Assembly (NCBI GenBank): GCA_945902805.1
Contig: CAMDMZ010000016.1
Span: 27,420 to 91,419 of the forward strand
Source: Propionivibrio dicarboxylicus
GTDB taxonomy: Bacteria; Pseudomonadota; Gammaproteobacteria; Burkholderiales; Rhodocyclaceae
Reading direction: 5' to 3'
DNA: 64,000 bases
In this document: positions 1 through 64,000 of the stretch, in pieces
How the letters are laid out: every line of letters starts with the position of its first letter
How positions within the stretch are numbered: position 1 is the stretch's first letter
The notes under the pieces: generated by a model
Told to the model about the DNA's origin: nothing
Database searches by the model: none
What the model saw: only the letters and a program-made list of their open reading frames with translations
Translations under genes and position numbers: made by a program

Positions 1-380
1 AAGGCATCACCTTCCGTTTCGCCAGCGCCGCACACAAGGCCTTGTTTGACCAGGCGCCCGAAAAATACCTGCCGCAGTTTGGTGCCTATTGCGCCAATGG
101 CATTGTCTACGGCATCCCCTGGGGCGGCGATGCCGATACCTGGAAGATGATCAACGGCAAGCTCTACATCTTTGGTGGCCAAGGATCGAAAGACGCCTTT
201 GAGCTGGATGAGAAGGCCAACCTGGCCCTGGCCGAGAAATATTGGCGCGAGGAAATTGCCGGCCACAATAGTTTCGTGCAACGCTTCAAGCGGCTGATCC
301 TGCGCGTGCCGCACTACCGCAGCGGAGAAGATTTGGCGCGCGCCGTCGCACAAGCGAAGACGGCCGGAGCAACGAAATGA
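1..380 (+). CDS. YHS-domain protein, C-terminal part (5' end outside window)
   Basis: Frame 3 is open from base 3. The translation GITFRFASAAHKALFDQAPEKYLPQFGAYCANG... fits the YHS/TRASH-type pattern. Stop TGA 378-380 overlaps the next ATG (ATGA). Confidence 0.65.
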   Translation, partial: GITFRFASAAHKALFDQAPEKYLPQFGAYCANGIVYGIPWGGDADTWKMINGKLYIFGGQGSKDAFELDEKANLALAEKYWREEIAGHNSFVQRFKRLILRVPHYRSGEDLARAVAQAKTAGATK

Positions 381-1327
381 ACTCACCGCGCCTGATTCAA
401 ATCGCCCACGACGACCCGGCCGCGATCCGCGACGAATTGCTTGCCGGCCTCGCCGCCCCAACGGCAACGATATCGCCCAAGTATCTCTACGATGCGCTCG
501 GCTCGCGCTTGTTTTCAGCGATCACCGAACTGCCCGAGTATTACCCGACGCGCACCGAGGCGGCGATCTTTACCGAGAAAATGCAGTCGATGGCCGAGGC
601 CCTTGGCCCGGTGGCGACACTGGTCGATCTTGGTGCCGGCAATTGCGAAAAGGCTGCCCGTCTGTTCGATCCATTCCAGGTGCAGCGCTACGTGGCGATC
701 GATATTTCGGCCGACTATTTGCGCGAATCGCTGGAGAACCTCCAGCGCCAGCATCCGGCCATGGATATGCTCGGCATGGGTCTGGATTTTTCATCGACCC
801 TGCGTTTGCCGGCAGAACTCGGCGACGCGCCGCGTACCCTGTTTTATCCGGGGTCCAGCATTGGCAATTTCACGCCTGAAGATGCCTTGGTCTTCCTGCG
901 CCAAGCTCACGCCGCGTGCCAGGGCGGCGCGCTGCTGATCGGCGTCGATCTGGTGAAACCGATCGCGATTCTGGAGCCGGCCTACGACGATCCTCTCGGC
1001 GTCACGGCGGCCTTCAATCGCAATATGCTGCGCCACCTCAACCAACTGGCGGGTACCAACTTCAACATCGCGGATTGGCGGCATGTGGCCTTTTTCAATG
1101 CGGCGGCATCACGCATCGAAATGCATCTGGAAGCCGTGCGCGATGTATTGGTCAGTTGGCCGGGCAGCGAACGGCGTTTTGCCACTGGCGAGCGCATGCA
1201 CACCGAAAACTCCTACAAATGGCGCGCCGATGACTTCGCTGCCCTGCTCCAAAGCGCTGGCTTCACGCGCCTGGAACGCTGGACCGATGACAACCAGTGG
1301 TTCGCCGTTTTCGCCGCTTTTTCCTAG
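377..1327 (+). CDS. egtD: L-histidine N-alpha-methyltransferase (hercynine synthase, EgtD family)
   Basis: 316-aa ORF with SAM-binding loop VDLGAGNCEKA and the EgtD-typical C-terminal HTENSYKW motif. Translationally coupled to the upstream YHS gene. Confidence 0.85.
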   Translation: MNSPRLIQIAHDDPAAIRDELLAGLAAPTATISPKYLYDALGSRLFSAITELPEYYPTRTEAAIFTEKMQSMAEALGPVATLVDLGAGNCEKAARLFDPFQVQRYVAIDISADYLRESLENLQRQHPAMDMLGMGLDFSSTLRLPAELGDAPRTLFYPGSSIGNFTPEDALVFLRQAHAACQGGALLIGVDLVKPIAILEPAYDDPLGVTAAFNRNMLRHLNQLAGTNFNIADWRHVAFFNAAASRIEMHLEAVRDVLVSWPGSERRFATGERMHTENSYKWRADDFAALLQSAGFTRLERWTDDNQWFAVFAAFS

Positions 1328-1343
1328 GCCTAGACGCGTGTAT

Positions 1344-1369
1344 CGCCGTCCCGCCAGCACCGACTTTTT
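1344..1369 (+). repeat. dispersed 26-nt repeat copy R1 (CGCCGTCCCGCCAGCACCGACTTTTT)
   Basis: Exact consensus. Lies between the convergent egtD stop and the senA-like stop; its T-run overlaps the TAA of the minus-strand gene. Confidence 0.85.
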
Positions 1370-2534
1370 AGAGCATGCAGCTACGGAATCCGGTATGCAC
1401 GTCATTGCGCTCCGGCGTGAAGTAATTGCGATAACGCGGATGCGCCATGCGCGGATCGGTCGCGCGACTAGCGCCTTTCAACACGTAGCGATGCTCTTCA
1501 AAACCAAAGCGCGAATAGTCGCGGTAGGGATGGGCAACAAAGCCGGCGAAGGGCGCAAAGCGGCTCGACGTCCATTCCCAGACTTCGCCCCAGGCGAAAT
1601 TCGGCTGGGTCAGCGCGGCACATTCCCACTCGGCCTCGGTCGGCAGGCGACGATTCGCCCAACGGCACCAGGCCTCGGCCTCGTGCCAGCTCACATGGAC
1701 GGCGGCGGTATCGAGATCGATCACCTCCCAGGCACCGAAGCGCATGGCCTGCCAGACGCCCCGCTCCCTGCGCACATAGCGCGGAACGGCGACGGCACCC
1801 ACATCAACGGCGGGCAGGAAGCGGCGCCACGTTACCGGCACGCTATCGATGGCGAACTCGGCCAGGGGCACGTCATGGGCGAGCAGTTCATTGTCGAACG
1901 CGAAGTCGGGACCGTCATGTCCCAACCGCCAGCCAGTCGCCGGAACCGCAATATCAGTCGCCAAGGGCAACGGGCGCTGCCACGGACGCAGGTGCGCAGG
2001 CAGCGGAATGTCGAGTGCCTGCGCCATATAGACGGCGGCCTCGGCGTGCATGTCTTCGTGGAACAGCGCGAGGCGATAGAAATACAAGGCGTCCGACCCC
2101 ACCTGGCCCACCGGCTCATGCGCCAGCAAGGCCAGCGTTTCGGCCAGGCTGGCATCGAGATAGGCTTTTGTCGCCGCCAGATTCGGCAGCGGCAGGCTCC
2201 AGCGTTTTTCGTGCGCGATCAGACTGGAGTTATAGAGCGCGTCGGCGCCAGCCATGCGGCCCTCGGGACGAAAGTGTTCGGGATCGCACGCCAAGCCCAA
2301 ACCACGCTGTTGATTGCGGGCAATCCAGATGTCGTAAAACCAGGCGACATGACCGACTTCCCAGCGCGGCGGATTGAATTGCGTGCTGTACGGAATCACC
2401 AAGTCCGCGCCCAGTTTGGCGACGTAGGCATCGAGCAGATCCAGCGTGCGGCGGCGGGCATCCTGCAGCGCGGTGGCAAGAAAAGCGGCGTTGCTACCGC
2501 GAGCGAGACGGGCGAGTGAAAAGTCAGTAGTCAT
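1368..2534 (-). CDS. EgtB/SUMF1-family non-heme iron sulfoxide/selenoxide synthase, SenA-like
   Basis: DinB-like N-terminus with His ligands (EVGHVAWF; FHEDMHAE = H-x3-H-x-E) and an FGE-sulfatase fold (RLPTEAEWE, VWEWT). Start set at ATG 2534, which has GAGG 8 nt upstream; the ORF-track start at 2612 looks like an extension. Adjacent to senB/senC-like genes. Confidence 0.7.
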   Translation of the reverse strand: MTTDFSLARLARGSNAAFLATALQDARRRTLDLLDAYVAKLGADLVIPYSTQFNPPRWEVGHVAWFYDIWIARNQQRGLGLACDPEHFRPEGRMAGADALYNSSLIAHEKRWSLPLPNLAATKAYLDASLAETLALLAHEPVGQVGSDALYFYRLALFHEDMHAEAAVYMAQALDIPLPAHLRPWQRPLPLATDIAVPATGWRLGHDGPDFAFDNELLAHDVPLAEFAIDSVPVTWRRFLPAVDVGAVAVPRYVRRERGVWQAMRFGAWEVIDLDTAAVHVSWHEAEAWCRWANRRLPTEAEWECAALTQPNFAWGEVWEWTSSRFAPFAGFVAHPYRDYSRFGFEEHRYVLKGASRATDPRMAHPRYRNYFTPERNDVHTGFRSCML

Positions 2535-3543
2535 GAAACAAACCTCAACGAAAAATGGTGGGCAACAACTTGTCATTGTCACCCCGGCGCTGGCCGATGC
2601 CAATAATGGCAACTGGCAAACGGCCTGGCGCTGGCAGCGCTTTCTTTCGCCACTTTACCCGACTCGGCTGGTCAAGGCCTGGCCCGATGAACGCGCCGCT
2701 GACGATACGCTGATGATCGCCCTGCACGCGCGGCGCTCGGCCGATTCCATCGCTGCCTGGCACGCCCGGCATGGCAGCGACCGTCTCGCCGTTGTGCTGA
2801 CCGGTACCGACTTGTACCGCGATATCCGGCACGACGCGAAGGCACAACGTTCGCTGGCGCTGGCGCGGGCATTGGTGGTATTGCAGGAGTGTGCGCCGCA
2901 ATCGCTGCCAGAAGCGCTACGCGGCAAAGCCCGCGTCATCTTTCAATCAACCACCACCCGCCAGACCTTGCCCAAATCGCCGCACCGTCTGCGCGCCGTG
3001 ATGGTCGGCCATTTACGTGACGAAAAGTCGCCCAAGACTTTATTCGCAGCCGCCCGCCAGTTGGCGTCACACCCGGCCATTCATATCGATCATATCGGTG
3101 AAGCGCTCGATCCGGCGCTTGGTGCCGCCGCGCGTGCCACCATGGCCGTCGCCCCCAACTATCGCTGGCTGGGCGGCTTGCCACACGCCGAGGTGCGGCG
3201 ACGCATCCAGCGCGCCCACGTGTTAATTCACGCCAGCCGCATGGAAGGCGGCGCCCATGTGGTCATGGAGGCTGTCGCCAGCGGTACGCCCGTGCTGGCC
3301 TCGGCGATTGACGGCAATATCGGCATGCTGGGCGCCGACTACGCGGGCTATTTTCCCTGCGGTGATTCGGCGGCACTGGCAGCACTGATTCTGCGTTGCC
3401 ACGACGGTCACATGCAACCGGATGGCACAACTCTACTGGACCAGTTGGCGGCGCAATGCCGCGATCGCGCGCCCCTGTTCGAGCCGACGAGCGAGCGAAA
3501 CGCACTGCACCGTCTGGTCAATGAATTGCTTGGAGAGCATTGA
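2533..3543 (+). CDS. GT-B glycosyltransferase-like protein, SenB-like selenosugar synthase candidate
   Basis: The first in-frame ATG before the conserved N-terminus LVIVTPALADANNGNWQTAWRW is at 2533. GT4-like SRMEGGAHVVMEA motif. Stop abuts the SelD-fusion start (TGAATG). Confidence 0.65.
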   Translation: MKQTSTKNGGQQLVIVTPALADANNGNWQTAWRWQRFLSPLYPTRLVKAWPDERAADDTLMIALHARRSADSIAAWHARHGSDRLAVVLTGTDLYRDIRHDAKAQRSLALARALVVLQECAPQSLPEALRGKARVIFQSTTTRQTLPKSPHRLRAVMVGHLRDEKSPKTLFAAARQLASHPAIHIDHIGEALDPALGAAARATMAVAPNYRWLGGLPHAEVRRRIQRAHVLIHASRMEGGAHVVMEAVASGTPVLASAIDGNIGMLGADYAGYFPCGDSAALAALILRCHDGHMQPDGTTLLDQLAAQCRDRAPLFEPTSERNALHRLVNELLGEH

Positions 3544-5823
3544 ATGCAAGCCACTGCGACACCTGTTTTGAGAGACATCGTCATGATCGGCGGGGGCCAC
3601 AGCCACGTCGGCGTGCTCTACATGTTCGCCATGAAACCCATCCCCGGCGTGCGTCTGACGGTGATTTGCACGGATACCGATACGCCCTACTCGGGCATGC
3701 TGCCCGGCTACATCGCCGGCCACTACAGTTTTGACGACGTGCATATCGATTTACGCCGCCTGGCCGAATTTGCCGGTGCGCGCTACCTGCGCGATGAAGT
3801 GATCGGCATCGATCGCGCGTCGCGCAAAGTGCTGTGCCGAAACCGGCCGCCGGTACCCTACGATGTCCTGTCGATCAACATCGGCTCGACGCCCCGGCTG
3901 GATGGCGTCGCCGGGGCGAACGAGCACGCGGTGCCGGTCAAGCCGATCCGCCGTTTTAATGAACGCTGGCTGGCGTTGCTTGAGCGCGTTTGTCGCCATG
4001 ACGGCGCCACCACCATCGCCGTCGTCGGTGCCGGCGCGGGTGGGGTTGAGCTGGTCTTGTCCATGCAGTTCCGTTTGCGCAAAGAACTCATGGCTCTGGG
4101 GCGAAACCCCGACGCCCTGCGCTTCCATTTGTTCTCGGCTGACGCGCAAATCCTGCCGACACATAACGCCGCAGTACGCCGTGCCTTCGAGCAGGTGTTA
4201 GCCGAACGCGGCGTGATAGTGCATCGCGATGCCGAAGTCACGCAGCTCAGCGCCGGGCGCTTGCAAACCCGGGCCGGCGAGGTCGTCGAGGCTGACGAAA
4301 TTGTCTGGGTAACGCAAGCAGGGGGCGCCGCGTGGTTGCGCGATACCGGCTTGGCGCTCGACGACAAGGGTTTCATTCGCGTCCGTGACACGCTGCAAAC
4401 CGAAACGGACCCGCTGATTTTTGCGGCTGGTGATTGCGCTGCGATGATGGGACGGCCCTTGGAAAAAGCCGGTGTATTTGCCGTGCGCATGGGCCGCCCG
4501 CTGGCCGAGAATCTGCGCCGGACGCTGCTGCGTCAGCCCTTGAACGACTACCGCCCGCAGCAGCGCTGGCTGGCGCTGATCAGCACCGGCGACCAACACG
4601 CGATCGCCTCGCGCGGTGCGTTTTATGCGCGTGGCGATCTGGTCTGGCGCTGGAAAGACTGGATCGACCGCCGCTTCATGCGCAAGTTCACCGAGTTTTC
4701 CACCACCATGACGAGCACGGCGGCGACGGCCGATGCGACGATTCCGCTCGACGACGTGGAACAGACCCAGGCCATCTCGGCCATCGCCATGCGCTGCGGT
4801 GGCTGCGGTGCCAAGGTGGGTGCCAGCGTGCTCTCCCGCGCGCTGGCGAGCGTTCAGCCGATCGAGCGCGACGACGTCCTGATCGGCCTGCATGCACCCG
4901 ACGATGCCGCTGTGGTGCGCGTTCCCGCCGGCAAGGCGATGGTGCACACCGTCGACTTCTTCCGCGCCTTCATCGATGACCCGTACATCTTCGGCCGCAT
5001 CGCCGCCAATCACGCGCTCGGCGACGTCTTCGCCATGGGCGGTGAGGCGCAATCGGCGACGGCGATTGCCACCGTACCGCCGGGCCTGGAAAGCAAGGTG
5101 GAAGACACCGTGTTTCAAATGATGGCAGGCGCCGTGTCCGTACTGAACGACGCCGGCTGTGCGCTGGTCGGCGGCCATACCGGCGAAGGCAAGGAACTCG
5201 CGCTCGGCTTTGCCATCAACGGCCTGATCGACGAACAGCTCGACAGCGTGATGCGCAAAGGCGGCATGCGCCCGGGCGATGTGCTGATCCTGACCAAACC
5301 GATCGGCACTGGCACTTTGTTCGCTGCCCATGCCCAACTCAAGGCACGCGGGCGCTGGATCGATGCCGCGTTGGAGTCAATGCAGATTTCGAACCGGGCT
5401 GCCGTGCCCTGCCTGATCGCCCATGGCGCGACCGCCTGTACCGATTTGACTGGCTTCGGCCTGCTCGGCCATCTGGTCGAAATGACGCGGCCGTCAGGTG
5501 TCGATGCCGAGCTTGATCTGGCCGCCTTGCCGGTTCTCGACGGTGCCGCCGAAACCGCCGCAGCCGGTATTCTCAGTTCATTGCAGCCCGCCAATGTGCG
5601 CTTGCGGCGGGCGTTGCGCAATCAGGAAGCGGCGCTCAAACACCCCAACTATCCGCTCTTGTTCGATCCACAAACTGCCGGCGGCCTGCTTGCCAGCGTA
5701 CCGATGGCAAGTGCGGAAGCCTGTATCAACGAACTGCGCATTCTGGGCTACCCGGCGACCACGGGCATAGGCCGGATCGTCGCTCAAGGGGATGCATTGG
5801 AGCCGATCAGCCTATCGGTTTGA
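3544..5823 (+). CDS. selD: FAD-dependent pyridine nucleotide-disulfide oxidoreductase fused to selenide,water dikinase (SelD/SenC-like)
   Basis: 759 aa. N-terminal Rossmann motifs IVMIGGGHSH and VVGAGAGGVE. The C-terminal half carries the SelD glycine-rich loop RCGGCGAKVG (Cys421/Lys424) and an AIR-synthase-like fold (DDAAVV..., LVGGHT). Confidence 0.85.
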   Translation: MQATATPVLRDIVMIGGGHSHVGVLYMFAMKPIPGVRLTVICTDTDTPYSGMLPGYIAGHYSFDDVHIDLRRLAEFAGARYLRDEVIGIDRASRKVLCRNRPPVPYDVLSINIGSTPRLDGVAGANEHAVPVKPIRRFNERWLALLERVCRHDGATTIAVVGAGAGGVELVLSMQFRLRKELMALGRNPDALRFHLFSADAQILPTHNAAVRRAFEQVLAERGVIVHRDAEVTQLSAGRLQTRAGEVVEADEIVWVTQAGGAAWLRDTGLALDDKGFIRVRDTLQTETDPLIFAAGDCAAMMGRPLEKAGVFAVRMGRPLAENLRRTLLRQPLNDYRPQQRWLALISTGDQHAIASRGAFYARGDLVWRWKDWIDRRFMRKFTEFSTTMTSTAATADATIPLDDVEQTQAISAIAMRCGGCGAKVGASVLSRALASVQPIERDDVLIGLHAPDDAAVVRVPAGKAMVHTVDFFRAFIDDPYIFGRIAANHALGDVFAMGGEAQSATAIATVPPGLESKVEDTVFQMMAGAVSVLNDAGCALVGGHTGEGKELALGFAINGLIDEQLDSVMRKGGMRPGDVLILTKPIGTGTLFAAHAQLKARGRWIDAALESMQISNRAAVPCLIAHGATACTDLTGFGLLGHLVEMTRPSGVDAELDLAALPVLDGAAETAAAGILSSLQPANVRLRRALRNQEAALKHPNYPLLFDPQTAGGLLASVPMASAEACINELRILGYPATTGIGRIVAQGDALEPISLSV

Positions 5824-5850
5824 GCAGGACGCAGCGCCGATATCAATCTG

Positions 5851-5876
5851 CGCCGTGCCGTCAGAACCGACTTTTT
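5851..5876 (+). repeat. dispersed repeat copy R2 (3 mismatches)
   Basis: CGCCGTGCCGTCAGAACCGACTTTTT, 28 nt after the selD-fusion stop. Confidence 0.65.
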
Positions 5877-6008
5877 CAGATTGGACGCAAGCCCGGCGGG
5901 AGTCAAGCCAGGAAAATCAAGTCAGAAACCGTGGTCCATCCCATATTCTGCGAAGTCACCAGTTCTGAGTAGCTTTATCGCGCGGCACTCGTGTGGGCTG
6001 CCGAGTTA

Positions 6009-7175
6009 CTACAGTTGCCGACGCGCAAGACAAACGCGATTACGGCCGGCTTTCTTGGCCTCGTAAAGCGCTTTGTCCGCGCGCTGCAGTACGGCGTGAA
6101 TGTCGACGTCGCCCGCGTTAGCCGTTGCTAGTCCGATGGATGTGGTGATCCGCAAGGACTGACCGTTCGGAGTCATGACCGGCTCACCTGCTAGTAAGGC
6201 GCGAATTCGTTCTGCGACGGCAGATGCCTGATCTTCGGTGGTACCAGGCATGACGGTGACAAACTCTTCGCCTCCCAGTCGGGCAACAATGTCAGTTTCG
6301 CGCGCCATGTCACGCAACACGCGCGCAGTGTGTACCAGGACGACGTCGCCAATGGCGTGACCGTAGGTGTCGTTGATCGACTTGAAATGATCAAGGTCGA
6401 ACGCCAAGGCTGACAGGGCTTGCGGTTGGCGTTTGCGTCGTGCCCATTCACGTTGCGTCTGCTCCTCGAATGCTCGCCGATTGAGCAGACCCGTCAGTGG
6501 GTCGTGATTGCTCATGCGCTCAAGCTCTTCGCGCAGCCGTTCGGAGGCCAGCAGAATAGTGCTGATAATGAACAGCAGCATGATGAACGGGTAGGTGGTA
6601 ACGTAGAAAACCTGGATCGGTGTGTTGTCGAGTATGCCGACCATTTGCGGGTTGATCAGCGAGGCGCTATAGCGAATGACCTGTAAGGCAGCGGCACTTA
6701 CCAAAACACCGGTCAGCATCAGGCGCGGGAAAGTGTGGATGCCGTGTCGGTAAACCAGCCAGGAGTGCAAGCAAAACAGGTAGGTTTGTAGCGCAGATGT
6801 AATGGCAAGGCGAACCGCGTAGCTGTAATCGACCAGCGCGAACCAGGCCAGCACCAAAATTACGGCTGCAATCAATAACCACCCTTGCACAAGTTTTGGG
6901 GTGACCCCAAAGAAGCGTTGAGTGCCAACATAGCTCAGGTAGATACCGGACATCAGCACGGCGTTTGCAATGCTGATTCTCAGGTTCTCAGTTGCCTGCC
7001 CACCGACGGCGAACAGGGGGCCTGTGACAAAGAAGAGCAGGACGGCTGCTGCCCATTCGCCTAAACCCCTGACGGTGGGCGGATAGCTGCGCCTTAGGAT
7101 AAGGAGCACCATGGCCAACATGCCTGCCAACAAGCCGGTCAGCAGGACGATGGTGCGGGGATCCACTAGACTCAT
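6009..7175 (-). CDS. membrane-anchored diguanylate cyclase (GGDEF)
   Basis: About 200-aa multi-TM N-terminus followed by a GGDEF domain with active site RLGGEEF and an I-site RETD 5 residues upstream. Confidence 0.85.
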   Translation of the reverse strand: MSLVDPRTIVLLTGLLAGMLAMVLLILRRSYPPTVRGLGEWAAAVLLFFVTGPLFAVGGQATENLRISIANAVLMSGIYLSYVGTQRFFGVTPKLVQGWLLIAAVILVLAWFALVDYSYAVRLAITSALQTYLFCLHSWLVYRHGIHTFPRLMLTGVLVSAAALQVIRYSASLINPQMVGILDNTPIQVFYVTTYPFIMLLFIISTILLASERLREELERMSNHDPLTGLLNRRAFEEQTQREWARRKRQPQALSALAFDLDHFKSINDTYGHAIGDVVLVHTARVLRDMARETDIVARLGGEEFVTVMPGTTEDQASAVAERIRALLAGEPVMTPNGQSLRITTSIGLATANAGDVDIHAVLQRADKALYEAKKAGRNRVCLARRQL

Positions 7176-7333
7176 GTTGTCACCTTGAGTTCACCCATAG
7201 CACCAAAATCGATAGGAAATCCAACGCGAAATGGGTAAGCATCCTCATCTGGGCCGCCGCAGTCAATCACCGTTTCGGCAGAGAAAAGAGCAATAACGGA
7301 CCAGGCTCGAATTAAATTATCAGGACAATTCAT
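7172..7333 (-). CDS. hypothetical 53-aa protein (below the ORF-track cutoff)
   Basis: Hand translation: MNCPDNLIRAWSVIALFSAETVIDCGGPDEDAYPFRVGFPIDFGAMGELKVTT. Its TGA overlaps the GGDEF ATG (ATGA at 7172-7175). Starts 4 nt after the ArsM-like stop. No clear SD and low GC3. Confidence 0.3.
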   Translation of the reverse strand: MNCPDNLIRAWSVIALFSAETVIDCGGPDEDAYPFRVGFPIDFGAMGELKVTT

Positions 7334-7336
7334 AGG

Positions 7337-8377
7337 TCAGCAGCACCCGCAGTCTTCCTCGCCTGCGGGCGTCTCACCAAAGGGTAGGGCTTTGCCGCAG
7401 CCTTGAAAGATGCCGTAATGGCGCGTGAAGTCGCCAATGAAGTCGAAGTGCGGTGCCAGTCGACTCTCCTTGAGCATGCGATACGTATTGCCGCAGACCG
7501 GAAAGACCCGGCCGACTTCGATCCGGTGGTGCTTGTCGAGGGCGAAGGCGTGCGCATGCTCCGGAATGGTGCCGCGATAGATAACAGCCTGGCCGTGGTC
7601 CTCGCAGTCGGACTCCAGCCCGTCGAGATTGAACAGTCGGTAAGTCGCAGAGAAGAAACGCACTCCGGCGGTACGCGGCAGAAGTGCCGGATCGGTGATG
7701 GCGAGCGGACGATCCTCGACCAGGCGTGGGTCAGTAAAGCCGGCCGCGCGAGAAAGCCGCAGGAAATCATTCCAATAGAGCGCTCCGCCGAGACATTCAC
7801 CGTAGAGCACCGGGTCGTTCTTCACTGACTCCGGCACGCGCCGGTCGGCGTAGACATCGGAAAAATAGAACTTGCCGCCCGGCTTGAGCAAGCGTTGTAC
7901 GCCACGCAGCACGGCTTCCTTGTCGGGCGAGAGATTTACCACACAGTTGGAGACGATGACATCGAAGCTGCCCGGTTCCAGATCCAGTTCGTCGAGACGT
8001 TCGATGTAACCGGACAGGAAACGCACGTTGGCGAAACCGAAACATTCGGCGTGCCAGGTGCGATGCCGCTCGGCGACGGCGAGCTGTTCGTCGGTCATGT
8101 CCACGCCGACCACCTCCCCCTTGGGGCCGGCCATTTGCGCCAGGGCATATACATCACGCCCTGAACCGCTGCCGAGATCGAGCACGCGGCAGCCTTCCAG
8201 TAGCGGCGGGCAGACCAGCCCACAACCGTAATAGCGTTCCAGCACTTCCGGATGGATGCGCGCCAGCAGCGATTTGAGCCAGGCCGGCGCGCTGGAGGCG
8301 TCGCAGCAGGCAGATGTTTTCAGGTCGGCGGAGCCCGACAGTTGCTTGCCGTAGTAGTCCTTCACGAGTTCATGCAT
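7337..8377 (-). CDS. SAM-dependent methyltransferase, ArsM (arsenite methyltransferase)-like
   Basis: LDLGSGSGRD SAM motif plus ArsM-pattern cysteines: TSACC, YYGCGLVCP, SNCVVNL, YGECLGGAL. Cys-rich C-terminus DCGCC. Confidence 0.7.
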   Translation of the reverse strand: MHELVKDYYGKQLSGSADLKTSACCDASSAPAWLKSLLARIHPEVLERYYGCGLVCPPLLEGCRVLDLGSGSGRDVYALAQMAGPKGEVVGVDMTDEQLAVAERHRTWHAECFGFANVRFLSGYIERLDELDLEPGSFDVIVSNCVVNLSPDKEAVLRGVQRLLKPGGKFYFSDVYADRRVPESVKNDPVLYGECLGGALYWNDFLRLSRAAGFTDPRLVEDRPLAITDPALLPRTAGVRFFSATYRLFNLDGLESDCEDHGQAVIYRGTIPEHAHAFALDKHHRIEVGRVFPVCGNTYRMLKESRLAPHFDFIGDFTRHYGIFQGCGKALPFGETPAGEEDCGCC

Positions 8378-8399
8378 GTCATTTTCTGTCGTGTGATTT

Positions 8400-8912
8400 C
8401 TAGCGCGGCGTGATCGCTTGCAAAATGCCCTGCATCAAGACCAGCGGTGTGGGCGGACAGCCGGGGATGCGAACGTCGACGGGGATGACGTTTTCCACCG
8501 CGCCGCAGGTGGCGTAGTTCGGGCCGAACAAGGCGCCGACCTCACCGCAACCGCAGCCGCAATCACCCACCGCTACGACCAACTTGGGGTCGGGCGTGCA
8601 GTCGTAGACGATCTTCAGCGCGTTTTCCATGTTTTTGGTTACCGGCCCGGTGACCAGCAACATGTCGGCATGGCGCGGGCTGGCGACAAACTTGATGCCA
8701 CGCCCTTCGAGGTTGTAGTAGGGATTATTGAGCGCATGAATCTCCAGCTCGCAGCCGTTGCACGAACCGGCGTCGACCTGGCGGATGGTCAGAGCGCGGC
8801 CAAGGATAGTGAGAATTTCACCATGGAGGCGTTGGGTTTCGGCGGCGGGTATTTCCGGTACCGATTCTGTCACGATGCCGGTCTTGAAGATGCGTCTGAG
8901 CAGCGGAATCAC
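8400..8912 (-). CDS. NuoB/HycG-type small subunit of the Hyf/Ehr-like complex
   Basis: 170 aa with retained 4Fe-4S ligand motifs GSCNGCELE, GDCGCGCG and IPGCPP. ATGA overlap with the large-subunit stop. Confidence 0.85.
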   Translation of the reverse strand: MIPLLRRIFKTGIVTESVPEIPAAETQRLHGEILTILGRALTIRQVDAGSCNGCELEIHALNNPYYNLEGRGIKFVASPRHADMLLVTGPVTKNMENALKIVYDCTPDPKLVVAVGDCGCGCGEVGALFGPNYATCGAVENVIPVDVRIPGCPPTPLVLMQGILQAITPR

Positions 8913-10468
8913 AGGTCGGCCCCGCTATAGGAAAGATTGAACGACTTGTTGATGAGCGGGAAGTCGGGAACGATGTCGTTCATCACCGCATGTTCCAGCG
9001 CCGGCCAGCATTGCCAGGAGGGGTCGTGCGGATGCACGCGCGCCAGCTTGCCAACGGCATCGAATTCCAGGCCGACCAGCACTTCGCCACGCCAGCCTTC
9101 AATGACACCAAGGCCGGCACCCCCAGCCACCGGCGTGATCGTCGTCAGAATTTCGCCGGCCGGCATGCCGACCGCCATGGCGCGCAACAAGCGCAAGGAC
9201 TCGAAGATTTCGTCGAAACGCACCGCCACACGCGCCGCCACGTCGCCGCGCTCATCGGTAACCGGCCGCACGCCCAGCGCGGCATAGGGCGGTGGCGGCG
9301 TGTAATCCTGACGATATACCCGGCCATCGAGAATCATGCCGGTGGCGCGGGCGGCCATGCCGGTGAGCGAGAGTTCGTGGGCAAGGTCGGTATTGATGAT
9401 GCCGGTGGTGAGGAAGCGGTCTTGCAGACCGGCGTGATTGTCGTAGATGGCGCGCAGTTCGCTGACCTCGCGTGCGAATAGTTCGCATTGCTCGACCATG
9501 CGCGCCAGCGCTTCCGGCGCCAAATCGTGGCTGACGCCACCGGGCACGATGCGATCCATCATGAAGCGGTGGCCGAACAGATCGGCATTCAGGCGCAACC
9601 AGTCTTCCTTTAGACGCATGAATTGCGTCAGACCAAAGGCAAACGCGGCATCGTTGCCGAGCGCGCCGAGGTCGCCGAGATGATTGGCGACGCGCTCGCG
9701 CTCCAGCATCACGGCACGCAGCATGAGCGCGCGTGGTGATGGTGTAGCGCCGCACGCCGCTTCGACGGCCGCCGCATACGCCCAGGCATAAGCACAAGTG
9801 GAATCGCCGGAAATCCGCCCGATCAATTTCGCACCGGTCAAAAAGTCGGTGCTGGCGAGACGGTGCTCAACGCCCTTGTGCTGGTAACCGAGGCGTTGTT
9901 CCAGGCGCAACACGCGTTCTCCAACCACCGAGAAGCGGAAATGTCCGGGCTCAATGATACCGGCGTGGATCGGGCCGACCGGAATCTCGTGCGCGCCCTC
10001 TCCGCCGACCTTAACGAAGTCGTAGTCAGTGGGGGCATTGGTAAAGTCGGCATGATCGCCCGCATCATGGCGCAGCGGAAACCAATCGGCCGGCCAGCCG
10101 CCGTGGCGCAGCCAGGGGCGCTGGTCGGGACCATCGTGCCGGATGTCGAGCAAATCGAACGTGGCGCGCTGCATTCGGTTCGCGGCCGGGAAGATTCCCG
10201 ACAGATCGGGACACGTCGGATTTTCGGCAGGCAGATCGAGGCGCAACCACTGCCAGCCCTCGGTCAGCGCAAATACGCAGTGCAGGCGGAATCCGCCAGC
10301 TCGCTCGCGCTCATCGCTACCCCAAAGAGCCGACAATCGTCCCTGATGGCGGTGGACGGAAATGGCGTAGCGCAGCAGGTCTTCGCCATCAACCGCGCGG
10401 CCGTGCCAAACCGGCGCGCCCACCCCGGGCTGGGGAGTGAATTCGATGGGTTCGGCGTGGAAGCGCAT
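8909..10468 (-). CDS. NuoC-NuoD/HycE-type large subunit homologue lacking the Ni-Fe cysteine ligands
   Basis: Start set at ATG 10468 (MRFHAEPIEF), 2 nt after the upstream stop; the 628-aa track ORF is an extension. Shows GPIHAGIIEPGHFRF and LGYQHKGVEH. Reads GRISGDST where R-x-C-G-x-C is expected, and SFNLSYSGADL* where D-P-C-x-x-C is expected. Confidence 0.85.
   Translation of the reverse strand: MRFHAEPIEFTPQPGVGAPVWHGRAVDGEDLLRYAISVHRHQGRLSALWGSDERERAGGFRLHCVFALTEGWQWLRLDLPAENPTCPDLSGIFPAANRMQRATFDLLDIRHDGPDQRPWLRHGGWPADWFPLRHDAGDHADFTNAPTDYDFVKVGGEGAHEIPVGPIHAGIIEPGHFRFSVVGERVLRLEQRLGYQHKGVEHRLASTDFLTGAKLIGRISGDSTCAYAWAYAAAVEAACGATPSPRALMLRAVMLERERVANHLGDLGALGNDAAFAFGLTQFMRLKEDWLRLNADLFGHRFMMDRIVPGGVSHDLAPEALARMVEQCELFAREVSELRAIYDNHAGLQDRFLTTGIINTDLAHELSLTGMAARATGMILDGRVYRQDYTPPPPYAALGVRPVTDERGDVAARVAVRFDEIFESLRLLRAMAVGMPAGEILTTITPVAGGAGLGVIEGWRGEVLVGLEFDAVGKLARVHPHDPSWQCWPALEHAVMNDIVPDFPLINKSFNLSYSGADL
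9840..9866 (-). repeat. dispersed repeat copy R3, inside the large-subunit CDS
   Basis: AAAAAGTCGGTGCTGGCGAGACGGTGC on the plus strand (2 mismatches). Read in the gene sense as H-R-L-A-S-T-D-F-L. Confidence 0.75.
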
Positions 10469-10470
10469 CG

Positions 10471-11928
10471 CTAGCCCAGCATGCGCGCGGCTTCCTGGAA
10501 CCAGCGCGTCAGGTAAGGGGGAATGTAGAGCCCGAGCATCAGCACAATGGCCAGATGCAGGAACACTGGCGTGATGGCGGGTGCATGAGGCAAGCGCTTT
10601 GCCTCCGTCTCGCCGAACACCATGGGTTGCACCTTGCCGAATATTGCCGCGAAGGCGACGCCAAGCGCCAACAGCAGGAACGGCGTGGCCCAGGGATGAT
10701 GTTTCATGGCATGCGTCAGGATCATGAACTCGCTGGCGAAAACGCCGAATGGCGGCATGCCGAGAATCGCCAGCGTGCCCAGCATCAGGCCCCAACCGAT
10801 CAAGGGATTGACGTGTATCAGGCCGCGGATATCGTCCATCATTTGGGTGCCGGTTTTCTGCGTGGCATGGCCGACCGCGAAGAAGATGGCCGACTTGGTC
10901 AGCGAGTGCATAGTCATGTGCAGCAGGCCAGCGAAGTTGGCCACCGCACCGCCCATGCCGAAAGCGAAAGTGATCAGGCCCATGTGCTCGATGGAGGAAT
11001 AGGCAAACATGCGCTTGACGTCGCGCTGTCGCGAAAGAAAGAAGGCCGCCAGCAGCAGAGTGAACAAACCGAAGCCCATCATCAGGTTGCCAGCAAAGGC
11101 GCCCTCGATGGCACCGTCAGCGAGCACCTTGCAGCGCAGGATGGCGTACAGGGCGACATTGAGCAACAAACCAGAAAGCACGGCAGAAACCGGCGTCGGC
11201 CCCTCGGCGTGGGCGTCGGGCAGCCAGTTGTGCAGCGGCGCCAGGCCGACCTTGGTGCCATAGCCGACGAACAGAAAAATGAACGCCAGCGCCATGATAT
11301 TCGGCTCAAGAAAGGCCTTGACGTTGACCAGGTGCGTCCACAGCAAGGCGTTACCACTTTCACCCAGAATGCGTTCGGCGGCGAAGTACAGCAGGATGGT
11401 GCCGAACAGCGCCTGAGCGATACCAACGCCACAGAGGATGAAGTATTTCCAGGCCGCTTCCAGGCTGGCTGGCGTGCGGTAGAGCGATACCAATAGTACG
11501 GTGGTGAGTGTCGCCGCCTCCATCGCCACCCACAGAATGCCCATGTTGTTGGTGGTGAGCGCCACCAGCATGGTGAACATGAAGAGCTGGTACATGCTCT
11601 TGTAGAGCCGCAGGCGTGGAATGGTAAGGCGGCCGTGCGCGGCCTCGTTCTTCATGTAGGGGCCGGAAAAGATGCTGGTGGTGAGGCCGACAAACGCAGT
11701 CAAGGCGACAAAGAACACGTTGAGTGAATCGATGAAAAACTGCTCGCCAAAGGCAAAACGCGGGCCATCGGTAATGATGCTGATGGTCAGCCACACGGCG
11801 GCAATAAAGGTGCCGCCACTGGCAATGATGTTGAGATGAGGCGCCCAGTCGCGTTCGCCAAACACTGTCAGCAAGGCACCGCTGACGAGGGGAATGGCGA
11901 GCAGGATAACGAAGATATCGAACGTCAT
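10471..11928 (-). CDS. HyfF/NuoN-like antiporter-type membrane subunit
   Basis: 485-aa polytopic protein of the proton-conducting NuoM/N/Mrp family (WLPDAHAEGPTPVSA). ATGA overlap with the upstream gene. Confidence 0.8.
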   Translation of the reverse strand: MTFDIFVILLAIPLVSGALLTVFGERDWAPHLNIIASGGTFIAAVWLTISIITDGPRFAFGEQFFIDSLNVFFVALTAFVGLTTSIFSGPYMKNEAAHGRLTIPRLRLYKSMYQLFMFTMLVALTTNNMGILWVAMEAATLTTVLLVSLYRTPASLEAAWKYFILCGVGIAQALFGTILLYFAAERILGESGNALLWTHLVNVKAFLEPNIMALAFIFLFVGYGTKVGLAPLHNWLPDAHAEGPTPVSAVLSGLLLNVALYAILRCKVLADGAIEGAFAGNLMMGFGLFTLLLAAFFLSRQRDVKRMFAYSSIEHMGLITFAFGMGGAVANFAGLLHMTMHSLTKSAIFFAVGHATQKTGTQMMDDIRGLIHVNPLIGWGLMLGTLAILGMPPFGVFASEFMILTHAMKHHPWATPFLLLALGVAFAAIFGKVQPMVFGETEAKRLPHAPAITPVFLHLAIVLMLGLYIPPYLTRWFQEAARMLG

Positions 11929-12596
11929 CAGTTGTCCTTGAGGCGTTCCATGTGGTGGATGTCCAGGCTGTCGAACTGGTCGCGAATCTGGAAGAAGAAC
12001 ACACCGAGAATGAGCGCGCCGACCAGAACGTCCAGTGCGATTCCGAGTTCAACGACCATCGGCATGCCGTAAGTGGCGCTGGTGGCGGCGAGGAACAGAC
12101 CATTTTCCATCGACAGGAAGCCCACCACCTGGGAAATCGCCTTACGCCGCGTAATCATCATCAGGAAGGCGAGCATCACCACGGCCAGCGCAATACCCAA
12201 TGTGCCGCGCGTGATGGTGTGCGAAAGCTGCGAGATCGGCAAGGCGACATTGAAAGCAATGATGACCAGGCCGATGCCCACCAGCATGGTGGTCGGAATA
12301 TTGATCAGTGCCTCGACCTCGCCCTTGATTTGCAGGCGATGCATCAGCCGGTTGAGGATCCACGGTAGTAACAAGGCCTTCAACAGGAGCGTTAGCCCGG
12401 CCGACCAGTACAGGTGCGATTGGCCGGTGGTCACCGCCACCACGAGCGTGGATAGAAACAGCATGAAACCTTGCAGGGCAAACAGGTTGATGAGTTGCAT
12501 CACACGCCGTTGCGCCAGCATGGCGAAGGTCAGCAGCAGAATCACAGATGCGCATAAGTTGATGAGTTGCGCAGTGAGCGGGATAGTGGCGCTCAT
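11928..12596 (-). CDS. HyfE-like small membrane subunit
   Basis: 222-aa hydrophobic protein in the HyfE position. ATGA overlaps at both ends. Confidence 0.7.
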   Translation of the reverse strand: MSATIPLTAQLINLCASVILLLTFAMLAQRRVMQLINLFALQGFMLFLSTLVVAVTTGQSHLYWSAGLTLLLKALLLPWILNRLMHRLQIKGEVEALINIPTTMLVGIGLVIIAFNVALPISQLSHTITRGTLGIALAVVMLAFLMMITRRKAISQVVGFLSMENGLFLAATSATYGMPMVVELGIALDVLVGALILGVFFFQIRDQFDSLDIHHMERLKDN

Positions 12597-13549
12597 GCTT
12601 TCACCTCAAGCAGCAATCTGACCAGCAAGCCGAGAACAGCGAGTAGGAACGCGGTGCCGAGATACTCCGGGGCGCGGAAAATGCGCAGCTTGGCATTGAC
12701 CGTTTCGAGCAGAGCCAACAGGAAGCCACCCACCAGCAGCTTCAACACCAGCAGCGGAATTGCTGCCACCAGCGCCATGAAATTGTCGCGTTCGGCGATG
12801 CCCCAGGGCAGAAACAGAGCTAGCCCAAGACAGGAGTACGCATAGAGCTTGAGGCAGGCCGCCCATTCAATCAGCGCGAGATGGCGCCCTGAATATTCGA
12901 GGATCATGGCCTCGTGGATCATTGTCAGCTCAAGATGGGTGGCGGGGTTATCCACGGGCACGCGGGCATTTTCGGCGAAGGCGACGAAGGTGAAGGCGAT
13001 TCCGGCGAAGGCGAGACTGGGATAAATGATGAAGTCACGATGCGCAAGCGTCTCGACGATGGTCGCCACCGAGGTCGATTGAGCGATCATCGCCACGGTA
13101 AAGATGACCATCAGCAGCGCCGGTTCGGCGAGGAAGCCGATCAGCATTTCACGCCTGCCGCCGAGAGTGCCGAACGAGGTGCCGATATCCATTGCCGCCA
13201 AGGAAATGAATACCCGCGCTAGACCGAAGACACCGACCAGCGCCAACGCGTCCGCCGCCGGCGCCAGCGGCAGGTCGGTCGACAAGGTGGGAATGATGGC
13301 GCAGGCCAGCACCATGCAGCCGAAGACGACGAAAGGTGCAAAGCGAAACAGCGGTGATGCCGTTTCAGCCAGCACCACATCTTTGTTGAAAAGCTTGCGC
13401 AGCATGAAGTATGGCTGCCACAAGGGCGGCGCGGAACGACTTTGCAGCCAGGCCCGACACATGCCCAGCCAGCCCAACAGCAGCGGCGCCAGTACCAGCG
13501 CCAGAGCAATGGCGAAAGCTTGGCCGATCAAACCGGAAATACTGATCAC
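12593..13549 (-). CDS. HyfC/HycD/NuoH-like membrane subunit
   Basis: Start set at GTG 13549 (VISISGLIGQAFAIALAL...), overlapping the upstream TGA (GTGA). The 604-aa track ORF is an extension into the upstream gene. Confidence 0.75.
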   Translation of the reverse strand: MISISGLIGQAFAIALALVLAPLLLGWLGMCRAWLQSRSAPPLWQPYFMLRKLFNKDVVLAETASPLFRFAPFVVFGCMVLACAIIPTLSTDLPLAPAADALALVGVFGLARVFISLAAMDIGTSFGTLGGRREMLIGFLAEPALLMVIFTVAMIAQSTSVATIVETLAHRDFIIYPSLAFAGIAFTFVAFAENARVPVDNPATHLELTMIHEAMILEYSGRHLALIEWAACLKLYAYSCLGLALFLPWGIAERDNFMALVAAIPLLVLKLLVGGFLLALLETVNAKLRIFRAPEYLGTAFLLAVLGLLVRLLLEVKA

Positions 13550-15564
13550 GGTCGCGCCACCAACAGCAAGAGCAGCAGCGTGATGAAGCTGTACATCAGA
13601 TAGACCGCAATGCGACCGCCCTGCAAGGTGGTGATGCGCATCGAAAGCCAGGCGGCCAGGCGCGCAATTGGCAGATAAAGCCAATGCCAGAAATGATCCT
13701 CGACTTGAACGCTGTAATACGGTTCGCGATCGCGGGCAGTCGGTAAGTGGCGCTGCATACGGAACATCGGCTCGAAGATGCGGCGTATCGGCTGGCTGAA
13801 ACCTTCGGCCGTATCCTGCGCGCGCGGCCCTTGAAAATGGTACCCGCAATCCCACGCCGCTGAGCGTCGCCCACGACCATGGTAAAGGTGATGGACCAGC
13901 CAGCGCCCGAGCCAAACCGAGAGGACGATGGTCACCAGAAAGATAACCGACTCGTAACTGGCTCGTTCCGGCGAGATCGGCGCCAGCATCCACCAACCGT
14001 GGTCGCGCACATGTTCGGACAGCCCAGCGCCCAACAGCTGGCGGGTGGCCGCATCGATGCGCAGGATGACGGTTGCCGGCATGATGCCGAGCAACACCGT
14101 GATCAGGGCCAGCCAGACCAGTCCGGCCTTTTCCCAAACCCCGGCATCGTGGGCGTCCTTGAGCGAATCTTCGCGCATCTGACCAAGAAAGATGATGCCG
14201 TAGAACTTGACCATGGCGAAGCCGGCCAGCGCCGCGACCAGCGCCACTACAGCGGCGGCGACGGGAACGACCATGTTGAGCCAGGCATGCGGCAAACCCG
14301 GCGAAAAGAGAAAGCTCTGCAGCAACAGCCATTCGGACACAAAGCCGGAAAGTGGTGGCAAACCGGCACTGGCGATTACGCCGACCAAGGCCAGCCAGGC
14401 CACCCAAGGCATACGGTGAATCAAACCACCGAGTTTGCCCAGGCTACGTTCCTTGGTGGCATGCAACACCGAACCCGTGCAAAGGAAGAGCAGGCTTTTG
14501 AATCCGGCGTGGGCAAGGCAATGGTAGAAGACGGCGGTCAAGGCCAGCGCAGCCAGAGCCTCCATGCGGTAACTATGGAAGATCAGCGCCAGGCCAATAC
14601 CGATCGCCAGCAAGCCGATGTTTTCGATGGACGAATAGGCGAGCAGACGCTTCATGTCGGATTGCACGGTGGAATACAGCACACCGAACAGCGCGGTCGC
14701 CAGCCCGATCGCCAGCGCCACCACGCCCCACCACCAAATGGGTGTGCCAACCAGATCGAAGCTAACGCGCAGCAAGCCATAAATGGCGGTCTTCAGCATC
14801 ACGCCGCTCATCAACGCAGACACGGGCGACGGTGCCGCCGGATGCGCTTCTGGCAGCCAGACATGCAGCGGCAATAAACCGGCCTTGGCACCAAATCCCA
14901 CCAGCGCCAGCAAATAGGCGGCCGAGGACCAGAAGGGCGAAAGCTGCTGCGCCCGCATACCGGCGAAACTGTAGTCGCCACTGCCCCCGGCACCCCCCGT
15001 CATCACACCAAACGACAGCAAGATCGCAATCGCGCCAATATGGGCGATCAGCAGGTACAAGAATCCGGCGCGACGGATGGTCTCGTGACGATGATCGGTC
15101 GTCACCAGAAAGAAAGAAGACAAAGCCATGGTTTCCCAGGCCACCATGAACGCGTAGGCATCATCGGCCAGCAACACCAGCAACATACTGGCGAGAAAGA
15201 TGTGATATTCGAAACACAACAGACCCGGCGCGGTGCCTTCGCCCTGCCGAAAATAACCAGCAGCAAAGATCGAAATGCCGGCCGAGACAAAACCTAGCAG
15301 CGTCACGAAGATGGCGGAAAGGTTGTCGAGCCGCAGATGGAAAGGCAGATCGGGCAGGCCAATAACCAACACCGCAGTCTGCGACGTGGCACCGAGCGAA
15401 GCAAGGCCGACGATGCCCGCCAACACGCTGACCAGGGCACCCAGCGGAAACAGTGTCTTGGCGATGAAGCGGGTTTTGCGCGGCGCCATAAGCCCGGCCA
15501 GACCGAGAATCGCCCAGACACAGGCGGCAATCAGCAGGGTATCGATAGCGAGCAATGATGGCAT
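13546..15564 (-). CDS. HyfB/NuoL-like antiporter-type membrane subunit
   Basis: 672-aa polytopic protein with NuoL/Mrp motifs (LPLHVWLPEAHPAAPSPVSALMSG). Confidence 0.85.
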   Translation of the reverse strand: MPSLLAIDTLLIAACVWAILGLAGLMAPRKTRFIAKTLFPLGALVSVLAGIVGLASLGATSQTAVLVIGLPDLPFHLRLDNLSAIFVTLLGFVSAGISIFAAGYFRQGEGTAPGLLCFEYHIFLASMLLVLLADDAYAFMVAWETMALSSFFLVTTDHRHETIRRAGFLYLLIAHIGAIAILLSFGVMTGGAGGSGDYSFAGMRAQQLSPFWSSAAYLLALVGFGAKAGLLPLHVWLPEAHPAAPSPVSALMSGVMLKTAIYGLLRVSFDLVGTPIWWWGVVALAIGLATALFGVLYSTVQSDMKRLLAYSSIENIGLLAIGIGLALIFHSYRMEALAALALTAVFYHCLAHAGFKSLLFLCTGSVLHATKERSLGKLGGLIHRMPWVAWLALVGVIASAGLPPLSGFVSEWLLLQSFLFSPGLPHAWLNMVVPVAAAVVALVAALAGFAMVKFYGIIFLGQMREDSLKDAHDAGVWEKAGLVWLALITVLLGIMPATVILRIDAATRQLLGAGLSEHVRDHGWWMLAPISPERASYESVIFLVTIVLSVWLGRWLVHHLYHGRGRRSAAWDCGYHFQGPRAQDTAEGFSQPIRRIFEPMFRMQRHLPTARDREPYYSVQVEDHFWHWLYLPIARLAAWLSMRITTLQGGRIAVYLMYSFITLLLLLLVARP

Positions 15565-15612
15565 GGGTATCGCGAAGTACCGGGGGATCGGGGATCGTCC
15601 CAGTGCAGGCGT

Positions 15613-16680
15613 TCAGGAACCGGTTTTGGTCTTCGCGTTGGCCTTGACGTTGACGCTGTTCGCCGCCACAGAAACCCTGTTGCGGCCCGATTCCTTCGAG
15701 CGATAGAGCGCACCATCGGCTCGTTCGATAAGCTGCGCCGTGGTTTCTCCCGGAACAAAGCCAGCAACACCAATTGATATGGTGAGTTGCGCCAGTTCCT
15801 GGTTATTGTCGGTGCGGCGAATGCGGCTGGTTTCGACACTTTGCCGAATTTTTTCGGCGACACAAAGTGCGCCCTGAATCGCGGTGTAGGGCAAAAGAAT
15901 GACGAACTCCTCGCCACCGTAGCGCGCCGCCGTATCAATACCTTTGACGTTCTTCTTGAGAATCTGCCCCAGCGCCCGGATCACCTTGTCGCCGAACATG
16001 TGACCGTAGCTGTCATTGATGCGTTTGAAGTGATCAATGTCCGCCATCAGCAAACAGGGGCCGATCGTATCCGGGGTCAGCGCAGCCAGACATTCGTTGA
16101 TGGCAAGGTCAAAGCCGCGCCGGTTCGACAATCCAGTCAGCGCATCCACCAACGCATCTTCCCTGGCGCGCTCGACCTCATGGCGTAAGCGTTCAATCTC
16201 GTTCTGGCTTTCGTCGAGACGCGTCTTCAGAGTGCTGATCGCGCCTTGCATGTCGCGCGTATTGCCCAGCACCTCATCCACGTGCAGGCACGCTTCATCC
16301 TTTAACTCGGGGTGTGCCAGGCCGCCAGACCATTTCTCCAGCGAGTCACCGAATCGATTGGCCTGATCGCCGGCCGTCGCGGCAGACTGCGAAATATCGG
16401 CCAGGATTTCCTGGAATCCGGCGCTGATCCGGGTTGCTGAATCCTCGTCGAGTTGAGCTACGTACTGCTGAAACAGTTGGTGGGTCTGTGCATCATCAAG
16501 GCGCGCATTATTCTGGGTCAGTGCGTCCATGGCCAACTTGAGTGGCTTGTTGATCCCGGCTACGTACTCGTACCAGATCGCAAAGCTGATCGGATGCACA
16601 CCGGCAGCTTGTCTGGTCATCAAGGGGAGTGCCAAACGGAAATATTCACCGCATTGCTCTCGGCTATGCTGATATTTCAT
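15613..16680 (-). CDS. cytoplasmic diguanylate cyclase (GGDEF)
   Basis: 355 aa: N-terminal sensory and coiled-coil region, GGDEF domain with RYGGEEF. Ends 48 nt upstream of the HyfB-like start on the same strand. Confidence 0.85.
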   Translation of the reverse strand: MKYQHSREQCGEYFRLALPLMTRQAAGVHPISFAIWYEYVAGINKPLKLAMDALTQNNARLDDAQTHQLFQQYVAQLDEDSATRISAGFQEILADISQSAATAGDQANRFGDSLEKWSGGLAHPELKDEACLHVDEVLGNTRDMQGAISTLKTRLDESQNEIERLRHEVERAREDALVDALTGLSNRRGFDLAINECLAALTPDTIGPCLLMADIDHFKRINDSYGHMFGDKVIRALGQILKKNVKGIDTAARYGGEEFVILLPYTAIQGALCVAEKIRQSVETSRIRRTDNNQELAQLTISIGVAGFVPGETTAQLIERADGALYRSKESGRNRVSVAANSVNVKANAKTKTGS

Positions 16681-16987
16681 GTCGAACCGTCACGTTAAGA
16701 CTTACACCGCAAATATAGGAACTAAATGGTCGCAATCACCACGTTGGAGTACGCGTTGATTTGAATCTCCGGGCGAAAAGCCACTCCGAAAATGCAACAG
16801 GATTTTGGATTGTAGCTGCCTTTGGAGACATTGCTACCGGACACTTTGTCGATTTCTGTGCACCGACGATGGCTTCTTGGCCCTGCGAAACAGCGTTTTA
16901 GTCGAAATGTAAGCAATCCGCGTGAAAGTCGTCAAAATTGGACCAACCAGTCGTCGCTGCGGCTGACCAACAACGCCAGGAGTGTTC

Positions 16988-19144
16988 ATGTCGATGCGTA
17001 AATTGTTGCTGCTACTGATCTTTGTCCTCGTCGGCACTGCCTATGTGGCCTTTGACCTCGGCCAGTATCTTTCCCTGGCGGGGCTGAAAGCACAGCAATC
17101 CGCCATCGAATCCTATCGCCTCGCCAATCCCCTCTTGGCGGTCGTGATCTATTGCCTGATCTACGTAATGGTCACCGCACTCTCGCTCCCCGGCGCGGCG
17201 CTGATGACGCTGGCCGGGGGCGCGATATTCGGTTTTTGGTGGGGAACGCTGATCGTCTCGTTTGCTTCTTCGATTGGCGCCGCGCTGGCTTTTCTCGCTT
17301 CGCGCTTTCTGTTGCGCGATTGGGTCACGGCGCGCTTCGGTGAGCGTTTGCGCGCCATCGATGACGGTGTGCAGCGCGAAGGCGCCTTCTATCTCTTCAC
17401 CCTGCGCCTGGTCCCCGTGTTTCCCTTTTTCCTGGTGAATCTGCTGCTCGGCCTTACGGCGATGAAGGCGACCACGTTTTACTGGGTCAGCCAGATTGGG
17501 ATGCTGGCCGGCACTGCGGTGTACGTGAATGCCGGAACACAATTGGGCGGGATTGAATCCTTGTCCGGCATCGTCTCGCCGGGCTTACTGTTTTCGTTTG
17601 CCTTGTTGGGCGTGTTTCCCCTAGTGGCCAAAAAAATCGTGGCGGCGGTACGCTCCAATCAGATCTATGCCAAATGGCCGAAGCCGCGCCGCTTCGACCG
17701 CAACCTGATTGTCATCGGCGGCGGCAGCGCGGGACTGGTGACGGCGTACATCGCGGCGGCGGTCAAAGCCAAAGTCACGCTGATCGAGAAACACCGCCTT
17801 GGCGGCGATTGCCTGAATACCGGCTGCGTGCCCTCCAAAGCGCTGATTCGCTCTGCCAAGTTCCTGTCGCACCAGCAACGGGCGGAAGAATTCGGAATGC
17901 GCCGTCCCGCCAGCACCGACTTTTCGTTTGCTGAGGTGATGGAGCGGGTGCAGAAGGTGATCAAGACCATCGAGCCGCATGATTCGGTCGAGCGTTATAC
18001 CGCGCTCGGCGTCGATGTCATCGAAGGCACGGCAAAGATCGTCTCGCCGTGGCAGGTCGACGTCACCCGCCACGATGGTGCAACCGAAAGACTATCGACC
18101 CGCAGCATCGTCATCGCAGCGGGCGCAAGGCCCTTCGTGCCACCGATTCCTGGCCTTGAGGAAGTCGGCTATCTGACCTCGGACACCGTGTGGGCATTGC
18201 GCGAATTACCGCGCCGCCTGATCGTCCTCGGTGGCGGACCGATTGGAACCGAACTGACGCAAGCCTTTGCCCGCTTCGGTGCCCAGGTGACGCAAGTGGA
18301 AATGGCAGCGCGGATTTTGATCCGCGAAGACCCGGAGGTATCGAAACTGGTCACCCAACGCTTTCGTGCCGAAGGCATTGCTGTCCTGACGAATCACCGG
18401 GCCAAACAGTTTGTCGTCAACCATGGCGAGAAGATCCTGATCGCCGAGCATGCCGGAAGTGACGTTCGTATTCCCTTTGACGCGGTATTGGTGGCAGTCG
18501 GTCGCGTGGCCAATCTCACCGGCTACGGACTGGAAGGGATCGGCGTCACGGTGTCGCGTACGGTGACCACCAACCCTTTCCTGCAGACCAACTATCCCAA
18601 CATCTATGCCGCCGGGGATGTTGCCGGCCCTTTCCAGTTCACCCACACGGCGGCCCACCAGGCGTGGTATGCCACAGTCAACGCGCTGTTCGATCCGTTC
18701 AAAAAGTTCAAGGCCGATTACTCGGTGATTCCATGGGCGACCTTCGTCGAACCGGAAGTCGCGCGCGTCGGCCTTAACGAGCAGGAAGCCAAAGAGCAAG
18801 GCATTGCCTACGAAGTGAGTCGCTACAACATTGACGATCTTGACCGCGCGATTGCTGATAGCGAAGCGCACGGATTTATCAAGGTGCTGACCGTGCCAGG
18901 TAAGGACCGGATTCTCGGCGTCACCATTGTGGGCGAGCATGCCGGCGACCTGATCGCGGAGTACGTTCTGGCCATGAAACATGGCATCGGTCTGAACAAG
19001 ATACTCGGCACCATCCATATTTATCCGACGCTGGCCGAGGCGAACCAATATGTGGCCGGAGTCTGGAAGAAGGCACATGCGCCGGAACAATTACTGGTCT
19101 GGGTAGGGCGCTTTCATGCCTGGCGGCGCGGCGACGCCACATGA
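16988..19144 (+). CDS. DedA/TVP38-TMEM64 membrane domain fused to a class-I pyridine nucleotide-disulfide oxidoreductase
   Basis: The N-terminal ~230 aa are polytopic (SNARE-associated/DedA type). Then GGGSAGL FAD motif, redox CxxxxC GGDCLNTGCVPSK and a dimerisation domain. No MerA-type C-terminal Cys pair. ATG 16988 preferred (AGGAG 5 nt upstream). Confidence 0.8.
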   Translation: MSMRKLLLLLIFVLVGTAYVAFDLGQYLSLAGLKAQQSAIESYRLANPLLAVVIYCLIYVMVTALSLPGAALMTLAGGAIFGFWWGTLIVSFASSIGAALAFLASRFLLRDWVTARFGERLRAIDDGVQREGAFYLFTLRLVPVFPFFLVNLLLGLTAMKATTFYWVSQIGMLAGTAVYVNAGTQLGGIESLSGIVSPGLLFSFALLGVFPLVAKKIVAAVRSNQIYAKWPKPRRFDRNLIVIGGGSAGLVTAYIAAAVKAKVTLIEKHRLGGDCLNTGCVPSKALIRSAKFLSHQQRAEEFGMRRPASTDFSFAEVMERVQKVIKTIEPHDSVERYTALGVDVIEGTAKIVSPWQVDVTRHDGATERLSTRSIVIAAGARPFVPPIPGLEEVGYLTSDTVWALRELPRRLIVLGGGPIGTELTQAFARFGAQVTQVEMAARILIREDPEVSKLVTQRFRAEGIAVLTNHRAKQFVVNHGEKILIAEHAGSDVRIPFDAVLVAVGRVANLTGYGLEGIGVTVSRTVTTNPFLQTNYPNIYAAGDVAGPFQFTHTAAHQAWYATVNALFDPFKKFKADYSVIPWATFVEPEVARVGLNEQEAKEQGIAYEVSRYNIDDLDRAIADSEAHGFIKVLTVPGKDRILGVTIVGEHAGDLIAEYVLAMKHGIGLNKILGTIHIYPTLAEANQYVAGVWKKAHAPEQLLVWVGRFHAWRRGDAT
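17900..17924 (+). repeat. dispersed repeat copy R4, inside the DedA-reductase CDS
   Basis: CGCCGTCCCGCCAGCACCGACTTTT with no mismatch, translated R-R-P-A-S-T-D-F. Confidence 0.8.
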
Positions 19145-19244
19145 GCCAAGGCAACAACAACCACATTGAACACGCTTGCCGTCGAGACTTGCTCGGTTCG
19201 TGGCCCTGTAGAATCGCCAACACCTTATTTGAATTGGCATTATC

Positions 19245-19484
19245 GTGAAATATCTGTTGCTTCTCGTCCTTGCGGTCTTTATTTTCTGGTACCTGTCGCG
19301 GAAGAACCGACCTCAGAATCCGGACCTGCGGTCAAGCAAATCATCAGCCACCCCGGAGCCGGAAACCATGGTCCGCTGTGCGCATTGCGGCGTGCATTTG
19401 CCGGGACATGAAGCGGTCAGCGAAAACGGAGATTTTTTCTGTTCCGAGCAACACCGAAAACTTGAGAAAGTGGCGCGGAAATAA
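19245..19484 (+). CDS. small membrane-anchored TRASH/MYND-like zinc-ribbon protein (PP0621-like)
   Basis: 79 aa, GTG start. N-terminal TM helix, C-terminal CAHCGVHLP...FFCSEQH motif. Stop is directly followed by the kinase ATG. Confidence 0.6.
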   Translation: MKYLLLLVLAVFIFWYLSRKNRPQNPDLRSSKSSATPEPETMVRCAHCGVHLPGHEAVSENGDFFCSEQHRKLEKVARK

Positions 19485-21053
19485 ATGGACGCGCTGATGC
19501 GTGGCGACGCGGTTCCGGATAATTTTTGGCGTTCGCTGGCATTTTTTTCACTGTATCGCCTGATCGTTGGTGGTCTGTTCCTGTTTGCCGTCTTGATGTA
19601 CGGCGATACGCTCAACCTCGCCACGCAGGATGGCCGTTTGTTTATTCGCACCGACGTCAGCTACATCCTGGTCGCGGCCGCATTTTTGGGCTTGCTCTGG
19701 CGGCGAAAACCGAATTTTCACTTGCAGCTCTCGCTGCAAGTAGCGGCCGATGTGGCCTTCCTGACGATCTTGATGTACGCCAGCGGCGGCCAGAAGAGCG
19801 GCATTGCGGTTTTGCTGCTGGTGGTGGTGGCTGGTGCCGGCCTGGTTGGACAAGGCCGCATGACTTTGTTTTATGCGGCACTGGCATCGGTTGGCATGCT
19901 GCTCGAAGAAAGTTGGCGCGCCTTGACGCTCGAAGCCGATCTGGCCGAGTTCTTCCGCACCGGCTTGACCTGTGTCGGCTTCTTCGGCACAGCCATTACC
20001 GCGCGTCTCCTGGCGCGGCGCGTCGTCTCCAACGAACAATTGGCCCAGCGTCGCGGTGCCGAGCTCGATCTCCAGTTGCGGATCAATGCCCGCATCATCC
20101 GCGATATGTCCGACGGCGTACTAGTCACAAATGCCGAGGGCCAAGTGAGGCAGGCGAACCCCGCCGCCGATCGCTTGTTGAGTGTATCTCTGGCTGACGG
20201 CCGGCTGGCCGATGTCAGCACGGAACTGATGGCGCAATATTCGCGCTGGAATTTAATGCGTCAGGAAAATGGGACTATCTTCCGTGCGCCCAATGGACGC
20301 CCCTTGCGTATCCGTTATCTGCCCGCAGAAGATCATTCCGGCAACGCCTTGCTCTACCTGCAGGATATGGATCAGGTTCAGGCCCACGCGCAACAGCTCA
20401 AGCTGGCTGCACTCGGTCGCCTGACGGCCAATATCGCGCATGAGATCCGTAATCCTCTGGCGGCCATTTCACACGCGGCAGAATTGCTGGCAGAGGAAGA
20501 TCCCGACCCGTTGCGAACCCGGCTGGCACGCATTGTCGGTGACAACAGTGCGCGTCTCAATCGCCTGGTGACTGACGTGCTGGAGCTCGGACGACGTGAT
20601 CGCGCCGAACCCGAAACCTTGCATTGGCAGTCGTTCGCGCGCGCGCTGGTAGAAGAGCTCAGTCTTCATGATTCGACGGCACAGACACGAATTCGCATTT
20701 CCGGTGATGATCTGGCCTTTTTGTTCGATCGCGGTCACCTGCATCGAGTGTTGTGGAATCTGATCACCAATGCGCTACGCCACGCCTCGATGGCAGAAGG
20801 TGCGATCAAACTCGATGCCGTCGCTGTCGCCGGTACCGACCAGATCGCCCTTTTCGTTCGCAATGATGGTCCGGGCATCGAACCGAGTCTGCGCGGACAA
20901 GTTTTCGAGCCTTTCTTCACCACCCGTAGCGCCGGTACAGGGCTCGGCTTATATATTGGACGCGAATTGTGCGAAGCCAATAGCGCCGTGCTGGATCTGC
21001 TGGACAATGTACCTGGTACGCAATTTCGAATTGTCATGAAGGGAGCCCAATGA
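19485..21053 (+). CDS. two-component sensor histidine kinase, PilS-like
   Basis: Multi-TM N-terminus (LYRLIVGGLFLF..., ASGGQKSGIAVLLL), PAS region, H-box IAHEIRNPL and an ATPase domain (GTGLGL). Confidence 0.8.
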   Translation: MDALMRGDAVPDNFWRSLAFFSLYRLIVGGLFLFAVLMYGDTLNLATQDGRLFIRTDVSYILVAAAFLGLLWRRKPNFHLQLSLQVAADVAFLTILMYASGGQKSGIAVLLLVVVAGAGLVGQGRMTLFYAALASVGMLLEESWRALTLEADLAEFFRTGLTCVGFFGTAITARLLARRVVSNEQLAQRRGAELDLQLRINARIIRDMSDGVLVTNAEGQVRQANPAADRLLSVSLADGRLADVSTELMAQYSRWNLMRQENGTIFRAPNGRPLRIRYLPAEDHSGNALLYLQDMDQVQAHAQQLKLAALGRLTANIAHEIRNPLAAISHAAELLAEEDPDPLRTRLARIVGDNSARLNRLVTDVLELGRRDRAEPETLHWQSFARALVEELSLHDSTAQTRIRISGDDLAFLFDRGHLHRVLWNLITNALRHASMAEGAIKLDAVAVAGTDQIALFVRNDGPGIEPSLRGQVFEPFFTTRSAGTGLGLYIGRELCEANSAVLDLLDNVPGTQFRIVMKGAQ

Positions 21054-22417
21054 CACCCGCAGAGTCACCCAGACGTCGTGAGCGACGGCGCGTATTGGTG
21101 GTCGACGACGAGCCCGATATCCGCGAATTACTTGACCTCACTCTCGCCAAAATGGGATTGGACGCGGATTGTGCCGGATCGCTGGCCGAGGCTCGCGAGT
21201 TTCTGGCCACGCATAGCTATCACTTGTGCCTCACTGACATGCGCTTGCCGGATGGTACGGGGCTGGAACTGGTGGCGCAGATCGCGAGCACGCAAAGAGA
21301 TCTTCCGGTGGCCGTCATTACCGCCTACGGCAGTGCCGAGAATGCCGTGTCGGCACTTAAGGCCGGCGCTTTTGACTACATTGCCAAACCCGTATCGCTC
21401 GAACAACTGCGAGGCGTGGTCAAGTCGGCACTCGATCTTGACGCACCCGAAGAATTGCAGCGGGCAAGCGATGGCGTGGCAGAAATCCTCGGTGACTCGG
21501 GTCCTATCGTTCAGGTTCGTGAGCTAATCGAGCGCGTCGCACGCAGCCAGGCGCCGGTCTATATCACTGGCGAATCCGGTTGTGGCAAGGAGCTTGCCGC
21601 GCGCCGTATCCATACCCTGAGCGCACGCCGAGGTGCGCCGTTCATTCCAGTGAATTGCGGTGCAATTCCCGAAACCCTGATGGAAAGCGAGTTCTTCGGT
21701 TATCGCAAGGGTGCCTTTACCGGCGCCAATGAGGAACGCGAAGGATTTTTCCAGGCCGCCCATGGCGGCACGCTGTTCCTCGACGAGGTCGCGGATCTGC
21801 CGCTATCGATGCAAGTCAAGCTGTTGCGGGCAATCCAGGAAAAGCGTGTGCGCAAAGTGGGTGCAACTAACGAGGAAGCGGTCGATATCCGCCTGATCTG
21901 CGCAACTCACCAAAATCTGAAAGCCTTGGTGGAACAAGGAAAGTTCCGTCAGGATCTGTTTTATCGGGTCAATGTGATCGAGTTGCGCATGCCGCCTTTG
22001 CGCGAGTGCCGGGATGACATTCCCATGCTGGCCGACAGCATCCTGCGACGTTTGGCGCGGGCGGCGAATACGCACACCGTACCGGCTATCGTTGATGAAG
22101 CCAAGCGCGCCTTGATGCACTATCCTTTCCCCGGCAATGTGCGGGAACTGGAAAACATCCTCGAACGCGCGATGGCGCTGATGGCCGGTGAGCATATTGG
22201 CTTGATCGATCTCAGCCTGGCTCCGGAACGGGAAGAAAATCCTCATGCCTCGGGCAGTGGCGGCACTCTGCAGGATTTTCTTGATCACGTCGAGCGCCAA
22301 CGAATCGCCGAAGCCTTGGCGCAAACTGGCGGCAACCGGACAGCGGCGGCGCAATTGCTCGGGATAACCTTCCGCTCGATCCGCTATCGCATGGCCCGAC
22401 TGGGCATTTCTGAATAG
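21050..22417 (+). CDS. sigma-54-dependent response regulator, PilR/NtrC-like
   Basis: REC domain (VLVVDDEPDI, LTDMRLPDG), AAA+ domain with GESGCGKE and GAFTGA, C-terminal Fis-type HTH. ATGA overlap with the kinase. Confidence 0.85.
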   Translation: MTPAESPRRRERRRVLVVDDEPDIRELLDLTLAKMGLDADCAGSLAEAREFLATHSYHLCLTDMRLPDGTGLELVAQIASTQRDLPVAVITAYGSAENAVSALKAGAFDYIAKPVSLEQLRGVVKSALDLDAPEELQRASDGVAEILGDSGPIVQVRELIERVARSQAPVYITGESGCGKELAARRIHTLSARRGAPFIPVNCGAIPETLMESEFFGYRKGAFTGANEEREGFFQAAHGGTLFLDEVADLPLSMQVKLLRAIQEKRVRKVGATNEEAVDIRLICATHQNLKALVEQGKFRQDLFYRVNVIELRMPPLRECRDDIPMLADSILRRLARAANTHTVPAIVDEAKRALMHYPFPGNVRELENILERAMALMAGEHIGLIDLSLAPEREENPHASGSGGTLQDFLDHVERQRIAEALAQTGGNRTAAAQLLGITFRSIRYRMARLGISE

Positions 22418-22424
22418 AACCCCG

Positions 22425-22961
22425 ATGCAGATCGATGCCGCTGGCTGGCTTGATGCTGCCGTCGTTGTCCCCTCACCGAATTGCGATGAGCGACCGGAGG
22501 GTACGGCCATCGATCTCGTCGTCGTGCACGCCATCAGCTTGCCGCCAGGCGAGTTCGGGAGGCCATATATCGAGGCGCTATTCCAGAATCAACTGGATCC
22601 TGAATTGCATCCCTATTTTCAAGAAATACATCAGTTGCGGGTGTCCGCGCATTTCCTGATCGATCGCAGTGGTGTCCTGACGCAGTTCGTCTCGTGTCAG
22701 CAACGGGCCTGGCATGCGGGCATATCACGGTGGTGCGAGCGCGAGCGTTGCAACGATTTTTCGATTGGTATTGAACTCGAAGGTACCGACATCGATCCGT
22801 TTACCGACCGGCAGTACGCGGCAATTAACGTACTCCTGGCAAGCGTGCGTGCGCGCTATCCGATCCGTGCAATTCTCGGTCACAGTGATGTGGCACCCGG
22901 CCGCAAGACCGACCCCGGTCCGTGCTTTGACTGGACACGGGTGAACAGACCTGTCGCTTGA
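22425..22961 (+). CDS. ampD: 1,6-anhydro-N-acetylmuramyl-L-alanine amidase
   Basis: 178 aa. Amidase_2 pattern SPNCDERP, VVHAISLPPGEF, SAHFLIDR, AWHAG, GHSDVAPGRKTDPG. Confidence 0.85.
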   Translation: MQIDAAGWLDAAVVVPSPNCDERPEGTAIDLVVVHAISLPPGEFGRPYIEALFQNQLDPELHPYFQEIHQLRVSAHFLIDRSGVLTQFVSCQQRAWHAGISRWCERERCNDFSIGIELEGTDIDPFTDRQYAAINVLLASVRARYPIRAILGHSDVAPGRKTDPGPCFDWTRVNRPVA

Positions 22962-23335
22962 TCAGCTTTGCATCCAATGCACCTCAATTGCCGATGATCG
23001 CGGAACTGCTTGCAACCTGAAATATCCATCACTACAATTAGTCGCAAGCAATCACAGTGCTACTAGATATAGTAGGTTGGTTCAGTTTCGATTGAAATGA
23101 TCGAAACGGCAACAGCGTCGCATGAAACAGTGTTTTCAAGTGCCCCTGGCGCGGTATGACAATAAGGATTCTCGTTGATCCATGCCAAAACGAAATGATG
23201 GATGGAGAAACGCAAGGAATTCATCGCTTTCATTGCTTTCAGAGCGATGGATAATTCGTCTAACCCAGACGGGTTGCAGTAATCAGTAATTATGCGTGGT
23301 GGTTCTTTCCTGTTAATTTGTTAAGGAGGTTCAAT

Positions 23336-23890
23336 ATGGCTGATGAAAAGAAAGCCAAGAAGCCTGCCGCAAAGGCTGCGGCCAAGCCCGCCGCCAAGAA
23401 ATCTGCGGCCCCGAAGAAAGCAGCTGCTGCACCGGCTGTGAAGAAAGCTGCTGCACCGAAGGCTGCTGCCAAGCCTGCTGAAAAGAAAACGGCTGCTCCA
23501 AAAGCCGCTGCCAAACCGGCCGCAAAGAAAGCTGCTGCTCCGAAAGCTGCTGCCAAGCCCGCTGCAAAGAAAGCCGCTGCTCCGAAAGCTTCTGCTAAGC
23601 CCACTGCAAAGAAAGCTGCTGCGCCGAAAGCCGCTGCCAAGCCTGCTGAAAAGAAAGCCGCTGCTCCGAAGGCCGCTGCCAAGCCCGCCGCAAAGAAAGC
23701 CGCTGCACCGAAAGCTGCTGCAAAACCGGCTGCAAAGAAAGCCGCTGCACCGAAAGCTGCGGCCAAACCGGCTGCAAAGAAAGCTGCTGCCAAGCCCGCC
23801 GATGCTCCATCCACCGCTGCCGCACCGGGTCTGAAGTCGTCCTTGAATCCTGCTGCGGCCTGGCCGTTCCCGACTGGCTCCCGTCCCTGA
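23336..23890 (+). CDS. Ala/Lys-rich histone H1-like nucleoid protein
   Basis: ATG 23336 preceded by AAGGAGG. The protein is almost entirely AAAPKAAAKPAxKK repeats, with a non-repetitive tail ...NPAAAWPFPTGSRP. Confidence 0.8.
   Translation: MADEKKAKKPAAKAAAKPAAKKSAAPKKAAAAPAVKKAAAPKAAAKPAEKKTAAPKAAAKPAAKKAAAPKAAAKPAAKKAAAPKASAKPTAKKAAAPKAAAKPAEKKAAAPKAAAKPAAKKAAAPKAAAKPAAKKAAAPKAAAKPAAKKAAAKPADAPSTAAAPGLKSSLNPAAAWPFPTGSRP
23447..23782 (+). repeat. eight in-frame tandem 42-bp units inside the histone-like gene
   Basis: Units begin at 23447, 23489, 23531, 23573, 23615, 23657, 23699 and 23741. Each encodes (A/T)AAPKA(A/S)AKP(A/T)(A/E)KK. Degenerate copies flank the array. Confidence 0.85.
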
Positions 23891-23942
23891 TCGGCTGCCT
23901 TGACAGCGGCCTGAGAGCGGTCCTGTCTCTGTTGGAAACTAA

Positions 23943-23979
23943 AGAGCGCGCTTTCTTACCGAAGCGCGCTCTTTCTCAT
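23943..23979. terminator. bidirectional intrinsic terminator candidate
   Basis: AGAGCGCGCTT-tcttaccg-AAGCGCGCTCT: 11-bp stem followed by TTCTCATT, preceded by AAA. Lies between convergent genes. Confidence 0.7.
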
Positions 23980-24005
23980 TGGTAGTCGGCCAAGGTCTGG
24001 GTCGG

Positions 24006-25163
24006 TCAGCTGCCAAGAAAGCGCCGCAGGCGCACGAGGCCCTCCTCGATCAAGCTCTGTTCGACGGTGTAAGAAAAGCGCATGTGTTCGCGCGGCCGGT
24101 GGTCACCAAAATCAAGACCCGGTGTGGCCGCAACACCCGCGTCGGCCAATAGCCGCTCGGCAAATTCAAAACTGTCCTTGCTGAGCGCCGAGACGTTGGC
24201 ATAGGCGTAGAACGCGCCGCGAGGATCGATGGGGATATCAAATCCCAGTTGCCGCAGACCGGGAAGGAGGATGTCGCGCCGCGCAGCAAACTCGGCCCGT
24301 CGTGTTTCCAGCATGGCGATAGTGTCAGGCTCAAACGCCGCGAGTGCCGCGTGTTGCGCCACGGTCGAAGCGCAGATGAACAGGTTCTGCGCAAGTTTTT
24401 CCACCGCGCGCGCATAGCCGGTGGGCACCACCAGCCAACCGAGACGCCACCCGGTCATGCCAAAGTATTTCGAGAAACTGTTGATGACGAATATTTCGTC
24501 GCTGATCGATAGTGCGGTTTCCGCATCCAGCCCGTAGGTCAGCCCGTGATAAATCTCGTCGACGATCAGATTGCCACCACGCTGTTGGACTTCGCGCCAA
24601 ATGCCGCTCAGCGCCACTCGATCGAGCAGTGTCCCGGTCGGGTTTGAGGGCGAAGCGAGCATGACGCCTCGGGTTCGCGCCGACCATGCTTCGTGGACTT
24701 GCTCGGATGTCGGCTGATAGGCTGTCGCGGCGCCCACCGGCAAGGCCACTGGAACGCCTTCCACCAGACGCATGAAGTGACGATTGCATGGATAGCCGGG
24801 GTCAGGCAGCAGCCATTCGTCGCCGGGACTGACCAGCGCGCCGAGCGCCAGGAGCAAGGCACCCGATGCCCCGGCCGTCACCACAATGCGCTCGGCGGCG
24901 ACGGTCACACCATAGCGCCGCTGATAAAACGCCGCGATCGCTTCGCGCAACGCCGGCAAGCCGAGTGCCGCCGTGTAATGAACATGACCGCCAGCGAGAA
25001 ATCGTTGCGCGGCAGCGACGATCGGGTGCGCCGTCGCGAACGCTGGCTCGCCGACCTCCAGATGAATGATGGAACGCCCCGCCGCCTCAAATGCCTGCGC
25101 CTTGGCCATGAGTTCCATGACATGAAACGGCGCGATCTGCGCCATGCGTGAAGCAATGTTCAT
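24006..25163 (-). CDS. class I/II PLP-dependent aminotransferase
   Basis: 385 aa. Pattern VTAGASGALLLA, NPTG, and the PLP-lysine region SFSKYFGMTGWRLGW. Confidence 0.85.
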   Translation of the reverse strand: MNIASRMAQIAPFHVMELMAKAQAFEAAGRSIIHLEVGEPAFATAHPIVAAAQRFLAGGHVHYTAALGLPALREAIAAFYQRRYGVTVAAERIVVTAGASGALLLALGALVSPGDEWLLPDPGYPCNRHFMRLVEGVPVALPVGAATAYQPTSEQVHEAWSARTRGVMLASPSNPTGTLLDRVALSGIWREVQQRGGNLIVDEIYHGLTYGLDAETALSISDEIFVINSFSKYFGMTGWRLGWLVVPTGYARAVEKLAQNLFICASTVAQHAALAAFEPDTIAMLETRRAEFAARRDILLPGLRQLGFDIPIDPRGAFYAYANVSALSKDSFEFAERLLADAGVAATPGLDFGDHRPREHMRFSYTVEQSLIEEGLVRLRRFLGS

Positions 25164-25225
25164 GCTGCCTCCAAAAACAAACCGGCCGTACCCAAAGCAG
25201 GTAACGGCCGGTAATCCACGGTGGG

Positions 25226-25250
25226 CGCCGTCCTACCAGCGCCGACTTTT
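25226..25250 (+). repeat. dispersed repeat copy R5
   Basis: CGCCGTCCTACCAGCGCCGACTTTT. The T-run abuts the pckG stop codon (CTA at 25251-25253). Confidence 0.8.
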
Positions 25251-27071
25251 CTAATCCATCATCGCCAGTTCAAACAACTCACGCTTCAATGTCAAGGCGC
25301 GCGGCAAGCGGCTCTTGAGCTTGTCGAACCACTCGGCATGCAACTTGAGCTCTTCGCGCCAGGCGACTTCGTCAATCGCTGTCAACTCGTCGAACTGTTC
25401 GCGGGTGACTTCTTCACTCCCACTCCAGTCGAGATCGTCGAAATTCGGCATCCAGCCCAGCGTCGTCTGGCGGGCCTTGGCCTGTCCGTTGCAACGCTCG
25501 ACGACCCACTTCAATACGCGCATGTTTTCGCCGAAGCCTGGCCACATGAAGTTGCCTTCGGCATCCTGACGGAACCAGTTGACGGTGAAGATGCGCGGCG
25601 CGTGTTCGATCTGGTGGCCAATACGCAACCAGTGATTGAAATAGTCACCCATGTGATAACCGCAGAACGGCAGCATGGCCATCGGGTCGCGGCGCACGAT
25701 GCCCTGAGCGCCGCCGGCCGCAGCCGTGGTTTCCGAACCCAGGGTGGCGGCCATGTAGACGCCGTAGTTCCAGTTGAAGGCTTCGAATACCAGCGGGACG
25801 GCGGTGGAGCGACGGCCGCCGAAGATGAAGGCCGAAATCGGCACACCGACGGGATTCTCCCAATCCTTGTCGATCGAGGGACACTGGCTGGCGGGCGCGG
25901 TAAAGCGCGAGTTCGGGTGCGCCGCCTTGCGTCCAGCTTTGCCGTCTTCCGGCGTCCAGTCCTTACCCTGCCAGTCGATCAGATGCGCCGGGGCTTCCTT
26001 GGTCATGCCCTCCCACCAGACATCGCCGTCGTCGGTCAGCGCGACGTTGGTAAAGATGATGTTTTCCTTCAGCGTCGCCATGGCGTTGAAATTGGTTTTG
26101 TCCGAGGTACCTGGGGCCACGCCGAAGAAGCCGGCTTCGGGGTTGATCGCGTAGAGGCGACCGTCCTTGCCGGGCTTGATCCAGGCGATATCGTCACCGA
26201 CCGTGGTCACCTTCCAGCCATCGAAACTCTTGGGCGGAATCAGCATGGCAAAGTTGGTCTTGCCGCAGGCCGAGGGGAAAGCGGCAGCGACGTAACTCTT
26301 GTCGCCCTGCGGCGATTCGACGCCGAGGATCAGCATGTGTTCAGCCAGCCAGCCTTCGTCACGCGCCATGGTCGACGCGATGCGCAGGGCGAAGCACTTT
26401 TTACCCAGTAAGGCATTACCACCATAACCCGAACCGAAGGACCAGATTTCGCGCGTGGCGGGGAAATGGCAAATGTATTTGGTTGGGTTGCATGGCCACT
26501 TGACATCTTTCTGCCCAGTCTCCAGCGGATGGCCCACGGAGTGCAAACAGGGTACGAATTCGCCTTCAGCGCCGAGTTGGTCGAGTACGGCGCGGCCCAT
26601 GCGAGTCATAAGGCGCATATTGACCACCACATAGGGCGAATCGGACAATTCGACACCAATATGGGCAATCGGCGAACCGATCGGCCCCATCGAGAAGGGA
26701 ATCACAAACATGGTGCGTCCGCGCATACAGCCCTTGAACAAACCGCGCAGGGTTTCCTTCATCTTCTCCGGCTTTTCCCAGTTGTTATTGGGGCCTGCAT
26801 CGTCTGGCTCATCGGTGCAAACATAGGTACGATCTTCGACGCGGGCCACGTCCGACGGATCGGACAACGCAAGATAGGAATCCGGGCGCTTGACCGGATT
26901 CAGCTTGATCATGCTGCCGCCTTCGACCATCTGGGCAAACAAACGGTCGGACTCCGCTTTCGTGCCGTCACACCAAACGACATTGGCCGGCTGAGTTAAG
27001 GCGGCCACTTCGGCAACCCAGGCGATCAGCTTGGAATTCTTTACATAGTCGGGGGCGTTGGGTTGTGTCAT
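25251..27071 (-). CDS. pckG: phosphoenolpyruvate carboxykinase (GTP)
   Basis: Start set at ATG 27071 ([18 protein letters not shown]...; GGAGAAG upstream). The 697-aa track ORF is an extension. GTP-PEPCK motifs FPSACGKTN and [15 protein letters not shown]. Confidence 0.9.
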
Positions 27072-27245
27072 TTCACTTCTCCACTCTTTAGATTTCGTGT
27101 CAATAGCCGCAGAGCCGGATGCATCGCCCCGCATTGGTTTTTTTGATGACGGTATTATCCCACAGTCGAATATCGTGAACAACAACAATGATGGCCGGCA
27201 AGCTCGTGTGCAACACGGCACCGTACCCGCTACGGGGCACTTCAT

Positions 27246-27264
27246 CTCGCCAGCACCGACTTTT
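27246..27264 (+). repeat. dispersed repeat copy R6 (3' two-thirds only)
   Basis: CTCGCCAGCACCGACTTTT in the divergent pckG-maeB intergenic region. Confidence 0.6.
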
Positions 27265-27330
27265 GCCCTGGCCAAAATACGCCGGGCGCTACAATCGCCG
27301 CCGATAACAACAATCCTAACGAGGAATCCC

Positions 27331-29607
27331 ATGGACGAACGCATCCGCGCTGCGGCGCTTGAGTATCACCGCCATCCCACACCCGGCAAGATCGCTGTCA
27401 CTCCGACCAAGGCGCTAACGAGTCAGGCCGATCTTTCCTTGGCCTATTCGCCGGGCGTTGCCGCTGCCTGTGACGAGATTGTGCGAGATCCGGCCACGGC
27501 GTCGCTGTATACCTCGCGCGCCAATCTGGTCGCCGTGATCACCAACGGTACTGCCGTACTTGGCCTGGGCAATATTGGACCACTGGCCGGCAAGCCGGTG
27601 ATGGAAGGTAAGGGGGTACTGTTCAAGAAATTTGCCGGCGTCGATGTCTTCGACATCGAAATCAATGAAAACGATCCTGATAAGTTGGTCGACATCATTG
27701 CCTCGCTCGAACCGACATTTGGTGGCATCAACCTGGAAGACATCAAGGCACCGGAATGTTTCTACGTTGAATCCAAACTGCGCGAACGGATGAAGATCCC
27801 GGTCTTCCATGACGATCAGCACGGCACGGCGATTATTGCCAGCGCCGCGATCCTGAATGGCCTGCGCGTCGTGAAAAAGGAGATCGGCGAAATCAAACTG
27901 GTATGTTCCGGCGCCGGCGCGGCGGCGATCGCCTGTCTCGATCTGTTGGTGAGCCTCGGCCTCGATCCGAAACACGTCTTCGCCTGCGACAGCAAGGGCG
28001 TCATCCATACTGGCCGCGACAATCTCGACCCATCCAAGGCGCGTTACGCGCAAACGACCGATGCGCGTACCTTGGCCGAGGCGATGCTCGATGCCGACGT
28101 GTTTCTCGGCTTGTCGACTGCCGGCGTACTGAAGCCGGAAATGGTCAAGACCATGGCGCGTGATCCGATCATCCTGGCGATGGCCAATCCGGAACCGGAG
28201 ATCCTGCCCGAGGACGCCAAGGCCGTGCGCCCCGATGCCATCATCGGTACCGGACGTTCCGACTATCCAAACCAAGTGAATAACGTCCTGTGTTTCCCCT
28301 TCATGTTTCGCGGCGCACTCGATGTCGGTGCCACGACCATCAACGAAGCCATGAAGCTCGCCGCCGTGCGCGCAATTGCCGAACTGGCCCACGCCGAACA
28401 ATCCGACGTGGTCAGCGCCGCCTACGGTGACGATGATCTTTCCTTCGGTCCCGAGTACCTGATTCCCAAACCCTTCGATCCGCGCCTGATCCTGTTGGTG
28501 GCACCGGCCGTGGCCAAGGCGGCGATGGATTCCGGTGTGGCGACAAGGCCTATCGCCGACATGCAACGCTACCGTGATCGCCTCAACGATTTCGTTTACC
28601 ACACCGGGCTGTTGATGCGTCCAGTGTTTGCGGCAGCCAAGAAAAATCCGGCGCGCATCGTGTTTGCCGAAGGCGAAGACGAGCGTGTGCTGCGTGCCGT
28701 CCAGACCATCGTCGATGAAGGCCTGGCCAAGCCAATTCTGATCGGACGGCCAGAGGTGGTGGAAAAGAGCATCGACCGTCACGGCCTGCGGATTCGCGCC
28801 GGTCAGCATTTCGAGCTGGTCAATCCAGATTCCGACCCACGCTTCAAGGAGTTCTGGCAAGACTATTACGAAATGACCTGCCGCAAGGGTGTCAGCGTCG
28901 AATACGCCAAGCGCGAGATGCGCCGCCGCACGAGCTTGATCGGCGCCATGCTGGTACGCCGCAACTACGCGGATGGCTTGCTTTGTGGCACCTTTGGCAA
29001 GCATTCGCTGCATCTAGGCTATATCGCCGAGGTGATCGGTCTGAAGCCGGGCATCCAACATTTCTACGCCATGAACATGCTGATCCTGCCACAGCGGACA
29101 CTGTTCATCGGCGACACCTACGTCAATTACGATCCCACGGCCGAACAGGTGGCGGAACTGGCTCGCCTGGGGGCCGAGGAAGTCCGTCGCTTTGGATTGA
29201 CGCCGCGCGTCGCCCTGCTTTCACACTCCAATTTCGGTAGCGAAAATACGCCCACTTCGATCAAGATGCGGAACGCGCTGGACATCCTGCGTCAGACTGC
29301 TCCCAAGCTCGAAGTCGACGGCGAAATGCATGGCGACACGGCGCTATCCAACGATATTCGCCAACACGTGTTCCCGAATTCCACGCTCAAAGGGCAGGCC
29401 AACCTGTTGATCATGCCAACCATCGACGCGGCCAATATCGCCTTCAACCTCCTGAAGACAGCAGCCGGCGATGGCCTCACCGTGGGGCCAATGTTGCTCG
29501 GCGCGGCGCGCCCGATGCACATCCTGACGCCCACCGCGACAGTTCGCCGCATCGTCAATATGACGGCGCTGCTATCGGTCGAGGCGGCCGCCTACCAAAA
29601 AAGCTGA
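27331..29607 (+). CDS. maeB: NADP-dependent malic enzyme with C-terminal phosphotransacetylase-like domain
   Basis: Start at ATG 27331 ([21 protein letters not shown]). Malic-enzyme core ([16 protein letters not shown]) plus a PTA-like C-terminal half. 758 aa. Confidence 0.9.
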
Positions 29608-29661
29608 GCTGAGGATTTCGGTCATCGTCGCATGAAACATATGGCCAACCTTCAGGTGAAA

Positions 29662-29693
29662 GATTAGTTAACCGCACTAATCCATTTATTTTT
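29662..29693 (+). terminator. weak intrinsic terminator candidate after maeB
   Basis: GATTAGT-taaccgc-ACTAATC (7-bp AT-rich stem) followed by CATTTATTTTTAT. Confidence 0.4.
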
Positions 29694-29775
29694 ATGGAAT
29701 TTATGTCGTTATGGCAGCTAACAGCCAGAGTCCTGTCTGGTGTAAAATGTGTCCCAACGATATGGAGGGTTCCGC

Positions 29776-30744
29776 ATGAAACTCAGCATGTTTAGCGTGC
29801 TCGCTGCGCTTGTCTTGGCCTTTTCCGCATCTGGCGATGCCGCAGCTGCCGCAAAACGCAATGTGGGAATAAGCAAGAAGCCGGTCAAAGCAGTCAAGGT
29901 GGGCAAGAACATCAAGCCGGTCGCCGTACATTCGTCGCGTACCCGGACGGTTGCCAAACTGGCGAACGACGACAATTCAGGATCGCTCGCGGTTCGCTCA
30001 TCGGCGTTTCTCGTCCAGGACCAAACCACCGGCGCAGTTCTGATGGAAAAGAACGCCGGCGTAGTGCAGCCGATTGCATCGATTACCAAGCTGATGACGG
30101 CGATGGTCACGCTGGATGCCAAACTCGGATTGGACGAAACGCTGACCGTCACCGACGACGACGTCGATACTCTCAAGGGAACCCACTCGCGCCTGCGTGT
30201 TGGTACCCAGTTGACGCGTGAAGAGATGCTGCGCCTGGCATTGATGTCCTCGGAAAACCGTGCCGCCTCGGCTTTGGCCCGCAACTATCCCGGTGGCCGG
30301 GCGGAATTCGTAAAGGCAATGAACAGCAAGGCCTTGGCGCTAGGCTTGAAGGACACTCGCTTCGAAGATTCGACCGGCTTGACCTCGGCCAATGTATCGA
30401 GCCCGCGCGAACTGGCAAAAATGGTCGATGCGGCGCATCAATATCCGCTGATTCGTGAATTCTCAACGACGCCGAATGGCGAATTCGATATTTCCGGACG
30501 ATCCATGCAGTTCAACAACACCAACAGCCTGGTCAAGAGCCCAAGCTGGGAAATCGGTCTGTCCAAGACGGGTTACATCAGTGAGGCCGGCAAGTGCCTG
30601 GTGATGCAGGCCTGGCTCAATGACAAACCGATCATCATCGTGCTGCTCGATTCCTGGGGCAAGATGACACGGATTGCGGACGCCAATCGCATCAAGCGCC
30701 TGATCGAGCAGGTGGGTCTGACACGGCGCAGCCTGACGGGCTGA
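29776..30744 (+). CDS. D-alanyl-D-alanine endopeptidase / class C PBP (PBP7-like)
   Basis: Signal peptide MKLSMFSVLAALVLAFSASG. SxxK (SITK), SxN (SEN) and KTG motifs. GGAGGG 6 nt upstream of ATG 29776. Confidence 0.85.
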   Translation: MKLSMFSVLAALVLAFSASGDAAAAAKRNVGISKKPVKAVKVGKNIKPVAVHSSRTRTVAKLANDDNSGSLAVRSSAFLVQDQTTGAVLMEKNAGVVQPIASITKLMTAMVTLDAKLGLDETLTVTDDDVDTLKGTHSRLRVGTQLTREEMLRLALMSSENRAASALARNYPGGRAEFVKAMNSKALALGLKDTRFEDSTGLTSANVSSPRELAKMVDAAHQYPLIREFSTTPNGEFDISGRSMQFNNTNSLVKSPSWEIGLSKTGYISEAGKCLVMQAWLNDKPIIIVLLDSWGKMTRIADANRIKRLIEQVGLTRRSLTG

Positions 30745-30750
30745 GCGGAC

Positions 30751-30777
30751 AAAAAAGTCGGTGCTGGCGGGACGGCG
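30751..30777 (-). repeat. dispersed repeat copy R7
   Basis: Plus strand reads AAAAAAGTCGGTGCTGGCGGGACGGCG (exact consensus, reversed), 7 nt after the PBP stop. Confidence 0.85.
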
Positions 30778-30803
30778 CGAAACGGATTCGGCACCGGAAT
30801 TGA

Positions 30804-30827
30804 AAGGGCTACCTTAGGGTAGCCCTT
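30804..30827. terminator. bidirectional terminator hairpin between convergent genes
   Basis: AAGGGCTACC-ttag-GGTAGCCCTT: perfect 10-bp stem with moderately T-rich flanks on both strands. Confidence 0.6.
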
Positions 30828-30838
30828 AGTGTTTCTGC

Positions 30839-32431
30839 TCAGTGATCAGCCGCGGGACCGCGACGCGCGAAGTGCCCACGTTTCATCAGTAGTAACAAGG
30901 GCAGCGCGATGATCAACATCAGCCCGAAACCCAGGAACAGGCGCTCGAAGGCCAACATGGCCGCTTGCTTGCGCACCATCCCGTCCAGCAACCACAAGGC
31001 CTTGGTCTGCGCCAGCAGCTCCGGAGTTCCATGCGAAATCAGCATCGCCTTCAGCTTCGCCAGGCGGACCAAGGTTGCGTCGGAAAACTGGCTGACATGG
31101 CGCAGCAGTTCGCCACGATTCGCTTCCTGAAACTGTACAAATAAGGTGGCAGATGCGGCAATGCCAACCGAGCCACCCAATTGGCGCATCAGATTGTAGA
31201 TACCGCTGCCAGCCGCCAACTGCTGTGGCGGCAGATTGCCCAGCGCCAGGTTGTTGAGCGGAATGAACACCAGGCCCAGTCCGACACCGCGCAGCACCAT
31301 TGGCCAAAGGTAGTCGTCCCAGCCGGATTCCGTGGTGAATAGCGAGTGTTGCCACATCGACCAACCAAACACGAGCGCACCCATGACAACAAAAATACGG
31401 AGATCGAGTGTCGTTTTCGCGGTCATGCGTCCCATGATCGCCATGGTGACACCGGAGGCGACGGCGCCCGGCAACACCGCCAGCCCGGTTTCCCAGGCAG
31501 TGAAACCGATCAAGGTTTGCACATATACCGGGAAGACAAACACTACGCTGTAGAGGGCCGAGCCGACCAGAAAGCCAAACACCAGTGACGCCGCGAACTG
31601 GCCATCCTTGAGGATGCGCAGATCGACTACTGGATGCGGATGGCACAATTCCTGGCGCACGAACAGCATCATGGCGGTAACACTGGCCACGGCATACGTG
31701 ATGATTTCCTTCGATGACCACCAGTCCAGTTTCTCACCGCGCTCGAGCATGGTTTGCAGACAGCCAATGCTAATGGCGAGATACAGCAGACCGGGCGCAT
31801 CGACTTCTTCGGCCTTGCTGCCAAATTTCGAATCGGGCACGTAGGTCAGCGCCAGCAGCAGCGCCATGGCGCCGATTGGAATGTTGATATAGAAAATCCA
31901 GGGCCAGGAAGCCGCGTCGGTTATGTAGCCGCCCAGCGTTGGCCCAAGCATGGGACCAACCATGATGCCGAGACCAAAAATCGCCATCGCCGTCCCGGCT
32001 TCTTTCGGCGGGAAAATCTCATAGAGCGTGGCCTGGGCCGTCGAGATCAGGCCACCGCCGCCCAAGCCCTGGACGATGCGCCAGAAGACCAGACCTTCGA
32101 GAGTCGTGGCATTGCCGCATAGGAATGAGGCCAGCGTAAACAGCAGGATCGACAGCGCGAAGTAGTTGCGACGCCCAAACCAGTTGGCGAGCCAACTCGA
32201 GATCGGCAGCACGATCACATTTGCTACCACGTAGCCGGTCGAGACCCAGGCGATTTCGTCCAGCGTCGCTCCCAGCGTGCCCATCATGTGCGGCAGGGCC
32301 ACATTGACGATGCTGGTGTCGACCAGTTCCAACACTGAAGCCAGCGTCACCGTCAAGGCGATGATGTAGCGGTAGCGAAAGATTTCCGCCGCCGATTCGG
32401 CACGACGCAGGGCGGGTAACAGCGGTTTCAC
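30839..32431 (-). CDS. emrB: DHA2-family (EmrB/QacA) MFS efflux transporter
   Basis: 530 aa, 14-TMS-type. N-terminal ELVDTSIVNVALPHM and WRIVQGLGGGG motifs. Confidence 0.85.
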   Translation of the reverse strand: MKPLLPALRRAESAAEIFRYRYIIALTVTLASVLELVDTSIVNVALPHMMGTLGATLDEIAWVSTGYVVANVIVLPISSWLANWFGRRNYFALSILLFTLASFLCGNATTLEGLVFWRIVQGLGGGGLISTAQATLYEIFPPKEAGTAMAIFGLGIMVGPMLGPTLGGYITDAASWPWIFYINIPIGAMALLLALTYVPDSKFGSKAEEVDAPGLLYLAISIGCLQTMLERGEKLDWWSSKEIITYAVASVTAMMLFVRQELCHPHPVVDLRILKDGQFAASLVFGFLVGSALYSVVFVFPVYVQTLIGFTAWETGLAVLPGAVASGVTMAIMGRMTAKTTLDLRIFVVMGALVFGWSMWQHSLFTTESGWDDYLWPMVLRGVGLGLVFIPLNNLALGNLPPQQLAAGSGIYNLMRQLGGSVGIAASATLFVQFQEANRGELLRHVSQFSDATLVRLAKLKAMLISHGTPELLAQTKALWLLDGMVRKQAAMLAFERLFLGFGLMLIIALPLLLLMKRGHFARRGPAADH

Positions 32432-32450
32432 GAGGCTGCGTAAGTCAGGA

Positions 32451-33524
32451 TCAACGCGTATTGATGGTGACGTAAACGCTCATCCCGGGGCGCAGCGTGC
32501 GCTGGGTGTCTTCGCTTTGCTTGACGCGGATGCGGACCGGTACACGCTGTACGACCTTGGTGAAGTTGCCGGTAGCGTTATCCGGCGGCAGCAAGGCAAA
32601 GCGAGCGCCAGTGGCTGGGCTCAACGACTCGACCTGGCCTTCGAGCTTGAGGCCCGGATAGGCGTCAACCTCGATTTCAGCTACAGCATCAAGTTTCAGC
32701 GCGCGCAGATCGGTTTCCTTGAGATTGGCGGTAATCCAGATGTCTTCGAGCGGGACAACCGAAAGCAGCGGCTGTCCGGGCTGCACCAACTGATTGGGCT
32801 CGACGTTCTTGGCGGCGATCGTCCCGCTGCTTGGCGCGACTACACGCGTGTCAGCCAATTGGTTAGCGGCCAGGTCGCGCATGGCGCGTGCTGCATCCAC
32901 CTTGGCCAAGGCAGCACGCAAGCCGGCACTGGTCGCAGTAACTTGCTCACCCGCTGAAGCTGCCGTTTCGCGGCTGGCCTTGACTTGGGCCAGCGCAGCC
33001 CGCGAAGCCGCTTCGGCCGCATCCAGAGCTTGTGCTGAAACCATTTTCTTGCCCACTAGCTCACGCAGGCGATCGAGGTCCTTCTGTGCTTTGTCGGCAT
33101 TCGCCAAGGCTTGCTCCACCGTGGAGCGAGCCGCTGCCGCCGCCGCCCGAGTCGCCGCCACCTGGGCGCTCGCTTGACCACTTTGTCCCGCATTTCCCGC
33201 CGCTGCCAGCGCCAAAGCCAGGTCGGCTTCGGCCTGCGCCAGCTTGACCTTGTAGTCGCGGTCGTCGATCCGAACCAGCAGGTCACCGGCCTTGACCGCC
33301 TGATGCTCATTCACGGCCACCTCGGCGACGAAGCCGCCGACTTTAGGCAACACCGGAACGATATGCGACTCGATTTGCGCGTTGTCGGTCGTTACGTGCG
33401 AAAGCGAGAACCACCATTTCCAGCCAATCCAGGCCGCCAGACCAAGGACGGCCAGCAACACGATGAGACGCGCGAGCTTGGGGCGAGGCGAGGTAGGGGC
33501 GAGAGCTTCGGATTCGGACGACAT
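32451..33524 (-). CDS. emrA: HlyD-family membrane fusion protein (EmrA-like)
   Basis: 357 aa: N-terminal anchor, long Ala-rich coiled coil, C-terminal beta-barrel (NFTKVVQRVPVRI). Confidence 0.85.
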   Translation of the reverse strand: MSSESEALAPTSPRPKLARLIVLLAVLGLAAWIGWKWWFSLSHVTTDNAQIESHIVPVLPKVGGFVAEVAVNEHQAVKAGDLLVRIDDRDYKVKLAQAEADLALALAAAGNAGQSGQASAQVAATRAAAAAARSTVEQALANADKAQKDLDRLRELVGKKMVSAQALDAAEAASRAALAQVKASRETAASAGEQVTATSAGLRAALAKVDAARAMRDLAANQLADTRVVAPSSGTIAAKNVEPNQLVQPGQPLLSVVPLEDIWITANLKETDLRALKLDAVAEIEVDAYPGLKLEGQVESLSPATGARFALLPPDNATGNFTKVVQRVPVRIRVKQSEDTQRTLRPGMSVYVTINTR

Positions 33525-33543
33525 AGTAGGGCTGAGCTTTGAT

Positions 33544-33563
33544 TACTGACTGATCAGTCAGTA
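33544..33563. promoter_or_regulatory. perfect 20-bp palindrome, candidate operator upstream of emrA
   Basis: TACTGACTGATCAGTCAGTA, 20 nt upstream of the emrA start codon. Confidence 0.5.
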
Positions 33564-33699
33564 TATCAGGCGCGTTGCCCGACAAACCAACGTGCCGAAA
33601 GTGTACCGACAATAGATACTCCATGAAGGAGCTACTATTCCGTCGCTCGTACTTTCGTTAGAATCGACCGAGCATTTCCACATAATCTATTCGGGGAGA

Positions 33700-36600
33700 A
33701 TGACCGTGAGCGAGAAACCCAAACCAACCATGGGAATCGGTTTGCATCTGGACGTTCGTCTCCGGCCCATGGCAGTGCTCCTTGCAACGGCCGGTTTGCT
33801 TTCGCTCCCGACATTCGCTCAAACCGCCCTGCCCTCAGGTGGCACAGTCAGCGCCGGTTCTGCCACCATCAGCCAGGCGGGCGCCGCGATGCGCATCGAC
33901 CAATCCAGTCAGAAAACCATCATCGACTGGAATAGCTTCAATATCGGCCGCGATGCCGCCGTGCGCTTCAATCAACCGAACTCGTCGGCCATCGCCCTAA
34001 ACCGCGTCGGTGCCGACGGCGGCCGCTCGGTCATCGACGGCCAACTCAGCGCCAATGGCCAGGTCTGGCTACTCAATCCTGGTGGCGCCCTGTTCGGCCC
34101 GTCCGCGCGAATTGAGGTTGGTGGCCTCCTCAGTTCCAGCATGAAGATCGGCAACGATAACTTCTTGAATGGCAACTACCACTTCACTCAGGACGGTGCC
34201 GGCCGCATTGTCAATCAGGGACAACTCAACGCGACCGAGGGTGGCTACATCGCGCTGATGGCCCCGGAAGTGCGTAACGAAGGCGTCATCACTGCACGAC
34301 TTGGTACGGTTGCGCTGGCCAGCGGCAACGAGCTGCGGCTCGACCTCGCCGGCGACCGCCTGATCGAACTCGCCATTGACCAAGCCGCCGTCAATAGTCT
34401 GGTCGAGAACAAACACCTGATCCAGGCCGATGGCGGCGCCGTGCTGATGAGCACCGACGCACTCAACCGCCTAGCGCTGGGCGCCGTCAACAATTCCGGC
34501 ATCGTCCGCGCGCAAACCATTGCCGAACACGACGGCGTGATCCGGTTGCTGGGTGGTACAACGACAGTGTCCGGAACGCTCGATGCCTCGGCGCCGAATG
34601 GTGGCAACGGAGGATTTATCGAAACCTCCGGCCACTCGGTCACGATGGATCCAACTCTGAAGGTCACCACCGCCGCAATGACGGGAAAGACCGGCAACTG
34701 GCTGATTGACCCGGTGGACTACTTGATCGCTCCCTCGGGTGGCGACATTACCGGGTTCGCGTTGTCGAGCAACCTGAACAACACGAACGTGACTATTTCG
34801 ACTGCCGCGCTGGATACGCCCTACGGTGGCGGGTTTGGCGATATTTTTGTCAATGACGCCGTGTCATGGAACTCCGGCAATACCCTGAGCTTGCTAGCGG
34901 AACGAAACATCGAGATCAACAACACGATTACCGGATCAAACCCGGCATCGCAATTCCAAGCCACTGCGCCCGGAATCCTGACGGTGGCGGGCTCTGGCAG
35001 CGTGTCCGCAGGATCCGTCACCTACCGGGCCAACGATATGCAACTGAGTGGCTCCACGAACCACGCGCTTACCACCAACTTCCTGACCGTCGCGCCACAC
35101 ACAGACAGTGGTGGCGTTCAGATTGGCGCTTCAAGTTCACCAGGACTGCTAAACCTCACCCCATCAGAAATTGGTACCTTGCACGCCACCAACATTTCGA
35201 TTGCCACCACGAACGGCGAGATCCGTGTCACGGCAGCACTCAATCCCGAACACATTGCCGCCCAACAAGAATTTGTCCTCAACGGACGCAATATCAACGT
35301 CGATGCGGCGGTAAACGCACCCGGCAAAAACTTGTTGTTGATGTCCCCTGGAACACTCACGGTCTCGGCAGCGGGTAGCGTAAGCGGATCGTCTGTGACG
35401 TACTGGGTGAATGATGCAACACTCGTTGGCCATACCACGGGGAGTTCCACACGAGCTGTACAGTTGGGTCCGAATACGTCGGGACGGAGCATTCGCATTG
35501 ATACCAATTCGGCGGCAGGCGCGCTGAATCTATCTCCGGCAGAGATCGGTACCCTTACGGCCGCCGACTCAAGCGCAGAGGTTCACATTGGCGGCGAGAT
35601 CGGCAACCCTGCCTACGTATCATCGATCACGGTTGCGGCCCCGCTCGCCGCCAGCAATATCAACAGCAACCTTTATCTGATCGCCAACAGCATTGCAGTG
35701 AATTCCTCCATTGACGCATCGTCTGGCGCGGCGCGGCTAGGATTCGTTTCCGGAACTGGTGGTACGACACTCAACGCAGCCGTAACGACGCCAAACGAGA
35801 TTAGCGTCATTCTCGGTAGCGGTGGCGGATTCAACCAAACGACAAATGGCTTGGTGACTGCTCATGTTCTCAAGGCGCGTGGTACCGGTGCGGTCACGTT
35901 AGACGAGAACAACACGGTCGCAGCGGTTGCCGCAAACGTAAGCGGCAGCTTCTGGCTGAACAATGGGATGACACCACTCTCGGTGATCTCCCGTGGGAGT
36001 GCAGAGGGTACGATCAACGGCATCACGGCCAACAATATCGGCCTTGTCACAAGCAATACCCTGACTCTGGATGCGCCGCTCACGGCAACCAGCACTGGCG
36101 CTGTATCGTCCAGCGGTGTCACCGTAACCGACACACTCTGTACCGGTACCTGCGTTCGTCCGCACATTGAGCTCTACGCCCACGATGGGTTCACCAACAA
36201 CGTTGGGGCGAGTGCACTCTCCCTGCCGCCAGGGAAATACTGGATGCTCACCACCGAGAGCCCCGCCGTCACCACCCTCAACGGGCTCCAACCCGGCGCG
36301 ACCTCGTTTGACGCCCAGCGTACCGAAGACGGTGACATGTTGCTGTCCGCCAATAGACTATTCCATTACTTGGGAGCGACATCTGCCACGGTGGAACAAG
36401 TGGTTGCCAGTCAGGAGACGACTACCCCGGACGTCGGGACCACCACGCCAGCTCCAGCCGCTGTGGAACCTGCCGGTGGCACGGGTAGTGGCGGCGCGAC
36501 CCTAAATACCTTCCCGACCTCGGCACCTGTCGTCACCAGCTTGCCCGGAATCACTACCCAGAGCTCTCTTACTCCCAGCCTGATCGTCAATGCATCCCGC

Positions 36601-37542
36601 TCGATGCCCACCCGCGCCGGCATTTTGAACCGTACCGATCTTGCGGCTCTGAATCAGCAGATGCACGACACCCGTACCCAACTGTTTAGCGAAGCACTGC
36701 AGATCCTGGCCAGCAACCCGAAAGCTGCCGATGTCCCGGACTGTGGCGAGGGCGGCTCCGAGGTCTGCATCGTCAAACGTGATCGCGGTGTCGCTGAGTT
36801 CGTTCCCATCGTCAAACGCAAGATCGCCCTGGTGATCGGCAACAACAGCTACCGCTCGCCTATCCCGGAACTGGAAACCGCCATCAATGATGTCACTGCC
36901 ATTGGCGAAGAACTTGGCGCCAGACTTGGCTACGAGGTCAAGGTCGTGCAGGATGCCGGTCGCAAGGAGACCATCGACGCCCTCAACGACCTGATCCGCA
37001 CCACGGGACCCGACGACAGCGTCCTCGTCATGTACGCCGGCCACGGCTACCTCGACGAGAAGACCGGAGCCGGCTACTGGATTCCCACTGACGCGAATGC
37101 CTTCAAACCGGATCAATGGATTTCCAACGACAGCATCGCCCGCGCCCTGAACAACATTCCGGCCAAGCAAGTCATGCTCGTCTCCGATAGTTGCTACTCA
37201 GGCTCGTTGACCAAGGAAGGCAAACAGACCGAGATAGTCGGCATCAGCCGTGACCAGACACTGACCCGGCGTTCCGTACTCGCCATGTCGTCCGGCGGAG
37301 AAGAGCCGGTTTCTGACGAAGGCGTCGATAACCACTCGATCTTTGCCTGGAATTTCCTCCAATCCATCAAGACCATGACCAATGAAACCTCCGGCCAGAA
37401 GCTGCACGCCGTGGTCAAGGAAGCCGTGACCAAAGACTTCCCGCAGGTGCCGCAATACGGCACCGTCGTCTCCGCCGGCCACACCGAAGGCGGCGAGTAT
37501 CTATTGACTCCGAAAGCACCGACGCAGGGGGGAGCACGCTAA
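33700..37542 (+). CDS. two-partner-secretion exoprotein (TpsA) with a C-terminal caspase (peptidase C14) domain
   Basis: N-terminal TPS domain (LPSGGTVSAGSATISQ..., IIDWNSFNIG, ALNRV, GQVWLLNPGGALFG). Long G/S/T/N-rich passenger and a Pro/Thr linker. C-terminus has KIALVIGNNSY, YAGHG (His1115) and VSDSCYSG (Cys1165). Start codon uncertain: ATG 33700 or 33730. Confidence 0.8.
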   Translation: MTVSEKPKPTMGIGLHLDVRLRPMAVLLATAGLLSLPTFAQTALPSGGTVSAGSATISQAGAAMRIDQSSQKTIIDWNSFNIGRDAAVRFNQPNSSAIALNRVGADGGRSVIDGQLSANGQVWLLNPGGALFGPSARIEVGGLLSSSMKIGNDNFLNGNYHFTQDGAGRIVNQGQLNATEGGYIALMAPEVRNEGVITARLGTVALASGNELRLDLAGDRLIELAIDQAAVNSLVENKHLIQADGGAVLMSTDALNRLALGAVNNSGIVRAQTIAEHDGVIRLLGGTTTVSGTLDASAPNGGNGGFIETSGHSVTMDPTLKVTTAAMTGKTGNWLIDPVDYLIAPSGGDITGFALSSNLNNTNVTISTAALDTPYGGGFGDIFVNDAVSWNSGNTLSLLAERNIEINNTITGSNPASQFQATAPGILTVAGSGSVSAGSVTYRANDMQLSGSTNHALTTNFLTVAPHTDSGGVQIGASSSPGLLNLTPSEIGTLHATNISIATTNGEIRVTAALNPEHIAAQQEFVLNGRNINVDAAVNAPGKNLLLMSPGTLTVSAAGSVSGSSVTYWVNDATLVGHTTGSSTRAVQLGPNTSGRSIRIDTNSAAGALNLSPAEIGTLTAADSSAEVHIGGEIGNPAYVSSITVAAPLAASNINSNLYLIANSIAVNSSIDASSGAARLGFVSGTGGTTLNAAVTTPNEISVILGSGGGFNQTTNGLVTAHVLKARGTGAVTLDENNTVAAVAANVSGSFWLNNGMTPLSVISRGSAEGTINGITANNIGLVTSNTLTLDAPLTATSTGAVSSSGVTVTDTLCTGTCVRPHIELYAHDGFTNNVGASALSLPPGKYWMLTTESPAVTTLNGLQPGATSFDAQRTEDGDMLLSANRLFHYLGATSATVEQVVASQETTTPDVGTTTPAPAAVEPAGGTGSGGATLNTFPTSAPVVTSLPGITTQSSLTPSLIVNASRSMPTRAGILNRTDLAALNQQMHDTRTQLFSEALQILASNPKAADVPDCGEGGSEVCIVKRDRGVAEFVPIVKRKIALVIGNNSYRSPIPELETAINDVTAIGEELGARLGYEVKVVQDAGRKETIDALNDLIRTTGPDDSVLVMYAGHGYLDEKTGAGYWIPTDANAFKPDQWISNDSIARALNNIPAKQVMLVSDSCYSGSLTKEGKQTEIVGISRDQTLTRRSVLAMSSGGEEPVSDEGVDNHSIFAWNFLQSIKTMTNETSGQKLHAVVKEAVTKDFPQVPQYGTVVSAGHTEGGEYLLTPKAPTQGGAR

Positions 37543-37578
37543 TGAAAACCGCTCGCCCAATGGAAATTGCCAACCAAG

Positions 37579-37603
37579 CGCCGTCCCGCCAAAGCCGACT
37601 TTT
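37579..37603 (+). repeat. dispersed repeat copy R8
   Basis: CGCCGTCCCGCCAAAGCCGACTTTT in the 71-nt tpsA-tpsB spacer. Confidence 0.75.
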
Positions 37604-37613
37604 AGGATCGACC

Positions 37614-39317
37614 ATGAAACGCACCGTACTCGGCTCTCTTTTCATTGGCTTATCCGCCACCGTCTTTGCCGCCCCGCCCGATGCTGGGTCCCTCCTGCGT
37701 GACGAGATGCGCCGCGACCAGGCACCCGCCCCGCTGATGCCACCCAAGGCTGACGCTGCCGCGGACATCAAGACATCCGCCGACACCGGCCTTAAGATGG
37801 CCATCACCGCCTTCCGCGTGACCGGTCTGACGGCTGTCGCAGATGCGCAAGGATTCCTCGCCGCCCATGCCAACCAGTCGCACAGCATGGAAGGCCTGCA
37901 CCGCGTTGCCGAGAAATTCGAGCAGTGGCTGCGCAGCCGAGGTCTGTTTCTCGCCCGTGCCTATATCCCGCCGCAAGACATCAAGGCCGGCGTCGTGGAG
38001 ATTCGTGTTCTCGAAGGCCGCCTGGAAGGCATCGACATCAAGCGTGCACCGACCACCCGCCTTTCCGACGAATTGCTGCGCGACACCCTCGGCGGTGCGC
38101 TACCGCTCGGTGCGGCACTGGAGCAGGAGCGCCTTGAGCGTGGTCTGCTGCTATTGAACGACCTGCCGGTCGCCAGTGCTCGCGCGGTGCTCACGCCCGG
38201 CAAGGAACTCGGCGGTTCGCGCGTCACCATCGAAGCCGCCCAGGGGCCGGTGATGGGCACGAGTGTCGAGCTGGATAACACGGGCAATCGCTTTACCGGC
38301 GATTGGCGACTCGGTGCCGCGCTTGCCATCAATGATCCGAGCGGACGCGGGGATGCCTGGATCCTGCGTGGCACAGTCAGCGAAGGCAGTAGTTTCCTGC
38401 GTGCCGGTTATACCCTGCCGATCGGTAGCAATGGCTGGCGGATTGGTGCCGGCTTGATTGGTTCGCGTTACAACCTGTGCTGCGAGTCCTCTGTCACGGC
38501 GCTGGATTCGGATGGCCGGGCCACGGCGGTATCGGCCTTTGTCAGTTATCCGGTGCTGCGCACCCGCCTGGCGAATCTGGCACTGTCGGCGACGGCCTCA
38601 AACCGTGATTTCGTCAATCGCGCGCTGGGTGTTACCACCAGCGACAAGAGCAGCAAGAACCTCATACTGGCGGCGACCGGTGATTGGAGCGACATGACCG
38701 GCCTGACCGGTCTCGGGGCTTACACGAGCTATGTGGTGCAATGGACCAACGGCCGCCTAAATCTGGATGGCTGGCAGGCGGACAAGGCGACCGATGCGGT
38801 AACGGCCGGTTCGGCGGGCAGCTTTGGCAAATGGACGGCGCAGGCGAGTCATCTACTGCGGGTGAGCCAGACCTCAGCCGTCTATGCCGGCCTCTCCGGA
38901 CAGATGGCGAACAAGAATCTGGATTCGTCGGAGAAGTTTGTCCTCGGTGGCCCGCAAGGCGTGCGTGCTTACCCGACTGGCGAGGCGAGCGGCGACGAAG
39001 GCTGGTTGCTGAATCTGGAATGGCGCCAGGAGTTGAATAGCGAATGGCGAGTGGTGGGCTTTGTCGATCACGGCAAGATCACGCTGCACAACACGCCATG
39101 GGCAAACTGGAATACCGCGACGCCTAGCCTGTCGAATCGCTACAGCCTCTCCGGCGCAGGTGTCTCGGCAGTGTGGACGCCGATGCCGGGAACGCAGATC
39201 AGCACGACGCTGGCAACACGATTGGGGAACAACCCGGCACGTGATGCGTCGGGCCGTGATGCGGATAACCGCTCGTCGGATTCGCGGGTTTGGGTACAGG
39301 GTAGCGTGGCGTTTTAA
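37614..39317 (+). CDS. TpsB outer-membrane transporter (ShlB/FhaC/HecB family)
   Basis: Start set at ATG 37614, giving signal peptide MKRTVLGSLFIGLSATVFA. POTRA region and beta-barrel, with terminal ...VQGSVAF. Confidence 0.8.
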   Translation: MKRTVLGSLFIGLSATVFAAPPDAGSLLRDEMRRDQAPAPLMPPKADAAADIKTSADTGLKMAITAFRVTGLTAVADAQGFLAAHANQSHSMEGLHRVAEKFEQWLRSRGLFLARAYIPPQDIKAGVVEIRVLEGRLEGIDIKRAPTTRLSDELLRDTLGGALPLGAALEQERLERGLLLLNDLPVASARAVLTPGKELGGSRVTIEAAQGPVMGTSVELDNTGNRFTGDWRLGAALAINDPSGRGDAWILRGTVSEGSSFLRAGYTLPIGSNGWRIGAGLIGSRYNLCCESSVTALDSDGRATAVSAFVSYPVLRTRLANLALSATASNRDFVNRALGVTTSDKSSKNLILAATGDWSDMTGLTGLGAYTSYVVQWTNGRLNLDGWQADKATDAVTAGSAGSFGKWTAQASHLLRVSQTSAVYAGLSGQMANKNLDSSEKFVLGGPQGVRAYPTGEASGDEGWLLNLEWRQELNSEWRVVGFVDHGKITLHNTPWANWNTATPSLSNRYSLSGAGVSAVWTPMPGTQISTTLATRLGNNPARDASGRDADNRSSDSRVWVQGSVAF

Positions 39318-39346
39318 AAACTGCCACCCGCAGTCACCGCTGATTC

Positions 39347-39372
39347 GTCACTCTCGCGTAGGCGGGAGTGAC
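39347..39372. terminator. hairpin between convergent tpsB and ppc
   Basis: GTCACTCTCGC-gtag-GCGGGAGTGAC: 11-bp stem with one G-T pair. No strong T-tract on either side. Confidence 0.4.
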
Positions 39373-39392
39373 AAAGAATTCGTCAGCAGCGA

Positions 39393-42158
39393 CTACCCGC
39401 TATTCCTCAATCCTGCCGCGATACCATTAATAGTGAGATGAATCCCACGCTGCACCCTCTCGTCCGTTTCCCCGGCACGATGGCGGCGCAGCATTTCGAT
39501 CTGGATATGATTAAGCGGGTCGAGGTAGGGAAAACGGTTACGAATTGAGCGCTTCAGCAGCGGGTTGCCGTCGAGCAACTCGGCCTGACCGGTAATCGCC
39601 AGCAAGGCGTCGATTGACGCTTGCCATTCCGCCTTGAGCAGCGGGAAGATCGCCTCGCGTAGTTCCACATCCGTCACCAGATACGAATAGCGCTCGGCGA
39701 TGGCCATGTCACTCTTACCCAGCACCATGTCCATGTTCGACAACAGGGTGCGGAAGAAACCCCACTCGCGGGTCATTTCAGAAAGCAAGGCCATGCCGGC
39801 GTCGCCATGCTTTTCTTTCCACGCCGCGACCGCTGCACCAAAACCGAACCAGCCCGGCAACATCAATCGACATTGCGCCCAGGAGAAGACCCAGGGAATG
39901 GCCCGCAGATCCTCGATCGACGTGGTTTTCTTGCGCGATGCCGGACGGCTGCCGATATTCAGCGCGGCAATTTCTGCGATCACGGTTGATTCCCAGAAGT
40001 ACTGCTCGAAACCCGGTGTTTCGTAGACCATTTTGCGATACGCGGTGAACGCAGCGTTGGAAAGCTCCTCCATGGCGGCAAGAAACTCGGGGCGCGGCGA
40101 ATCGTGTTCATGCGCCAGCAGCGTGGCCTCCAGCGTCGCCGCAGCAAGGATCTCGAGGTTGCGGCGGCCAAGTTCAGGATTCGCGTATTTCGACGCGATC
40201 ACTTCGCCTTGTTCGGTAATACGAATCTGCCCCTGCACAGCACCTTGGGGCTGAGCCAGGATGCCCTGGTAGCTGGGGCCACCGCCACGACCGACCGAGC
40301 CACCACGGCCATGAAACAGGCGCAGCGTGATTCCGTGTCGGGCGAAGACCTCGGTGAGCTTGATCTCGGCCCGATACAGCGCCCAGCCCGAGGTCAGGAA
40401 GCCACCGTCCTTGTTGCTGTCCGAGTAGCCGAGCATACATTCCTGCAAGGCCCGACGCGATCCGAGCAGGCGGTTGTAAAGTGGAATCGCTAGCAGCCGG
40501 TCCATGATGCCCCCGGCGTTGGCGAGGTCGCCGATGGTTTCAAACAAAGGCACAATATTGACGTCGAGCGCATGGTCCATCGGCCGCAGCAGACCGACTT
40601 CCTTGAGCAGCACGGCGACTTCGAGGATATCCGAGACGCCGTCAGTCTTCGAGATGATGACGTTTTCGATCGCCGCGCGGCCAAAGCGGCGGTGAATGCT
40701 GGCTGCCGTGTGAAAGATATCCAGTTCGCCCTGGGTTTCGTCGGAGTAATGGATACCGGGTGCCGCGAGTGGCCGGGGCGTCGCCAGCTCCTCAAGCAAG
40801 ATCGCAATGCGCGCATTTTCGTCCATCACCCGGTAGTCGGTTCCCGGTCGCGCGATGGCCAGCAATTCGGCAACGGTGCGGGCGTGAACATCCGAGTTCT
40901 GACGCAGGTCGAGCGGCGCCAGATGAAAGCCGAAGATTGCCACGGCATGACGCAGGCGGCGCAAGCGGCCACGACCAAGCAGACCACAATTGTGGCTGAT
41001 CAGGGAGCGGTGGAGGACATCGAGATCGGCAGCGAATTCGGCGGCCGTGACATACGGCGCGGCATCGGCGACCGCATGCCGCGGGGCCTCCAGGCCGTCG
41101 AGTTGCCGCGCGGTGGTTGCCAGTCGCGCATAGAAGCCGGCAATCGCACGCCGGTAGGGCTCATCCATGCGATGCGGACTGCGGTCCGGCGACTCCTCGG
41201 CCAGCCTCATCAGCTCGATGTCGGGAACCGAGATCAGTGATGTCGTAGTCGACAGTTCGGCGCCTAGTCGGTGCAACTGGTCGAGCAGATAACTGATGGC
41301 CTTGCGGCTTTGGGCCCGCATCGCACCGTCGAGCACCTCGGCGGTAACGAATGGATTGCCGTCACGATCGCCACCGATCCATGAGCCTGGACGCAGAAAC
41401 GGCGGTAACTCCGGCAGGCCGTGCTCAGCCCAGCCGGGAATGGTCTTGGCCAGATGATCCTCACAGGTGTTGTAGACCCGAGGCAACTCGCGCAGGAATG
41501 TGGTGTCGTAGAACGACAGCGCATTGCTTACTTCGTCCATGACCGATAGCTTGGCCTTGCGCAACATCCGGGTTTGCCACAGACGCAATACCGCGCGCCG
41601 CAGCGCCTCGTCATGATCAGCCTGCTCATCCGGAGCAAGCTCGGTGCGATCGCGCTCATCGAGCAGGCGGGCGATTTTCCACTGGCAGTCAAGAATGCTT
41701 TTGCGCTGAACTTCGGTCGGGTGTGCGGTCAATACGGGGCGCACCTGTGCGCTGGCAAAAAATTTACCGAGTGCAACAGCATCCGTCCCGGCACTCAAGG
41801 CACGCTGCAGCGAGAAGGCCATGCTGCCCTCACGCGGTGGTGAACCGGCACGTGCATGGGCTCGCGCACGGCGAATGTGATGTTGGTCCTCGGCAATATT
41901 GGCGAGATGCGAAAAGTAGCTGAACGCACGGATCACCTGGCTGGTGCGCTCACGCGGCAGGTCGCACAGCAGCGCTTCCATCTCGACCCGTGCGGCGTGG
42001 TCAGCATCGCGGTGATAACGGATCGACAGGCGGCGGATTTCTTCGACGCGGTCGAAAACCGCGAGTCCTTCCTGTTCGCGCAGGGTGTCGCCGAGCAGGC
42101 GTCCAAGCAGACGAATGTCGTCACGCAGGGGTTGGTCTTTGTCTAGGTGGGCGTTCAT
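39393..42158 (-). CDS. ppc: phosphoenolpyruvate carboxylase
   Basis: 921 aa. Motifs [30 protein letters not shown], and C-terminal ...[12 protein letters not shown]. Confidence 0.95.
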
Positions 42159-42160
42159 GA

Positions 42161-42787
42161 TTATTTCTCACGACGGAGTTGTTGTTGGCTATCGGCGATC
42201 GCGCTTTGCAGGTAGGAGCCGTAAAAATCGGCCAGGCGAAAACCGACAATGGATTCAGCCAGATTGGCCCCATCCGGGCCGTGGAACATCACGGTCGGGG
42301 CGAAGCGCGCTTTCATGTCACGTGAAAAGTCGGCGCTGGTGGTACGGCGGCCCTGGAAATCGATCATCGGTGTGGTGCGGTCCATATGCAGTTCGCGAAT
42401 CACGGCCGGGGTCGCTGGGTCACGCGACAGCGGGCCAAGGTGCTCGCGCCGCACGCGTTCGCACCAGTTACAGTCATCGCGACTGTAAAGCACCAGCAGT
42501 GGCACGCCGCGCGCACCGGCCAACTTGGCATCGGCGGCAAGGTCGCGGGCTTCCGTGAGACTGCTTTGAGTCGCCGGGCGGGTCGCCAGATTCGGCGTCT
42601 GCGCCATCGCCGGGGCGGCGGCCAAGGCCGTGGCACATGCTAGAATTCCCAGTGAAATTCGGCCTAAACCTTTGCTGTGCCAAGCTTTCCGGCCGGTTGT
42701 CCGTTTCAAGTTCGTGCTGTACAGCATGCTCTGCCGCGAGGTCTTGCCAATGTGCGCACTCTTATCCATTTCCTGCTCCCTGCCCAA
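42161..42787 (-). CDS. secreted thioredoxin-fold protein (CxxC)
   Basis: Signal-like [15 protein letters not shown], then [17 protein letters not shown] (CNWC). Start uncertain (42787, 42769 or 42727). Confidence 0.6.
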
Positions 42788-42799
42788 TTTGTACCAGCC

Positions 42800-43765
42800 G
42801 TGACCACCACTTCACTCGCCCCAGAACTCGTTCCTGATCGCATCGTCATCGCCACGCGTGAATCCCGTCTTGCCCTATGGCAAGCGGAGCATGTGCGTGA
42901 CCTTTTGCGCCGATTGTATCCGTCCTGCCGTGTCGAATTGCTCGGCATGACAACGCGTGGGGATCAAATTCTTGATCGCCCGCTGTCCAAGGTGGGCGGC
43001 AAAGGTTTGTTCGTCAAGGAGTTGGAAGCGGCGCTGCTGGACCGCGTCGCCGATATCGCCGTGCATTCGATGAAGGACGTGCCGATGACGCTGGAACCGG
43101 AGTTTGCGCTCGTCGCCATCGGCCCGCGCGAGGTACCACTCGACGCCTTCGTCTCGTCGAAGTACGCCAGCCTCGACGACATGCCGCCGGGTGCTGTAGT
43201 CGGCACCTCCAGTCTGCGGCGTGAGGCGCAACTGCATGCGCGTTACCCGTATCTCGCCGTCTCGCCCTTGCGCGGCAACCTCGATACGCGTCTGCGCAAG
43301 CTCGACGAAGGCCAGTTCGACGCCATCATTCTCGCCGCCGCCGGACTCAAGCGCCTTGGCCTGGGTGAGCGCATCCGCGCCACGATACCCGTAGGCGAAT
43401 CATTGCCCGCCGTCGGCCAGGGCGCGCTGGGCATCGAAGCCTTGTCATCGCGACCCGAAGTCGCGCAGTGGATGGCTCCGCTCAACGATGCCATCACATC
43501 CGCCTGCGTGCGCGCCGAACGCGCCGTTTCGCGCGCCCTCGCCGGCAGCTGCGAAGTCCCACTCGGGGCCTACGCCGAGCAGCACGGAACAGAATTACAT
43601 CTGCGTGGTTTCGTCGCCCGTCCGGACGGTTCAGAGCTGGCTCACGCCGACATGCGCGGCGAGGCCGCCAACCCGGAAGCCTTGGGCAATCGTCTGGCAG
43701 AAGCCTTGCGCGCACAAGGTGCTGCTGAAATTCTCGCCTCTTTGGCGCCGGTCATTCCCAGATAA
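42800..43765 (+). CDS. hemC: hydroxymethylbilane synthase (porphobilinogen deaminase)
   Basis: GTG 42800 is the only plausible start before [25 protein letters not shown] and LRGNLDTRL motifs. Confidence 0.85.
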
Positions 43766-43769
43766 AACT

Positions 43770-44579
43770 GTGGCCCTAACCACAACCGCACTCGCCGGGC
43801 GGCACATCGTGATCACTCGTCCGCTTGCTCAGGCCGGTCATCTGGCCGAGCAACTGGCCGAACTGGGCGCGACGCCAGTACGTTTCCCGGTACTGGCGAT
43901 TTTCGATATCGAGGACAAGCGCCCCGTCCTCGATGCCGCAATTCGCCTGGAAAGCTACGACCTGGTCGTTTTCGTCAGCCCGAACGCGGTCAATAAGGCA
44001 CTCGATGTCATGCTCCAGCATCGCCATTGGCCCATTGCCGTCGCGGCGGCAACGCTTGGCCGCAGCAGCGAGCGCGAATTAGCCCGACGCGGCGTGAAAG
44101 ACATCATTTCGCCGCAGCTGCGCTTCGATTCCGAAGCCTTGCTGGAGGCGCCTGAACTGCAACAGATGGCCGGCAAACGCGTGCTGATTTGCCGTGGCGA
44201 CGGCGGTCGCGAATTGCTCGGCGATACACTCGTCAGCCGTGGTGCGACGGTCGATTACCTGATGGTGTATAGACGCGGCATGCCTACTCTCGATCCCGCG
44301 CCCCTGCTCAAACTCTGGGAAGCGCACCAACTGGACGCCGTGACCTTGACCAGCAGCGAAGGTTTGCGCAACATGATCGGCATGATTGGTCATCTCGGTC
44401 ACGCCTGGCTCAAGAACACGCCAACCTTTGTCCCGCACGCACGTATCGCCGAACAAGCCGCACAGTTCGGCCTGCGCCGCATTATTCCTACCGGGCCCGG
44501 TGACGATGGCCTGATCTCTGGTTTGCTAGCCTATTTCGATAGCAATGGACAACACTCCGAACACCTCGCTCCCGTCTGA
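43770..44579 (+). CDS. hemD: uroporphyrinogen-III synthase
   Basis: GTG 43770, 4 nt after the hemC stop. HIVITRPLAQAG and VFVSPNAV pattern. Confidence 0.75.
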   Translation: MALTTTALAGRHIVITRPLAQAGHLAEQLAELGATPVRFPVLAIFDIEDKRPVLDAAIRLESYDLVVFVSPNAVNKALDVMLQHRHWPIAVAAATLGRSSERELARRGVKDIISPQLRFDSEALLEAPELQQMAGKRVLICRGDGGRELLGDTLVSRGATVDYLMVYRRGMPTLDPAPLLKLWEAHQLDAVTLTSSEGLRNMIGMIGHLGHAWLKNTPTFVPHARIAEQAAQFGLRRIIPTGPGDDGLISGLLAYFDSNGQHSEHLAPV

Positions 44580-45654
44580 ACCGCCAACGCCCACCCGCGT
44601 AGAGTCCGAGTCCGTGATGCCGACCAACGTGCGACGCTCGCCGTCGTGGCTGGGCGGAATCGTTGGCATCCTTTTCCTACTGGTGCTCGGACTGTGGTGG
44701 AACACGCACGAGCGCATCAACACGCTGCGCGACGAAACCGCGCGCCAACTGGTCGCCAGCGATGATCACTTTCAAGTCGAGCTCAATGCGGTGCAAACCG
44801 ATCACGACGCTCAGGTCGTCTTGCAAGAAAAGGTCGAGCTACTTGAGACCAAGCTGATTGCCGCACAGAATCAAACGGCGGCACTCGACGCCATGTATCA
44901 AGACATATTGCGCGGCGGGGATGAACGCTTGTTGCTCGAGATCGAACAATCCATCACGCTGGCCACGCAGCAGTTGCAACTGGCCGGTAATGTCGACGCC
45001 GCACTGATTGCCTTGCAGGCGGCTGATGCGCGCCTCGGCGGCTCGGTGCACGCGCGCCTGTTGCCCGTTCGACGCCTGATCGTACGCGACATCGAGCGTC
45101 TCAAAGCGCTGCCGACAGCGGATTTGGCAGGGCTCTCACTCAAGATCGACGGTGTCGTGGCAGTGATCGACAGCCTGCCTCTGGCGTATTTACATCGACC
45201 CGACCCAACAGCGGCGAAGGCGAGCGCCAAGCCAACGCCGACACTCCGTCCAGCACCGCCGACGTCGGCTTTCTCCACCAGCATGCTGGAAAAATTTGGC
45301 AAGGATCTCTGGCAGGAACTACAGCAACTCATCCGGATTGAGCGCATCAATCGTGATGATCCGGCACTGCTGGCCCCCAGCCAGACCTATTTCCTGCGTG
45401 AGAACCTGCGCCTGCGTCTCCTTAGCGCCCGACTCGCCTTGCTTCAGCGCCAGAGCATTACGTACAAGACCGATTTACAACAGGTGCAAGCCATGCTTGA
45501 GCAGTATTTCGATACCGAGTCCAAACCGGTTCAGACCGCGCTGACCACCGTGTCACGGCTTGCCGCAACCAATCCTGCACCCGATCTGCCAAGCTTGAAT
45601 GAAACGCTAGCGGCAGTGCGCAGCGTCAAGATGCCTAACCTGGCAGGACGCTAA
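44545..45654 (+). CDS. hemX: HemX-family membrane protein
   Basis: 369 aa: N-terminal TM anchor plus coiled-coil. Sits in the hemCD-X-Y position. Start could instead be ATG 44616. Confidence 0.7.
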   Translation: MDNTPNTSLPSEPPTPTRVESESVMPTNVRRSPSWLGGIVGILFLLVLGLWWNTHERINTLRDETARQLVASDDHFQVELNAVQTDHDAQVVLQEKVELLETKLIAAQNQTAALDAMYQDILRGGDERLLLEIEQSITLATQQLQLAGNVDAALIALQAADARLGGSVHARLLPVRRLIVRDIERLKALPTADLAGLSLKIDGVVAVIDSLPLAYLHRPDPTAAKASAKPTPTLRPAPPTSAFSTSMLEKFGKDLWQELQQLIRIERINRDDPALLAPSQTYFLRENLRLRLLSARLALLQRQSITYKTDLQQVQAMLEQYFDTESKPVQTALTTVSRLAATNPAPDLPSLNETLAAVRSVKMPNLAGR

Positions 45655-45656
45655 AC

Positions 45657-46838
45657 GTGCGCGCAATTTTCTGGCTCCTGCTGCTCGCTGTCGTCGCCGT
45701 CGTCACCGCAATGGCCGCGAAGTACAATGTTGGCTATGTGCTGCTGGTGCTGCCACCCTGGCGGGCCGAGTTGTCACATAACTTTTTTATCTTGTTAATT
45801 GTTGCCCTGTTTGCCGTGATGTATGGCTTTTTGCGCGTCTTGCGGCACACCATCAACCTACCGCGCTCGGTTGCCGCTTTTCGCCAGGAGCGCACGCGGA
45901 ATAAGGCGACAGACGAAGTGCAACAGACCAATCGTCTGCTGACCGAAGGGCGCTACGGCCACGCCTTACGCAGCGCCGAGCGCGCGTGGCCACAACTCGT
46001 TGAATCGAAGTTGCAAGCCGGCGTGCTGGCATTGGCCGCCTGGCGTGCCGCCCATGCCCTACACAATCCGGAACAGGTCGCTATCTGGCATGAACGGGTG
46101 AAACAGGCAGGCGACGATCTCGACCCCGCGCGCTTGATGACCGAAGCCACACTGGCCCTCGATGAGCGACGTTTTGATGACGCCCTTGCGGCGCTGCAAT
46201 CCTTGTCGGGGCGAGGCGGCAAGCATATCGCCGCACTGCGCCTGCAGCTAAAAGCCGAGCAAGGACTGGGTAACTGGACCGAGGTAGCGCGCCTGGTGCG
46301 GCAACTGGAGAAAGCGAAGGCTTTAACAGCGGACCAAGCGCTTCCCCTGCGGCAGCGTGCGCTGCGCGAAACCCTGCGCGGACTGTACGAAGATCTGCCG
46401 AAACTACAACGGTACTGGCGCGACCTCGATGCCAGCGACCGCAGTTCGCCACCAATCGCCCTCGAAGCCGCGCGCGCTTTTGCCGCCGCCGATGATTGCC
46501 GTGAAGCGCAGCGGATCATTGAGGATGCGCTGGAGGACAACTGGGATTCGACGCTGGCTCTGGCCTACGCCGAATGCCATGGCGGCGATGTGCTGGGGCG
46601 TATTGCCCGTGCTGAAAAATGGCTGAGCCAGCACCCGCGCGACGACGCCCTCTTGCTTGGTCTCGGGCGCCTGTGTCGCGAACAGCAGTTGTGGGGCAAG
46701 GCACGCAGTTTCTTCGAAGCGTCGCTGGCGATTCTGCCAACGCATGCTGCACATGTCGAACTGGCGGCGCTGCTCGAAGAGCTCCAAGAGTCGGTGCTGG
46801 CGGGACGGCACTATCGCGCTGCCGCGCTGCTCAAGTAG
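45657..46838 (+). CDS. hemY: HemY-family TPR membrane protein
   Basis: 393 aa, GTG start. Two N-terminal TM helices and a TPR-like C-terminus. Confidence 0.75.
   Translation: MRAIFWLLLLAVVAVVTAMAAKYNVGYVLLVLPPWRAELSHNFFILLIVALFAVMYGFLRVLRHTINLPRSVAAFRQERTRNKATDEVQQTNRLLTEGRYGHALRSAERAWPQLVESKLQAGVLALAAWRAAHALHNPEQVAIWHERVKQAGDDLDPARLMTEATLALDERRFDDALAALQSLSGRGGKHIAALRLQLKAEQGLGNWTEVARLVRQLEKAKALTADQALPLRQRALRETLRGLYEDLPKLQRYWRDLDASDRSSPPIALEAARAFAAADDCREAQRIIEDALEDNWDSTLALAYAECHGGDVLGRIARAEKWLSQHPRDDALLLGLGRLCREQQLWGKARSFFEASLAILPTHAAHVELAALLEELQESVLAGRHYRAAALLK
46786..46810 (-). repeat. dispersed repeat copy R9, inside hemY
   Basis: Plus strand reads AAGAGTCGGTGCTGGCGGGACGGCA, translated in hemY as Q-E-S-V-L-A-G-R-H. 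Confidence 0.75.
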
Positions 46839-46863
46839 TCCGTTTCGTCGCCGGAATCACTCC

Positions 46864-47637
46864 TCAAAGGCCTTTCAACCACGCCAAGCCTTCGACGGTC
46901 CCATTGACCGGTCGATATTCGCAACCCAGCCAACCCGTATAGCCAAGAGTGTCGAGCAGGCGAAACAGATACGGGTAGTTGATTTCGCCACGGTCCGGCT
47001 CGTTGCGCTCGGGAACACTGGCGATCTGGATGTGGCCGATATGCGGCAGGTAACGGCGAATCTTGGTGGCAAGATCGCCCTCGACAATCTGTGCGTGATA
47101 CAAATCCATCTGAACCTTGAGGTTTGGCGCGCCCACTTCCTCACGGATAGCATGTGCTTCGGCTTGTGTGTTGAGGAAGTAGCCGGGCATATCACGGGTG
47201 TTGATTGGCTCGATCAGCAGCATGAGCCCCTGCCGGGCGGCTGCAGTGGCCGCATGACGCAGGTTGACGATATAGGTTTTGCGGTGCAACTCGCGGTCGC
47301 CGTCCGCTGGCAACAGGCCGGCCATTACGTGCAGGCGCGGTGTGCCGAGCGCAATGGCGTACTCGATGGCACGGGCGACACCGGCACGAAATTCGGCTTC
47401 GCGCCCGGGCAGGCATGCCATGCCTCGCTCGCCGGCCGTCCAGTCGCCGGGCGGCATATTGAATAACACGTTGTCCAGACCGTTGCCCTTGAGCAAACCG
47501 GCAATCTCCTGCGGCGAATGCTCGTAAGGGAAGAGAAATTCGACGCCCTCAAACCCGGCCTTGGCCGCAGCCCCGAAGCGCTCCAGGAACGGGACTTCGG
47601 TGAACATCATCGTCAGATTGGCGGCGAACCGAGGCAT
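46864..47637 (-). CDS. hyi: hydroxypyruvate isomerase
   Basis: 257 aa. [22 protein letters not shown]-terminus, xylose-isomerase-like TIM barrel. Confidence 0.85.
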
Positions 47638-47671
47638 GACGTTTTCCTTTTTTGCCTATGTCGAACGGTCA

Positions 47672-47687
47672 TCAATCGCGCGATTGA
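47672..47687. promoter_or_regulatory. perfect 16-bp palindrome upstream of hyi
   Basis: TCAATCGCGCGATTGA, 35-50 nt upstream of the hyi ATG and 33 nt downstream of the kinase stop. Confidence 0.35.
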
Positions 47688-47719
47688 GATGGCGTCCCGC
47701 TATGGCGCCACCATGCGTT

Positions 47720-50281
47720 TCAGCGTGGCCGTGACAGCCACTTCAACAGCATGTCAAACAGCAGATTGGGCTTGATCGGCTTGCTCATGAAATCGCTCAT
47801 GCCGGCGGCAAAACATCGTTCCTTGTCCTCGGCAAAGGCATTTGCGGTCATGGCGATGATGGGCGTAGTGGCTGTCTGCGCCTGCAAGCGAATTTGCCGT
47901 GTGGCCTCAAGGCCATCCATCTTCGGCATCTGCATATCCATCAGAATCAGGTCATAGGTGCTTTCCTGTGCCCGGCGCACTGCCTCGTATCCATCGACGG
48001 CGGTATCGACCACCAGGTCCAAGCTTTCCAGAATCATGGTCGTGATCTCGCGATTGACCGGCTCGTCTTCGACGACCAGGATGCGGCAGCCAACGTAATC
48101 GTTGGCGATGATCACTTCCGGGTCGGTCACCGGTGACGGCTCGACGACTAATGGCGGCACCTTGCCCTTCTTGAGGCTGACGGAAAACCAGAAGGTGCTG
48201 CCCTTGCCCTCGACACTACTGGCACCAGCATCGCCGCCCATCAGCTTGGCCAATTTGCGTGTGATAGCCAAGCCCAGCCCCGTGCCACCGTACTGACGCG
48301 TGGTGCTTTGGTCCGCTTGTTCGAAAGCGGCAAAGAGTCGCGTGACCGTGGCAGGGTCGATGCCGATACCCGTATCCTCGACTTCAAAACGAATCATGGC
48401 CTGCGTATCGGATTGATGCAGCAGACGAGTACGCAGCGTGATGGTGCCGGCTCTGGTGAACTTGACTGCGTTTCCGACATAGTTGAGCAAGGCTTGCTGC
48501 AGGCGCGTTGGATCACCCATAAGACCCGGCGGCAGGTCGTCGGATTCGATTTGCATCGTGAGGTGCTTTTCACGTATCTGGTCACCCAGGATGGCGACGA
48601 TATTGGTGACGACCCGGTCGAGTCTAACGTCCGCCTCTTCCAGCACAAACTTGCCGGCCTCGATCTTCGACAGGTCAAGGATGGAATTCAGAATCTCCAG
48701 CAGGTGCTGGCTGGCGGTTTCAAGTTTGTCCAGTTGATCCGACTGCGATGCCGTCAAGCCGCCAGCACGAACCAAATGTGCCATGCCGCTGATGGCATTC
48801 AATGGCGTGCGGATTTCATGCGACATGTTGGCGAGAAACGCGCTCTTGGCGACATTGGCGGTTTCCGCTGCGTCTTTGGCGACCTGTAACTCGGCGGTGC
48901 GGTCATGGACAAGTTGTTCGAGCTGTGTCCGATGCAGTTCCAGTTCCTCGCGCGCGGCCTTCATTTCAGTGACATTGCGCGTGACCGAAAGAATGCAGGA
49001 AACGCCTTCGATGTCGATGATCGCTGCCGACATCAAACCCCAGAGTTTCGTCCCATCCTTGCGCACGAAGCGCGCTTCGAGGTTGCGGCATTCGCCGGTA
49101 TCCTGCAGCAACTTCACCAGATGTTTTCGGTCAGCTGGCTCGGCCCAGACGTTTAGTTCAAGTGAAGTGCGGCCGATCACGTCGTCCCGGTTGTAGCCGG
49201 TGATGTCGAGAAAGCCTTGATTGACATCGACAAACAGACCATCCGTGATGCGGTTGATGTTGATCGCATCGATGCCATTTTGAAAAGCTGCGCGGTAGCG
49301 TCGTTCGCTGGATTCCAGCGCGTGCTCCAGATGCTTGCGCTCGGTAATGTCTTCGTAGATGCCGAGAACACCGATCGTGTCGCCGCGCGCATTGCGCAGC
49401 GGCACTTTGGAAGTGCGCAACCAAATGGTTTGACCATCCGGCGTGCTTTGCGGCTCGTCGTAAGATAGCTTGGAAACGCCGGACTCCATCACCCGACGGT
49501 CGTCGGCGCGGTAGAGGTCGGCCTGTGCCGACCAGCCCATCACGTAATCGTCACGGCCGATAATTTCGCTGGGCCTTGATTTCCCTGCATCGCGGGCAAA
49601 GGCCGGGTTGCAGCCGAGGTACTTCAACTCGCGGTCTTTCCAAAACACCCGCATCGGCGCGGTATCGATCACCGTTTGCAGCAGGGCCTTGGATTCGGCG
49701 ACGGCGGCTTCGGACAGGCGCAGCGCATCGCGTTCGGCTTCCGACTGTTTGAGTGCCACGACCAGACTGGCGCGCGCATCGTCACGGTCGGATTCCAGCG
49801 CACGCGTCAGTTGTTCGCTGTCGCGGCAAAGCTGGATCGCCTTGGCCAGGTTGCGCAAGACCGGCTGAAATACTTCGGTCAGCGGCAAGTCGCTGGTCAC
49901 CGGTCCTGGCGCCAATAGCAGGATGGTGGTCGTGCCATCAACAGGTAAACGCAGGCAATGCGAGAAGGGGCGATTCCCTGGCAAGAGTGCCAGCAGTTCG
50001 CTATCGGCGAGTAATTCGACCTTGCCGAGCAACAGTGCCGACGGCAACTCCAAGGTGCGTCCGCGCTGATCCTGCAGTACATGGTCGCCGATCACGGCGG
50101 CCAACTGACCACGGACCTGGTTCGCACCTGCCACCTGATCCAGCACCACAAGACCGACGGGGAACGAGGTGTGATACAGCAGGCGCTGCAACACTCTGGT
50201 CAGCAGCGCATCCAGTCTGACTTCACTGCCGACAGTAAGCGTCAGATCATAGAGGACGGAAAGGATGTGCTCGCGGTTCAT
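47720..50281 (-). CDS. hybrid sensor histidine kinase/response regulator (GAF-like, PAS, HisKA, HATPase, REC)
   Basis: Start set at ATG 50281 ([13 protein letters not shown]), overlapping the FIST stop (ATGA). H-box [11 protein letters not shown], ATPase [24 protein letters not shown]. Confidence 0.85.
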
Positions 50282-51435
50282 GTCCCCTGCCAGGGTGTGC
50301 ATACCAGGGTAGCGTTGTGGAACAGCGGATAACCCCAGGCCTGGGTGCTGCCGATTTCGCCGAGCGACAATGCACCCGCCATGTTGGCGACACCCGTAAG
50401 CGCATTGAGCGCGACGAGTTCGGTGGCCGCATCGTCGCCGAGGTGCATGCGCCGGCCGGCGCAATAGAAGGTCAGCAGTTGGCGATCATTCAAGCTGCCA
50501 TTGGCAGATTCGAGCCCTTGGCAAAGCTGGGAAATACACTGGCCGGCATTGGCTGTCGGTGCCCGCAGCAGCGCCAGGATCGCATTTTCCGGAACTTCGC
50601 CGACGCAATACAGCGAGCCGTCGTCGGTCAGTGCTACCGGAATGCGCACCACCACTTCCTGGTTGGCACGCAGGATACCGAACGGAAAATGCACGGCGTA
50701 CTGGTAGAAGTTTTCGCGCGTCAGCTCGATGCCGTACTCGGACTTGATGATCTCCTGATACACATCAAAAGCCGGTCGCCAGTCGATGCTGATCACCTGA
50801 TTGCCCGCCGTCGACGTCGCCGTCATCGCCCGCTGGGGTGTCGCATAACCGTGCTCCAGGACCGTGGTTGCCGTGCCCGGTAAGAGCAGAGCGAGAACGC
50901 CGTCACCGACAAGATGTTCGCTATCGAACAGGCAGGGCATGGGCTGGAAGGTTTCGCTACCGGCGTTCACCCCGGCGTAGTTCACACGATCGGCAAGCTG
51001 TAGATACAGCCCATCAAGAATGGTCGCAATATTGGGCACGAGGCCGTCAAACAGCAGGTAGAGCGTCGGCTTTACGGGGCCAGCACCGAGGCCGGAAAGT
51101 GTGGGCCGGATAGCGTTGGCAATCTTCTCTGCGGCGTCGGGGTCACCGCTATTCAGGTCGGGAATCAAAAAAGCGGGCGGTGCCTGATCAAGTAACAGCA
51201 ACCAGGCACCATCGGTGCGAAACCCCTGCGGTGTAACCAACGCAGGAAATATGCCACCGACCAGAGGCACACTGCGGGCTCGGCACGCCGCCTGCAGCAG
51301 GGACAATTTGTCTTTTTCCGCCTCGGGCAGCAAAGCGAGAATGCCCATCGTTGGATGAGAGGCTTGCCAGTCGGCAAGCGTCGAATCGATGAGCCCGGGC
51401 TCGATCGACAGGTGACGCATCGTTTGAGTAGCCAT
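50278..51435 (-). CDS. FIST-domain sensory protein
   Basis: Start set at ATG 51435 ([14 protein letters not shown]). FIST_N/FIST_C-like layout, no TM segment. Translationally coupled to the hybrid kinase. Confidence 0.7.
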
Positions 51436-51472
51436 CCGGCGATTATCCCTGAATTGACTCAAGCAGGTAGGC

Positions 51473-51499
51473 AAAAAAGTCGGTGCTGGCAGGACGGCG
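51473..51499 (-). repeat. dispersed repeat copy R10
   Basis: Plus strand reads AAAAAAGTCGGTGCTGGCAGGACGGCG, between the hemF stop and the FIST start. Confidence 0.85.
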
Positions 51500-51538
51500 T
51501 CACGCAGCTTGGTACCTTGGCACCTTGGCGCCGGCTCG

Positions 51539-52465
51539 CTACACCCAGTCGCGTGGTGGCAAGAAGTCGGAATAGAGCCTGGCTTCGGCGCTACCGGGTT
51601 CGGGCTGCCAGTCATAACGCCATTTGACGATAGGCGGCAGCGACATCAGGATCGACTCGGTGCGCCCGCCGGATTGCAGACCGAACAGCGTGCCGCGATC
51701 CCAAACCAGGTTGAACTCGACGTAGCGACCACGCCGGTAGGCCTGAAAGTCGCGTTCGTGTTCCGTGTAAGGCAATTCGCGACGGCGTTGCAGCAGGGGC
51801 AGATAGGCGCGGGTGAAACTGTTGCCGACGGCTTGCGTCAAGCCGAAGCACCGGTCAAATCCACCTTCATTGAGATCATCGTAAAAGATGCCGCCGACGC
51901 CGCGTGCTTCATTGCGGTGTTTGAGGAAAAAATACTCGTCGCACCATTTTTTGTAGCGGGCATGGACGTCGCCACCATCGCCACCATCGTCACCAAAGGG
52001 CGCCAGCGTGTCCTTGCAGGTCTGATGAAAATGCCGTGCGTCGTCTTCAAAGCCGTAGTACGGCGTCAGGTCCATACCGCCACCAAACCACCAGACGGGC
52101 GCCTCGGTTTCGTGCAGGGCAACGAAGCAGCGCACGTTCATGTGCGCGGTCGGGCAGTAGGGATTGCGCGGATGCAGCACCAGCGAGACACCCATCGCCT
52201 CCCAGCGCCGACCGGCCAGTTCGGGGCGATGCGCGGTAGCCGAGGGCGGTAGTTTGTCGCCCATCACATGCGAGAAATTGACACCGCCGCGTTCGAACAG
52301 TTTGCCTTCTTCGATCAGCCGCGAAATACCACCGCCGCCGGCGGGGCGATCCCAGGAATCGGTACGGAAAGGCAGCCCGTCGGCGGTCTCGAGTTCGGCG
52401 ACGATGCGCGCTTGCAGACCGATGAACCAGTCCTTCAGTGCCGGGATGTCGATCGCGTCAGACAT
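51539..52465 (-). CDS. hemF: oxygen-dependent coproporphyrinogen III oxidase
   Basis: 308 aa. Motifs [28 protein letters not shown]. Confidence 0.9.
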
Positions 52466-52970
52466 CGGACAAGGTCATGGCAAGGACTTTTTCGCTCTGG
52501 CGAGTGCGGAAATCATTGAGCTTCTGTGCCAGATCGCGGCCGAGTTCGTCGTTGGCGGTGGCGATGATGGCGATGGCAGTGAGTGCGGCATTGGCGGCAC
52601 CCGCTTCACCGATGGCGAAGGTGGCGACGGGGATGCCTTTGGGCATTTGCACGATCGAGAGCAAGGAGTCGAGGCCGTTCAGATGCTTCGACGGCACGGG
52701 CACGCCAAGCACCGGGACGATGGTTTTGGCCGCCAGCATGCCGGGCAGATGGGCGGCACCGCCGGCGCCGGCAATGATGGCGCGCAGGTCGCGTTCCTGC
52801 GCCACGGCGGCGTAGTCGAACAGCAGGTCGGGCGTGCGATGGGCGGAGACGACCTTGGCCTCGTAAGGCACGCCGAATTCCTTGAGCATGGCGGCGGCGG
52901 CCTGCATGATGGGCCAGTCGGAATCCGAGCCCATGACGATACCTACCAAGGGGCGACCTGATGGCTTCAC
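52458..52970 (-). CDS. purE: 5-(carboxyamino)imidazole ribonucleotide mutase
   Basis: 170 aa, GTG start overlapping the folD stop (GTGA). Motifs [27 protein letters not shown]. Confidence 0.9.
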
Positions 52971-53830
52971 TTGAGCGTCCTTTCCGCCGATTCCATGGTG
53001 TTGGTGAGCAACATGGTGATGGTCATCGGGCCGACACCGCCGGGTACCGGCGTGATGAGACCGGCGACGTCTTTCGCGGTTTCGAAGTCCACGTCACCGC
53101 ACAGCTTGCCGGCATTCGGTCCACTGGCGAAACGATTCATGCCGACATCGATCACCGTCGCGCCGGGCTTGATCATGTCGCCGGTAATCATGCGTTCCTT
53201 GCCCACGGCGGCGACCAGAATATCGGCGCGGCGGGTGTGGAAAGCCAGATCCTTCGACCGCGAATGGCAAATCGTGACCGTGGCGCTTTGCGCTAGCAGC
53301 AGCATGGCCATCGGCTTGCCAACAATATTACTGCGGCCGACTACCACGGCTTCGGCGCCGGCAATCTTGACGCCTTCACTCTCCAGCATCTTCATCACGC
53401 CGTAGGGCGTGCAGGGAATGAAACGCGGATTCCCCTGCATCAGCGCGCCGACGTTCTCGGCGTGGAATCCGTCCACGTCCTTGGCGGGTGAAATTGCCTC
53501 GAGCACCGCCTCGGAATCAAAGTGCTTGGGCAAGGGCAGTTGCACGAGGATGCCATGCACACTGGCATCGGCATTCAGCTCGGCGATCTTGGCGAATACG
53601 ACCGCCGGTTCGACATCGGTCGGGTACACGAACTTCAACGAACGCATGCCGGTCTTTTCGCAGCCGGCCACCTTGTTGCGCACATAGACGGCGGAAGCCG
53701 GATCTTCGCCGACCAGAAGCACCGCCAGGCAGGGCGTCACGCCGCGTTCTTTCAGGGCAGCGGCACGTTCCGCCAGACCACCACGCACGCTTGCCGACAG
53801 GGCGACGCCATCGATAATCCGCGCCGTCAT
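52967..53830 (-). CDS. folD: bifunctional methylenetetrahydrofolate dehydrogenase/cyclohydrolase
   Basis: 287 aa. Motifs [34 protein letters not shown]. Confidence 0.9.
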
Positions 53831-53847
53831 GCCAGCACCGACTTTTT
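53822..53847 (+). repeat. dispersed repeat copy R11, straddling the iorB stop and folD start
   Basis: CGCCGTCATGCCAGCACCGACTTTTT. The minus strand reads ...E-K-K-S-V-L-A-stop for iorB, and the folD ATG lies in the same ATGA. Confidence 0.8.
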
Positions 53848-54453
53848 CTCGTGCGCGGCGGCGGCATCGGCCGACCGACCGGCTTCGAAGGCACGACGAT
53901 TGAGTTCGACCATTTGCGGTTTGCGCGCGCGGAAGCGTTTGAGAATCGATTCCAGCAGGACCTCGGAAGGAAACGGCAGATGGTCGGCCATGGCGCCGAG
54001 CATGACGGTGTTGCCTAGGCGCACATCGCCCAGATCCATCGCAATTTCCATGGCGTCGAAGGCGTGCACCTCGAATCCACGGGCGCGAATTTCAGCCAGT
54101 GGATCGTCCGGATAGTCGTAAAGACCGATATCGACCACCGGCGGCACCAGGCGCGCGGTATTCATCAGCACCAGGCTGCCGGGCTTCAGGTAGTGGCACC
54201 AGCGCAGGGTTTCGGCGGATTCAAAACCGACCAGCAGATCGGCCGTGCCGGCCATGATTTGCGGCGAGAGCACCTTGGGGCCAAAACGCAGATGCGAAGA
54301 AACCACACCGCCACGTTGCGCCATACCGGCAACTTCGGTTTTCTTGACATCGTGACCGAGCGCGATGGCGGCTTCTGCCAGAATCTCGGTGGCGGTCATG
54401 ACGCCCTGGCCGCCGATGCCGACGACGAGAATGTTGGTGATGTTATCTGTCAT
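53827..54453 (-). CDS. iorB: indolepyruvate:ferredoxin oxidoreductase beta subunit
   Basis: 208 aa. N-terminal [12 protein letters not shown] pattern of the 2-oxoacid:Fd oxidoreductase gamma-type domain. Confidence 0.8.
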
Positions 54454-54462
54454 ATCGGGTTC

Positions 54463-56322
54463 TCAGTGACGGACCAGGCGCATCGGCTTGGTCAGGTCGG
54501 CATGGACGATGGCGTCCGGGGCACAAGGTTGCACACACAGCGTGCAGCCAGTGCACACCGACGTCTCGATGCGCACAAATTGCAGTTCAACTTCCTTGCC
54601 ACTCGGCTTGATCACCTTCTCGCGCCGCGTGACGTGAATCGCCGGACAGCCGACATCGACGCAATTGCCGCAGCCGGTGCATTTGTCGTCGATGACTTCG
54701 TAGGGTTTCTGCTTCTTGTAGTCGTCGATCAGAACGCAAGGCTGATCGGTGATGATCACCGACACCTCGGGAATCTTGATCTCGTCGCGGATAGTCTTGA
54801 ACAACGCCGGCAGGATGTAGGGATCGACGACGTGGATGCGTTCCTTCTTGACGCCCAGCGATTCAACCAGCTGGGCGAAGTTGACGCGCGGCGCCTCGTC
54901 GCCGTGGATGTCGCGCCCCGTTCCGGGATTCGACTGGCCACCGGTCATGCCAACGGCGCGGTTGTCGAGCAGCAAGACGGTGACGTTGCCGCCGTTGTAG
55001 ACGATGTCGAGCAGGCCCTGCATGCCCATGTGCAGGAAGGTCGAATCACCGATCACCGCGAGAATGCGCTTGTCCTTATCGGACTCGCCACGGCCCTTGT
55101 CAAGCCCGAGCGCAATGCCCATCGAGGCGCCCATCGAGATGGTGGTGTCGAGCGCGTTCCACGGGTGGCCGGCACCGAGCGTGTAGCAGCCGATGTCGCC
55201 GGAGATGGTGAGGTTCTTGATCTGCGCCAGCGTGTAATAGACGCCCAGATGCGGGCAGGCCACGCACATGGTCGGCGGACGCGGAAAGACCTTGGCGGCC
55301 GGCGTGATGCCCTCGGGCACTGGCTCGCCGAGCAGCTTGGCAATCGCGGGCTTGAGCACGTTTGGGGCCAGTTCGCCTTGGCGCGGCAGGATTTCCTTGC
55401 CCAGACAATTGATGCCGGCGGCCTTGAGCTCGAGTTCGACCAGCGGTTCAACTTCTTCAGCCACCACCAATAGCTCGACCGTCGCCGCGAAGGCGCGAAT
55501 CTTCTCCAGCGGCACCGGGCACGAGAAGCCAAGCTTCAGCACCGGCGCATCCGGAAAGCTCTCGCGCACATGCATGTAAGCCGGTCCCGAGGTGACAAAA
55601 CCGACACGTTTGTCCTTACCGTTGTCGATCAGGTTCCAGGGCGAAATCTCGGCCTCGGCACGCAACGTGATGTCGCGCTCGAACATCATGGGAATTCGTT
55701 TGCTGGCGCCGGCCGGCGTCATCACCCAGCGCGCCGGATCTTTCTTGAAGCCGCTGGACGGATACGCCTGCCGTTCGCCCACCGTCACCAATCCCTTGAC
55801 GTGATTGATGCGCGTGGTCATACGCAGGATGACGGGAACCTGGAACTTTTCAGAGAAGTCGAAAGCCGCCTTGGTCATCTCGTAGGCTTCCTGCGAATCG
55901 GCCGGCTCAAACAGCGGAATGTGCGCAAAGCGGCCCCAGTAACGCGAGTCCTGCTCGTTTTGCGAGGAAGACAATCCGACGTCGTCGGCAATGGCGATCA
56001 CCAAACCACCAGCCACGCCGGTCAGCGTCAAGGTCATCAGGGCATCGGAGGCGACGTTCATGCCCACATGCTTCATGCAGCAAAACGAGCGCGAACCGGC
56101 AAAAGCGGCGCCGATGGCCACCTCCAGCGAAACCTTTTCATTCACCGACCACTCGGTATAGATATCGGGGTAAGTGGCGATGACTTCGAGCATCTCGGTG
56201 GACGGAGTGCCGGGATAAGCGGCGGCAACACGCACGCCAGATTCCCAGACAGCACGGGCAACCGCTTCGTTACCGGAAAGAAGGACGCGCGTAGCGCTGG
56301 GCACGGGTAACACTGCAGCCAT
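54463..56322 (-). CDS. iorA: indolepyruvate:ferredoxin oxidoreductase alpha subunit
   Basis: 619 aa. TPP-binding GDSTF...N motif region and two 4Fe-4S motifs: CTGCGNCVDVGCP and CTGCTLCVQPCAP. Confidence 0.85.
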   Translation of the reverse strand: MAAVLPVPSATRVLLSGNEAVARAVWESGVRVAAAYPGTPSTEMLEVIATYPDIYTEWSVNEKVSLEVAIGAAFAGSRSFCCMKHVGMNVASDALMTLTLTGVAGGLVIAIADDVGLSSSQNEQDSRYWGRFAHIPLFEPADSQEAYEMTKAAFDFSEKFQVPVILRMTTRINHVKGLVTVGERQAYPSSGFKKDPARWVMTPAGASKRIPMMFERDITLRAEAEISPWNLIDNGKDKRVGFVTSGPAYMHVRESFPDAPVLKLGFSCPVPLEKIRAFAATVELLVVAEEVEPLVELELKAAGINCLGKEILPRQGELAPNVLKPAIAKLLGEPVPEGITPAAKVFPRPPTMCVACPHLGVYYTLAQIKNLTISGDIGCYTLGAGHPWNALDTTISMGASMGIALGLDKGRGESDKDKRILAVIGDSTFLHMGMQGLLDIVYNGGNVTVLLLDNRAVGMTGGQSNPGTGRDIHGDEAPRVNFAQLVESLGVKKERIHVVDPYILPALFKTIRDEIKIPEVSVIITDQPCVLIDDYKKQKPYEVIDDKCTGCGNCVDVGCPAIHVTRREKVIKPSGKEVELQFVRIETSVCTGCTLCVQPCAPDAIVHADLTKPMRLVRH

Positions 56323-56455
56323 GAAAGCCTCGACTAATGAATGGAATTACGAAAAACTAACCTGCGCCGGGAAACACCGCCCTGACGCAGGTCAACAGAC
56401 CTGCATTATCCGAAAAAACATCTGCCAAGTCGATGACTTGCCCCGGAGTCGAGGC

Positions 56456-56482
56456 AGAAAGTCGGTTCTGGTGGGACGGCGC
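56456..56482 (-). repeat. dispersed repeat copy R12 (degenerate)
   Basis: Plus strand reads AGAAAGTCGGTTCTGGTGGGACGGCGC, in the iorA / radical-SAM divergent spacer. Confidence 0.6.
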
Positions 56483-56521
56483 CAAATTGCCGATTCAGCC
56501 AGGTGCTAGCATTCACACCCC

Positions 56522-57583
56522 ATGCAAATTGACCAAATACGCCATTTCCTGCGCGACCGGGGTGCCAAGACCTGTCATGAAGAACGGGTGTTGCGTGCCT
56601 GGCTTCAGGCGGCGGCACTGAACAGCGGCAAGGTCGCTGCCGAGAATTTTTTCCCTCTACCCGTGCGGACTGGGCTTGCTGAACTGGAAACGCAGTTGGC
56701 GAGCCTTTTGCGAGTGGTGTCGGAGCATACCGGCGCCGACGGCTCAGTGCGTCTGCTCTTGGCCCTTGCTGACGGGCAGACTCTGGAAACGGTGCTCCTG
56801 CCCGGTGACGGTGTGTGCGTATCAACCCAGGTGGGTTGCGCCGTCGGTTGTGTGTTCTGCATGACCGGCAAGGATGGCTTGCTGCGCCAGTTGGGAAGTG
56901 CCGAGATCGTAGCCCAAGTGGTCCTAGCGCGGGCGCGGCGGCCAGTCAGGCGCGTGGTCTTTATGGGCATGGGCGAGCCGGCACACAACATGGATAACGT
57001 ACTTGAGGCGATCCATCTGTTGGGCTCCTGCGGTGCGATCGGCCACAAGAACCTAGTGTTCTCGACGGTGGGTGATCATCGCGTGTTCGATCGGCTGCCG
57101 CAGGAATCGGTGAAACCGGCACTCGCCCTGTCGCTGCACTCGACACGTGCGGAACTGCGCGCACAACTGCTGCCAAAGGCGCCACGGATCGATCCGGCGG
57201 AACTGGTCGAACTCGGCGAGACTTACGCCCGCGCCACGGCGTATCCGATTCAGTACCAATGGACGCTGCTGGAAGGCATCAATGATAGCGACGATGAGCT
57301 TGCCGGGCTGGTGAAGTTGCTCGCCGGGAAATACGCGCTGATGAACTTCATTCCCTATAACGCGGTAGACGGCGGTGGCACCCTGGGTTTCCGTCGCCCA
57401 TCGACCGAGCGGGCCATGAGCATGACTCGTTATCTTCAGCAGCACGGCATCGTCGCCGCACTGCGCCAGTCTGCAGGGCAGGATGTCGATGGCGGCTGCG
57501 GCCAACTGCGCGTGCGCGAAATCAGTCCACCGGAAGCCTCAACCGGCACGTCAACGCATAGCCATCAGCTATCACGCAGATGA
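56522..57583 (+). CDS. radical-SAM RNA methyltransferase of the RlmN/Cfr family
   Basis: 353 aa. CVSTQVGCAVGCVFCMTG (CxxxCxxC) and the C-terminal GQDVDGGCGQL motif. Confidence 0.75.
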   Translation: MQIDQIRHFLRDRGAKTCHEERVLRAWLQAAALNSGKVAAENFFPLPVRTGLAELETQLASLLRVVSEHTGADGSVRLLLALADGQTLETVLLPGDGVCVSTQVGCAVGCVFCMTGKDGLLRQLGSAEIVAQVVLARARRPVRRVVFMGMGEPAHNMDNVLEAIHLLGSCGAIGHKNLVFSTVGDHRVFDRLPQESVKPALALSLHSTRAELRAQLLPKAPRIDPAELVELGETYARATAYPIQYQWTLLEGINDSDDELAGLVKLLAGKYALMNFIPYNAVDGGGTLGFRRPSTERAMSMTRYLQQHGIVAALRQSAGQDVDGGCGQLRVREISPPEASTGTSTHSHQLSRR

Positions 57584-57598
57584 AAACAAACTATTAGA

Positions 57599-57635
57599 GT
57601 TATTTCTCCGTCGCGAATAACATTCATCCCGTCGC
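57599..57635 (+). promoter_or_regulatory. candidate regulator-binding region upstream of ahpC
   Basis: Inverted GTTATT...GAATAAC (57599-57621) plus direct repeat CCGTCGC at 57608 and 57629 (21-nt spacing), 40-80 nt upstream of the ahpC ATG. Confidence 0.3.
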
Positions 57636-57676
57636 AGATTTATTCCCCACCAATAACCACGCAAGGAGATTCCCCC

Positions 57677-58240
57677 ATGTCCCTGATCAACACCACCGTT
57701 CAACCGTTCAAGGCCCAGGCCTTCCACAATGGCAAGTTCATCGAAGTGACCGAAGCCAGCCTCAAGGGCAAGTGGTCCGTCGTGATCTTCATGCCGGCCG
57801 CCTTCACCTTCAACTGCCCGACCGAAATCGAGGACGCCGCCAACAACTACGCCGAGTTCCAGAAGGCCGGCGCCGAGGTGTACATCGTTACCACCGACAC
57901 GCATTTCTCGCACAAGGTTTGGCACGAGACCTCGCCTGCCGTTGGCAAGGCCCAGTTCCCGCTGGTTGGCGATCCGACCCACGCCCTGACCCGCGCCTTC
58001 GATGTGCATATCGACGAAGAAGGCCTGGCCCTGCGCGGCACCTTCGTGATCAATCCTGATGGCGTGATCAAGACCCTGGAAATCCACTCCAACGAAATCG
58101 CCCGTGACGTTTCCGAGACCCTGCGCAAGCTGAAGGCCGCCCAATACACCGCCTCGCACCCGGGCGAAGTCTGCCCCGCCAAGTGGAAGGAAGGCGCGAA
58201 GACCCTGGCTCCGTCGCTGGACCTGGTCGGCAAGATCTAA
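57677..58240 (+). CDS. ahpC: alkyl hydroperoxide reductase subunit C (2-Cys peroxiredoxin)
   Basis: 187 aa. FTFNCPTE peroxidatic Cys and EVCPAKW resolving Cys. GGAGA SD upstream. Confidence 0.95.
   Translation: MSLINTTVQPFKAQAFHNGKFIEVTEASLKGKWSVVIFMPAAFTFNCPTEIEDAANNYAEFQKAGAEVYIVTTDTHFSHKVWHETSPAVGKAQFPLVGDPTHALTRAFDVHIDEEGLALRGTFVINPDGVIKTLEIHSNEIARDVSETLRKLKAAQYTASHPGEVCPAKWKEGAKTLAPSLDLVGKI

Positions 58241-64000: not shown

Follow-up and report, generated by a model that had tools for sequence, protein, structure and literature searches.

Five open reading frames occupy positions 1-5823 of the window, by which we mean the whole 64-kb stretch of DNA that was analyzed, and their coordinates agree with those given by an earlier sequence-only reading. 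The 3' part of a gene for a predicted YHS-domain lipoprotein (1-380, plus strand) is followed by egtD (377-1327, plus strand), predicted to encode an L-histidine N-alpha-methyltransferase, senA (1368-2534, minus strand), predicted to encode a non-haem-iron selenoneine synthase, senB (2533-3543, plus strand), predicted to encode a selenosugar synthase (a Se-glycosyltransferase with a GT-B fold), and senC (3544-5823, plus strand), which encodes a 759-aa flavoprotein::SelD fusion. EgtD, SenA, SenB, and both the N-terminal-to-SelD and SelD domains of the fusion score above the cut-offs of NCBI curated equivalog models, and the family-model scores of the cluster proteins are far beyond chance. The locus also matches the definition of a sen cluster by Kayrouz et al. 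(2022) as a TIGR04348 gene with egtB and selD homologues at most 5 kb away (10.1101/2022.04.13.486033), with senB at 2533-3543 accompanied by senA at 1368-2534 and the SelD region at ~4774-5823.

The YHS gene that the sequence-only reading included in this block is present but incomplete, being cut by the window edge. An open frame extends from base 3 to a TGA stop at 378-380 and keeps the C-terminal 125 codons inside the window; ~78 N-terminal codons are lost beyond the edge, those for the signal peptide and lipobox among them. Because of this truncation, the fragment scores 51.8 bits against NF041384, below the cut-off of 70, and matches profile positions 44-112 (69 of 113 lie inside the window); the full-length orthologue in metagenome contig L081, with 87% identity in the region that both cover, reaches 100.6 against the same cut-off of 70. 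YHS orthologues begin with a signal peptide and then an L-[AS]-[AG]-C lipobox, and the YHS stop codon overlaps the egtD start codon (ATGA). We predict that the YHS gene is co-transcribed with egtD and that its product is an exported lipoprotein; at a guess, this protein might have an extracytoplasmic role in the handling of selenium or metals. The fragment is of the Cys form, with Cys30 (nt 90-92) lying within a (Y/F)G(G/A)YCANG motif. A review gives GxU as the Sec motif of the YHS (seleno)protein family, and Cys30 probably occupies the position that is Sec in family members. The egtD product passes TIGR03438 (374.5, cut-off 290.9) and matches both Pfam Methyltransf_33 (E 4e-102) and the M. 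smegmatis EgtD structure 4pim (E 1e-51), in agreement with its proposed role as a hercynine-forming methyltransferase.

The senA product (388 aa) passes the SenA model NF041186 (445.8, cut-off 420) and fails the models for EgtB (188.7, cut-off 360) and OvoA (49.6, cut-off 400), which places it with SenA rather than with EgtB or OvoA. Its closest solved structures are those of V. paradoxus SenA, 8ryz and 8k5i (E 3e-109; 53.5% identity to 8ryz), followed by the weaker matches OvsA (1e-41) and EgtBs (1e-21 to 1e-24). The H-x3-H-x-E iron site that the sequence-only reading saw in this divergent EgtB-family enzyme is intact as HEDMHAE at residues 159-165, and the iron triad H62, H159, and H163 aligns with H71, H167, and H171 of V. 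paradoxus SenA. Likewise, Y337, N370, F372, and R376 are the counterparts of Y363, N395, F397, and R401 in V. paradoxus SenA, where Y363 and N395 bind hercynine (TMH) and Y363 is the catalytic Tyr. According to the structure paper, V. paradoxus Phe397 corresponds to Asp416 of M. thermoresistibile EgtB, and F372 is found here as a Phe/Tyr replacement at that position. Since a type II EgtB encoded elsewhere in the window likewise has Phe there, this residue separates SenA from type I EgtB only. H108 aligns with V. paradoxus SenA H117 and may be the His that replaces Arg87 of M. thermoresistibile EgtB (4x8b), a structure that was not among the matches when only the N-terminal domain of SenA was searched against the PDB.

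The type II EgtB in question (60094-61386, plus strand) is canonical and lies outside the cluster, flanked by ahpF and katG and without egtD beside it. It passes the EgtB model TIGR03440 (578.1, cut-off 360), scores 384.7 against the SenA model, below the cut-off of 420, and has Chloracidobacterium thermophilum EgtB (6qki, E 2e-145) as its best solved relative. SenA is only 26% identical to it, and the two proteins are as clearly different as the sequence-only reading had claimed.

SenB (336 aa) belongs to the SenB family both by TIGR04348 (443.3, cut-off 300) and by its match to the V. paradoxus SenB structures 8fbx and 8jjq (61% identity, E 2e-119). The NNGNWQTA peptide noticed near the N-terminus of this GT-B-like protein spans residues 24-31 and is among the most conserved peptides of the family. 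SenB residues N27, T30, Q138, R162, K165, H218, and E238 correspond to N20, T23, Q131, R155, K158, H211, and E231 of the V. paradoxus enzyme, among which N20, T23, K158, and E231 are key residues. At two positions that contact the nucleotide in V. paradoxus SenB, the residue is changed here, R22 to Q and T214 to V, and the donor preference could therefore differ from that of V. paradoxus. Q at the R22 position is the consensus of a set of 23 related sequences, and V at 221 is seen in the window SenB alone. A look-up of the exact window SenB sequence gave no record. Its nearest relative, 96% identical, is from an ENA metagenome; relatives from the named genera Thauera, Aromatoleum, and Accumulibacter show ~72% identity, and judged by these SenB relatives the host is probably a Rhodocyclales-like proteobacterium.

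The N-terminal domain of SenC (residues 1-382, 3544-4689), an NDH-2-like FAD/NAD(P)H flavoprotein, belongs to the 'N-terminal to SelD' family. Residues 11-382 pass TIGR03169 (508.4, cut-off 310) and also match Pfam Pyr_redox_2; the nucleotide-binding loops GGGHSH and GAGAGG are visible, and among solved structures type II NADH dehydrogenases come closest (4nwz, E 2e-18). Among 31 fused proteins compared, Cys42 is invariant and Cys98 nearly so. A linker, roughly residues 383-410, and a Cys-type SelD domain take up the remainder of the gene (4690-5823). Residues 416-722 pass the SelD model TIGR00476 (295.1, cut-off 125), match Pfam AIRS and AIRS_C, and resemble E. coli SelD 3u0o (E 1e-43). The counterparts of C17 and K20 in the E. 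coli protein are C421 and K424, which lie in a CGGCGAK motif that is invariant in the 31 fused proteins; together these matches bear out the assignment as a selenophosphate synthetase. SenC falls short of TIGR04369, 'fusion_not_SelD' (468.1, cut-off 700), and therefore belongs with the true SelD fusions (TIGR03169). In a survey of 63 genome loci with sufficient downstream sequence, a fused SenC follows senB in 26-28, and selD is not adjacent in 15. The fusion, first taken for a local peculiarity, is thus a common variant, but it does differ from the characterized stand-alone SenC of V. paradoxus, to which its SelD domain is 35% identical. To our knowledge, no fused-type SenC has been assayed as a SenC.

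The genes appear to be packed tightly into three transcription units. At 2532-2535, the sequence CATG contains both the senA start codon (minus strand, 2534 to 2532) and that of senB (plus strand, 2533 to 2535), which overlap in a head-to-head orientation and leave zero intergenic spacer, and the senC start codon directly follows the stop codon of senB. For senA, a GAGG Shine-Dalgarno sequence is present 8 nt ahead of the ATG at 2534. When the innermost possible start codons are used, the senA/senB spacer does not exceed 50 bp in 56 of 70 related loci, and in 14 of them it is zero or less. A promoter and terminator scan of 1-8500 gave counts not above those of shuffled controls; a single promoter-like match upstream of senA (2603 to 2575, minus strand), inside senB, is not significant. 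Scanning all 64 kb of the window for Rfam families and tRNAs gave no match, indicating that it holds neither a tRNA-Sec nor a riboswitch. The layout YHS-egtD-senA(reverse)-senB-fusion is repeated in genome loci L011, L018, and L027 and in metagenome loci L081, L084, L090, L096, L108, L112-L115, L117, L142, and L143. Further downstream, an ArsM-like methyltransferase gene (7337-8377) was considered as a Se-methylation member of the cluster and rejected: a convergent GGDEF gene intervenes, and the syntenic relative GCA_041442895.1 lacks the two genes and has a hydrogenase-like operon after senC.

The chemistry that we assign to these proteins is carried over from published work on V. paradoxus and is proposed here by analogy. 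EgtD would trimethylate histidine to hercynine, and the C-terminal SelD domain of SenC would convert selenide and ATP to selenophosphate. SenB would move the sugar of a UDP-sugar (V. paradoxus SenB prefers UDP-GlcNAc) onto selenophosphate to give a 1-seleno-sugar, and SenA, as an Fe(II)/O2 enzyme, would attach this selenosugar at the imidazole C2 of hercynine, forming a selenoxide that sheds its sugar to yield selenoneine. The NDH-2-like domain of SenC, with its invariant Cys42, might use NAD(P)H to reduce oxidized selenium species to selenide and pass it to the fused SelD. In 2008, Zhang et al. had already proposed that the fused NADH-oxidoreductase domain serves as a reductant (PMC2432076).

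EgtD beside an EgtB-superfamily enzyme could also be read as a sulfur cluster that makes ergothioneine with an unusual EgtB and no selenium, and V. paradoxus SenA is indeed weakly active with thioglucose (10.1101/2022.04.13.486033). However, the enzyme fails the EgtB equivalog model, SenB and a bona fide SelD are encoded alongside it, and a separate canonical EgtB is present at 60094, making this reading barely credible. We also consider it quite improbable that the cluster makes another selenometabolite, such as an ovoselenol-type compound or a tailored derivative of selenoneine. Among the solved relatives of the window SenA, OvsA selenoxide synthases rank second, and in relatives an ATP-grasp ligase gene lies upstream of YHS/egtD; its co-localization with senA (29 of 38 ATP-grasp-seeded loci) makes a tailoring step conceivable. 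Yet the ATP-grasp gene lies outside the window, the SenA model is passed, V. paradoxus SenA is a better match than OvsA by ~70 orders of magnitude, and the hercynine-binding residues are kept as Y337 and N370. Ovoselenol derives from histidine, not hercynine, and the hercynine-forming egtD in the cluster therefore points to selenoneine.

For the fusion, it is unlikely that the SelD domain is a general selenophosphate synthetase serving selenocysteine or selenouridine, whose place by senB is incidental or shared. NADH-dehydrogenase-like::SelD fusions are widespread and were first found in genomes with selenoproteins and other Sec machinery (Mariotti 2015, PMC4561486), and the 15 surveyed SenB loci without an adjacent selD indicate that SelD can act when encoded at another genomic site. 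Against such a role, senC directly abuts senB, the fused gene recurs behind senB across the surveyed loci, and selA, selB, selU, and tRNA-Sec are all absent from the 64-kb window. A shared SelD role would in any case not contradict a function in selenoneine synthesis.

We thus favor the selenoneine reading and put the probability that 1-5823 is a sen-type selenoneine biosynthetic cluster with its own hercynine supply at about 0.9. Curated models and solved-structure matches agree with the earlier proposal of a senABC enzyme set plus a hercynine supplier, and the enzyme identities and the conservation of catalytic residues are established by homology. The sen pathway to selenoneine was reportedly discovered in 2022 in the Seyedsayamdost laboratory. 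As the sequence-only reading already held, the pathway itself is not novel: senA, senB, and senC have been named as a three-gene sen cluster (10.1101/2022.04.13.486033). The gene set is an intact copy of the known bacterial one and adds nothing conceptually; being a known set in a common arrangement, the locus is a correct but ordinary finding. It marks its host as a probable selenoneine producer, and 377-5823 is a compact four-gene set that should supply its own hercynine, selenophosphate, and possibly selenide, and could suit heterologous production.

The recurring layout may extend beyond the window. In relatives, the ATP-grasp gene is found directly upstream of YHS/egtD, often together with a DedA gene, in a region that would lie off the left window edge; for the present locus, these neighbors are deduced from contig L081 (88% nucleotide identity), and the window itself holds the 3' end of YHS and the fusion. 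We tentatively suggest, as a possibility well short of an even chance, that the sen cluster is part of a larger conserved cassette in this clade, comprising DedA, ATP-grasp, YHS Cys/Sec lipoprotein, egtD, divergent senA, senB, and flavoprotein::SelD. If so, the ATP-grasp and YHS proteins would be dedicated, previously undescribed accessory functions, which could form a selenium acquisition/delivery module or, for the ligase, tailor hercynine or selenoneine, and the fused flavoprotein domain would give the pathway selenide self-sufficiency. A PDB search with the L081 ATP-grasp protein gave weak matches to carbamoyl-phosphate synthetase (8e-5) and BacD (0.9), and a PADLOC scan of the L081 ATP-grasp and YHS proteins assigned them to no defence family. 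Literature searches on ATP-grasp together with selenoneine, and on sen cluster architecture after 2022, found nothing relevant.

Compared with the senABC genes of V. paradoxus DSM 30034, the window holds the same enzyme set with its catalytic residues kept, and the divergent senA/senB order is also found in another Variovorax genome (L046). The SenC of V. paradoxus, which has been tested biochemically, is a stand-alone SelD of ~350 aa, whereas SelD is fused here to a 380-aa flavoprotein domain. Also unlike V. paradoxus senABC, this cluster has a YHS lipoprotein gene that is probably co-transcribed with egtD, and it includes egtD itself, which co-localizes with only a subset of sen clusters in general (10.1101/2022.04.13.486033). 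The fusion shares its domain order and Cys-type SelD with the NADH-dehydrogenase-like::SelD fusions known since 2008 (PMC2432076) and passes both curated models, but PMC4561486 and PMC2432076 treat such fusions for Sec/selenouridine use only, whereas the window fusion would be the SenC of a selenoneine cluster. The EgtB/EgtD ergothioneine pathway has in common with the present cluster the EgtD-made hercynine, the DinB_2 and FGE-sulfatase fold, and the H-x3-H-x-E iron site; the two would differ in their chalcogen donor, a selenosugar from SenB/SenC here and cysteine in the EgtB pathway. OvsA also works with a selenosugar supply of the SenB/SenC type. It belongs to the same superfamily as SenA (8u41/8ux5; PMC11030361) but is a far weaker match to the window protein (E 1e-41 against 3e-109), which is closer to SenA than to OvsA and is encoded together with egtD.

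We took the gene calls from the open reading frame list for window positions 1-9000 and from a frame translation starting at base 3, which together give five genes. The 3' part of a YHS gene on the forward strand, seen in the frame translation, runs in from the left window edge without a stop until the TGA at 378-380, and is followed by egtD (377-1327, forward, 316 aa), senA (1368-2534, reverse, 388 aa from an ATG at 2534 with GAGG 8 nt 5' of it), senB (2533-3543, forward, 336 aa) and a senC fusion of a flavoprotein with SelD (3544-5823, forward, 759 aa). The packing of these genes is extreme. Specifically, the stop codon of YHS and the start codon of egtD share an ATGA, the senC ATG abuts the senB stop, and the start codons of senA and senB overlap head to head in a CATG at 2532-2535, so that the promoters of these two genes can only be within coding sequence. 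GC content is uniform, at 60-65% over the whole block.

The enzymes were identified by profile scores against NCBI curated models and their cut-offs, and the domain folds found with Pfam agree with these assignments. EgtD scores 374.5 with TIGR03438 (cut-off 290.9) and matches the solved Mycobacterium smegmatis EgtD at E 1e-51. Whether the 1368-2534 protein is SenA or a sulfur-type EgtB or OvoA is decided by three models: it passes the SenA model NF041186 (445.8 against 420) and fails those for EgtB (TIGR03440, 188.7 against 360) and OvoA (TIGR04344, 49.6 against 400). Its best solved relative is Variovorax paradoxus SenA (8ryz/8k5i, E 3e-109), with weaker matches to OvsA (1e-41) and to EgtBs (1e-21 to 1e-24), which bears out its earlier assignment as SenA. 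The 2533-3543 protein falls inside the SenB family (TIGR04348, 443.3 against 300) and, among solved structures, matches that of V. paradoxus SenB (E 2e-119). In the fusion, residues 11-382 score 508.4 with TIGR03169, 'N-terminal to SelD' (cut-off 310), and resemble type II NADH dehydrogenases of solved structure (E 2e-18), while residues 416-722 score 295.1 with the SelD model TIGR00476 (cut-off 125) and match Escherichia coli SelD (E 1e-43). As a whole, the protein stays below the cut-off of TIGR04369, 'fusion, not SelD' (468 against 700).

Alignments transferred to V. paradoxus numbering were used to map active-site residues. In SenA, the iron triad is conserved as H62, H159 and H163 (V. paradoxus H71, H167 and H171), as are the catalytic tyrosine (Y337, Y363), N370 (N395) and R376 (R401). 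F372 corresponds to V. paradoxus F397, the residue found in place of Asp416 of M. thermoresistibile EgtB, and PMC11237966 describes what these residues do. In SenB, V. paradoxus N20, T23, Q131, R155, K158, H211 and E231 are all kept, and the changes are R22 to Q and T214 to V, the Q being the consensus (NNGNWQTA) among 23 aligned relatives. The SelD cysteine and lysine are kept (C421 and K424, aligning with E. coli C17 and K20). The flavoprotein domain contains loops for FAD and NAD(P)H, and in it Cys42 is invariant and Cys98 nearly so. The enzyme identities and active-site residues are thus established at the level of homology. Judged by curated models, solved structures and residues, the sequence-only reading of a selenoneine gene cluster of the sen type appears correct in both observation and interpretation.

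By the chemistry described for V. paradoxus, SelD would make selenophosphate, SenB would convert a UDP-sugar into a 1-seleno-sugar, and SenA would couple the seleno-sugar oxidatively to hercynine, after which the sugar would be lost to give selenoneine. The fused domain, which is NDH-2-like, would supply selenide using NAD(P)H, and the YHS lipoprotein may handle selenium or metal outside the cytoplasm.

Sen clusters have been defined as an egtB homologue, a TIGR04348 gene and selD within 5 kb, and 827 were found (10.1101/2022.04.13.486033). Our own SenB-seeded scan, with one genome per species, gave 596 confirmed loci, of which the best 80 were kept and compared with the window proteins by tblastn. 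Among these best 80 of 596, 63 loci extend far enough downstream, and these divide into 26 with a fused SenC, 2 with both halves but not as one reading frame, 20 with a stand-alone SelD and 15 with no adjacent SelD. The fused type is seen in a Variovorax genome (L046). senA is divergent from and adjacent to senB in 43 of the 80, egtD is present in 36 and the YHS gene in 10 of the 55 with at least 9 kb upstream, and the exact order YHS-egtD-senA(reverse)-senB-fusion recurs in L011, L018 and L027. The layout is one of the common ones. Even when each gene is given its innermost possible start, senA and senB are at most 50 bp apart in 56 of 70 related loci and at most 0 bp apart in 14 of 70, indicating that head-to-head compaction is a property of the family and not peculiar to this locus. 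Ten genome loci (L012, L014, L017, L035, L047, L056, L061, L066, L068 and L075) have egtD directly 5' of senB and selD 3' of it, but within 10 kb they lack any SenA homologue of 40% identity or more; these loci either use another enzyme to form the C-Se bond or encode theirs elsewhere in the genome.

The closest contig, a JGI metagenome locus (L081), is 88% identical in nucleotides to window 9-5794, and comparison with it shows that roughly the first 78 codons of the YHS gene are cut off at the left window edge. In L081, two more genes precede the YHS gene (L081:365-3050), their stop and start codons overlapping. They encode a 452-aa ATP-grasp protein, which has only sub-threshold Pfam matches to ATP-grasp_4 and carbamoyl-phosphate synthetase, and a 241-aa DedA/VTT membrane protein. 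A signal peptide, a lipobox and a conserved (Y/F)G(G/A)YCANG cysteine are present in the full-length YHS proteins, whose family NF041384 also has selenoprotein members with a GxU motif (first described in PMC1976440). A second, longer lipoprotein paralogue of the YHS family, 34-37% identical, is divergent to the sen-associated gene in several genomes (L022:9219-9578, L037:4764-5123 and L040:6679-7032, all reverse). Wherever the upstream sequence reaches far enough, the ATP-grasp gene precedes the YHS gene. In sen clusters it comes directly before YHS or egtD, often with a DedA/VTT gene 5' of it (L081, L011, L018, L022, L027, L037, L038, L040, L043, L045, L049, L079 and L083-L162). Independently, metagenomes were scanned with the ATP-grasp protein as seed; among the 38 loci that had 3.5 kb or more of downstream sequence, egtD is present in 30, senA in 29 and senB in 28. 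No paper linking an ATP-grasp enzyme to selenoneine was found in the literature searched. This neighbour, itself encoded outside the window, is a genuine but modest lead.

The protein at 60094-61386 (forward), previously called a canonical EgtB, is indeed a type II EgtB. It scores 578.1 with TIGR03440 (cut-off 360), fails the SenA model (384.7 against 420), is closest among solved structures to C. thermophilum EgtB (E 2e-145) and is 26% identical to the SenA-like protein. It stands alone in an oxidative-stress neighbourhood, between ahpF (58323-59888) and katG (61548-63716), with no egtD beside it; the sole egtD within the window is the sen-cluster copy, 57 kb away, whose product may also feed this EgtB. 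In another locus, L055, egtB-egtD lies directly beside senA.

The remaining window is ordinary chromosome. An ArsM-like SAM methyltransferase gene (7337-8377, reverse), whose product scores 170.8 bits with NF008823 (cut-off 263), is found 1.5 kb past senC, on the far side of a convergent GGDEF gene (6009-7175). It is probably not part of the cluster, because the syntenic relative GCA_041442895.1 lacks both it and the GGDEF gene. A hydrogenase-4/complex-I-like membrane module (8400-15564, reverse), with NuoB-like, fused NuoC/D-like, HyfF-like, NuoH-like and HyfB-like subunits, adjoins the cluster here and likewise neighbours it in that relative. At 16982-19144 (forward), 11 kb from the cluster, a 720-aa fusion protein combines a DedA/VTT membrane domain at residues 74-186 with a MerA/lipoamide-dehydrogenase-type class I pyridine nucleotide-disulfide oxidoreductase. 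A two-partner secretion pair (33700-39317, forward) consists of a 1280-aa TpsA exoprotein that has a caspase (Peptidase_C14) domain at its C-terminus and, encoded after it, a transporter of the ShlB/FhaC type. Other genes encode a PilS/NtrC-type two-component pair, PEP carboxykinase, malic enzyme, PEP carboxylase, HemD, HemX, HemY, indolepyruvate oxidoreductase, an RlmN-like protein, AhpF and KatG. The 64-kb window contains no selA, selB, selU or tRNA-Sec, and an Rfam scan of it gave no matches.

As noted at the outset, the pathway is known and the cluster is not novel, being a further member of a known, widespread kind. It goes beyond the published description only in the fused SenC, the conserved ATP-grasp, YHS and DedA neighbours, and the promoter-less head-to-head senA/senB junction. 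Fusions of an NADH-dehydrogenase-like protein to SelD were described in 2008, when the flavoprotein was proposed to reduce a selenium compound for SelD (PMC2432076). The assayed SenC, about 350 aa long, is a stand-alone SelD (sequence in the supplement of preprint 10.1101/2022.04.13.486033). This V. paradoxus protein is only 35% identical to the fused SelD domain of the window, indicating that the latter belongs to a different SelD lineage from the characterised SenC.

Follow-up and report, generated by a model that had tools for sequence, protein, structure and literature searches.

An Ehr/Hyq-type membrane complex of a Rhodocyclaceae-like betaproteobacterium that lacks the Ni-Fe cysteine ligands of group-4 [NiFe] hydrogenases

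Ehr (energy-converting or Ech hydrogenase-related) complexes reportedly owe their name to Coppi (2005) and Marreiros et al. (2013). Published descriptions depict them as resembling group-4 hydrogenases without the Ni-Fe Cys ligands and as comprising NuoB-like FeS, NuoH-like, and antiporter-like subunits; examples are Geobacter sulfurreducens GSU0739-45, M. tuberculosis Rv0082-87, and the complexes of Nitrospira and ammonia-oxidising archaea. Also described is the "endo-hydrogenase" of Azorhizobium caulinodans, encoded by hyqRBCEFGI (Ng et al. 2009, PMC2650096; Sprecher et al. 2012, PMC3357923), for which one laboratory has reported in vivo H2 fluxes, in the directions of both uptake and evolution, that depend on hyq; the authors also point out that neither CxxC motif is present in HyqG. 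Published expression and genetic data tie the relatives to redox or energy stress and not to H2 as a substrate: hyq expression is NifA-dependent, the Geobacter Ehr is raised on formate, where its subunits are most abundant, the Nitrospira Ehr is not induced by H2, and a "group 4f" complex of Methylocystis, probably of the Ehr/Hyq type, is up by 4.2–4.5 log2 units at pH 5.

In the stretch of DNA analysed here (64,000 nucleotides, hereafter the window), six translationally coupled genes with intact reading frames occupy positions 8400–15564 of the minus strand. The first-pass annotation had recognised in them six co-directional Hyf-like genes with the layout of a group-4 [NiFe] hydrogenase, which Pfam, NCBIfam, and BLASTP searches against E. 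coli now support. The HyfB/HyqB-like, antiporter-like (NuoL-type) membrane subunit (13546–15564, 672 aa; Pfam Proton_antipo_M, 2e-51) is 36% identical to HyfB and scores 882 bits with the NCBIfam model "hydrogenase 4 subunit B" (cut-off 667). It is followed by a HyfC/HycD/NuoH-like membrane subunit (12593–13549, 318 aa; Pfam NADHdh, 5e-34; 31–34% identity to HycD/HyfC), whose gene begins with GTG and overlaps the upstream stop by 4 nt, and by a HyfE/HyqE-like small membrane subunit (11928–12596, 222 aa; 25% identity to HyfE) that matches "hydrogenase 4 membrane subunit" at 9e-25, under the cut-off of that model. The HyfF/HyqF-like, antiporter-like (NuoM/N-type) subunit (10471–11928, 485 aa; 42% identity to HyfF) reaches 857 bits with "hydrogenase 4 subunit F" (cut-off 543). 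The NuoC-NuoD/HycE-type large subunit (8909–10468, 519 aa; 30% identity to HycE/HyfG) contains Complex1_30kDa and Complex1_49kDa domains, with no NiFeSe_Hases match in the Pfam search. Finally, the NuoB/HycG-type small subunit with one [4Fe-4S] site (8400–8912, 170 aa; Pfam Oxidored_q6, 2e-28; 41% identity to HyfI/HycG) is again encoded by a gene with a GTG start and a 4-nt overlap.

Homology to E. coli Hyf and formate hydrogenlyase Hyc (7Z0S) extends subunit for subunit, but HyfA/HycB, HyfD, HyfH/HycF, HyfJ, HyfR, FocB, and the Ni-Fe ligands are absent, and the small subunit is shorter by about 85 aa. In the A. caulinodans Hyq system, the six structural genes B, C, E, F, G, and I stand in identical order without HyfA, HyfD, or HyfH equivalents, the large subunit, a NuoC-NuoD fusion of about 500 aa, lacks both CxxC motifs, and the small subunit carries CxxC plus two more Cys for one N2-type cluster. 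From the published description, we infer orthology to Hyq. A Falsiroseomonas Hyq-type protein (P0137, 504 aa; Cys261, Cys491, and Cys497) is 46% identical to the large subunit of the window. Differences from A. caulinodans are present, however: the hyqR regulator gene is missing here, a simple consensus scan gave no sigma-54 match upstream of the cluster, the host is a Rhodocyclaceae-like betaproteobacterium, and Cys258, Cys491, and Cys497 of alphaproteobacterial HyqG correspond to Gly271, Ile506, and Leu512, at positions variable across the family. The likeness to Ehr lies in group-4 kinship without Ni-Fe ligands and in the NuoL-like, HyfE-like, large, and small subunits. The name Ehr loosely covers several Cys-less lineages, and it is by fit to the published descriptions that the locus is assigned to it, as had been proposed from the sequence at the outset. 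The locus is thus a further member of a widespread and already named Ehr/Hyq family and not a new discovery.

The four Ni-Fe Cys positions were located by aligning the large subunit to E. coli HycE (7z0s_E; phmmer, E=5e-51). R-V-C-G-I-C of HycE aligns with R-I-S-G-D-S, and D-P-C-Y-S-C with N-L-S-Y-S-G, so that the ligand positions are taken by Ser220, Ser223, Ser513, and Gly516. In the minus-strand DNA, S220-G221-D222-S223 (9800–9811; TCC at 9809–9811 and 9800–9802) replaces C-G-x-C, and N-L-S513-Y-S-G516 (8921–8938) replaces D-P-C-x-x-C, in agreement with the codons and coordinates of the first-pass annotation, which had described the ligands as lost. No shifted ligands were found: most relatives have Val in place of Cys225, which adjoins the first motif, and in an alignment of 44 large-subunit sequences of the family, Cys conservation stays below 90% in every column. 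The protein stops three residues past the second motif, without a C-terminal extension like that cleaved from HycE. Its AlphaFold2 model (pLDDT 88) has HycE as the best structural match (TM-score 0.91), with a value of 0.84 for NuoCD.

The altered motifs, written as [RSK][IV]SGD[STEN] and NLSY[SA]G, occur in all of the 120 closest homologues and in 62–67 of 87 diverse representatives, and at least about 600 matching stretches are found in species-representative genomes. A decaying hydrogenase operon of pseudogenes or relics, which the loss of all four catalytic cysteines might suggest, is therefore refuted, its probability being negligible, because the replacement residues are conserved (120/120 close homologues, down to 35% identity) in intact, coupled frames. 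Positions separating Cys-less from NiFe-type sequences are few and precise, namely Asp222, Asp273, Pro483, Ser513, and Gly516. Asp222 is present in 64/67 Cys-less sequences (60/61 once odd sequences are removed) and never in the 19 NiFe-type sequences (17 relatives plus HycE and HyfG), which have Val, Ala, Ile, or similar. Asp273 corresponds to an Asp at the quinone site of complex I (Nqo4 Asp139, E. coli NuoCD Asp325), and Pro483 is Pro in NuoCD as well, whereas Asp482 is common but less strict (49/67). Position 481, Arg in all 19 NiFe-type sequences, is Arg in 30, Lys in 10, and His in 9 of the 67 Cys-less sequences, and His here. About 40 large-subunit residues surrounding the former active site show no variation, even in relatives of only 35% identity. 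The Cys-less clade has gained conserved Asp222, Asp273, and, less strictly, Asp482, an observation that is new here.

The small subunit retains its 4Fe-4S cysteines, as initially noted: Cys50, Cys53, Cys118, and Cys152 are kept across 41 family members, while Cys120 and Cys122 are not conserved. It has neither a fused ferredoxin domain nor a HycG-type C-terminal extension. Both antiporter-like subunits keep charged residues at the NuoL/M/N proton-pathway positions (E144, K227, K258, H348, K356, and E411 in HyfB; E137, K226, H337, K345, and E400 in HyfF), and the HyfE-like subunit has conserved membrane carboxylates in its MENG and VVELG motifs. In the TM5–6 loop, EAEQEL of HycD and NuoH is replaced in the HyfC/NuoH-like subunit by DNPATHLELTMIHE, a form conserved among family members and present in one NiFe-type sister locus too. 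Complex I shares with the cluster the fold, the N2-type cluster, and the full charged-residue set in the antiporter-like subunits. Yet, its quinone-ligand Tyr and His are absent, Gly221 being at the Tyr87 position and Ile172 at that of His38; the FeS cluster is ligated via CxxC and not tandem CC; and NuoI, NuoA, and NuoEFG have no equivalents in the gene cluster, HyfE being only a distant NuoJ-type homologue.

The order B-C-E-F-L-S is kept in up to 80 related loci of Beta- and Gammaproteobacteria, Acidobacteriota, and Nitrospirota. It also occurs in five NiFe-type sister loci (L085 and L089–L092), which probably belong to HydDB group 4f, "Ehf". Their large subunits are 33–37% identical to that of the window and 40–46% identical to those of some Cys-less members, and they share the IIEPGHFRF and KSFNL-Y motifs and the NuoH-like loop DTHLELTM. 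Unlike the window cluster, the sisters have all four Ni-Fe Cys, Arg at position 481, and, in 5/5 loci, a 2x[4Fe-4S] ferredoxin module between the large and small subunits, either separate or fused. A ferredoxin-like (HycF/NuoI-type) subunit is found in 0/76 Cys-less loci. That the Cys-less clade has lost this subunit as well is new here.

Taken with the retained features, these comparisons make us highly confident that the cluster encodes an intact Ehr/Hyq-type complex derived from a Hyf-like (group 4f-like) [NiFe] hydrogenase by loss of both ends of the electron path. Almost certainly, it keeps one NuoB-type [4Fe-4S] cluster, a NuoH-like subunit for coupling, and a pair of antiporter-like subunits that translocate protons, and there is very little doubt that it is not a canonical hydrogenase. 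As to function, we tentatively propose, at somewhat less than even chances, a reversible pmf-coupled redox device built around the single cluster, with donor, acceptor, and direction inferred. Reduction or oxidation of the cluster would shift the charge or protonation of a remodelled polar pocket (Ser220, Asp222, Ser/Thr223, Asp273, Asp482, Ser513, and the retained Glu173 and His176), and the NuoH-like subunit would relay this change to the proton channels of HyfB and HyfF. The donor might be a dissociable cytoplasmic one-electron carrier docked at the former place of the ferredoxin subunit, and the acceptor a membrane compound, probably quinone, near the former Ni-Fe pocket. Running forward, the device would pass surplus low-potential reductant to the respiratory chain while pumping protons; backward, it would spend pmf to regenerate reductant. 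To our knowledge, electrons enter every characterised ferredoxin-using relative via a NuoI-type subunit, and its loss therefore argues against ferredoxin as the donor. Against the redox device itself stand the absence of the canonical complex-I quinone ligands (Gly221, Ile172) and the A. caulinodans data, which suggest direct participation in H2 turnover.

We consider it rather unlikely that the complex is instead an ion or proton transporter without through-electron transfer, such as a Mrp-like cation/proton antiporter or a pH-homeostasis pump, in which the peripheral arm and its FeS cluster serve a structural purpose or gate transport by sensing redox state or O2. Because the ferredoxin module (entry) and the Ni-Fe site (exit) are lost together, through-electron transfer could have been abandoned altogether, a point that also tells against the redox device. 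The membrane subunits are the best conserved over related loci (median identities of 71.5% for HyfF, the highest, 66% for HyfC, and 65% for HyfE, against 53% for the large subunit), the proton-pathway residues are all retained, the probable relative in Methylocystis is strongly induced by acid stress, and the recurrent neighbours in related loci are SulP/STAS and CitMHS transporters and ArsR regulators, not redox enzymes. However, invariance of the four cluster ligands and some 40 large-subunit positions goes beyond the needs of a scaffold, and Mrp antiporters function without such an arm. A non-canonical hydrogenase as proposed for Hyq, i.e., a reversible H2:quinone oxidoreductase with a catalytic site without CxxC-ligated Ni-Fe, is distinctly improbable. 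The six genes and their order equal hyqBCEFGI; when hyqR-I was deleted, H2 evolution in A. caulinodans rose about 15-fold at 20 µM O2 and, in a hupSL background, fell about 4-fold below 1 µM O2; and a nifK hupSL strain still gave high H2 evolution. This evidence is in vivo and from one laboratory, though, and the deletion also takes out the regulator hyqR. Moreover, the Ni-Fe ligands are all gone, the three HyqG cysteines are absent here, Arg481 is relaxed in the Cys-less set, M. tuberculosis has an Ehr complex yet no Ni-Fe maturation genes, and H2 does not induce the Nitrospira Ehr.

It is very unlikely that the cluster supplies the membrane part of a respiratory complex oxidising formate (FDH-Ehr) whose formate dehydrogenase is encoded elsewhere. 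Descent from formate-hydrogenlyase-type enzymes, a complex of this kind proposed for Margulisbacteria and Saganbacteria, the formate peak of Geobacter Ehr subunits, and the co-induction of formate dehydrogenases with the Methylocystis complex are in its favour. But neither the larger ORFs of the window nor the surroundings of the cluster in 80 related loci include a formate dehydrogenase gene, and the cluster lacks the ferredoxin-type connector by which the E. coli hydrogenase module is joined to formate dehydrogenase. A chalcogen (selenium or sulfur) reducing complex, comparable to the archaeal MBS sulfane reductase and serving the selenoneine genes nearby, has only the slightest probability. 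The window does carry egtD-senA-senB and a SelD fusion (377–5823), an ArsM-like gene, and a DedA-oxidoreductase fusion upstream of the cluster, but in none of 80 related loci, not even the two most similar ones (74% identity), do such neighbours adjoin the cluster; proximity to the selenoneine genes is coincidental.

Among the larger ORFs of the window, there is no HycF/NuoI-type, hyp, endopeptidase, or formate dehydrogenase gene, as the first-pass annotation had reported, and the sole CxxCxxCxxxC motif in ORFs of ≥50 aa belongs to an indolepyruvate-oxidoreductase-like gene (54463–56322). No redox partner gene is conserved near the cluster in the related loci. Two minus-strand genes outside the conserved unit flank it. 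The ArsM-like SAM methyltransferase gene (7337–8377; Pfam Methyltransf_31, 2.5e-37; 171 bits with the NCBIfam arsenite methyltransferase model, under the cut-off of 263) lies 23 nt downstream and is possibly co-transcribed here; none of 80 related loci has a homologue next to the cluster. A GGDEF diguanylate cyclase gene (15613–16680; Pfam GGDEF, 6e-43), with homologues at 2/80 related loci, ends 48 nt upstream. With both genes so close and in the same orientation, transcription may extend beyond 8400–15564.

The six genes of the cluster (8400–15564, minus strand) lie end to end: neighbors overlap by 4 nt or 1 nt or stand 2 nt apart. They encode a HyfB-like protein of 672 aa (13546–15564; 36% identity to E. 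coli HyfB), a HyfC/NuoH-like protein of 318 aa with a GTG start (12593–13549; 31–34% to HycD/HyfC), a HyfE-like protein of 222 aa (11928–12596; 25% to E. coli HyfE), a HyfF-like protein of 485 aa (10471–11928; 42% to E. coli HyfF), a NuoC-NuoD/HycE-type large subunit of 519 aa (8909–10468; 30% to HycE/HyfG), and a NuoB/HycG-type small subunit of 170 aa, also with a GTG start (8400–8912; 41% to HyfI/HycG). All six subunit assignments are backed by Pfam and NCBIfam, and the scores of the HyfB and HyfF NCBIfam models exceed the NCBI equivalog cut-offs; the large subunit is accepted by no family model. With the E. coli matches, these results bear out the Hyf/Ehr-like six-gene layout proposed in the first-pass annotation.

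Among solved structures, E. coli HycE (7z0s_E, E = 5e-51) is nearest to the large subunit. Since this best Protein Data Bank match has ~30% identity, close relatives of the large subunit have no solved structure. The AlphaFold2 model of the large subunit (pLDDT 88, pTM 0.92) gives TM-scores of 0.91 to HycE and 0.84 to E. coli NuoCD. The predicted HycE/NuoD fold of this subunit and a NuoB-type small subunit with a putative proximal [4Fe-4S] site are the pairing typical of group-4 hydrogenases. The sole internal segment of the model with pLDDT <50 comprises residues 166–172 (about 9953–9973), the invariant β1-β2 loop GPIHAGI; the equivalent NuoD loop of complex I is a mobile coupling element.

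The large subunit has lost its Ni-Fe site. In the alignment to 7z0s_E, R-I-S-G-D-S stands opposite the R-V-C-G-I-C of HycE and N-L-S-Y-S-G opposite D-P-C-Y-S-C, so that neither R-x-C-G-x-C nor D-P-C-x-x-C is present. This agrees with the earlier claim that all four Ni-Fe cysteine ligands are gone, and the codon positions reported for both altered motifs match the DNA exactly. A shift of the ligands, the case that the first-pass annotation had named against itself, was also checked: Cys225 and all other cysteines of the large subunit lack conservation. Indeed, a 44-sequence alignment of large subunits, with identity down to 32%, contains 39 invariant columns, none of which is Cys.

Other parts of the complex are retained. 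Cys50, Cys53, Cys118, and Cys152 of the small subunit occupy the proximal/N2 [4Fe-4S] positions and are kept in 41 family members, in keeping with the cluster ligands noted earlier; the GDCGCGCG stretch has two extra cysteines, Cys120 and Cys122, which are unconserved in the same set. The proton-pathway charges of NuoL/M/N are complete in both the HyfB-like (E144, K227, K258, H348, K356, E411) and the HyfF-like subunit (E137, K226, H337, K345, E400), which thus carry the TM5 Glu, TM7 Lys, TM8 Lys/His, and TM12 Glu/Lys of a complex I/Mrp-like module. Across related loci, median identity is 71.5% for HyfF, 66% for HyfC, 65% for HyfE, and only 53% for the large subunit. The encoded complex is conserved and intact; it combines one FeS site with two competent proton-channel subunits and a NuoH-like coupling subunit.

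The 120 closest homologues of the large subunit (72–96% identity) come mainly from Rhodocyclaceae and Sulfuritalea metagenome bins. Their first motif is R[IV]SGD[SA], save two single-cysteine exceptions, and their second is NLSY[SA]G, with rare variants. Near-identical homologues are variously annotated as 'Ni,Fe-hydrogenase III large subunit', 'hyfG', 'NADH-quinone oxidoreductase subunit C', and 'hydrogenase expression protein HypE'. Exhaustive searching of 1.8 billion cluster representatives yielded 5390 relatives (E ≤ 0.001). A set of 87 full-length sequences was compared, made up of the query, HycE, HyfG, NuoCD, and 83 representatives close to the query: the four cysteines are missing in 62–67 (Cys-less sequences), while 19 keep at least three (NiFe-type sequences). 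A species-level pattern scan, with one genome per GTDB species, confirmed at least 598 stretches as relatives. The best 80 of these keep the gene order HyfB, HyfC, HyfE, HyfF, large, small and fall in Rhodocyclaceae, Gallionella, Sideroxyarcus, Thiobacillus, Paraburkholderia, Burkholderia, Methylibium, Rhodanobacter, Steroidobacter, Acidithiobacillus, Thiomonas, Acidobacteriaceae, Nitrospirota, Methylococcales, and Mariprofundus. One Nitrospirota locus (L064, 2–12116) holds two tandem Ehr clusters, of which the second is complete in the same order and the first is truncated by the end of the contig. By its relatives, the cluster is part of a large family and is not a relic. Cys-less sequences form one group in a neighbor-joining tree, with bootstrap values of only 8/50 to 18/60; because of this weak support, we claim neither monophyly nor a single loss event.

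The NiFe-type relatives share 33–37% identity with the large subunit studied here and 40–46% with some Cys-less members. Nearly all residues around the site are common to both groups, including GP-HAGIIEPGHFRF and KSFNL-Y--D, and few positions of the alignment split them. In the Cys-less set, the four cysteines are replaced by Ser/Ala, Ser/Thr/Glu/Asn, Ser, and Gly, respectively. The variable position that separates the first two cysteines is Asp (Asp222) in 64/67 Cys-less sequences, and a Gly found in most NiFe-type sequences becomes Asp273 in 61/67. A Ser is often replaced by Asp482 (49/67), and an Ala becomes Pro483, the residue also found in NuoCD. Position 481 is Arg in 19/19 NiFe-type sequences, whereas the 67 Cys-less sequences have Arg in 30, Lys in 10, and His in 9, the last being the residue of the window protein. 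In place of four thiolates, the pocket now carries hydroxyls and carboxylates. Asp273 aligns with Asp139 in the four-helix bundle of Thermus thermophilus Nqo4 and with Asp325 of E. coli NuoCD, a quinone-site residue of complex I. The quinone ligands of complex I are missing, as Gly221 stands at the position of Tyr87 and Ile172 at that of His38 (Nqo4 numbering). A change of the NuoH-like loop from EAEQEL to ATHLEL was considered as a further Cys-less-specific trait; it is also present in a NiFe-type sister locus and is thus not tied to the loss.

A second difference concerns the ferredoxin module. In 5/5 informative NiFe-type loci (L085, L089, L090, L091, and L092), a 2×[4Fe-4S] ferredoxin subunit is either encoded between the genes for the large and the small subunit or fused as a domain to the latter. 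In contrast, no CxxCxxCxxxC motif occurs between these genes in any of 76 Cys-less loci, where the small subunit gene starts a median of 13 nt after the large one (76/76). The subunit of HycF/EchF/NuoI type expected of group-4 hydrogenases is likewise found neither in the cluster nor in the window, whose single CxxCxxCxxxC motif sits in an unrelated oxidoreductase. Since the ferredoxin module and the Ni-Fe site are both gone, the Cys-less lineage has lost its electron entry module and its catalytic exit site together, keeping only the single cluster that lies between the two. In the NiFe-type locus L089, the small subunit (2434–3258) is fused to a degenerate ferredoxin domain and has neither the CxxC nor the GCPP cysteines of the cluster; all four Ni-Fe cysteines are still present in its large subunit.

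The first-pass annotation had also reported that genes of HycF/NuoI type, hyp genes, an endopeptidase, and formate dehydrogenase were missing, and none was found among the larger ORFs of the window. Downstream, 23 nt after the small subunit, lies an ArsM-like SAM methyltransferase (7337–8377, minus strand) that scores 171 bits, below the NCBIfam arsenite-methyltransferase cut-off of 263; with sen genes nearby, a role in selenium methylation is possible. The sen genes belong to a selenoneine cluster (377–5823) of egtD (377–1327, plus), senA (1368–2534, minus), senB (2713–3543, plus), and a pyridine-nucleotide-disulfide oxidoreductase-SelD fusion (3544–5823, plus), all above their NCBIfam cut-offs, in the fusion for both domains. 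Divergent from the operon, a 720-aa protein (16982–19144, plus) fuses a DedA/VTT membrane domain to a mercuric-reductase/lipoamide-dehydrogenase-like flavoprotein. GGDEF cyclases flank the cluster on both sides, and the upstream one has homologues in only 2 of the best 80 of at least 598 related loci. Scans for sigma-70 promoters and terminators gave matches at chance level, as did the simple sigma-54 consensus TGGC-N7-TTGCW across the window, with 0 matches near the operon.

De novo clustering of flanking ORFs in related loci revealed no redox partner that is conserved. Genes that recur there are spermidine-synthase-like genes, SulP/STAS transporters, ArsR regulators, and pyridine-nucleotide-disulfide oxidoreductases. 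The spermidine-synthase-like gene (about 275–340 aa, weak Pfam Spermine_synth match) adjoins the Ehr cluster on the same strand at ten loci of Beta- and Gammaproteobacteria and Acidobacteriota (L011, L015, L017, L019, L026, L035, L043, L044, L046, and L053), and was described as the sole recurrent non-transport neighbor; the ArsM-like gene has no sequence similarity to it. SulP/STAS anion transporters lie directly upstream of the HyfB-like gene in the closest relative (L002) and in L013, L060, and L073, and CitMHS/TrkA-C anion transporters occur at two more loci (L065 and L071).

The class of Cys-less complexes is already known. NuoB-like FeS, NuoH-like, antiporter-like, and HyfE-like subunits in one cluster correspond to the gene content of Ehr, for which the subunit list of Geobacter Ehr was the comparison. 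This content, a group-4-like large subunit without Ni-Fe ligands, and published Ehr descriptions uphold the match to Ehr made at first pass. Rv0081-87 of Mycobacterium tuberculosis, an organism without Ni-Fe maturation genes, is of Ehr type (PMC6728331), and H2 does not induce the Nitrospira Ehr. In Methylocystis, a complex counted as a group 4f [NiFe] hydrogenase in a 2025–26 preprint is induced 4.2–4.5 log2 units at pH 5; its 'AARVS' motif points to the Cys-less type. Among studied systems, hyqRBCEFGI of Azorhizobium caulinodans comes closest, with six structural genes in the same B-C-E-F-G-I order. Cys55, 58, 112, and 152 of HyqI (CxxC and two Cys) correspond to Cys50, 53, 118, and 152 of the small subunit. 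However, Cys258, Cys491, and Cys497, which are conserved among HyqG proteins, are replaced here by Gly271, Ile506, and Leu512, in columns that vary in the family at large. Regulation differs as well: Hyq has hyqR and a NifA/sigma-54 promoter within the nif regulon, whereas the present cluster has the GGDEF cyclase upstream.

To explain the complex, we propose that proton translocation would be coupled to redox changes of the single cluster by way of the polar pocket and the NuoH-like subunit. The reaction would be reversible, with a cytoplasmic carrier that can dissociate on one side of the electron transfer and a membrane acceptor, probably quinone, on the other. We infer this mechanism as a whole and consider it plausible, if short of probable. 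Alternatively, the complex may be a transporter that no longer passes electrons, its FeS cluster being structural or sensory; we rate this unlikely. A non-canonical hydrogenase, as claimed for Hyq, is distinctly unlikely. The hyq genes are NifA-dependent, and one laboratory reports that they are required for normal diazotrophic growth, for H2 recycling at 20 µM O2, and for H2 evolution below 1 µM; the same authors noted that HyqG lacks both CxxC motifs and called a Ni-Fe site 'uncertain, if not unlikely' (PMC2650096, PMC3357923).

Geobacter Ehr subunits reach their highest abundance on formate (PMC7894505), and the window's larger ORFs hold no formate dehydrogenase; a module linked to that enzyme is improbable. 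A chalcogen reductase would suit the setting of this one locus, but tblastn of all window neighbors, the selenoneine, ArsM-like, and DedA-fusion genes among them, showed none to be conserved beside the cluster in the best 80 of at least 598 related loci. With neighbors so unconserved, the selenium idea was rejected, and we hold it very improbable. A hydrogenase relic, in a family of this size, is hardly credible. The remaining probability falls to some explanation so far unimagined.

The locus is another member of a named, widespread, and unexplained family and does not represent a novel type of system. Hundreds of bacterial species carry Ehr/Hyq complexes, among them M. tuberculosis, nitrifiers, iron and sulfur oxidizers, rhizobia, and methanotrophs, and in evolution these complexes stand between hydrogenases and complex I. 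Four points are sharpened here: the ferredoxin-like subunit disappeared along with the Ni-Fe ligands; the pocket gained a few acidic residues, one being the equivalent of complex-I Asp139; the three Hyq cysteines proposed as an alternative site are unconserved; and the cluster has no linked partner enzyme. They offer concrete targets for mutagenesis and structural work. More speculatively, the Cys-less, ferredoxin-less clade might be, rather than a crippled hydrogenase, a distinct minimal complex-I-like machine of aerobes and microaerophiles, with the old Ni-Fe pocket and the carboxylates gained there (Asp222, Asp273, and often Asp482) as a new catalytic or proton-loading site, that uses quinol and proton-motive force to make low-potential reductant. 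We think this unlikely; if true, it would supply a missing route of reverse electron transport for nitrogen fixers, nitrite oxidizers, and hypoxic mycobacteria. Caution is advised against tallying Cys-less genes as H2 metabolism in metagenome surveys, which may lead to over-counting.

Elsewhere in the window, an oxidative-stress block (57677–63716) comprises AhpC (57677–58240), an AhpF-like protein (58323–59888), a second EgtB that scores as a true ergothioneine EgtB (60094–61386), and a KatG-like peroxidase (61548–63716). A two-partner secretion pair consists of a 1280-aa TpsA-type exoprotein with a C-terminal caspase (Peptidase_C14) domain (33700–37542), followed by a ShlB/FhaC-type transporter (37542–39317).

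Follow-up and report, generated by a model that had tools for sequence, protein, structure and literature searches.

A 25-bp word shared by unrelated genes in a Rhodocyclaceae genome, and its possible role as a DNA uptake tag

How do two unrelated conserved enzymes, encoded on opposite strands, come to share a run of nearly identical nucleotides that is translated in the same sense and phase? The question is raised by two sites, referred to here as R3 and R4, in a 64,000-nucleotide stretch of a Propionivibrio dicarboxylicus genome (contig CAMDMZ010000016.1, positions 27,420 to 91,419; hereafter the window). An earlier reading of the DNA letters and open reading frames (the sequence-only reading) had pointed out that both sites encode A-S-T-D-F, and our data agree. 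R3 (9841..9865, minus strand, CACCGTCTCGCCAGCACCGACTTTT) is read as H-R-L-A-S-T-D-F-(L) and R4 (17900..17924, plus strand, CGCCGTCCCGCCAGCACCGACTTTT) as R-R-P-A-S-T-D-F-(S), with 23 of 25 bases identical and the codons CGT xxC GCC AGC ACC GAC TTT common to both; the translations are VEHRLASTDFLTG in ORF 8909-10468(-) and GMRRPASTDFSFA in ORF 16982-19144(+). Domain matches likewise upheld the proposed gene identities, an Ehr-like large subunit and a DedA-reductase fusion. The gene that carries R3 (8909..10468, minus strand) is a NuoC-NuoD / energy-converting-hydrogenase-related large-subunit gene containing Complex1_30kDa (PF00329) and Complex1_49kDa (PF00346), and its Ni-Fe cysteines are gone (RISGDST vs RVCGICG in the true [NiFe] hydrogenase relatives at loci L048 and L049). 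The gene that carries R4 (16982..19144, plus strand) fuses a DedA/VTT membrane domain (PF09335) to a pyridine-nucleotide disulfide oxidoreductase (Pyr_redox_2, PF07992, within which R4 lies, and Pyr_redox_dim, PF02852), and full-length orthologues are present in 9 relatives.

We found that both sites are copies of a non-palindromic 25-mer, CGCCGTCCCGCCAGCACCGACTTTT, which R4 matches perfectly and R3 with 2 mismatches. The 4.86-Mb genome contains 847 copies, 15 of them in the window; 111 copies are exact, and the count reaches 847 at five or fewer mismatches, where it plateaus. With genes called by a home-made hexamer caller, 529 copies (62%) are coding and 276 lie outside genes. Since the same 25-mer recurs this often, including outside genes, the near-identity of R3 and R4 arises at the level of DNA and not from protein constraint, as had been argued. 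A 15-mer core has 9 matches in the window at no more than 1 mismatch, compared to 0 in 100 shuffles. Genome-wide, the core has 231 forward and 251 reverse matches, compared to 0 for the reversed control pattern.

The word is 25 bp long, carries approximately 40 bits of information and has sharp edges, with conservation dropping abruptly on either side. Its layout is CGCCGT-CCCGCCAGC-ACCGACTTT(T), in which two near-invariant arms (positions 1-6 and 17-24, 93-100% conserved) enclose a laxer middle (57-98%). Two positions are polymorphic, C/T at 8 and A/G at 16, both common variants being transitions. Variant positions are essentially independent, and the word therefore lacks subfamily structure. 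We found no hairpin in the word, as its folding free energy of 0 to -2 kcal/mol is no better than that of shuffled sequence. If such a word is read in the cell, the reader might be a nucleic-acid guide, i.e., a small RNA or DNA complementary to it, rather than a protein, and a guide would explain the 25-nt length and the sharp edges. A guide would suit the strong, almost even conservation along the 25 nt and its abrupt ends, and one guide complementary to the written strand could pair by wobble with both variants at each polymorphic position (C/T at 8, A/G at 16). Transitions are the commonest mutations anyway, which weakens the wobble argument, and the dialect of genome G011 (CGCCGT-N9-ACTGACTTT, 441 copies genome-wide) has a weakly conserved 9-nt middle, more in line with a pair of half-sites contacted by protein than with an unbroken duplex. 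We consider a guide improbable.

The sequence-only reading had left open whether the element inserts into coding DNA, and our data indicate that a 25-nt insertion occurred at neither site. At R3, the blocks HKGIE and RLAGRISGDST are conserved, and the word has taken the place of the variable 9-codon loop that separates them. Aligned with the 17 closest orthologous loci, the site shows no gap, one being needed only by two distant true-hydrogenase homologues, and the word is absent from this site in all 17. Orthologues encode K-R-F-E-x-M-x-L here, and the nearest relative has a different base at 13 of 27 positions. At R4, word-free orthologues encode R-x-A-S/T-A-D/E-F, one codon shorter, and a distant orthologue already matches 15 of 24 bases; genome G019, which belongs to another genus, has a copy in its own dialect (TGCCGTCGCGCCAGCGCCGAGTTTT) at the same site. 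R4 thus grew from a proto-site with an ancestral A-S-A-D/E-F peptide and gained one extra codon. The prospect that distant orthologues share both the peptide and much of its nucleotide sequence, which would have made the sequence ancestral, was thus borne out in part at R4 and failed at R3. That A-S-T-D-F is ancestral or convergent, with the nucleotide identity being incidental, draws on the R4 orthologues and is refuted as a general explanation by the dissimilar R3 orthologues and by the abundance of the 25-mer outside genes. We give it practically no credence beyond the proto-site component of R4. A further 50-odd orthologous comparisons, sampled from two genomes at 400 kb each, show a partner that either aligns without a gap or differs by indels of 1-11 nt, and no insertion of 24-27 nt was found at these approximately 50 sites.

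The accompanying idea that only one frame is tolerated was overturned. All six frames of the word are stop-free, and four are common among the 529 coding copies (207/162/77/59/16/8; chi-square p = 1e-76). KVGAGGTA (antisense, 207) and AVPPAPTF (162) are both more frequent than the A-S-T-D-F frame, which at 77 of 529 (14.6%) comes third, and the pattern holds with high-scoring genes alone. Codon usage alone would give the RRPASTDF frame a share of 0.43, yet the observed share is 0.146, and therefore peptide tolerance sets the frame. The chance that two random coding copies agree in sense and frame is 0.28; the agreement between R3 and R4 is a coincidence, aided at R4 by the ancestral A-S-A-D/E-F peptide. 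A third coding copy in the window (42325..42349, minus strand), missed in the sequence-only reading, has the sense and frame of R3 and R4, reading RRTTSADFS in a small thioredoxin-like ORF (42161-42625), while a fourth (46786..46810, minus strand) is read antisense as QESVLAGRH near the 3' end of a HemY-like gene (45657-46838). Coding copies are enriched towards gene ends. Word sites fall on poorly conserved residues, with R3 in a variable loop, in the two genes where residue conservation was looked at directly.

Single copies prefer positions shortly past stop codons, at a median of 27 nt. Within the window, perfect copies lie between the ends of two convergent genes at 1344..1368 (plus strand) and again at 30753..30777 (minus strand), and a 2-mismatch variant at a gene junction (53822..53846, plus strand) has both a stop and a start inside it. 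Intergenic copies are found at 51475..51499 (minus strand, 1 mismatch), 63751..63775 (plus strand, 35 nt past a stop codon) and 5851..5875 (plus strand, 3 mismatches), and the window scan added degenerate copies starting at 25226, 27240 and 37579 (plus strand) and at 56457 and 59948 (minus strand). Genome-wide, copies are evenly spaced (CV of 0.717 vs 0.978 +/- 0.033 under random placement), and pairs less than 500 bp apart number 11 where 74 are expected. Only 3 pairs are closer than 300 bp, and no inverted pairs that could act as terminators were found. Forward and reverse copies are about equally frequent in every genome, and orientation shows no bias relative to local GC skew (Fisher p = 0.53). 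In DNA below 55% GC the density is 0.3-0.5 copies per 10 kb, approximately 4-6 times lower than the 1.9-2.6 copies per 10 kb seen above 57% GC. The longest stretches without a copy correspond to a prophage (RepB primase, 5-hmdU DNA kinase domain), a DUF927/DUF3854 mobile element and polysaccharide islands.

Many copies, some of them inside conserved enzymes, are also what insertions of a miniature mobile element (REP/RAYT, MITE or Rickettsia-palindromic-element type) would leave if they survived only in frame. REP/BIME elements with RAYT transposases and Rickettsia palindromic elements are likewise dispersed repeats that may be translated within unrelated proteins, but they are palindromic, length-adding and clustered, whereas the word has no hairpin, adds no length and is regularly spaced. 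Insertion is contradicted by the ungapped R3 site and the lack of any 24-27-nt length difference in the orthologous comparisons, by the lack of a hairpin or terminal inverted repeats, by over-dispersed rather than clustered copies, by the absence of subfamilies and by dialect bases that shift in step at old orthologous sites (see below). We therefore regard it as very improbable.

Within 301 genomes of the family, 7 genera stand out in that each of their sampled species has 40-480 copies of the core; elsewhere the count is 0-12. With the dialect of g12 included, the word is found at high copy number in all sampled species of at least 8 of the 89 sampled Rhodocyclaceae genera, the named carriers being Sulfuritalea, Rugosibacter and Sterolibacteriaceae MAGs. 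The dialect of G019 is TGCCGTCCYGCCAGCGCCGA[C/G]TTT, and about half of the alignable sites are common to G000 and G019. Of the shared sites, 13 align without gaps: 12 of these have C in G000 and T in G019 at position 1, and 10 differ as A versus G at position 16. Over the same 13 sites, not one difference appears in 104 comparisons of the core bases GCCG (positions 2-5) and CCGA (positions 17-20), while the flanks have diverged by 27%. Dialect bases thus differ in step at shared orthologous sites.

The remaining possibility raised at the outset, that a DNA motif is maintained inside genes as are uptake sequences, fits every statistic that we computed. Together, these statistics amount to the hallmarks of DNA uptake sequences that computation can reveal, and such sequences are known only from Neisseriaceae and Pasteurellaceae. 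The word is built in place by base substitutions, and at times a small indel, at sites where the surrounding sequence permits it, which are just 3' of genes and, inside genes, in variable loops and at gene ends. Protein tolerance determines the frame occupied, with Gly/Ala/Pro-rich readings dominating and RRPASTDF in the minority. Once built, the word is kept, and it is re-spelled genome-wide in step when the dialect of a lineage shifts; such keeping and concerted re-spelling require a sequence-specific reader on DNA. We infer, tentatively and at rather less than even confidence, that this reader most likely belongs to the DNA-uptake/transformation machinery. The word would then be a 'self' tag that enhances uptake, spreading through biased uptake and homologous recombination (molecular drive) in the manner of those in Neisseriaceae and Pasteurellaceae. 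The explanation as a whole, with R3 and R4 as ordinary members of a genome-wide, substitution-built word that is a putative uptake tag, falls in our judgement just short of an even chance.

We found ComEC, DprA and type IV prepilins to be present. ComEC occurs in 40 of 41 relatives, and its presence is therefore merely permissive. Canonical small ComEA (TIGR00426 above cut-off) is present in 15 of 41 relatives, and the TIGR00426 search did not detect it in the word-bearing genomes G000, G001, G002, G011 and G019. In these five genomes the search gave only a sub-threshold match, in a frame of approximately 800 amino acids that we take to be Tex-like, and in G011 no match at all. No ComP-like pilin was recognisable, since the candidates match only generic pilin models and generic PilA/PilE/MshA structures, and one unusual pilin is present in 33 of 41 genomes and so is not specific to word-bearers. 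The failure to detect canonical ComEA in word-bearing genomes is also in keeping with an alternative in which the word binds a chromosome-organising or other DNA-transaction protein unrelated to uptake (nucleoid structuring, repair/condensin loading or a nuclease self-marker) under selection for regular spacing. Even spacing, conservation of sites between genera and two conserved arms approximately 1.5 helical turns apart around a looser middle are consistent with such a protein. It is biased uptake with recombination, however, that predicts depletion from prophage and islands and genome-wide dialect shifts, and the word lacks the orientation and replichore bias of Chi and KOPS-type signals. 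To our knowledge, no architectural site family places approximately 850 copies, many in coding sequence, at a cost to proteins. We consider this alternative unlikely, though the most serious of those weighed here.

Uptake sequences offer the closest comparison to the word. The DNA uptake sequence (DUS) of Neisseriaceae is a 12-mer, AT-GCCGTCTGAA, with dialects, and its reader is the minor pilin ComP; Neisseriaceae and the host of the word are both betaproteobacteria of the same GTDB order. DUS resembles the word in having hundreds of copies, equally in both orientations and both in and between genes, and in its frame bias, substitution origin and lineage dialects. The left arm GCCGTC equals what we take to be DUS bases 1-6, and TGCCGTCT of the G019 dialect matches 8 bases of AT-DUS as we presume it, which is a lead rather than a test. 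In contrast to the 10-12 bp of DUS, the word is bipartite and 25 bp long; it lacks the CTG core, with GTCCCG or GTCTCG where DUS has GTCTGA, and its bearers have neither a recognised ComP-like pilin nor a detected canonical ComEA. Many DUS and USS form inverted terminator pairs, unlike the word. The uptake signal sequence (USS) of Pasteurellaceae has a 9-bp core, AAGTGCGGT, with AT-rich flanking segments, approximately 29 bp in all. It resembles the word as an evenly spaced, extended multi-segment motif of similar total length that falls on poorly conserved residues, is missing from recently acquired genes and has two sub-types across genera, whereas the word is GC-rich with a T-run end, is highly informative over all 25 bp (in G000) and belongs to an unrelated family. 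At 25 bp and approximately 40 bits, the word is much longer than the USS and DUS cores (9-12 bp). The highly iterated palindromes of cyanobacteria, HIP1 (GCGATCGC) among them, are also hyper-abundant short words kept in genes, but HIP1 is an 8-bp palindrome while the word is long and asymmetric. Chi and KOPS-type signals are over-represented words read by DNA-processing enzymes, yet these 8-mers have a strong leading-strand skew, which the word lacks. The coding share of the word, 62%, compares to 65% for USS in Haemophilus influenzae, and USS and DUS have been reported to be biased in frame, to favour residues of low conservation and to be lacking from recently gained genes (PMC2817400).

Sequence-biased DNA uptake has been documented in only two bacterial families (bioRxiv 10.1101/2025.10.24.684340), and we found no paper on uptake or transformation in this clade. 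We suggest, with considerable doubt, that a subset of Rhodocyclaceae (Sulfuritalea-, Rugosibacter- and Sterolibacteriaceae-type) might have a third, undescribed uptake or self-recognition signal system, comprising a 25-bp bipartite word with dialects, whose reader would be neither a recognisable ComP nor dependent on canonical ComEA and whose left arm may share ancestry with the DUS of Neisseriaceae. Wastewater and freshwater Rhodocyclaceae are environmentally dominant, and a third system, if true, would bear on how 'self' tags evolve, on the constraints they impose on proteins and on how gene flow is channelled in these communities. Shared ancestry of the left arm would make uptake-signal systems older and wider in betaproteobacteria than now thought. 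For the proteins of the host, 529 sites are partly dictated by a DNA word, 77 of them giving unrelated proteins a peptide of the R-R-x-A-S-[AT]-D-F type, and the word accounts for these puzzling identical peptides. It also distinguishes resident from recently acquired DNA and could act as a taxonomic or binning signature for MAG-rich lineages.

The repeat unit is a non-palindromic 25-mer, CGCCGTCCCGCCAGCACCGACTTTT (hereafter the word), with conservation at background level directly beyond both edges. Across the whole genome (4.86 Mb, 129 contigs, 58.4% GC) we found 111 exact copies and 847 with five or fewer mismatches, at which point the count levels off. The window, located at C16:27420-91419, contains 15 of these, and a 15-base core with at most one mismatch occurs there nine times compared to none in 100 shuffles. 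Positions 1-6 (CGCCGT) and 17-24 (CCGACTTT) are 93-100% conserved, and the middle is looser, with C or T at position 8 and A or G at position 16. Since variants at separate positions are essentially independent of one another, the copies show no subfamily structure; such structure is expected of copy lineages of the transposable-element type, and that candidate was rejected. The idea of a hairpin or REP element was dropped as well, because the word formed no hairpin on folding.

The sequence-only reading had singled out two copies that share an A-S-T-D-F frame, and proposed either that the element inserts into coding DNA with only this frame tolerated or that a DNA motif is kept inside genes. 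Sequence readout and ORF translation confirm the positions and the shared sense and codon phase of both copies: R3 (CACCGTCTCGCCAGCACCGACTTTT, 9841-9865, minus strand) is read as ...GVEHRLASTDFLTGAK... by ORF 8909-10468 (minus), and R4 (CGCCGTCCCGCCAGCACCGACTTTT, 17900-17924, plus strand) as ...FGMRRPASTDFSFAEV... by ORF 16982-19144 (plus). The gene identities were upheld by Pfam. The first product is a hydrogenase-related Complex1_30kDa/49kDa fusion (NuoC-NuoD) with RISGDST at the position of RVCGICG in the true [NiFe] hydrogenase homologues of relatives, and the second joins a VTT/DedA domain to a pyridine-nucleotide disulfide oxidoreductase, with R4 located within the Pyr_redox_2 domain. 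A third coding copy, not listed with these two in the earlier reading, lies at 42325-42349 (minus) in ORF 42161-42625 and encodes RRTTSADFS in the same sense and frame. Elsewhere in the window, a two-mismatch variant (…CGTCATGCC…) at 53822-53846 straddles the junction of the overlapping genes 52967-53830 and 53827-54453 and includes both the stop of one and the start of the other.

The genome-wide tabulation of frames that had been suggested alongside these proposals was carried out on 4140 genes (85% coding), called with our own iterated hexamer caller, which chooses start codons and recovers the expected genes of the window. Of the 847 copies, 529 are contained entirely within genes, another 42 cross a gene end, and the remaining 276 are intergenic, so that 33% of copies fall in the 15% of the genome that is intergenic. 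The word consensus is stop-free in all six frames, and the coding copies are distributed over x-K-V-G-A-G-G-T-A (antisense, 207), A-V-P-P-A-P-T-F (sense, 162), R-R-P-A-S-T-D-F (sense, the frame of R3 and R4, 77), K-S-V-L-A-G-R-R (antisense, 59), P-S-R-Q-H-R-L (sense, 16), and K-S-R-C-W-R-D-G (antisense, 8), a distribution that is the same when restricted to high-scoring genes. Codon usage alone predicts that RRPASTDF should be the commonest frame (0.43), while it accounts for 14.6% of coding copies; the frame bias therefore reflects the peptides that proteins tolerate, namely those with small flexible residues. Degeneracy is also greater among RRPASTDF-frame copies, with 2.7 mismatches compared to 1.5-1.9 in the two main frames. 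Two coding copies drawn at random agree in sense and frame with a probability of 0.28. Because the copy at 42325-42349 also uses it, the A-S-[TA]-D-F frame is found in three of the four coding copies of the window, for which the post-hoc probability is approximately 0.011; the genome comprises approximately 76 window-equivalents, and about one window with three such copies in four is expected. Given this expectation and the frame counts, we reject the claim that only this frame is tolerated, and the shared frame of R3 and R4 is an ordinary coincidence.

Alignment of orthologues, suggested earlier as a way to separate insertion from replacement, gave an ungapped replacement at R3 and a largely ancestral peptide at R4. 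Among loci of relatives, the 17 closest orthologues are ungapped across the R3 site, and a gap is needed only in two distant true-hydrogenase homologues. R3 fills a variable nine-codon loop, flanked by invariant HKGIE and RLAGR[IV]SGDST blocks, that reads K-R-F-E-x-M-x-L-x-E-G in most relatives; none of the relatives, word-rich genomes included, carries the word at this site, and the nearest of these orthologues differs at 13 of 27 bases. At R4, each of the eleven homologues in the comparison has one residue fewer, and full-length orthologues encode G-x-R-x-A-S/T-A-D/E-F-x-F, which indicates that the R4 peptide is largely ancestral; an orthologue from a different family already agrees at 15 of 24 bases. 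In G019, a word-bearing genome of a different genus, the orthologue has TGCCGTCGCGCCAGCGCCGAGTTTT at this site, which is the G019 genome's own spelling of the word. We compared about 50 further orthologous sites using 400 kb each from G019 and G011, another word-bearing genome of the family. Word-free partners at these sites were ungapped or had indels of 1-11 nt, and a length difference of 24-27 nt was found at none of them. Our data therefore indicate that the word was written over resident sequence, and with R3 ungapped and no such length differences, insertion into coding DNA is not borne out. The mobile-element and protein-constraint explanations are both effectively excluded.

Along the chromosome, copies are far more even than chance (spacing CV of 0.717 compared to 0.978 +/- 0.033 for random placement), only 11 neighbour pairs lie less than 500 bp apart where 74 are expected, and no inverted pairs of the word were found. 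Copies are balanced between the two orientations, which show no relation to GC skew (p = 0.53); a replication-oriented signal is thereby ruled out. Intergenic density is 0.62 per kb in convergent spacers, 0.43 in tandem spacers, and 0.29 in divergent spacers; intergenic copies prefer the 3' side of genes (median of 27 nt past the stop codon) and show no orientation preference. Word density is approximately four- to six-fold lower below 55% GC than above 57% GC. The longest word-free intervals are a DUF927/DUF3854 mobile-element contig, low-GC polysaccharide-synthesis islands, and, outside the window, a 31-kb interval (C3:92809-123889) with a prophage-like replication module. One product of this module is a RepB-primase/AAA_25 protein; a second has a 5-hmdU DNA kinase helical domain, which suggests a phage with hypermodified thymidine.

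A survey of 301 family genomes set seven genera apart, in which each sampled species has 40-480 copies of the core; genomes outside them have 0-12. Forward and reverse matches are about equally frequent, and a reversed control pattern gave at most one match per strand in any genome. Public MAGs that carry the exact 25-mer bear the names Sulfuritalea, Rugosibacter, Sterolibacteriaceae, Rhodocyclaceae, and 'Methyloversatilis'. Small clusters in family genomes otherwise without the word (five copies on one strand within 41 kb at G124:C1:1461274-1502266, and 7-12 copies in G091, G095, and G052) may have been acquired as islands from donors that bear the word. The word is further present in 105 IMG/VR stretches, mostly singly per contig and uninformative on function. 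One IMG/VR stretch (L161, IMGVR_UViG_3300009945_000063) has a 316-nt tandem repeat at 629-2123 (4.7 copies, 91% identity) with one word copy in each unit, and the N-terminus of an ORF approximately 1.4 kb away resembles an integron-type integrase by eye.

The word is spelled differently in different lineages. An ends-only pattern, AAAGTC-N12-ACGGCG, has 441 copies in G011, which is without the core, and four in G019, which has it. Direct logos gave CGCCGT-N9(weakly conserved)-ACTGACTTT(T) for G011, the reverse complement of which is AGTCAGTC-N8-ACGGCG, and TGCCGTCCYGCCAGCGCCGA[C/G]TTT for G019; the word is therefore bipartite and spelled lineage by lineage. Approximately half of alignable sites are shared between P. 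dicarboxylicus and G019 (13/23 in one direction and 14-16/28 in the other), and few with G011 (2/22 and 2/27). Of 13 sites shared without a gap, 12 have C at position 1 in P. dicarboxylicus and T in G019, and 10 have A and G, respectively, at position 16; positions 2-5 and 17-20 show 0/104 differences, although flanking sequence has diverged by 27%. Thus, old sites have been re-spelled in step within each genome with their cores kept unchanged, which needs a genome-wide, sequence-specific force and would not result from common descent of inserted copies. The left arm (word positions 2-7, GCCGTC) equals the first six bases of the Neisseriaceae DNA uptake sequence (DUS), GCCGTCTGAA, and the G019 spelling TGCCGTCT is identical to eight bases of AT-DUS. 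The identity may reflect chance or common ancestry.

Known uptake sequences combine high copy number, strand symmetry, and even spacing with a frame bias inside genes, placement at poorly conserved residues, absence from recently acquired DNA, and clade-restricted dialects (Findlay and Redfield 2009, PMC2817400; Helsem et al. 2025 preprint). The word shares with DUS and with the USS of Pasteurellaceae its copy number, strand symmetry, even spacing, frame bias, depletion from acquired DNA, and clade dialects. Because these properties have all been described for uptake sequences, we rate an uptake-enhancing 'self' word as the most likely reading, tentatively and at somewhat less than an even chance; such a word would spread by biased uptake and recombination. 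We infer the steps that lead from a word maintained at the DNA level to uptake. The same properties support that half of the sequence-only reading in which a DNA motif is maintained inside genes, while its other half, insertion with a single tolerated frame, did not hold.

The candidate machinery counts in part against uptake. ComEC is present, as it is in 40 of 41 relatives, and is only permissive; DprA and many prepilins are also present. Approximately 19 of 24 extracted prepilin-signature matches look like real prepilins or pseudopilins, and no ComP-like pilin was recognisable among them, with only generic pilin matches in NCBIfam and PDB comparisons. Two 93%-identical prepilin-like genes on separate small contigs (C101:5149-5883, 244 aa; C111:4006-4713, 235 aa) were considered as a word-specific reader and rejected, since 33 of 41 relatives carry homologues. 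A canonical small ComEA (TIGR00426 above cut-off) was detected in none of the five word-bearers examined, namely P. dicarboxylicus, G001, G002, G011, and G019, which also weighs against uptake, compared to 8 of 20 other family genomes, a difference that is not significant (approximately 0.12, hand calculation); across relatives, 15 of 41 have a detectable one. Among the word-bearers, four have only a sub-threshold TIGR00426 match in a frame of approximately 800 aa that is probably Tex-like, and G011 has no match; the PF12836 match sits in a 795-aa frame, and, judged from its length, this frame is probably Tex-like. The length of the word is also more than double that of the DUS or the USS core, and the word does not form terminator pairs. 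The main rival, which we consider less likely, is a DNA-binding, architectural, or self-marking site with no role in uptake; a reader guided by a nucleic acid is a speculative variant.

The carriers listed by Helsem et al. (2025 preprint) are Neisseriaceae and Pasteurellaceae only, and our literature search found neither a match to the letters of the word nor a link of 'uptake sequence' with Rhodocyclaceae taxa. The word is apparently an unpublished system that resembles uptake sequences and is unusual in its length and architecture.

Follow-up and report, generated by a model that had tools for sequence, protein, structure and literature searches.

What is a caspase-like protease doing at the end of a two-partner secretion (TPS) protein, and on which side of the outer membrane would it act? 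The initial annotation of the 64,000-nt stretch of DNA analysed here (the window) reported a TpsA ending in a complete peptidase C14 domain and followed by its TpsB, and saw in it either an extracellular or surface protease or a new kind of delivered effector. Both genes of this betaproteobacterial locus are on the forward (+) strand, in the order A-B. The TpsA ORF (33700..37542, 1280 aa) starts at ATG 33700, with GGGGAGA found upstream; other possible starts are GTG 33706, chosen in the public gene call (1278 aa; the database protein P0001, of that length, is 100% identical to the window TpsA), and ATG 33730. For TpsB (37542..39317) either of two starts is possible: ATG 37542, used in public gene calls (591 aa), which has 1 nt in common with the TpsA stop, or ATG 37614 (MKRTVLG..., 567 aa), which is preceded by AGGA; the 71-nt gap originally described between the genes holds for the second start and disappears with the first. 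The ORF list for the window leaves no ORF-sized space between TpsA and TpsB, and ppc, convergent on the other strand, lies only 75 nt from the TpsB end. An EtpC-/HMW1C-type glycosyltransferase gene was not found at the locus.

Sequence and models together show, as a predicted order within TpsA, a Sec signal, a TPS domain, a beta-helix, a Pro/Thr linker, and a pre-domain joined to a single-chain C14 domain. The putative signal peptide (aa 1-40, 33700..33819) was read by eye, as a hydrophobic N-terminus with an AxA-like cleavage site between ...LLSLPTFA and QTALP. The TPS domain (aa 43-286, 33826..34557), with ...ALNRV... and LLNPGG motifs, matches PF05860 (Pfam; E=1e-34, 121 bits, cut-off 33.5) and TIGR01901 (NCBIfam adhes_NPXG; E=7e-19, 67.5 bits, cut-off 29.1), bearing out its first identification. 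Its nearest solved sequences are EtpA (1e-49), HxuA (3e-31) and HMW1 (4e-20), the same three that Foldseek returns for its fold at probability 1.0, and by this similarity it is classed as a member of the EtpA/HxuA/HMW1 subfamily. The passenger of ~600 aa (aa 287-892, 34558..36375) is beta-helical in the AF2 model of aa 40-1035, where only beta structure is predicted and pLDDT is mostly >90 as far as aa 892; in Foldseek, EtpA (4e-20) and HxuA (3e-17) lead the full-length fold matches. It has no Pfam match, and a search of it for tandem or internal repeats found none. Few Cys are typical of chains that cross a type V pore unfolded, and the 1280-aa TpsA has only five: one close pair in the passenger (C814/C818), a second close pair further on, and the catalytic Cys.

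Beyond the passenger lies a disordered linker of ~85 aa rich in Pro, Thr, Ala and Gly (aa 893-976, 36376..36627; pLDDT ~30), in which aa 905-960 are 14% Pro and 25% Thr, compared with 4% and 10% in the entire TpsA. The helical pre-domain that follows (aa 977-1035, 36628..36804) carries the conserved motif LF..AL..L..NP.AAD[IV]P.C-x7-C and with it the second Cys pair, C1015 (36742-36744) and C1023 (36766-36768). The C14 domain itself (aa 1036-1280, 36805..37542 with the stop codon) matches PF00656 over aa 1040-1253 (Pfam; E=1.8e-27, 97 bits, cut-off 21.4), and the Pfam domain matches at this locus are far beyond chance. In the AF2 model of the C-terminus (aa 981-1280; pLDDT 90.7, pTM 0.91), the caspase/haemoglobinase fold is predicted to be intact, and the pre-domain helices (model residues 2-30) pack onto the C14 core. 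The top Foldseek match in the PDB is MALT1 (E=2.4e-13), followed by the metacaspases AtMC9, Yca1 and AtMC4 (MALT1 and metacaspases all at probability 1.0), and GSU0716 is also among the matches. The initial annotation was correct in its sequence details (length, dyad codons, Pro/Thr linker) and in calling the C14 domain complete. A candidate assignment to the EACC1-associated caspase NF047832 (NCBIfam) was rejected, the match scoring 64.9 bits, below the cut-off of 140.

The catalytic dyad consists of His1115 (CAC 37042-37044, in YAGHG) and Cys1165 (TGC 37192-37194, in SDSCYSG). Both residues, along with the predicted S1 acidic residues D1064 (36889-36891) and D1163 (37186-37188), are invariant in 134 homologues (38 TPS-fused and 96 stand-alone), so that the dyad is kept in orthologues; the YAGHG and DSC[YF]SG contexts are likewise invariant in the 38 TPS-fused proteins and in A1, a 97-sequence alignment of the pre-domain plus C14 module. 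In para- and metacaspases, acidic residues at the S1 positions (D365/D462 in MALT1, D95/D211 in TbMCA2) form a pocket for a basic P1 residue. D1064 falls opposite MALT1 D365 in the alignment, and the family's DSC motif (D1163/C1165 here, D1163 being at Cys-2) aligns with that of AtMC4; the comparison covered these two acidic positions, and MALT1 has a third acidic residue, E500. The invariance of D1064 and D1163 predicts cleavage after Arg or Lys, and the dyad and basic-P1 pocket are under strong purifying selection. The metacaspases AtMC4, AtMC9, Yca1 and TbMCA2, the paracaspase MALT1 and bacterial orthocaspases (MaOC1), all of family C14 in clan CD, have the fold, the YAGHG/DSCxSG contexts and the S1 Asp pair in common with the window C14, which is, however, only 17-22% identical to them. 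It also lacks a p20/p10 linker and the Zn-finger/Pro-rich prodomain of the eukaryotic types, and whereas metacaspases, MALT1 and orthocaspases are cytoplasmic proteins of signalling or cell death, it is preceded by a Sec signal and a TPS domain and has a disulfide-bearing pre-domain.

TpsB proved to be of the FhaC/ShlB type, as first described, with a POTRA_2 domain (nt 37803-38018; PF08479, E=1.7e-9, 37.9 bits, cut-off 24) and a ShlB barrel (nt 38211-39089; PF03865, E=1e-21, 78 bits, cut-off 22.7), both on the + strand. A putative signal peptide, MKRTVLGSLFIGLSATVFA, with an AxA-like cleavage site can be read by eye, and the C-terminus, ...GSVAF, has a final Phe. The nearest solved sequence is CdiB (6wim, 8e-19); there is also a weak match (E=1e-4) to 2mhj, deposited as 'TpsB4 protein', which we take to be the LepB POTRA domain. 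TpsA and TpsB are a genuine type Vb (two-partner) pair, predicted to be functional in secretion.

The architecture is not unusual: it is that of a large family in sequence space. This C14 subfamily, which is clearly extracytoplasmic, is found in ~2,100 protein clusters and in most of these forms the extreme C-terminus of a TpsA-like protein. The survey of relatives proposed at the outset found TPS plus a C-terminal C14 in 72 of the 134 newly retrieved top representatives and in hundreds of genomes, mainly of Rhodocyclales and Burkholderiales (Accumulibacter, Propionivibrio and Sulfuritalea included); database auto-annotations call the members 'caspase family protein' or 'two-partner secretion domain-containing protein'. 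Wherever TPS homologues were examined (43/43 and 72/72), C14 was the extreme C-terminus. It is conserved, with 72-78% identity to homologues, as is the TPS domain with 62-71%, whereas the passenger has only 22-44% and differs in length by >800 aa. In ~22 genomes TpsB adjoins the TPS-C14 gene, in either order, with variable flanking genes, which makes the pair a self-sufficient two-gene module. The module of pre-domain and C14 also exists in a stand-alone form, with a signal peptide, in a four-gene operon alongside an outer-membrane beta-barrel, an outer-membrane-type lipoprotein alpha/beta-hydrolase and a periplasmic protein; it is therefore always encoded beside an outer-membrane barrel. These stand-alone homologues look periplasmic.

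The best reading, though tentative and a little short of an even chance, is that TpsA is a stalked protease with Arg/Lys specificity that is either displayed on the surface or released, its activity and its export both being predicted. The POTRA domains of TpsB would bind the TPS domain, unfolded TpsA would be threaded through the barrel, and the beta-helix would fold outside the cell; the C-terminal cassette would leave after it and also fold extracellularly. The product would be a cysteine endopeptidase specific for Arg or Lys, held on the cell or released with its long stalk, and its targets, cut in trans, may be conserved extracellular, matrix or cell-surface proteins. A point against this reading is that the module is so highly conserved (54/300 columns invariant in alignment A1), which is easier to reconcile with a fixed endogenous partner than with general protein digestion. 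Gingipains, from Porphyromonas gingivalis, are surface Arg/Lys-specific clan CD proteases with adhesin/haemagglutinin domains. They offer a functional analogy, drawn at clan level only, as they belong to family C25, use type IX secretion and have another domain order. The logic of the system would thus be gingipain-like and its secretion route like that of LepA/LepB in Pseudomonas aeruginosa, rather than that of a polymorphic contact-dependent toxin. LepA, the only TpsA given as a protease in a TPS review, likewise represents a TPS-carried protease; going by the reviews it is not known to be of family C14 or clan CD, and the two are set apart here by description.

The main rival, somewhat unlikely, is that the C14 cassette is kept in the periplasm, where it would serve as an anchor and perhaps also as a protease, built into TpsA, for maturation or release. 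It has to be taken seriously because HMW1 and HxuA, members of the TPS-domain subfamily (EtpA/HxuA/HMW1) to which the window TpsA belongs, are anchored by a C-terminal disulfide loop. The beta-helix would be exported, the pre-domain and C14 would fold and form their disulfide in the periplasm and be unable to pass TpsB, and the linker would span the pore, leaving the fibre tethered; C14 might then cut the tether or other periplasmic proteins, by a logic like that of the HMW1/HxuA anchors, the FhaB prodomain and LapG/LapA. In HMW1 and HxuA, according to the TPS review, a disulfide-bonded C-terminal anchor stays periplasmic and locks the protein in TpsB, and membership of this subfamily counts against surface exposure of the window protein. 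EtpA/EtpB (ETEC), HxuA/HxuB and HMW1/HMW1B (Haemophilus influenzae) further resemble the window pair in their beta-helical passenger and ShlB/POTRA TpsB, and the window TpsA, like the HMW1 and HxuA anchors, has a Cys pair close to its C-terminal region. This pair, C1015/C1023, immediately precedes C14 and does not vary in alignment A1 (n=97; model C35/C43), the linker is of barrel-spanning length, and a few C14-less relatives (P0072, P0102, P0109) terminate in a Cys loop. A fast-folding alpha/beta C-terminus behind an invariant disulfide loop could fold in the periplasm and never leave it, which also tells against the surface reading, as do the periplasmic-looking stand-alone homologues, with only a Sec signal and beside the lipoprotein hydrolase and barrel.

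EtpA, HxuA and HMW1 are adhesins or a haem-release protein without an enzyme domain, whereas the window TpsA has a 245-aa C14 domain after its Cys loop; and the anchor loop of the HMW1/HxuA type is at the extreme C-terminus, whereas the window Cys pair is 257 aa from it, inside the folded C14 module of the model. Several features argue against retention. The pre-domain is integral to the packed C14 globule (pTM 0.91), leaving no free plug. The Cys pair is present in the stand-alone proteins and missing from 8 of the 38 aligned TPS-fused homologues; some TPS-C14 proteins have a beta-rich segment in its place. Globular C-terminal domains are exported by many TpsA proteins, ShlA, ExlA and LepA among them. 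Finally, TPS-fused and stand-alone copies occur together in Rhodocyclus purpureus DSM 168 (L031, L068), Sulfuritalea bin 87 (L025, L046) and Desulfobulbaceae UBA11700 (L086, L036), which suggests different locations for the two forms and so argues against a shared periplasmic one.

A more specific possibility, rather improbable as it stands, is that pre-domain and C14 form a periplasmic protease that docks under outer-membrane barrels, tethering the fibre via TpsB and acting as a LapG-like self-release switch; in the stand-alone operon its partners would be the autotransporter-type barrel, the lipoprotein hydrolase and the periplasmic protein. Bacterial caspase homologues are usually treated as cytoplasmic cell-death or defence proteases. 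If docking were correct, it would give them a new envelope role and TPS systems a new mode of anchoring and release.

That C14 is a contact-dependent delivered toxin is improbable. In such a scheme the fibre would bind a neighbouring bacterium or a eukaryotic grazer, and C14 would enter and cut intracellular targets. The C-terminal-most position is the toxin site in polymorphic toxins, TpsB is nearest CdiB by sequence, and C-terminal caspase-like domains have been proposed as toxins ('Tox-Caspase'; Zhang et al. 2012, PMC3482391), with the domain placed last in a large secreted protein as it is in the window TpsA. The Tox-Caspase routes listed there are T2SS, T6SS, T7SS and PVC, T5SS not being among them, and the associated immunity protein is Imm36 (PMC3482391). 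No immunity-sized gene is present in the window or at the Accumulibacter locus, and the C-terminus is conserved and the passenger variable, a pattern opposite to that of polymorphic toxins; stand-alone forms of periplasmic type, with a signal peptide, exist as well. Together these disfavour the delivered effector raised in the initial annotation. An assignment to polymorphic Tox-Caspase was rejected for the constant C-terminal domain and the lack of a small neighbouring gene at either locus. CdiA/CdiB/CdiI is a TPS system like that of the window, but the window TpsA differs from CdiA in lacking FHA-1/FHA-2 repeats, a receptor-binding domain and an immunity gene, and in its A-B order and constant C-terminus; searches of TpsA found no VENN, VDNN or LYN motif and no PT-VENN, DUF637 or Fil_haemagg_2 domain (Pfam). 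Classical CDI, already doubted at first reading, was rejected on the missing VENN motif and immunity gene, the constant C-terminus and the variable passenger.

Least probable is a self-cleaving transamidase that would cut off the passenger and join its new C-terminus covalently to an envelope acceptor, by analogy with the clan CD relatives GPI8, legumain and the type IX system's PorU, which act as transpeptidases: a highly conserved domain at the extreme C-terminus would agree with it, but the nearest relatives in sequence and fold are hydrolytic para- and metacaspases rather than C13 or C25, and stand-alone proteins lack a passenger that could be attached.

In reviews the TPS cargoes comprise adhesins, cytolysins and CDI toxins, together with HxuA and a single protease, LepA; the list first given (adhesins, haemolysins, CDI toxins) leaves out LepA and the haemophore-like HxuA. 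Searches of the full-text literature and of type V secretion reviews found no paper on the TPS-C14 family and no functional description of a TPS-delivered clan CD protease, in line with the initial statement; the family is present in databases but apparently unstudied. A clan CD enzyme of caspase fold would be a new class of TPS cargo. The subfamily is common in Rhodocyclales and Burkholderiales that dominate wastewater and groundwater communities, and a part in remodelling the matrix or flocs, in scavenging protein or in regulating the release of adhesins would be of practical interest there. Among cultured strains, Rhodocyclus purpureus DSM 168 and two species of Pseudoduganella have the system, and it is therefore directly testable.

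The two-partner secretion (TPS) pair occupies 33700..37542 (TpsA, the secreted partner, 1280 aa) and 37542..39317 (TpsB, its outer-membrane transporter, 591 aa, with POTRA_2 and ShlB domains in Pfam), both on the plus strand. In TpsA, Pfam recognises aa 43-286 as the TPS secretion domain (PF05860, E=1e-34) and aa 1040-1253 as a caspase-like Peptidase_C14 domain (C14; PF00656, E=1.8e-27), both well past the curated Pfam cut-offs; NCBIfam additionally matches an adhes_NPXG domain in the pair. The initial annotation had described a TPS protein ending in a caspase-like domain behind a Pro/Thr-rich linker, and this observation is confirmed in all its details: the catalytic dyad had been placed exactly, at His1115 (CAC 37042-37044, within YAGHG) and Cys1165 (TGC 37192-37194, within SDSCYSG), and aa 905-960 consist of 14% Pro and 25% Thr. 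The 71-nt gap reported between the genes depends on which of two plausible TpsB starts (37542-37616) is used: it stands with ATG 37614, which has AGGA upstream and a typical signal peptide directly after it, and is lost with ATG 37542 of the public gene calls, which shares 1 nt with the TpsA stop codon, has GGGGGGAG upstream and would add a 24-aa N-terminal extension.

Housekeeping genes surround the pair: those for PEPCK, malic enzyme and a D-Ala-D-Ala carboxypeptidase, for an MFS/HlyD efflux pair, and ppc and hemCDXY. The ppc gene is convergent and lies 75 nt from the TpsB end, and the GC content of the pair is that of its flanks. The window contains no tRNAs, sought as mobile-element marks near the pair, and neither a second TPS-C14 copy nor a stand-alone C14 operon was found in it. 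A promoter/terminator scan gave sites no more numerous than in shuffles, and nothing usable.

The AF2 model of TpsA aa 40-1035, built from 22 homologues, is all-beta up to aa 892 (pLDDT mostly >90); pLDDT falls to ~30 over aa 893-976, and a long helix follows. Its closest solved folds are the full-length TpsA proteins EtpA (4e-20) and HxuA (3e-17), then the TPS domains of HMW1, HpmA and FHA; by sequence as well, the TPS domain is nearest EtpA, HxuA and HMW1. No repeats were detected in the passenger by self-BLAST or TRF. In a second model, of aa 981-1280 from 97 sequences (pLDDT 90.7, pTM 0.91), ~50 aa of helices pack against an alpha/beta core, for which the best fold match is the MALT1 paracaspase (2.4e-13, probability 1.0), followed by plant and yeast metacaspases and Geobacter GSU0716; structure prediction thus bears out the proposed C14 fold. 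Cysteine is scarce in TpsA, with five residues in all: the pair C814/C818, the pair C1015/C1023 in the helical pre-domain (aa 977-1035) that precedes C14, and the catalytic C1165.

Conservation was assessed in the C-termini of 38 TPS-fused homologues and 96 stand-alone homologues, aligned separately. Neither alignment shows any variation at His1115 or Cys1165, and YAGHG and DSC[YF]SG are kept throughout the 38 TPS-fused proteins; three further motifs, GYW[IL]P.DA, SSGGEEPV.D and PQ.PQYG, show strong conservation as well. The pre-domain Cys pair is invariant among the stand-alone proteins and found in most TPS-fused ones. A TPS-C14 subgroup (P0035, P0037, P0057, P0064, P0073, P0094, P0095, P0119) lacks it, the helical pre-domain being replaced by a '..RVNGRW.FVDDDG.F...LP..' segment that looks like a beta-rich, beta-sandwich-like domain. 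D1064 aligns with MALT1 D365, and D1163, two residues before the catalytic Cys, matches the AtMC4 'DSC' motif, a position equivalent, in known structures, to MALT1 D462 and TbMCA2 D211. Such acidic S1 residues set the Arg/Lys preference of para- and metacaspases, and from D1064 and D1163 a basic P1 specificity, not Asp, is predicted for the TpsA domain.

TPS and C14 domains occur together in 43 of the 120 best matches of a full-length search; named carriers include Accumulibacter, Propionivibrio and Rhodocyclaceae, whose proteins the databases label either 'caspase family protein' or 'two-partner secretion domain-containing protein'. In these 43, C14 always ends 0-4 residues from the C-terminus, and the proteins are between 1045 and 2167 aa long. 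When 1.84 billion cluster representatives were scanned exhaustively with HMMER, 2,091 clusters fell into the C14 subfamily at E<=1e-30; of 134 newly retrieved top representatives, 72 combine an N-terminal TPS domain with a C-terminal C14, 22 are short, and in 39 long ones, most of them fragments truncated at the N-terminus, no TPS domain was detectable. At the genome level, a scan of one genome per species found at least 564 loci, mainly in Rhodocyclales and Burkholderiales, with Rhodocyclus purpureus DSM 168 and two Pseudoduganella species among the cultured carriers. About 28 of the best 80 loci are TpsA-type, with TpsB adjoining in ~22 (downstream in 9, upstream in 13). Identity to homologues is 62-71% in the TPS domain and 72-78% in C14 versus only 22-44% in the passenger, so that TpsA-C14 is constant at both ends with a variable stalk, the reverse of polymorphic toxins.

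A mobile C-terminal cassette, the C14 module (pre-domain plus C14) also terminates large TPS-less proteins (P0336, P0350, P0369, P0374, P0255). Some of these begin with 'LEPRxMFDG', a motif characteristic of giant repeat adhesins, and one has a signal peptide followed by Sel1-like repeats. Many C14-less TpsA relatives of the GLUG/YDG type (P0058, P0071, P0080, P0082, P0085, P0093, P0098, P0108) share a terminal '..G[IV]RLP.G..' motif, and a few others (P0072, P0102, P0109) finish with a Cys-x6-12-Cys loop similar to the HMW1 anchor.

Searched with the last 300 aa of TpsA, the databases returned mostly short proteins (~320-390 aa, 45-52% identity over 96% of the query) consisting of a Sec signal peptide, the pre-domain (…RHQARTLLYREALEELRKNPAAADVPEC-x-C…) and C14; this stand-alone type makes up ~48 of the 80 best genome loci (among L012-L091). 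The gene lies in a four-gene operon that is conserved between loci (for example, L007:5372-9020, L010:5439-8972 and L011:433-3966), together with genes for a signal-peptide protein of 220 aa, an outer-membrane barrel of 355-365 aa (autotransporter-type beta-domain, terminal ...NINIRF) and a lipoprotein alpha/beta-hydrolase, whose gene the C14 gene overlaps by 4 nt; this operon appears to be uncharacterised. A neighbour-joining tree groups all the stand-alone proteins into a single clade nested among diverse TPS-fused lineages, and several genomes hold both forms. One Rhodocyclaceae MAG (L018:1394-8918) has a homologue of the 220-aa protein (E=7e-41) immediately upstream of TpsB and TpsA-C14, an arrangement that joins the TPS-fused and stand-alone contexts and is the sole such case among ~25 TPS-type loci.

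The Accumulibacter UW-1 homologue (54% identity; CP001715.1 1,291,314-1,295,363) has a neighbourhood unrelated to that in the window. It follows that TpsA and TpsB make up a two-gene module complete in itself, which no third gene accompanies in a conserved manner. In the same Accumulibacter phosphatis UW-1 locus (CP001715.1, L003:14047-18211) an inserted IS transposase gene (15130-17343, minus strand) cuts TpsB into two fragments; this copy is probably not secretion-competent.

The analysis establishes that the two genes are a TPS pair and that TpsA consists of a passenger of beta-helical form, a linker that is disordered, and an extracytoplasmic C14 module that is intact and has an acidic S1 pocket. 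One possibility, tentatively preferred, is that the product is an Arg/Lys-specific protease: TpsB would thread the TpsA chain outward, the module would fold outside the cell, and the protease would act in trans, either borne on the stalk or released along with it. Globular protease and toxin domains are routinely exported by type V pathways, which counts for this reading, as do the few, closely spaced TpsA Cys pairs, which fit export of an unfolded chain, and the fused and stand-alone copies in one genome, which suggest different compartments. The main alternative, less probable, is that folding of the module takes place in the periplasm, so that it would hold the fibre to the cell by way of TpsB and serve either as an anchor or as a protease for release. 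In its favour, HMW1 and HxuA, of the same TPS subfamily, use a periplasmic disulfide-loop anchor (TPS review), the module's Cys pair is invariant, and the stand-alone homologues, which look periplasmic, are likewise encoded beside a barrel. That the exported domain is instead a delivered toxin is improbable: its C-terminus is constant, VENN-type and other CDI motifs are absent, and there is no immunity gene, nor space for an additional gene at the pair. CDI and polymorphic toxins were rejected on this evidence; the initial annotation, too, had seen no likeness to classical CDI. A transamidase role, suggested by analogy, would be very improbable indeed. An EACC1-type caspase was rejected, its score lying under the cut-off, as was an anti-phage defence system, for which PADLOC gave a weak match to a generic 'caspase' (31.8 bits) and none for TpsB.

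In the TPS review, LepA is the one TpsA given as a protease, and caspase and CHAT domains do not come up; the type V passenger review has serine proteases and LepA only, and the main text of prokaryotic caspase surveys contains no haemagglutinin or TPS fusions. In the open-access literature, TPS or filamentous haemagglutinin was found together with caspase, metacaspase, orthocaspase or CHAT only in Zhang et al. 2012 (PMC3482391), which describes caspase-like releasing peptidases and a 'Tox-Caspase' in polymorphic toxins, the latter with T2SS, T6SS, T7SS and PVC routes, T5SS not among them. The suggestion of novelty thus holds in part: within that literature the TPS-C14 family is functionally undescribed, but it is not categorically new, because the architecture is abundant and already auto-annotated.

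Elsewhere in the window, a minus-strand cluster at 8909-15564 encodes membrane subunits of complex-I-like or Mrp-antiporter-like type, along with a subunit in which the 30-kDa and 49-kDa parts are fused; it looks like a group-4 hydrogenase or formate-hydrogenlyase, and AT skew is strong over it (0.18-0.25). At 16982-19144 (plus strand) a 720-aa protein combines two fused parts, a membrane domain of VTT/DedA type and a pyridine-nucleotide-disulfide oxidoreductase that resembles mercuric or glutathione reductase. Between ppc and hemC, a minus-strand ORF of ~202-208 aa (42161-42787), without a match in the Pfam scan and with a faint Thioredoxin_2 match in the public record, may encode a periplasmic thiol-disulfide oxidoreductase.
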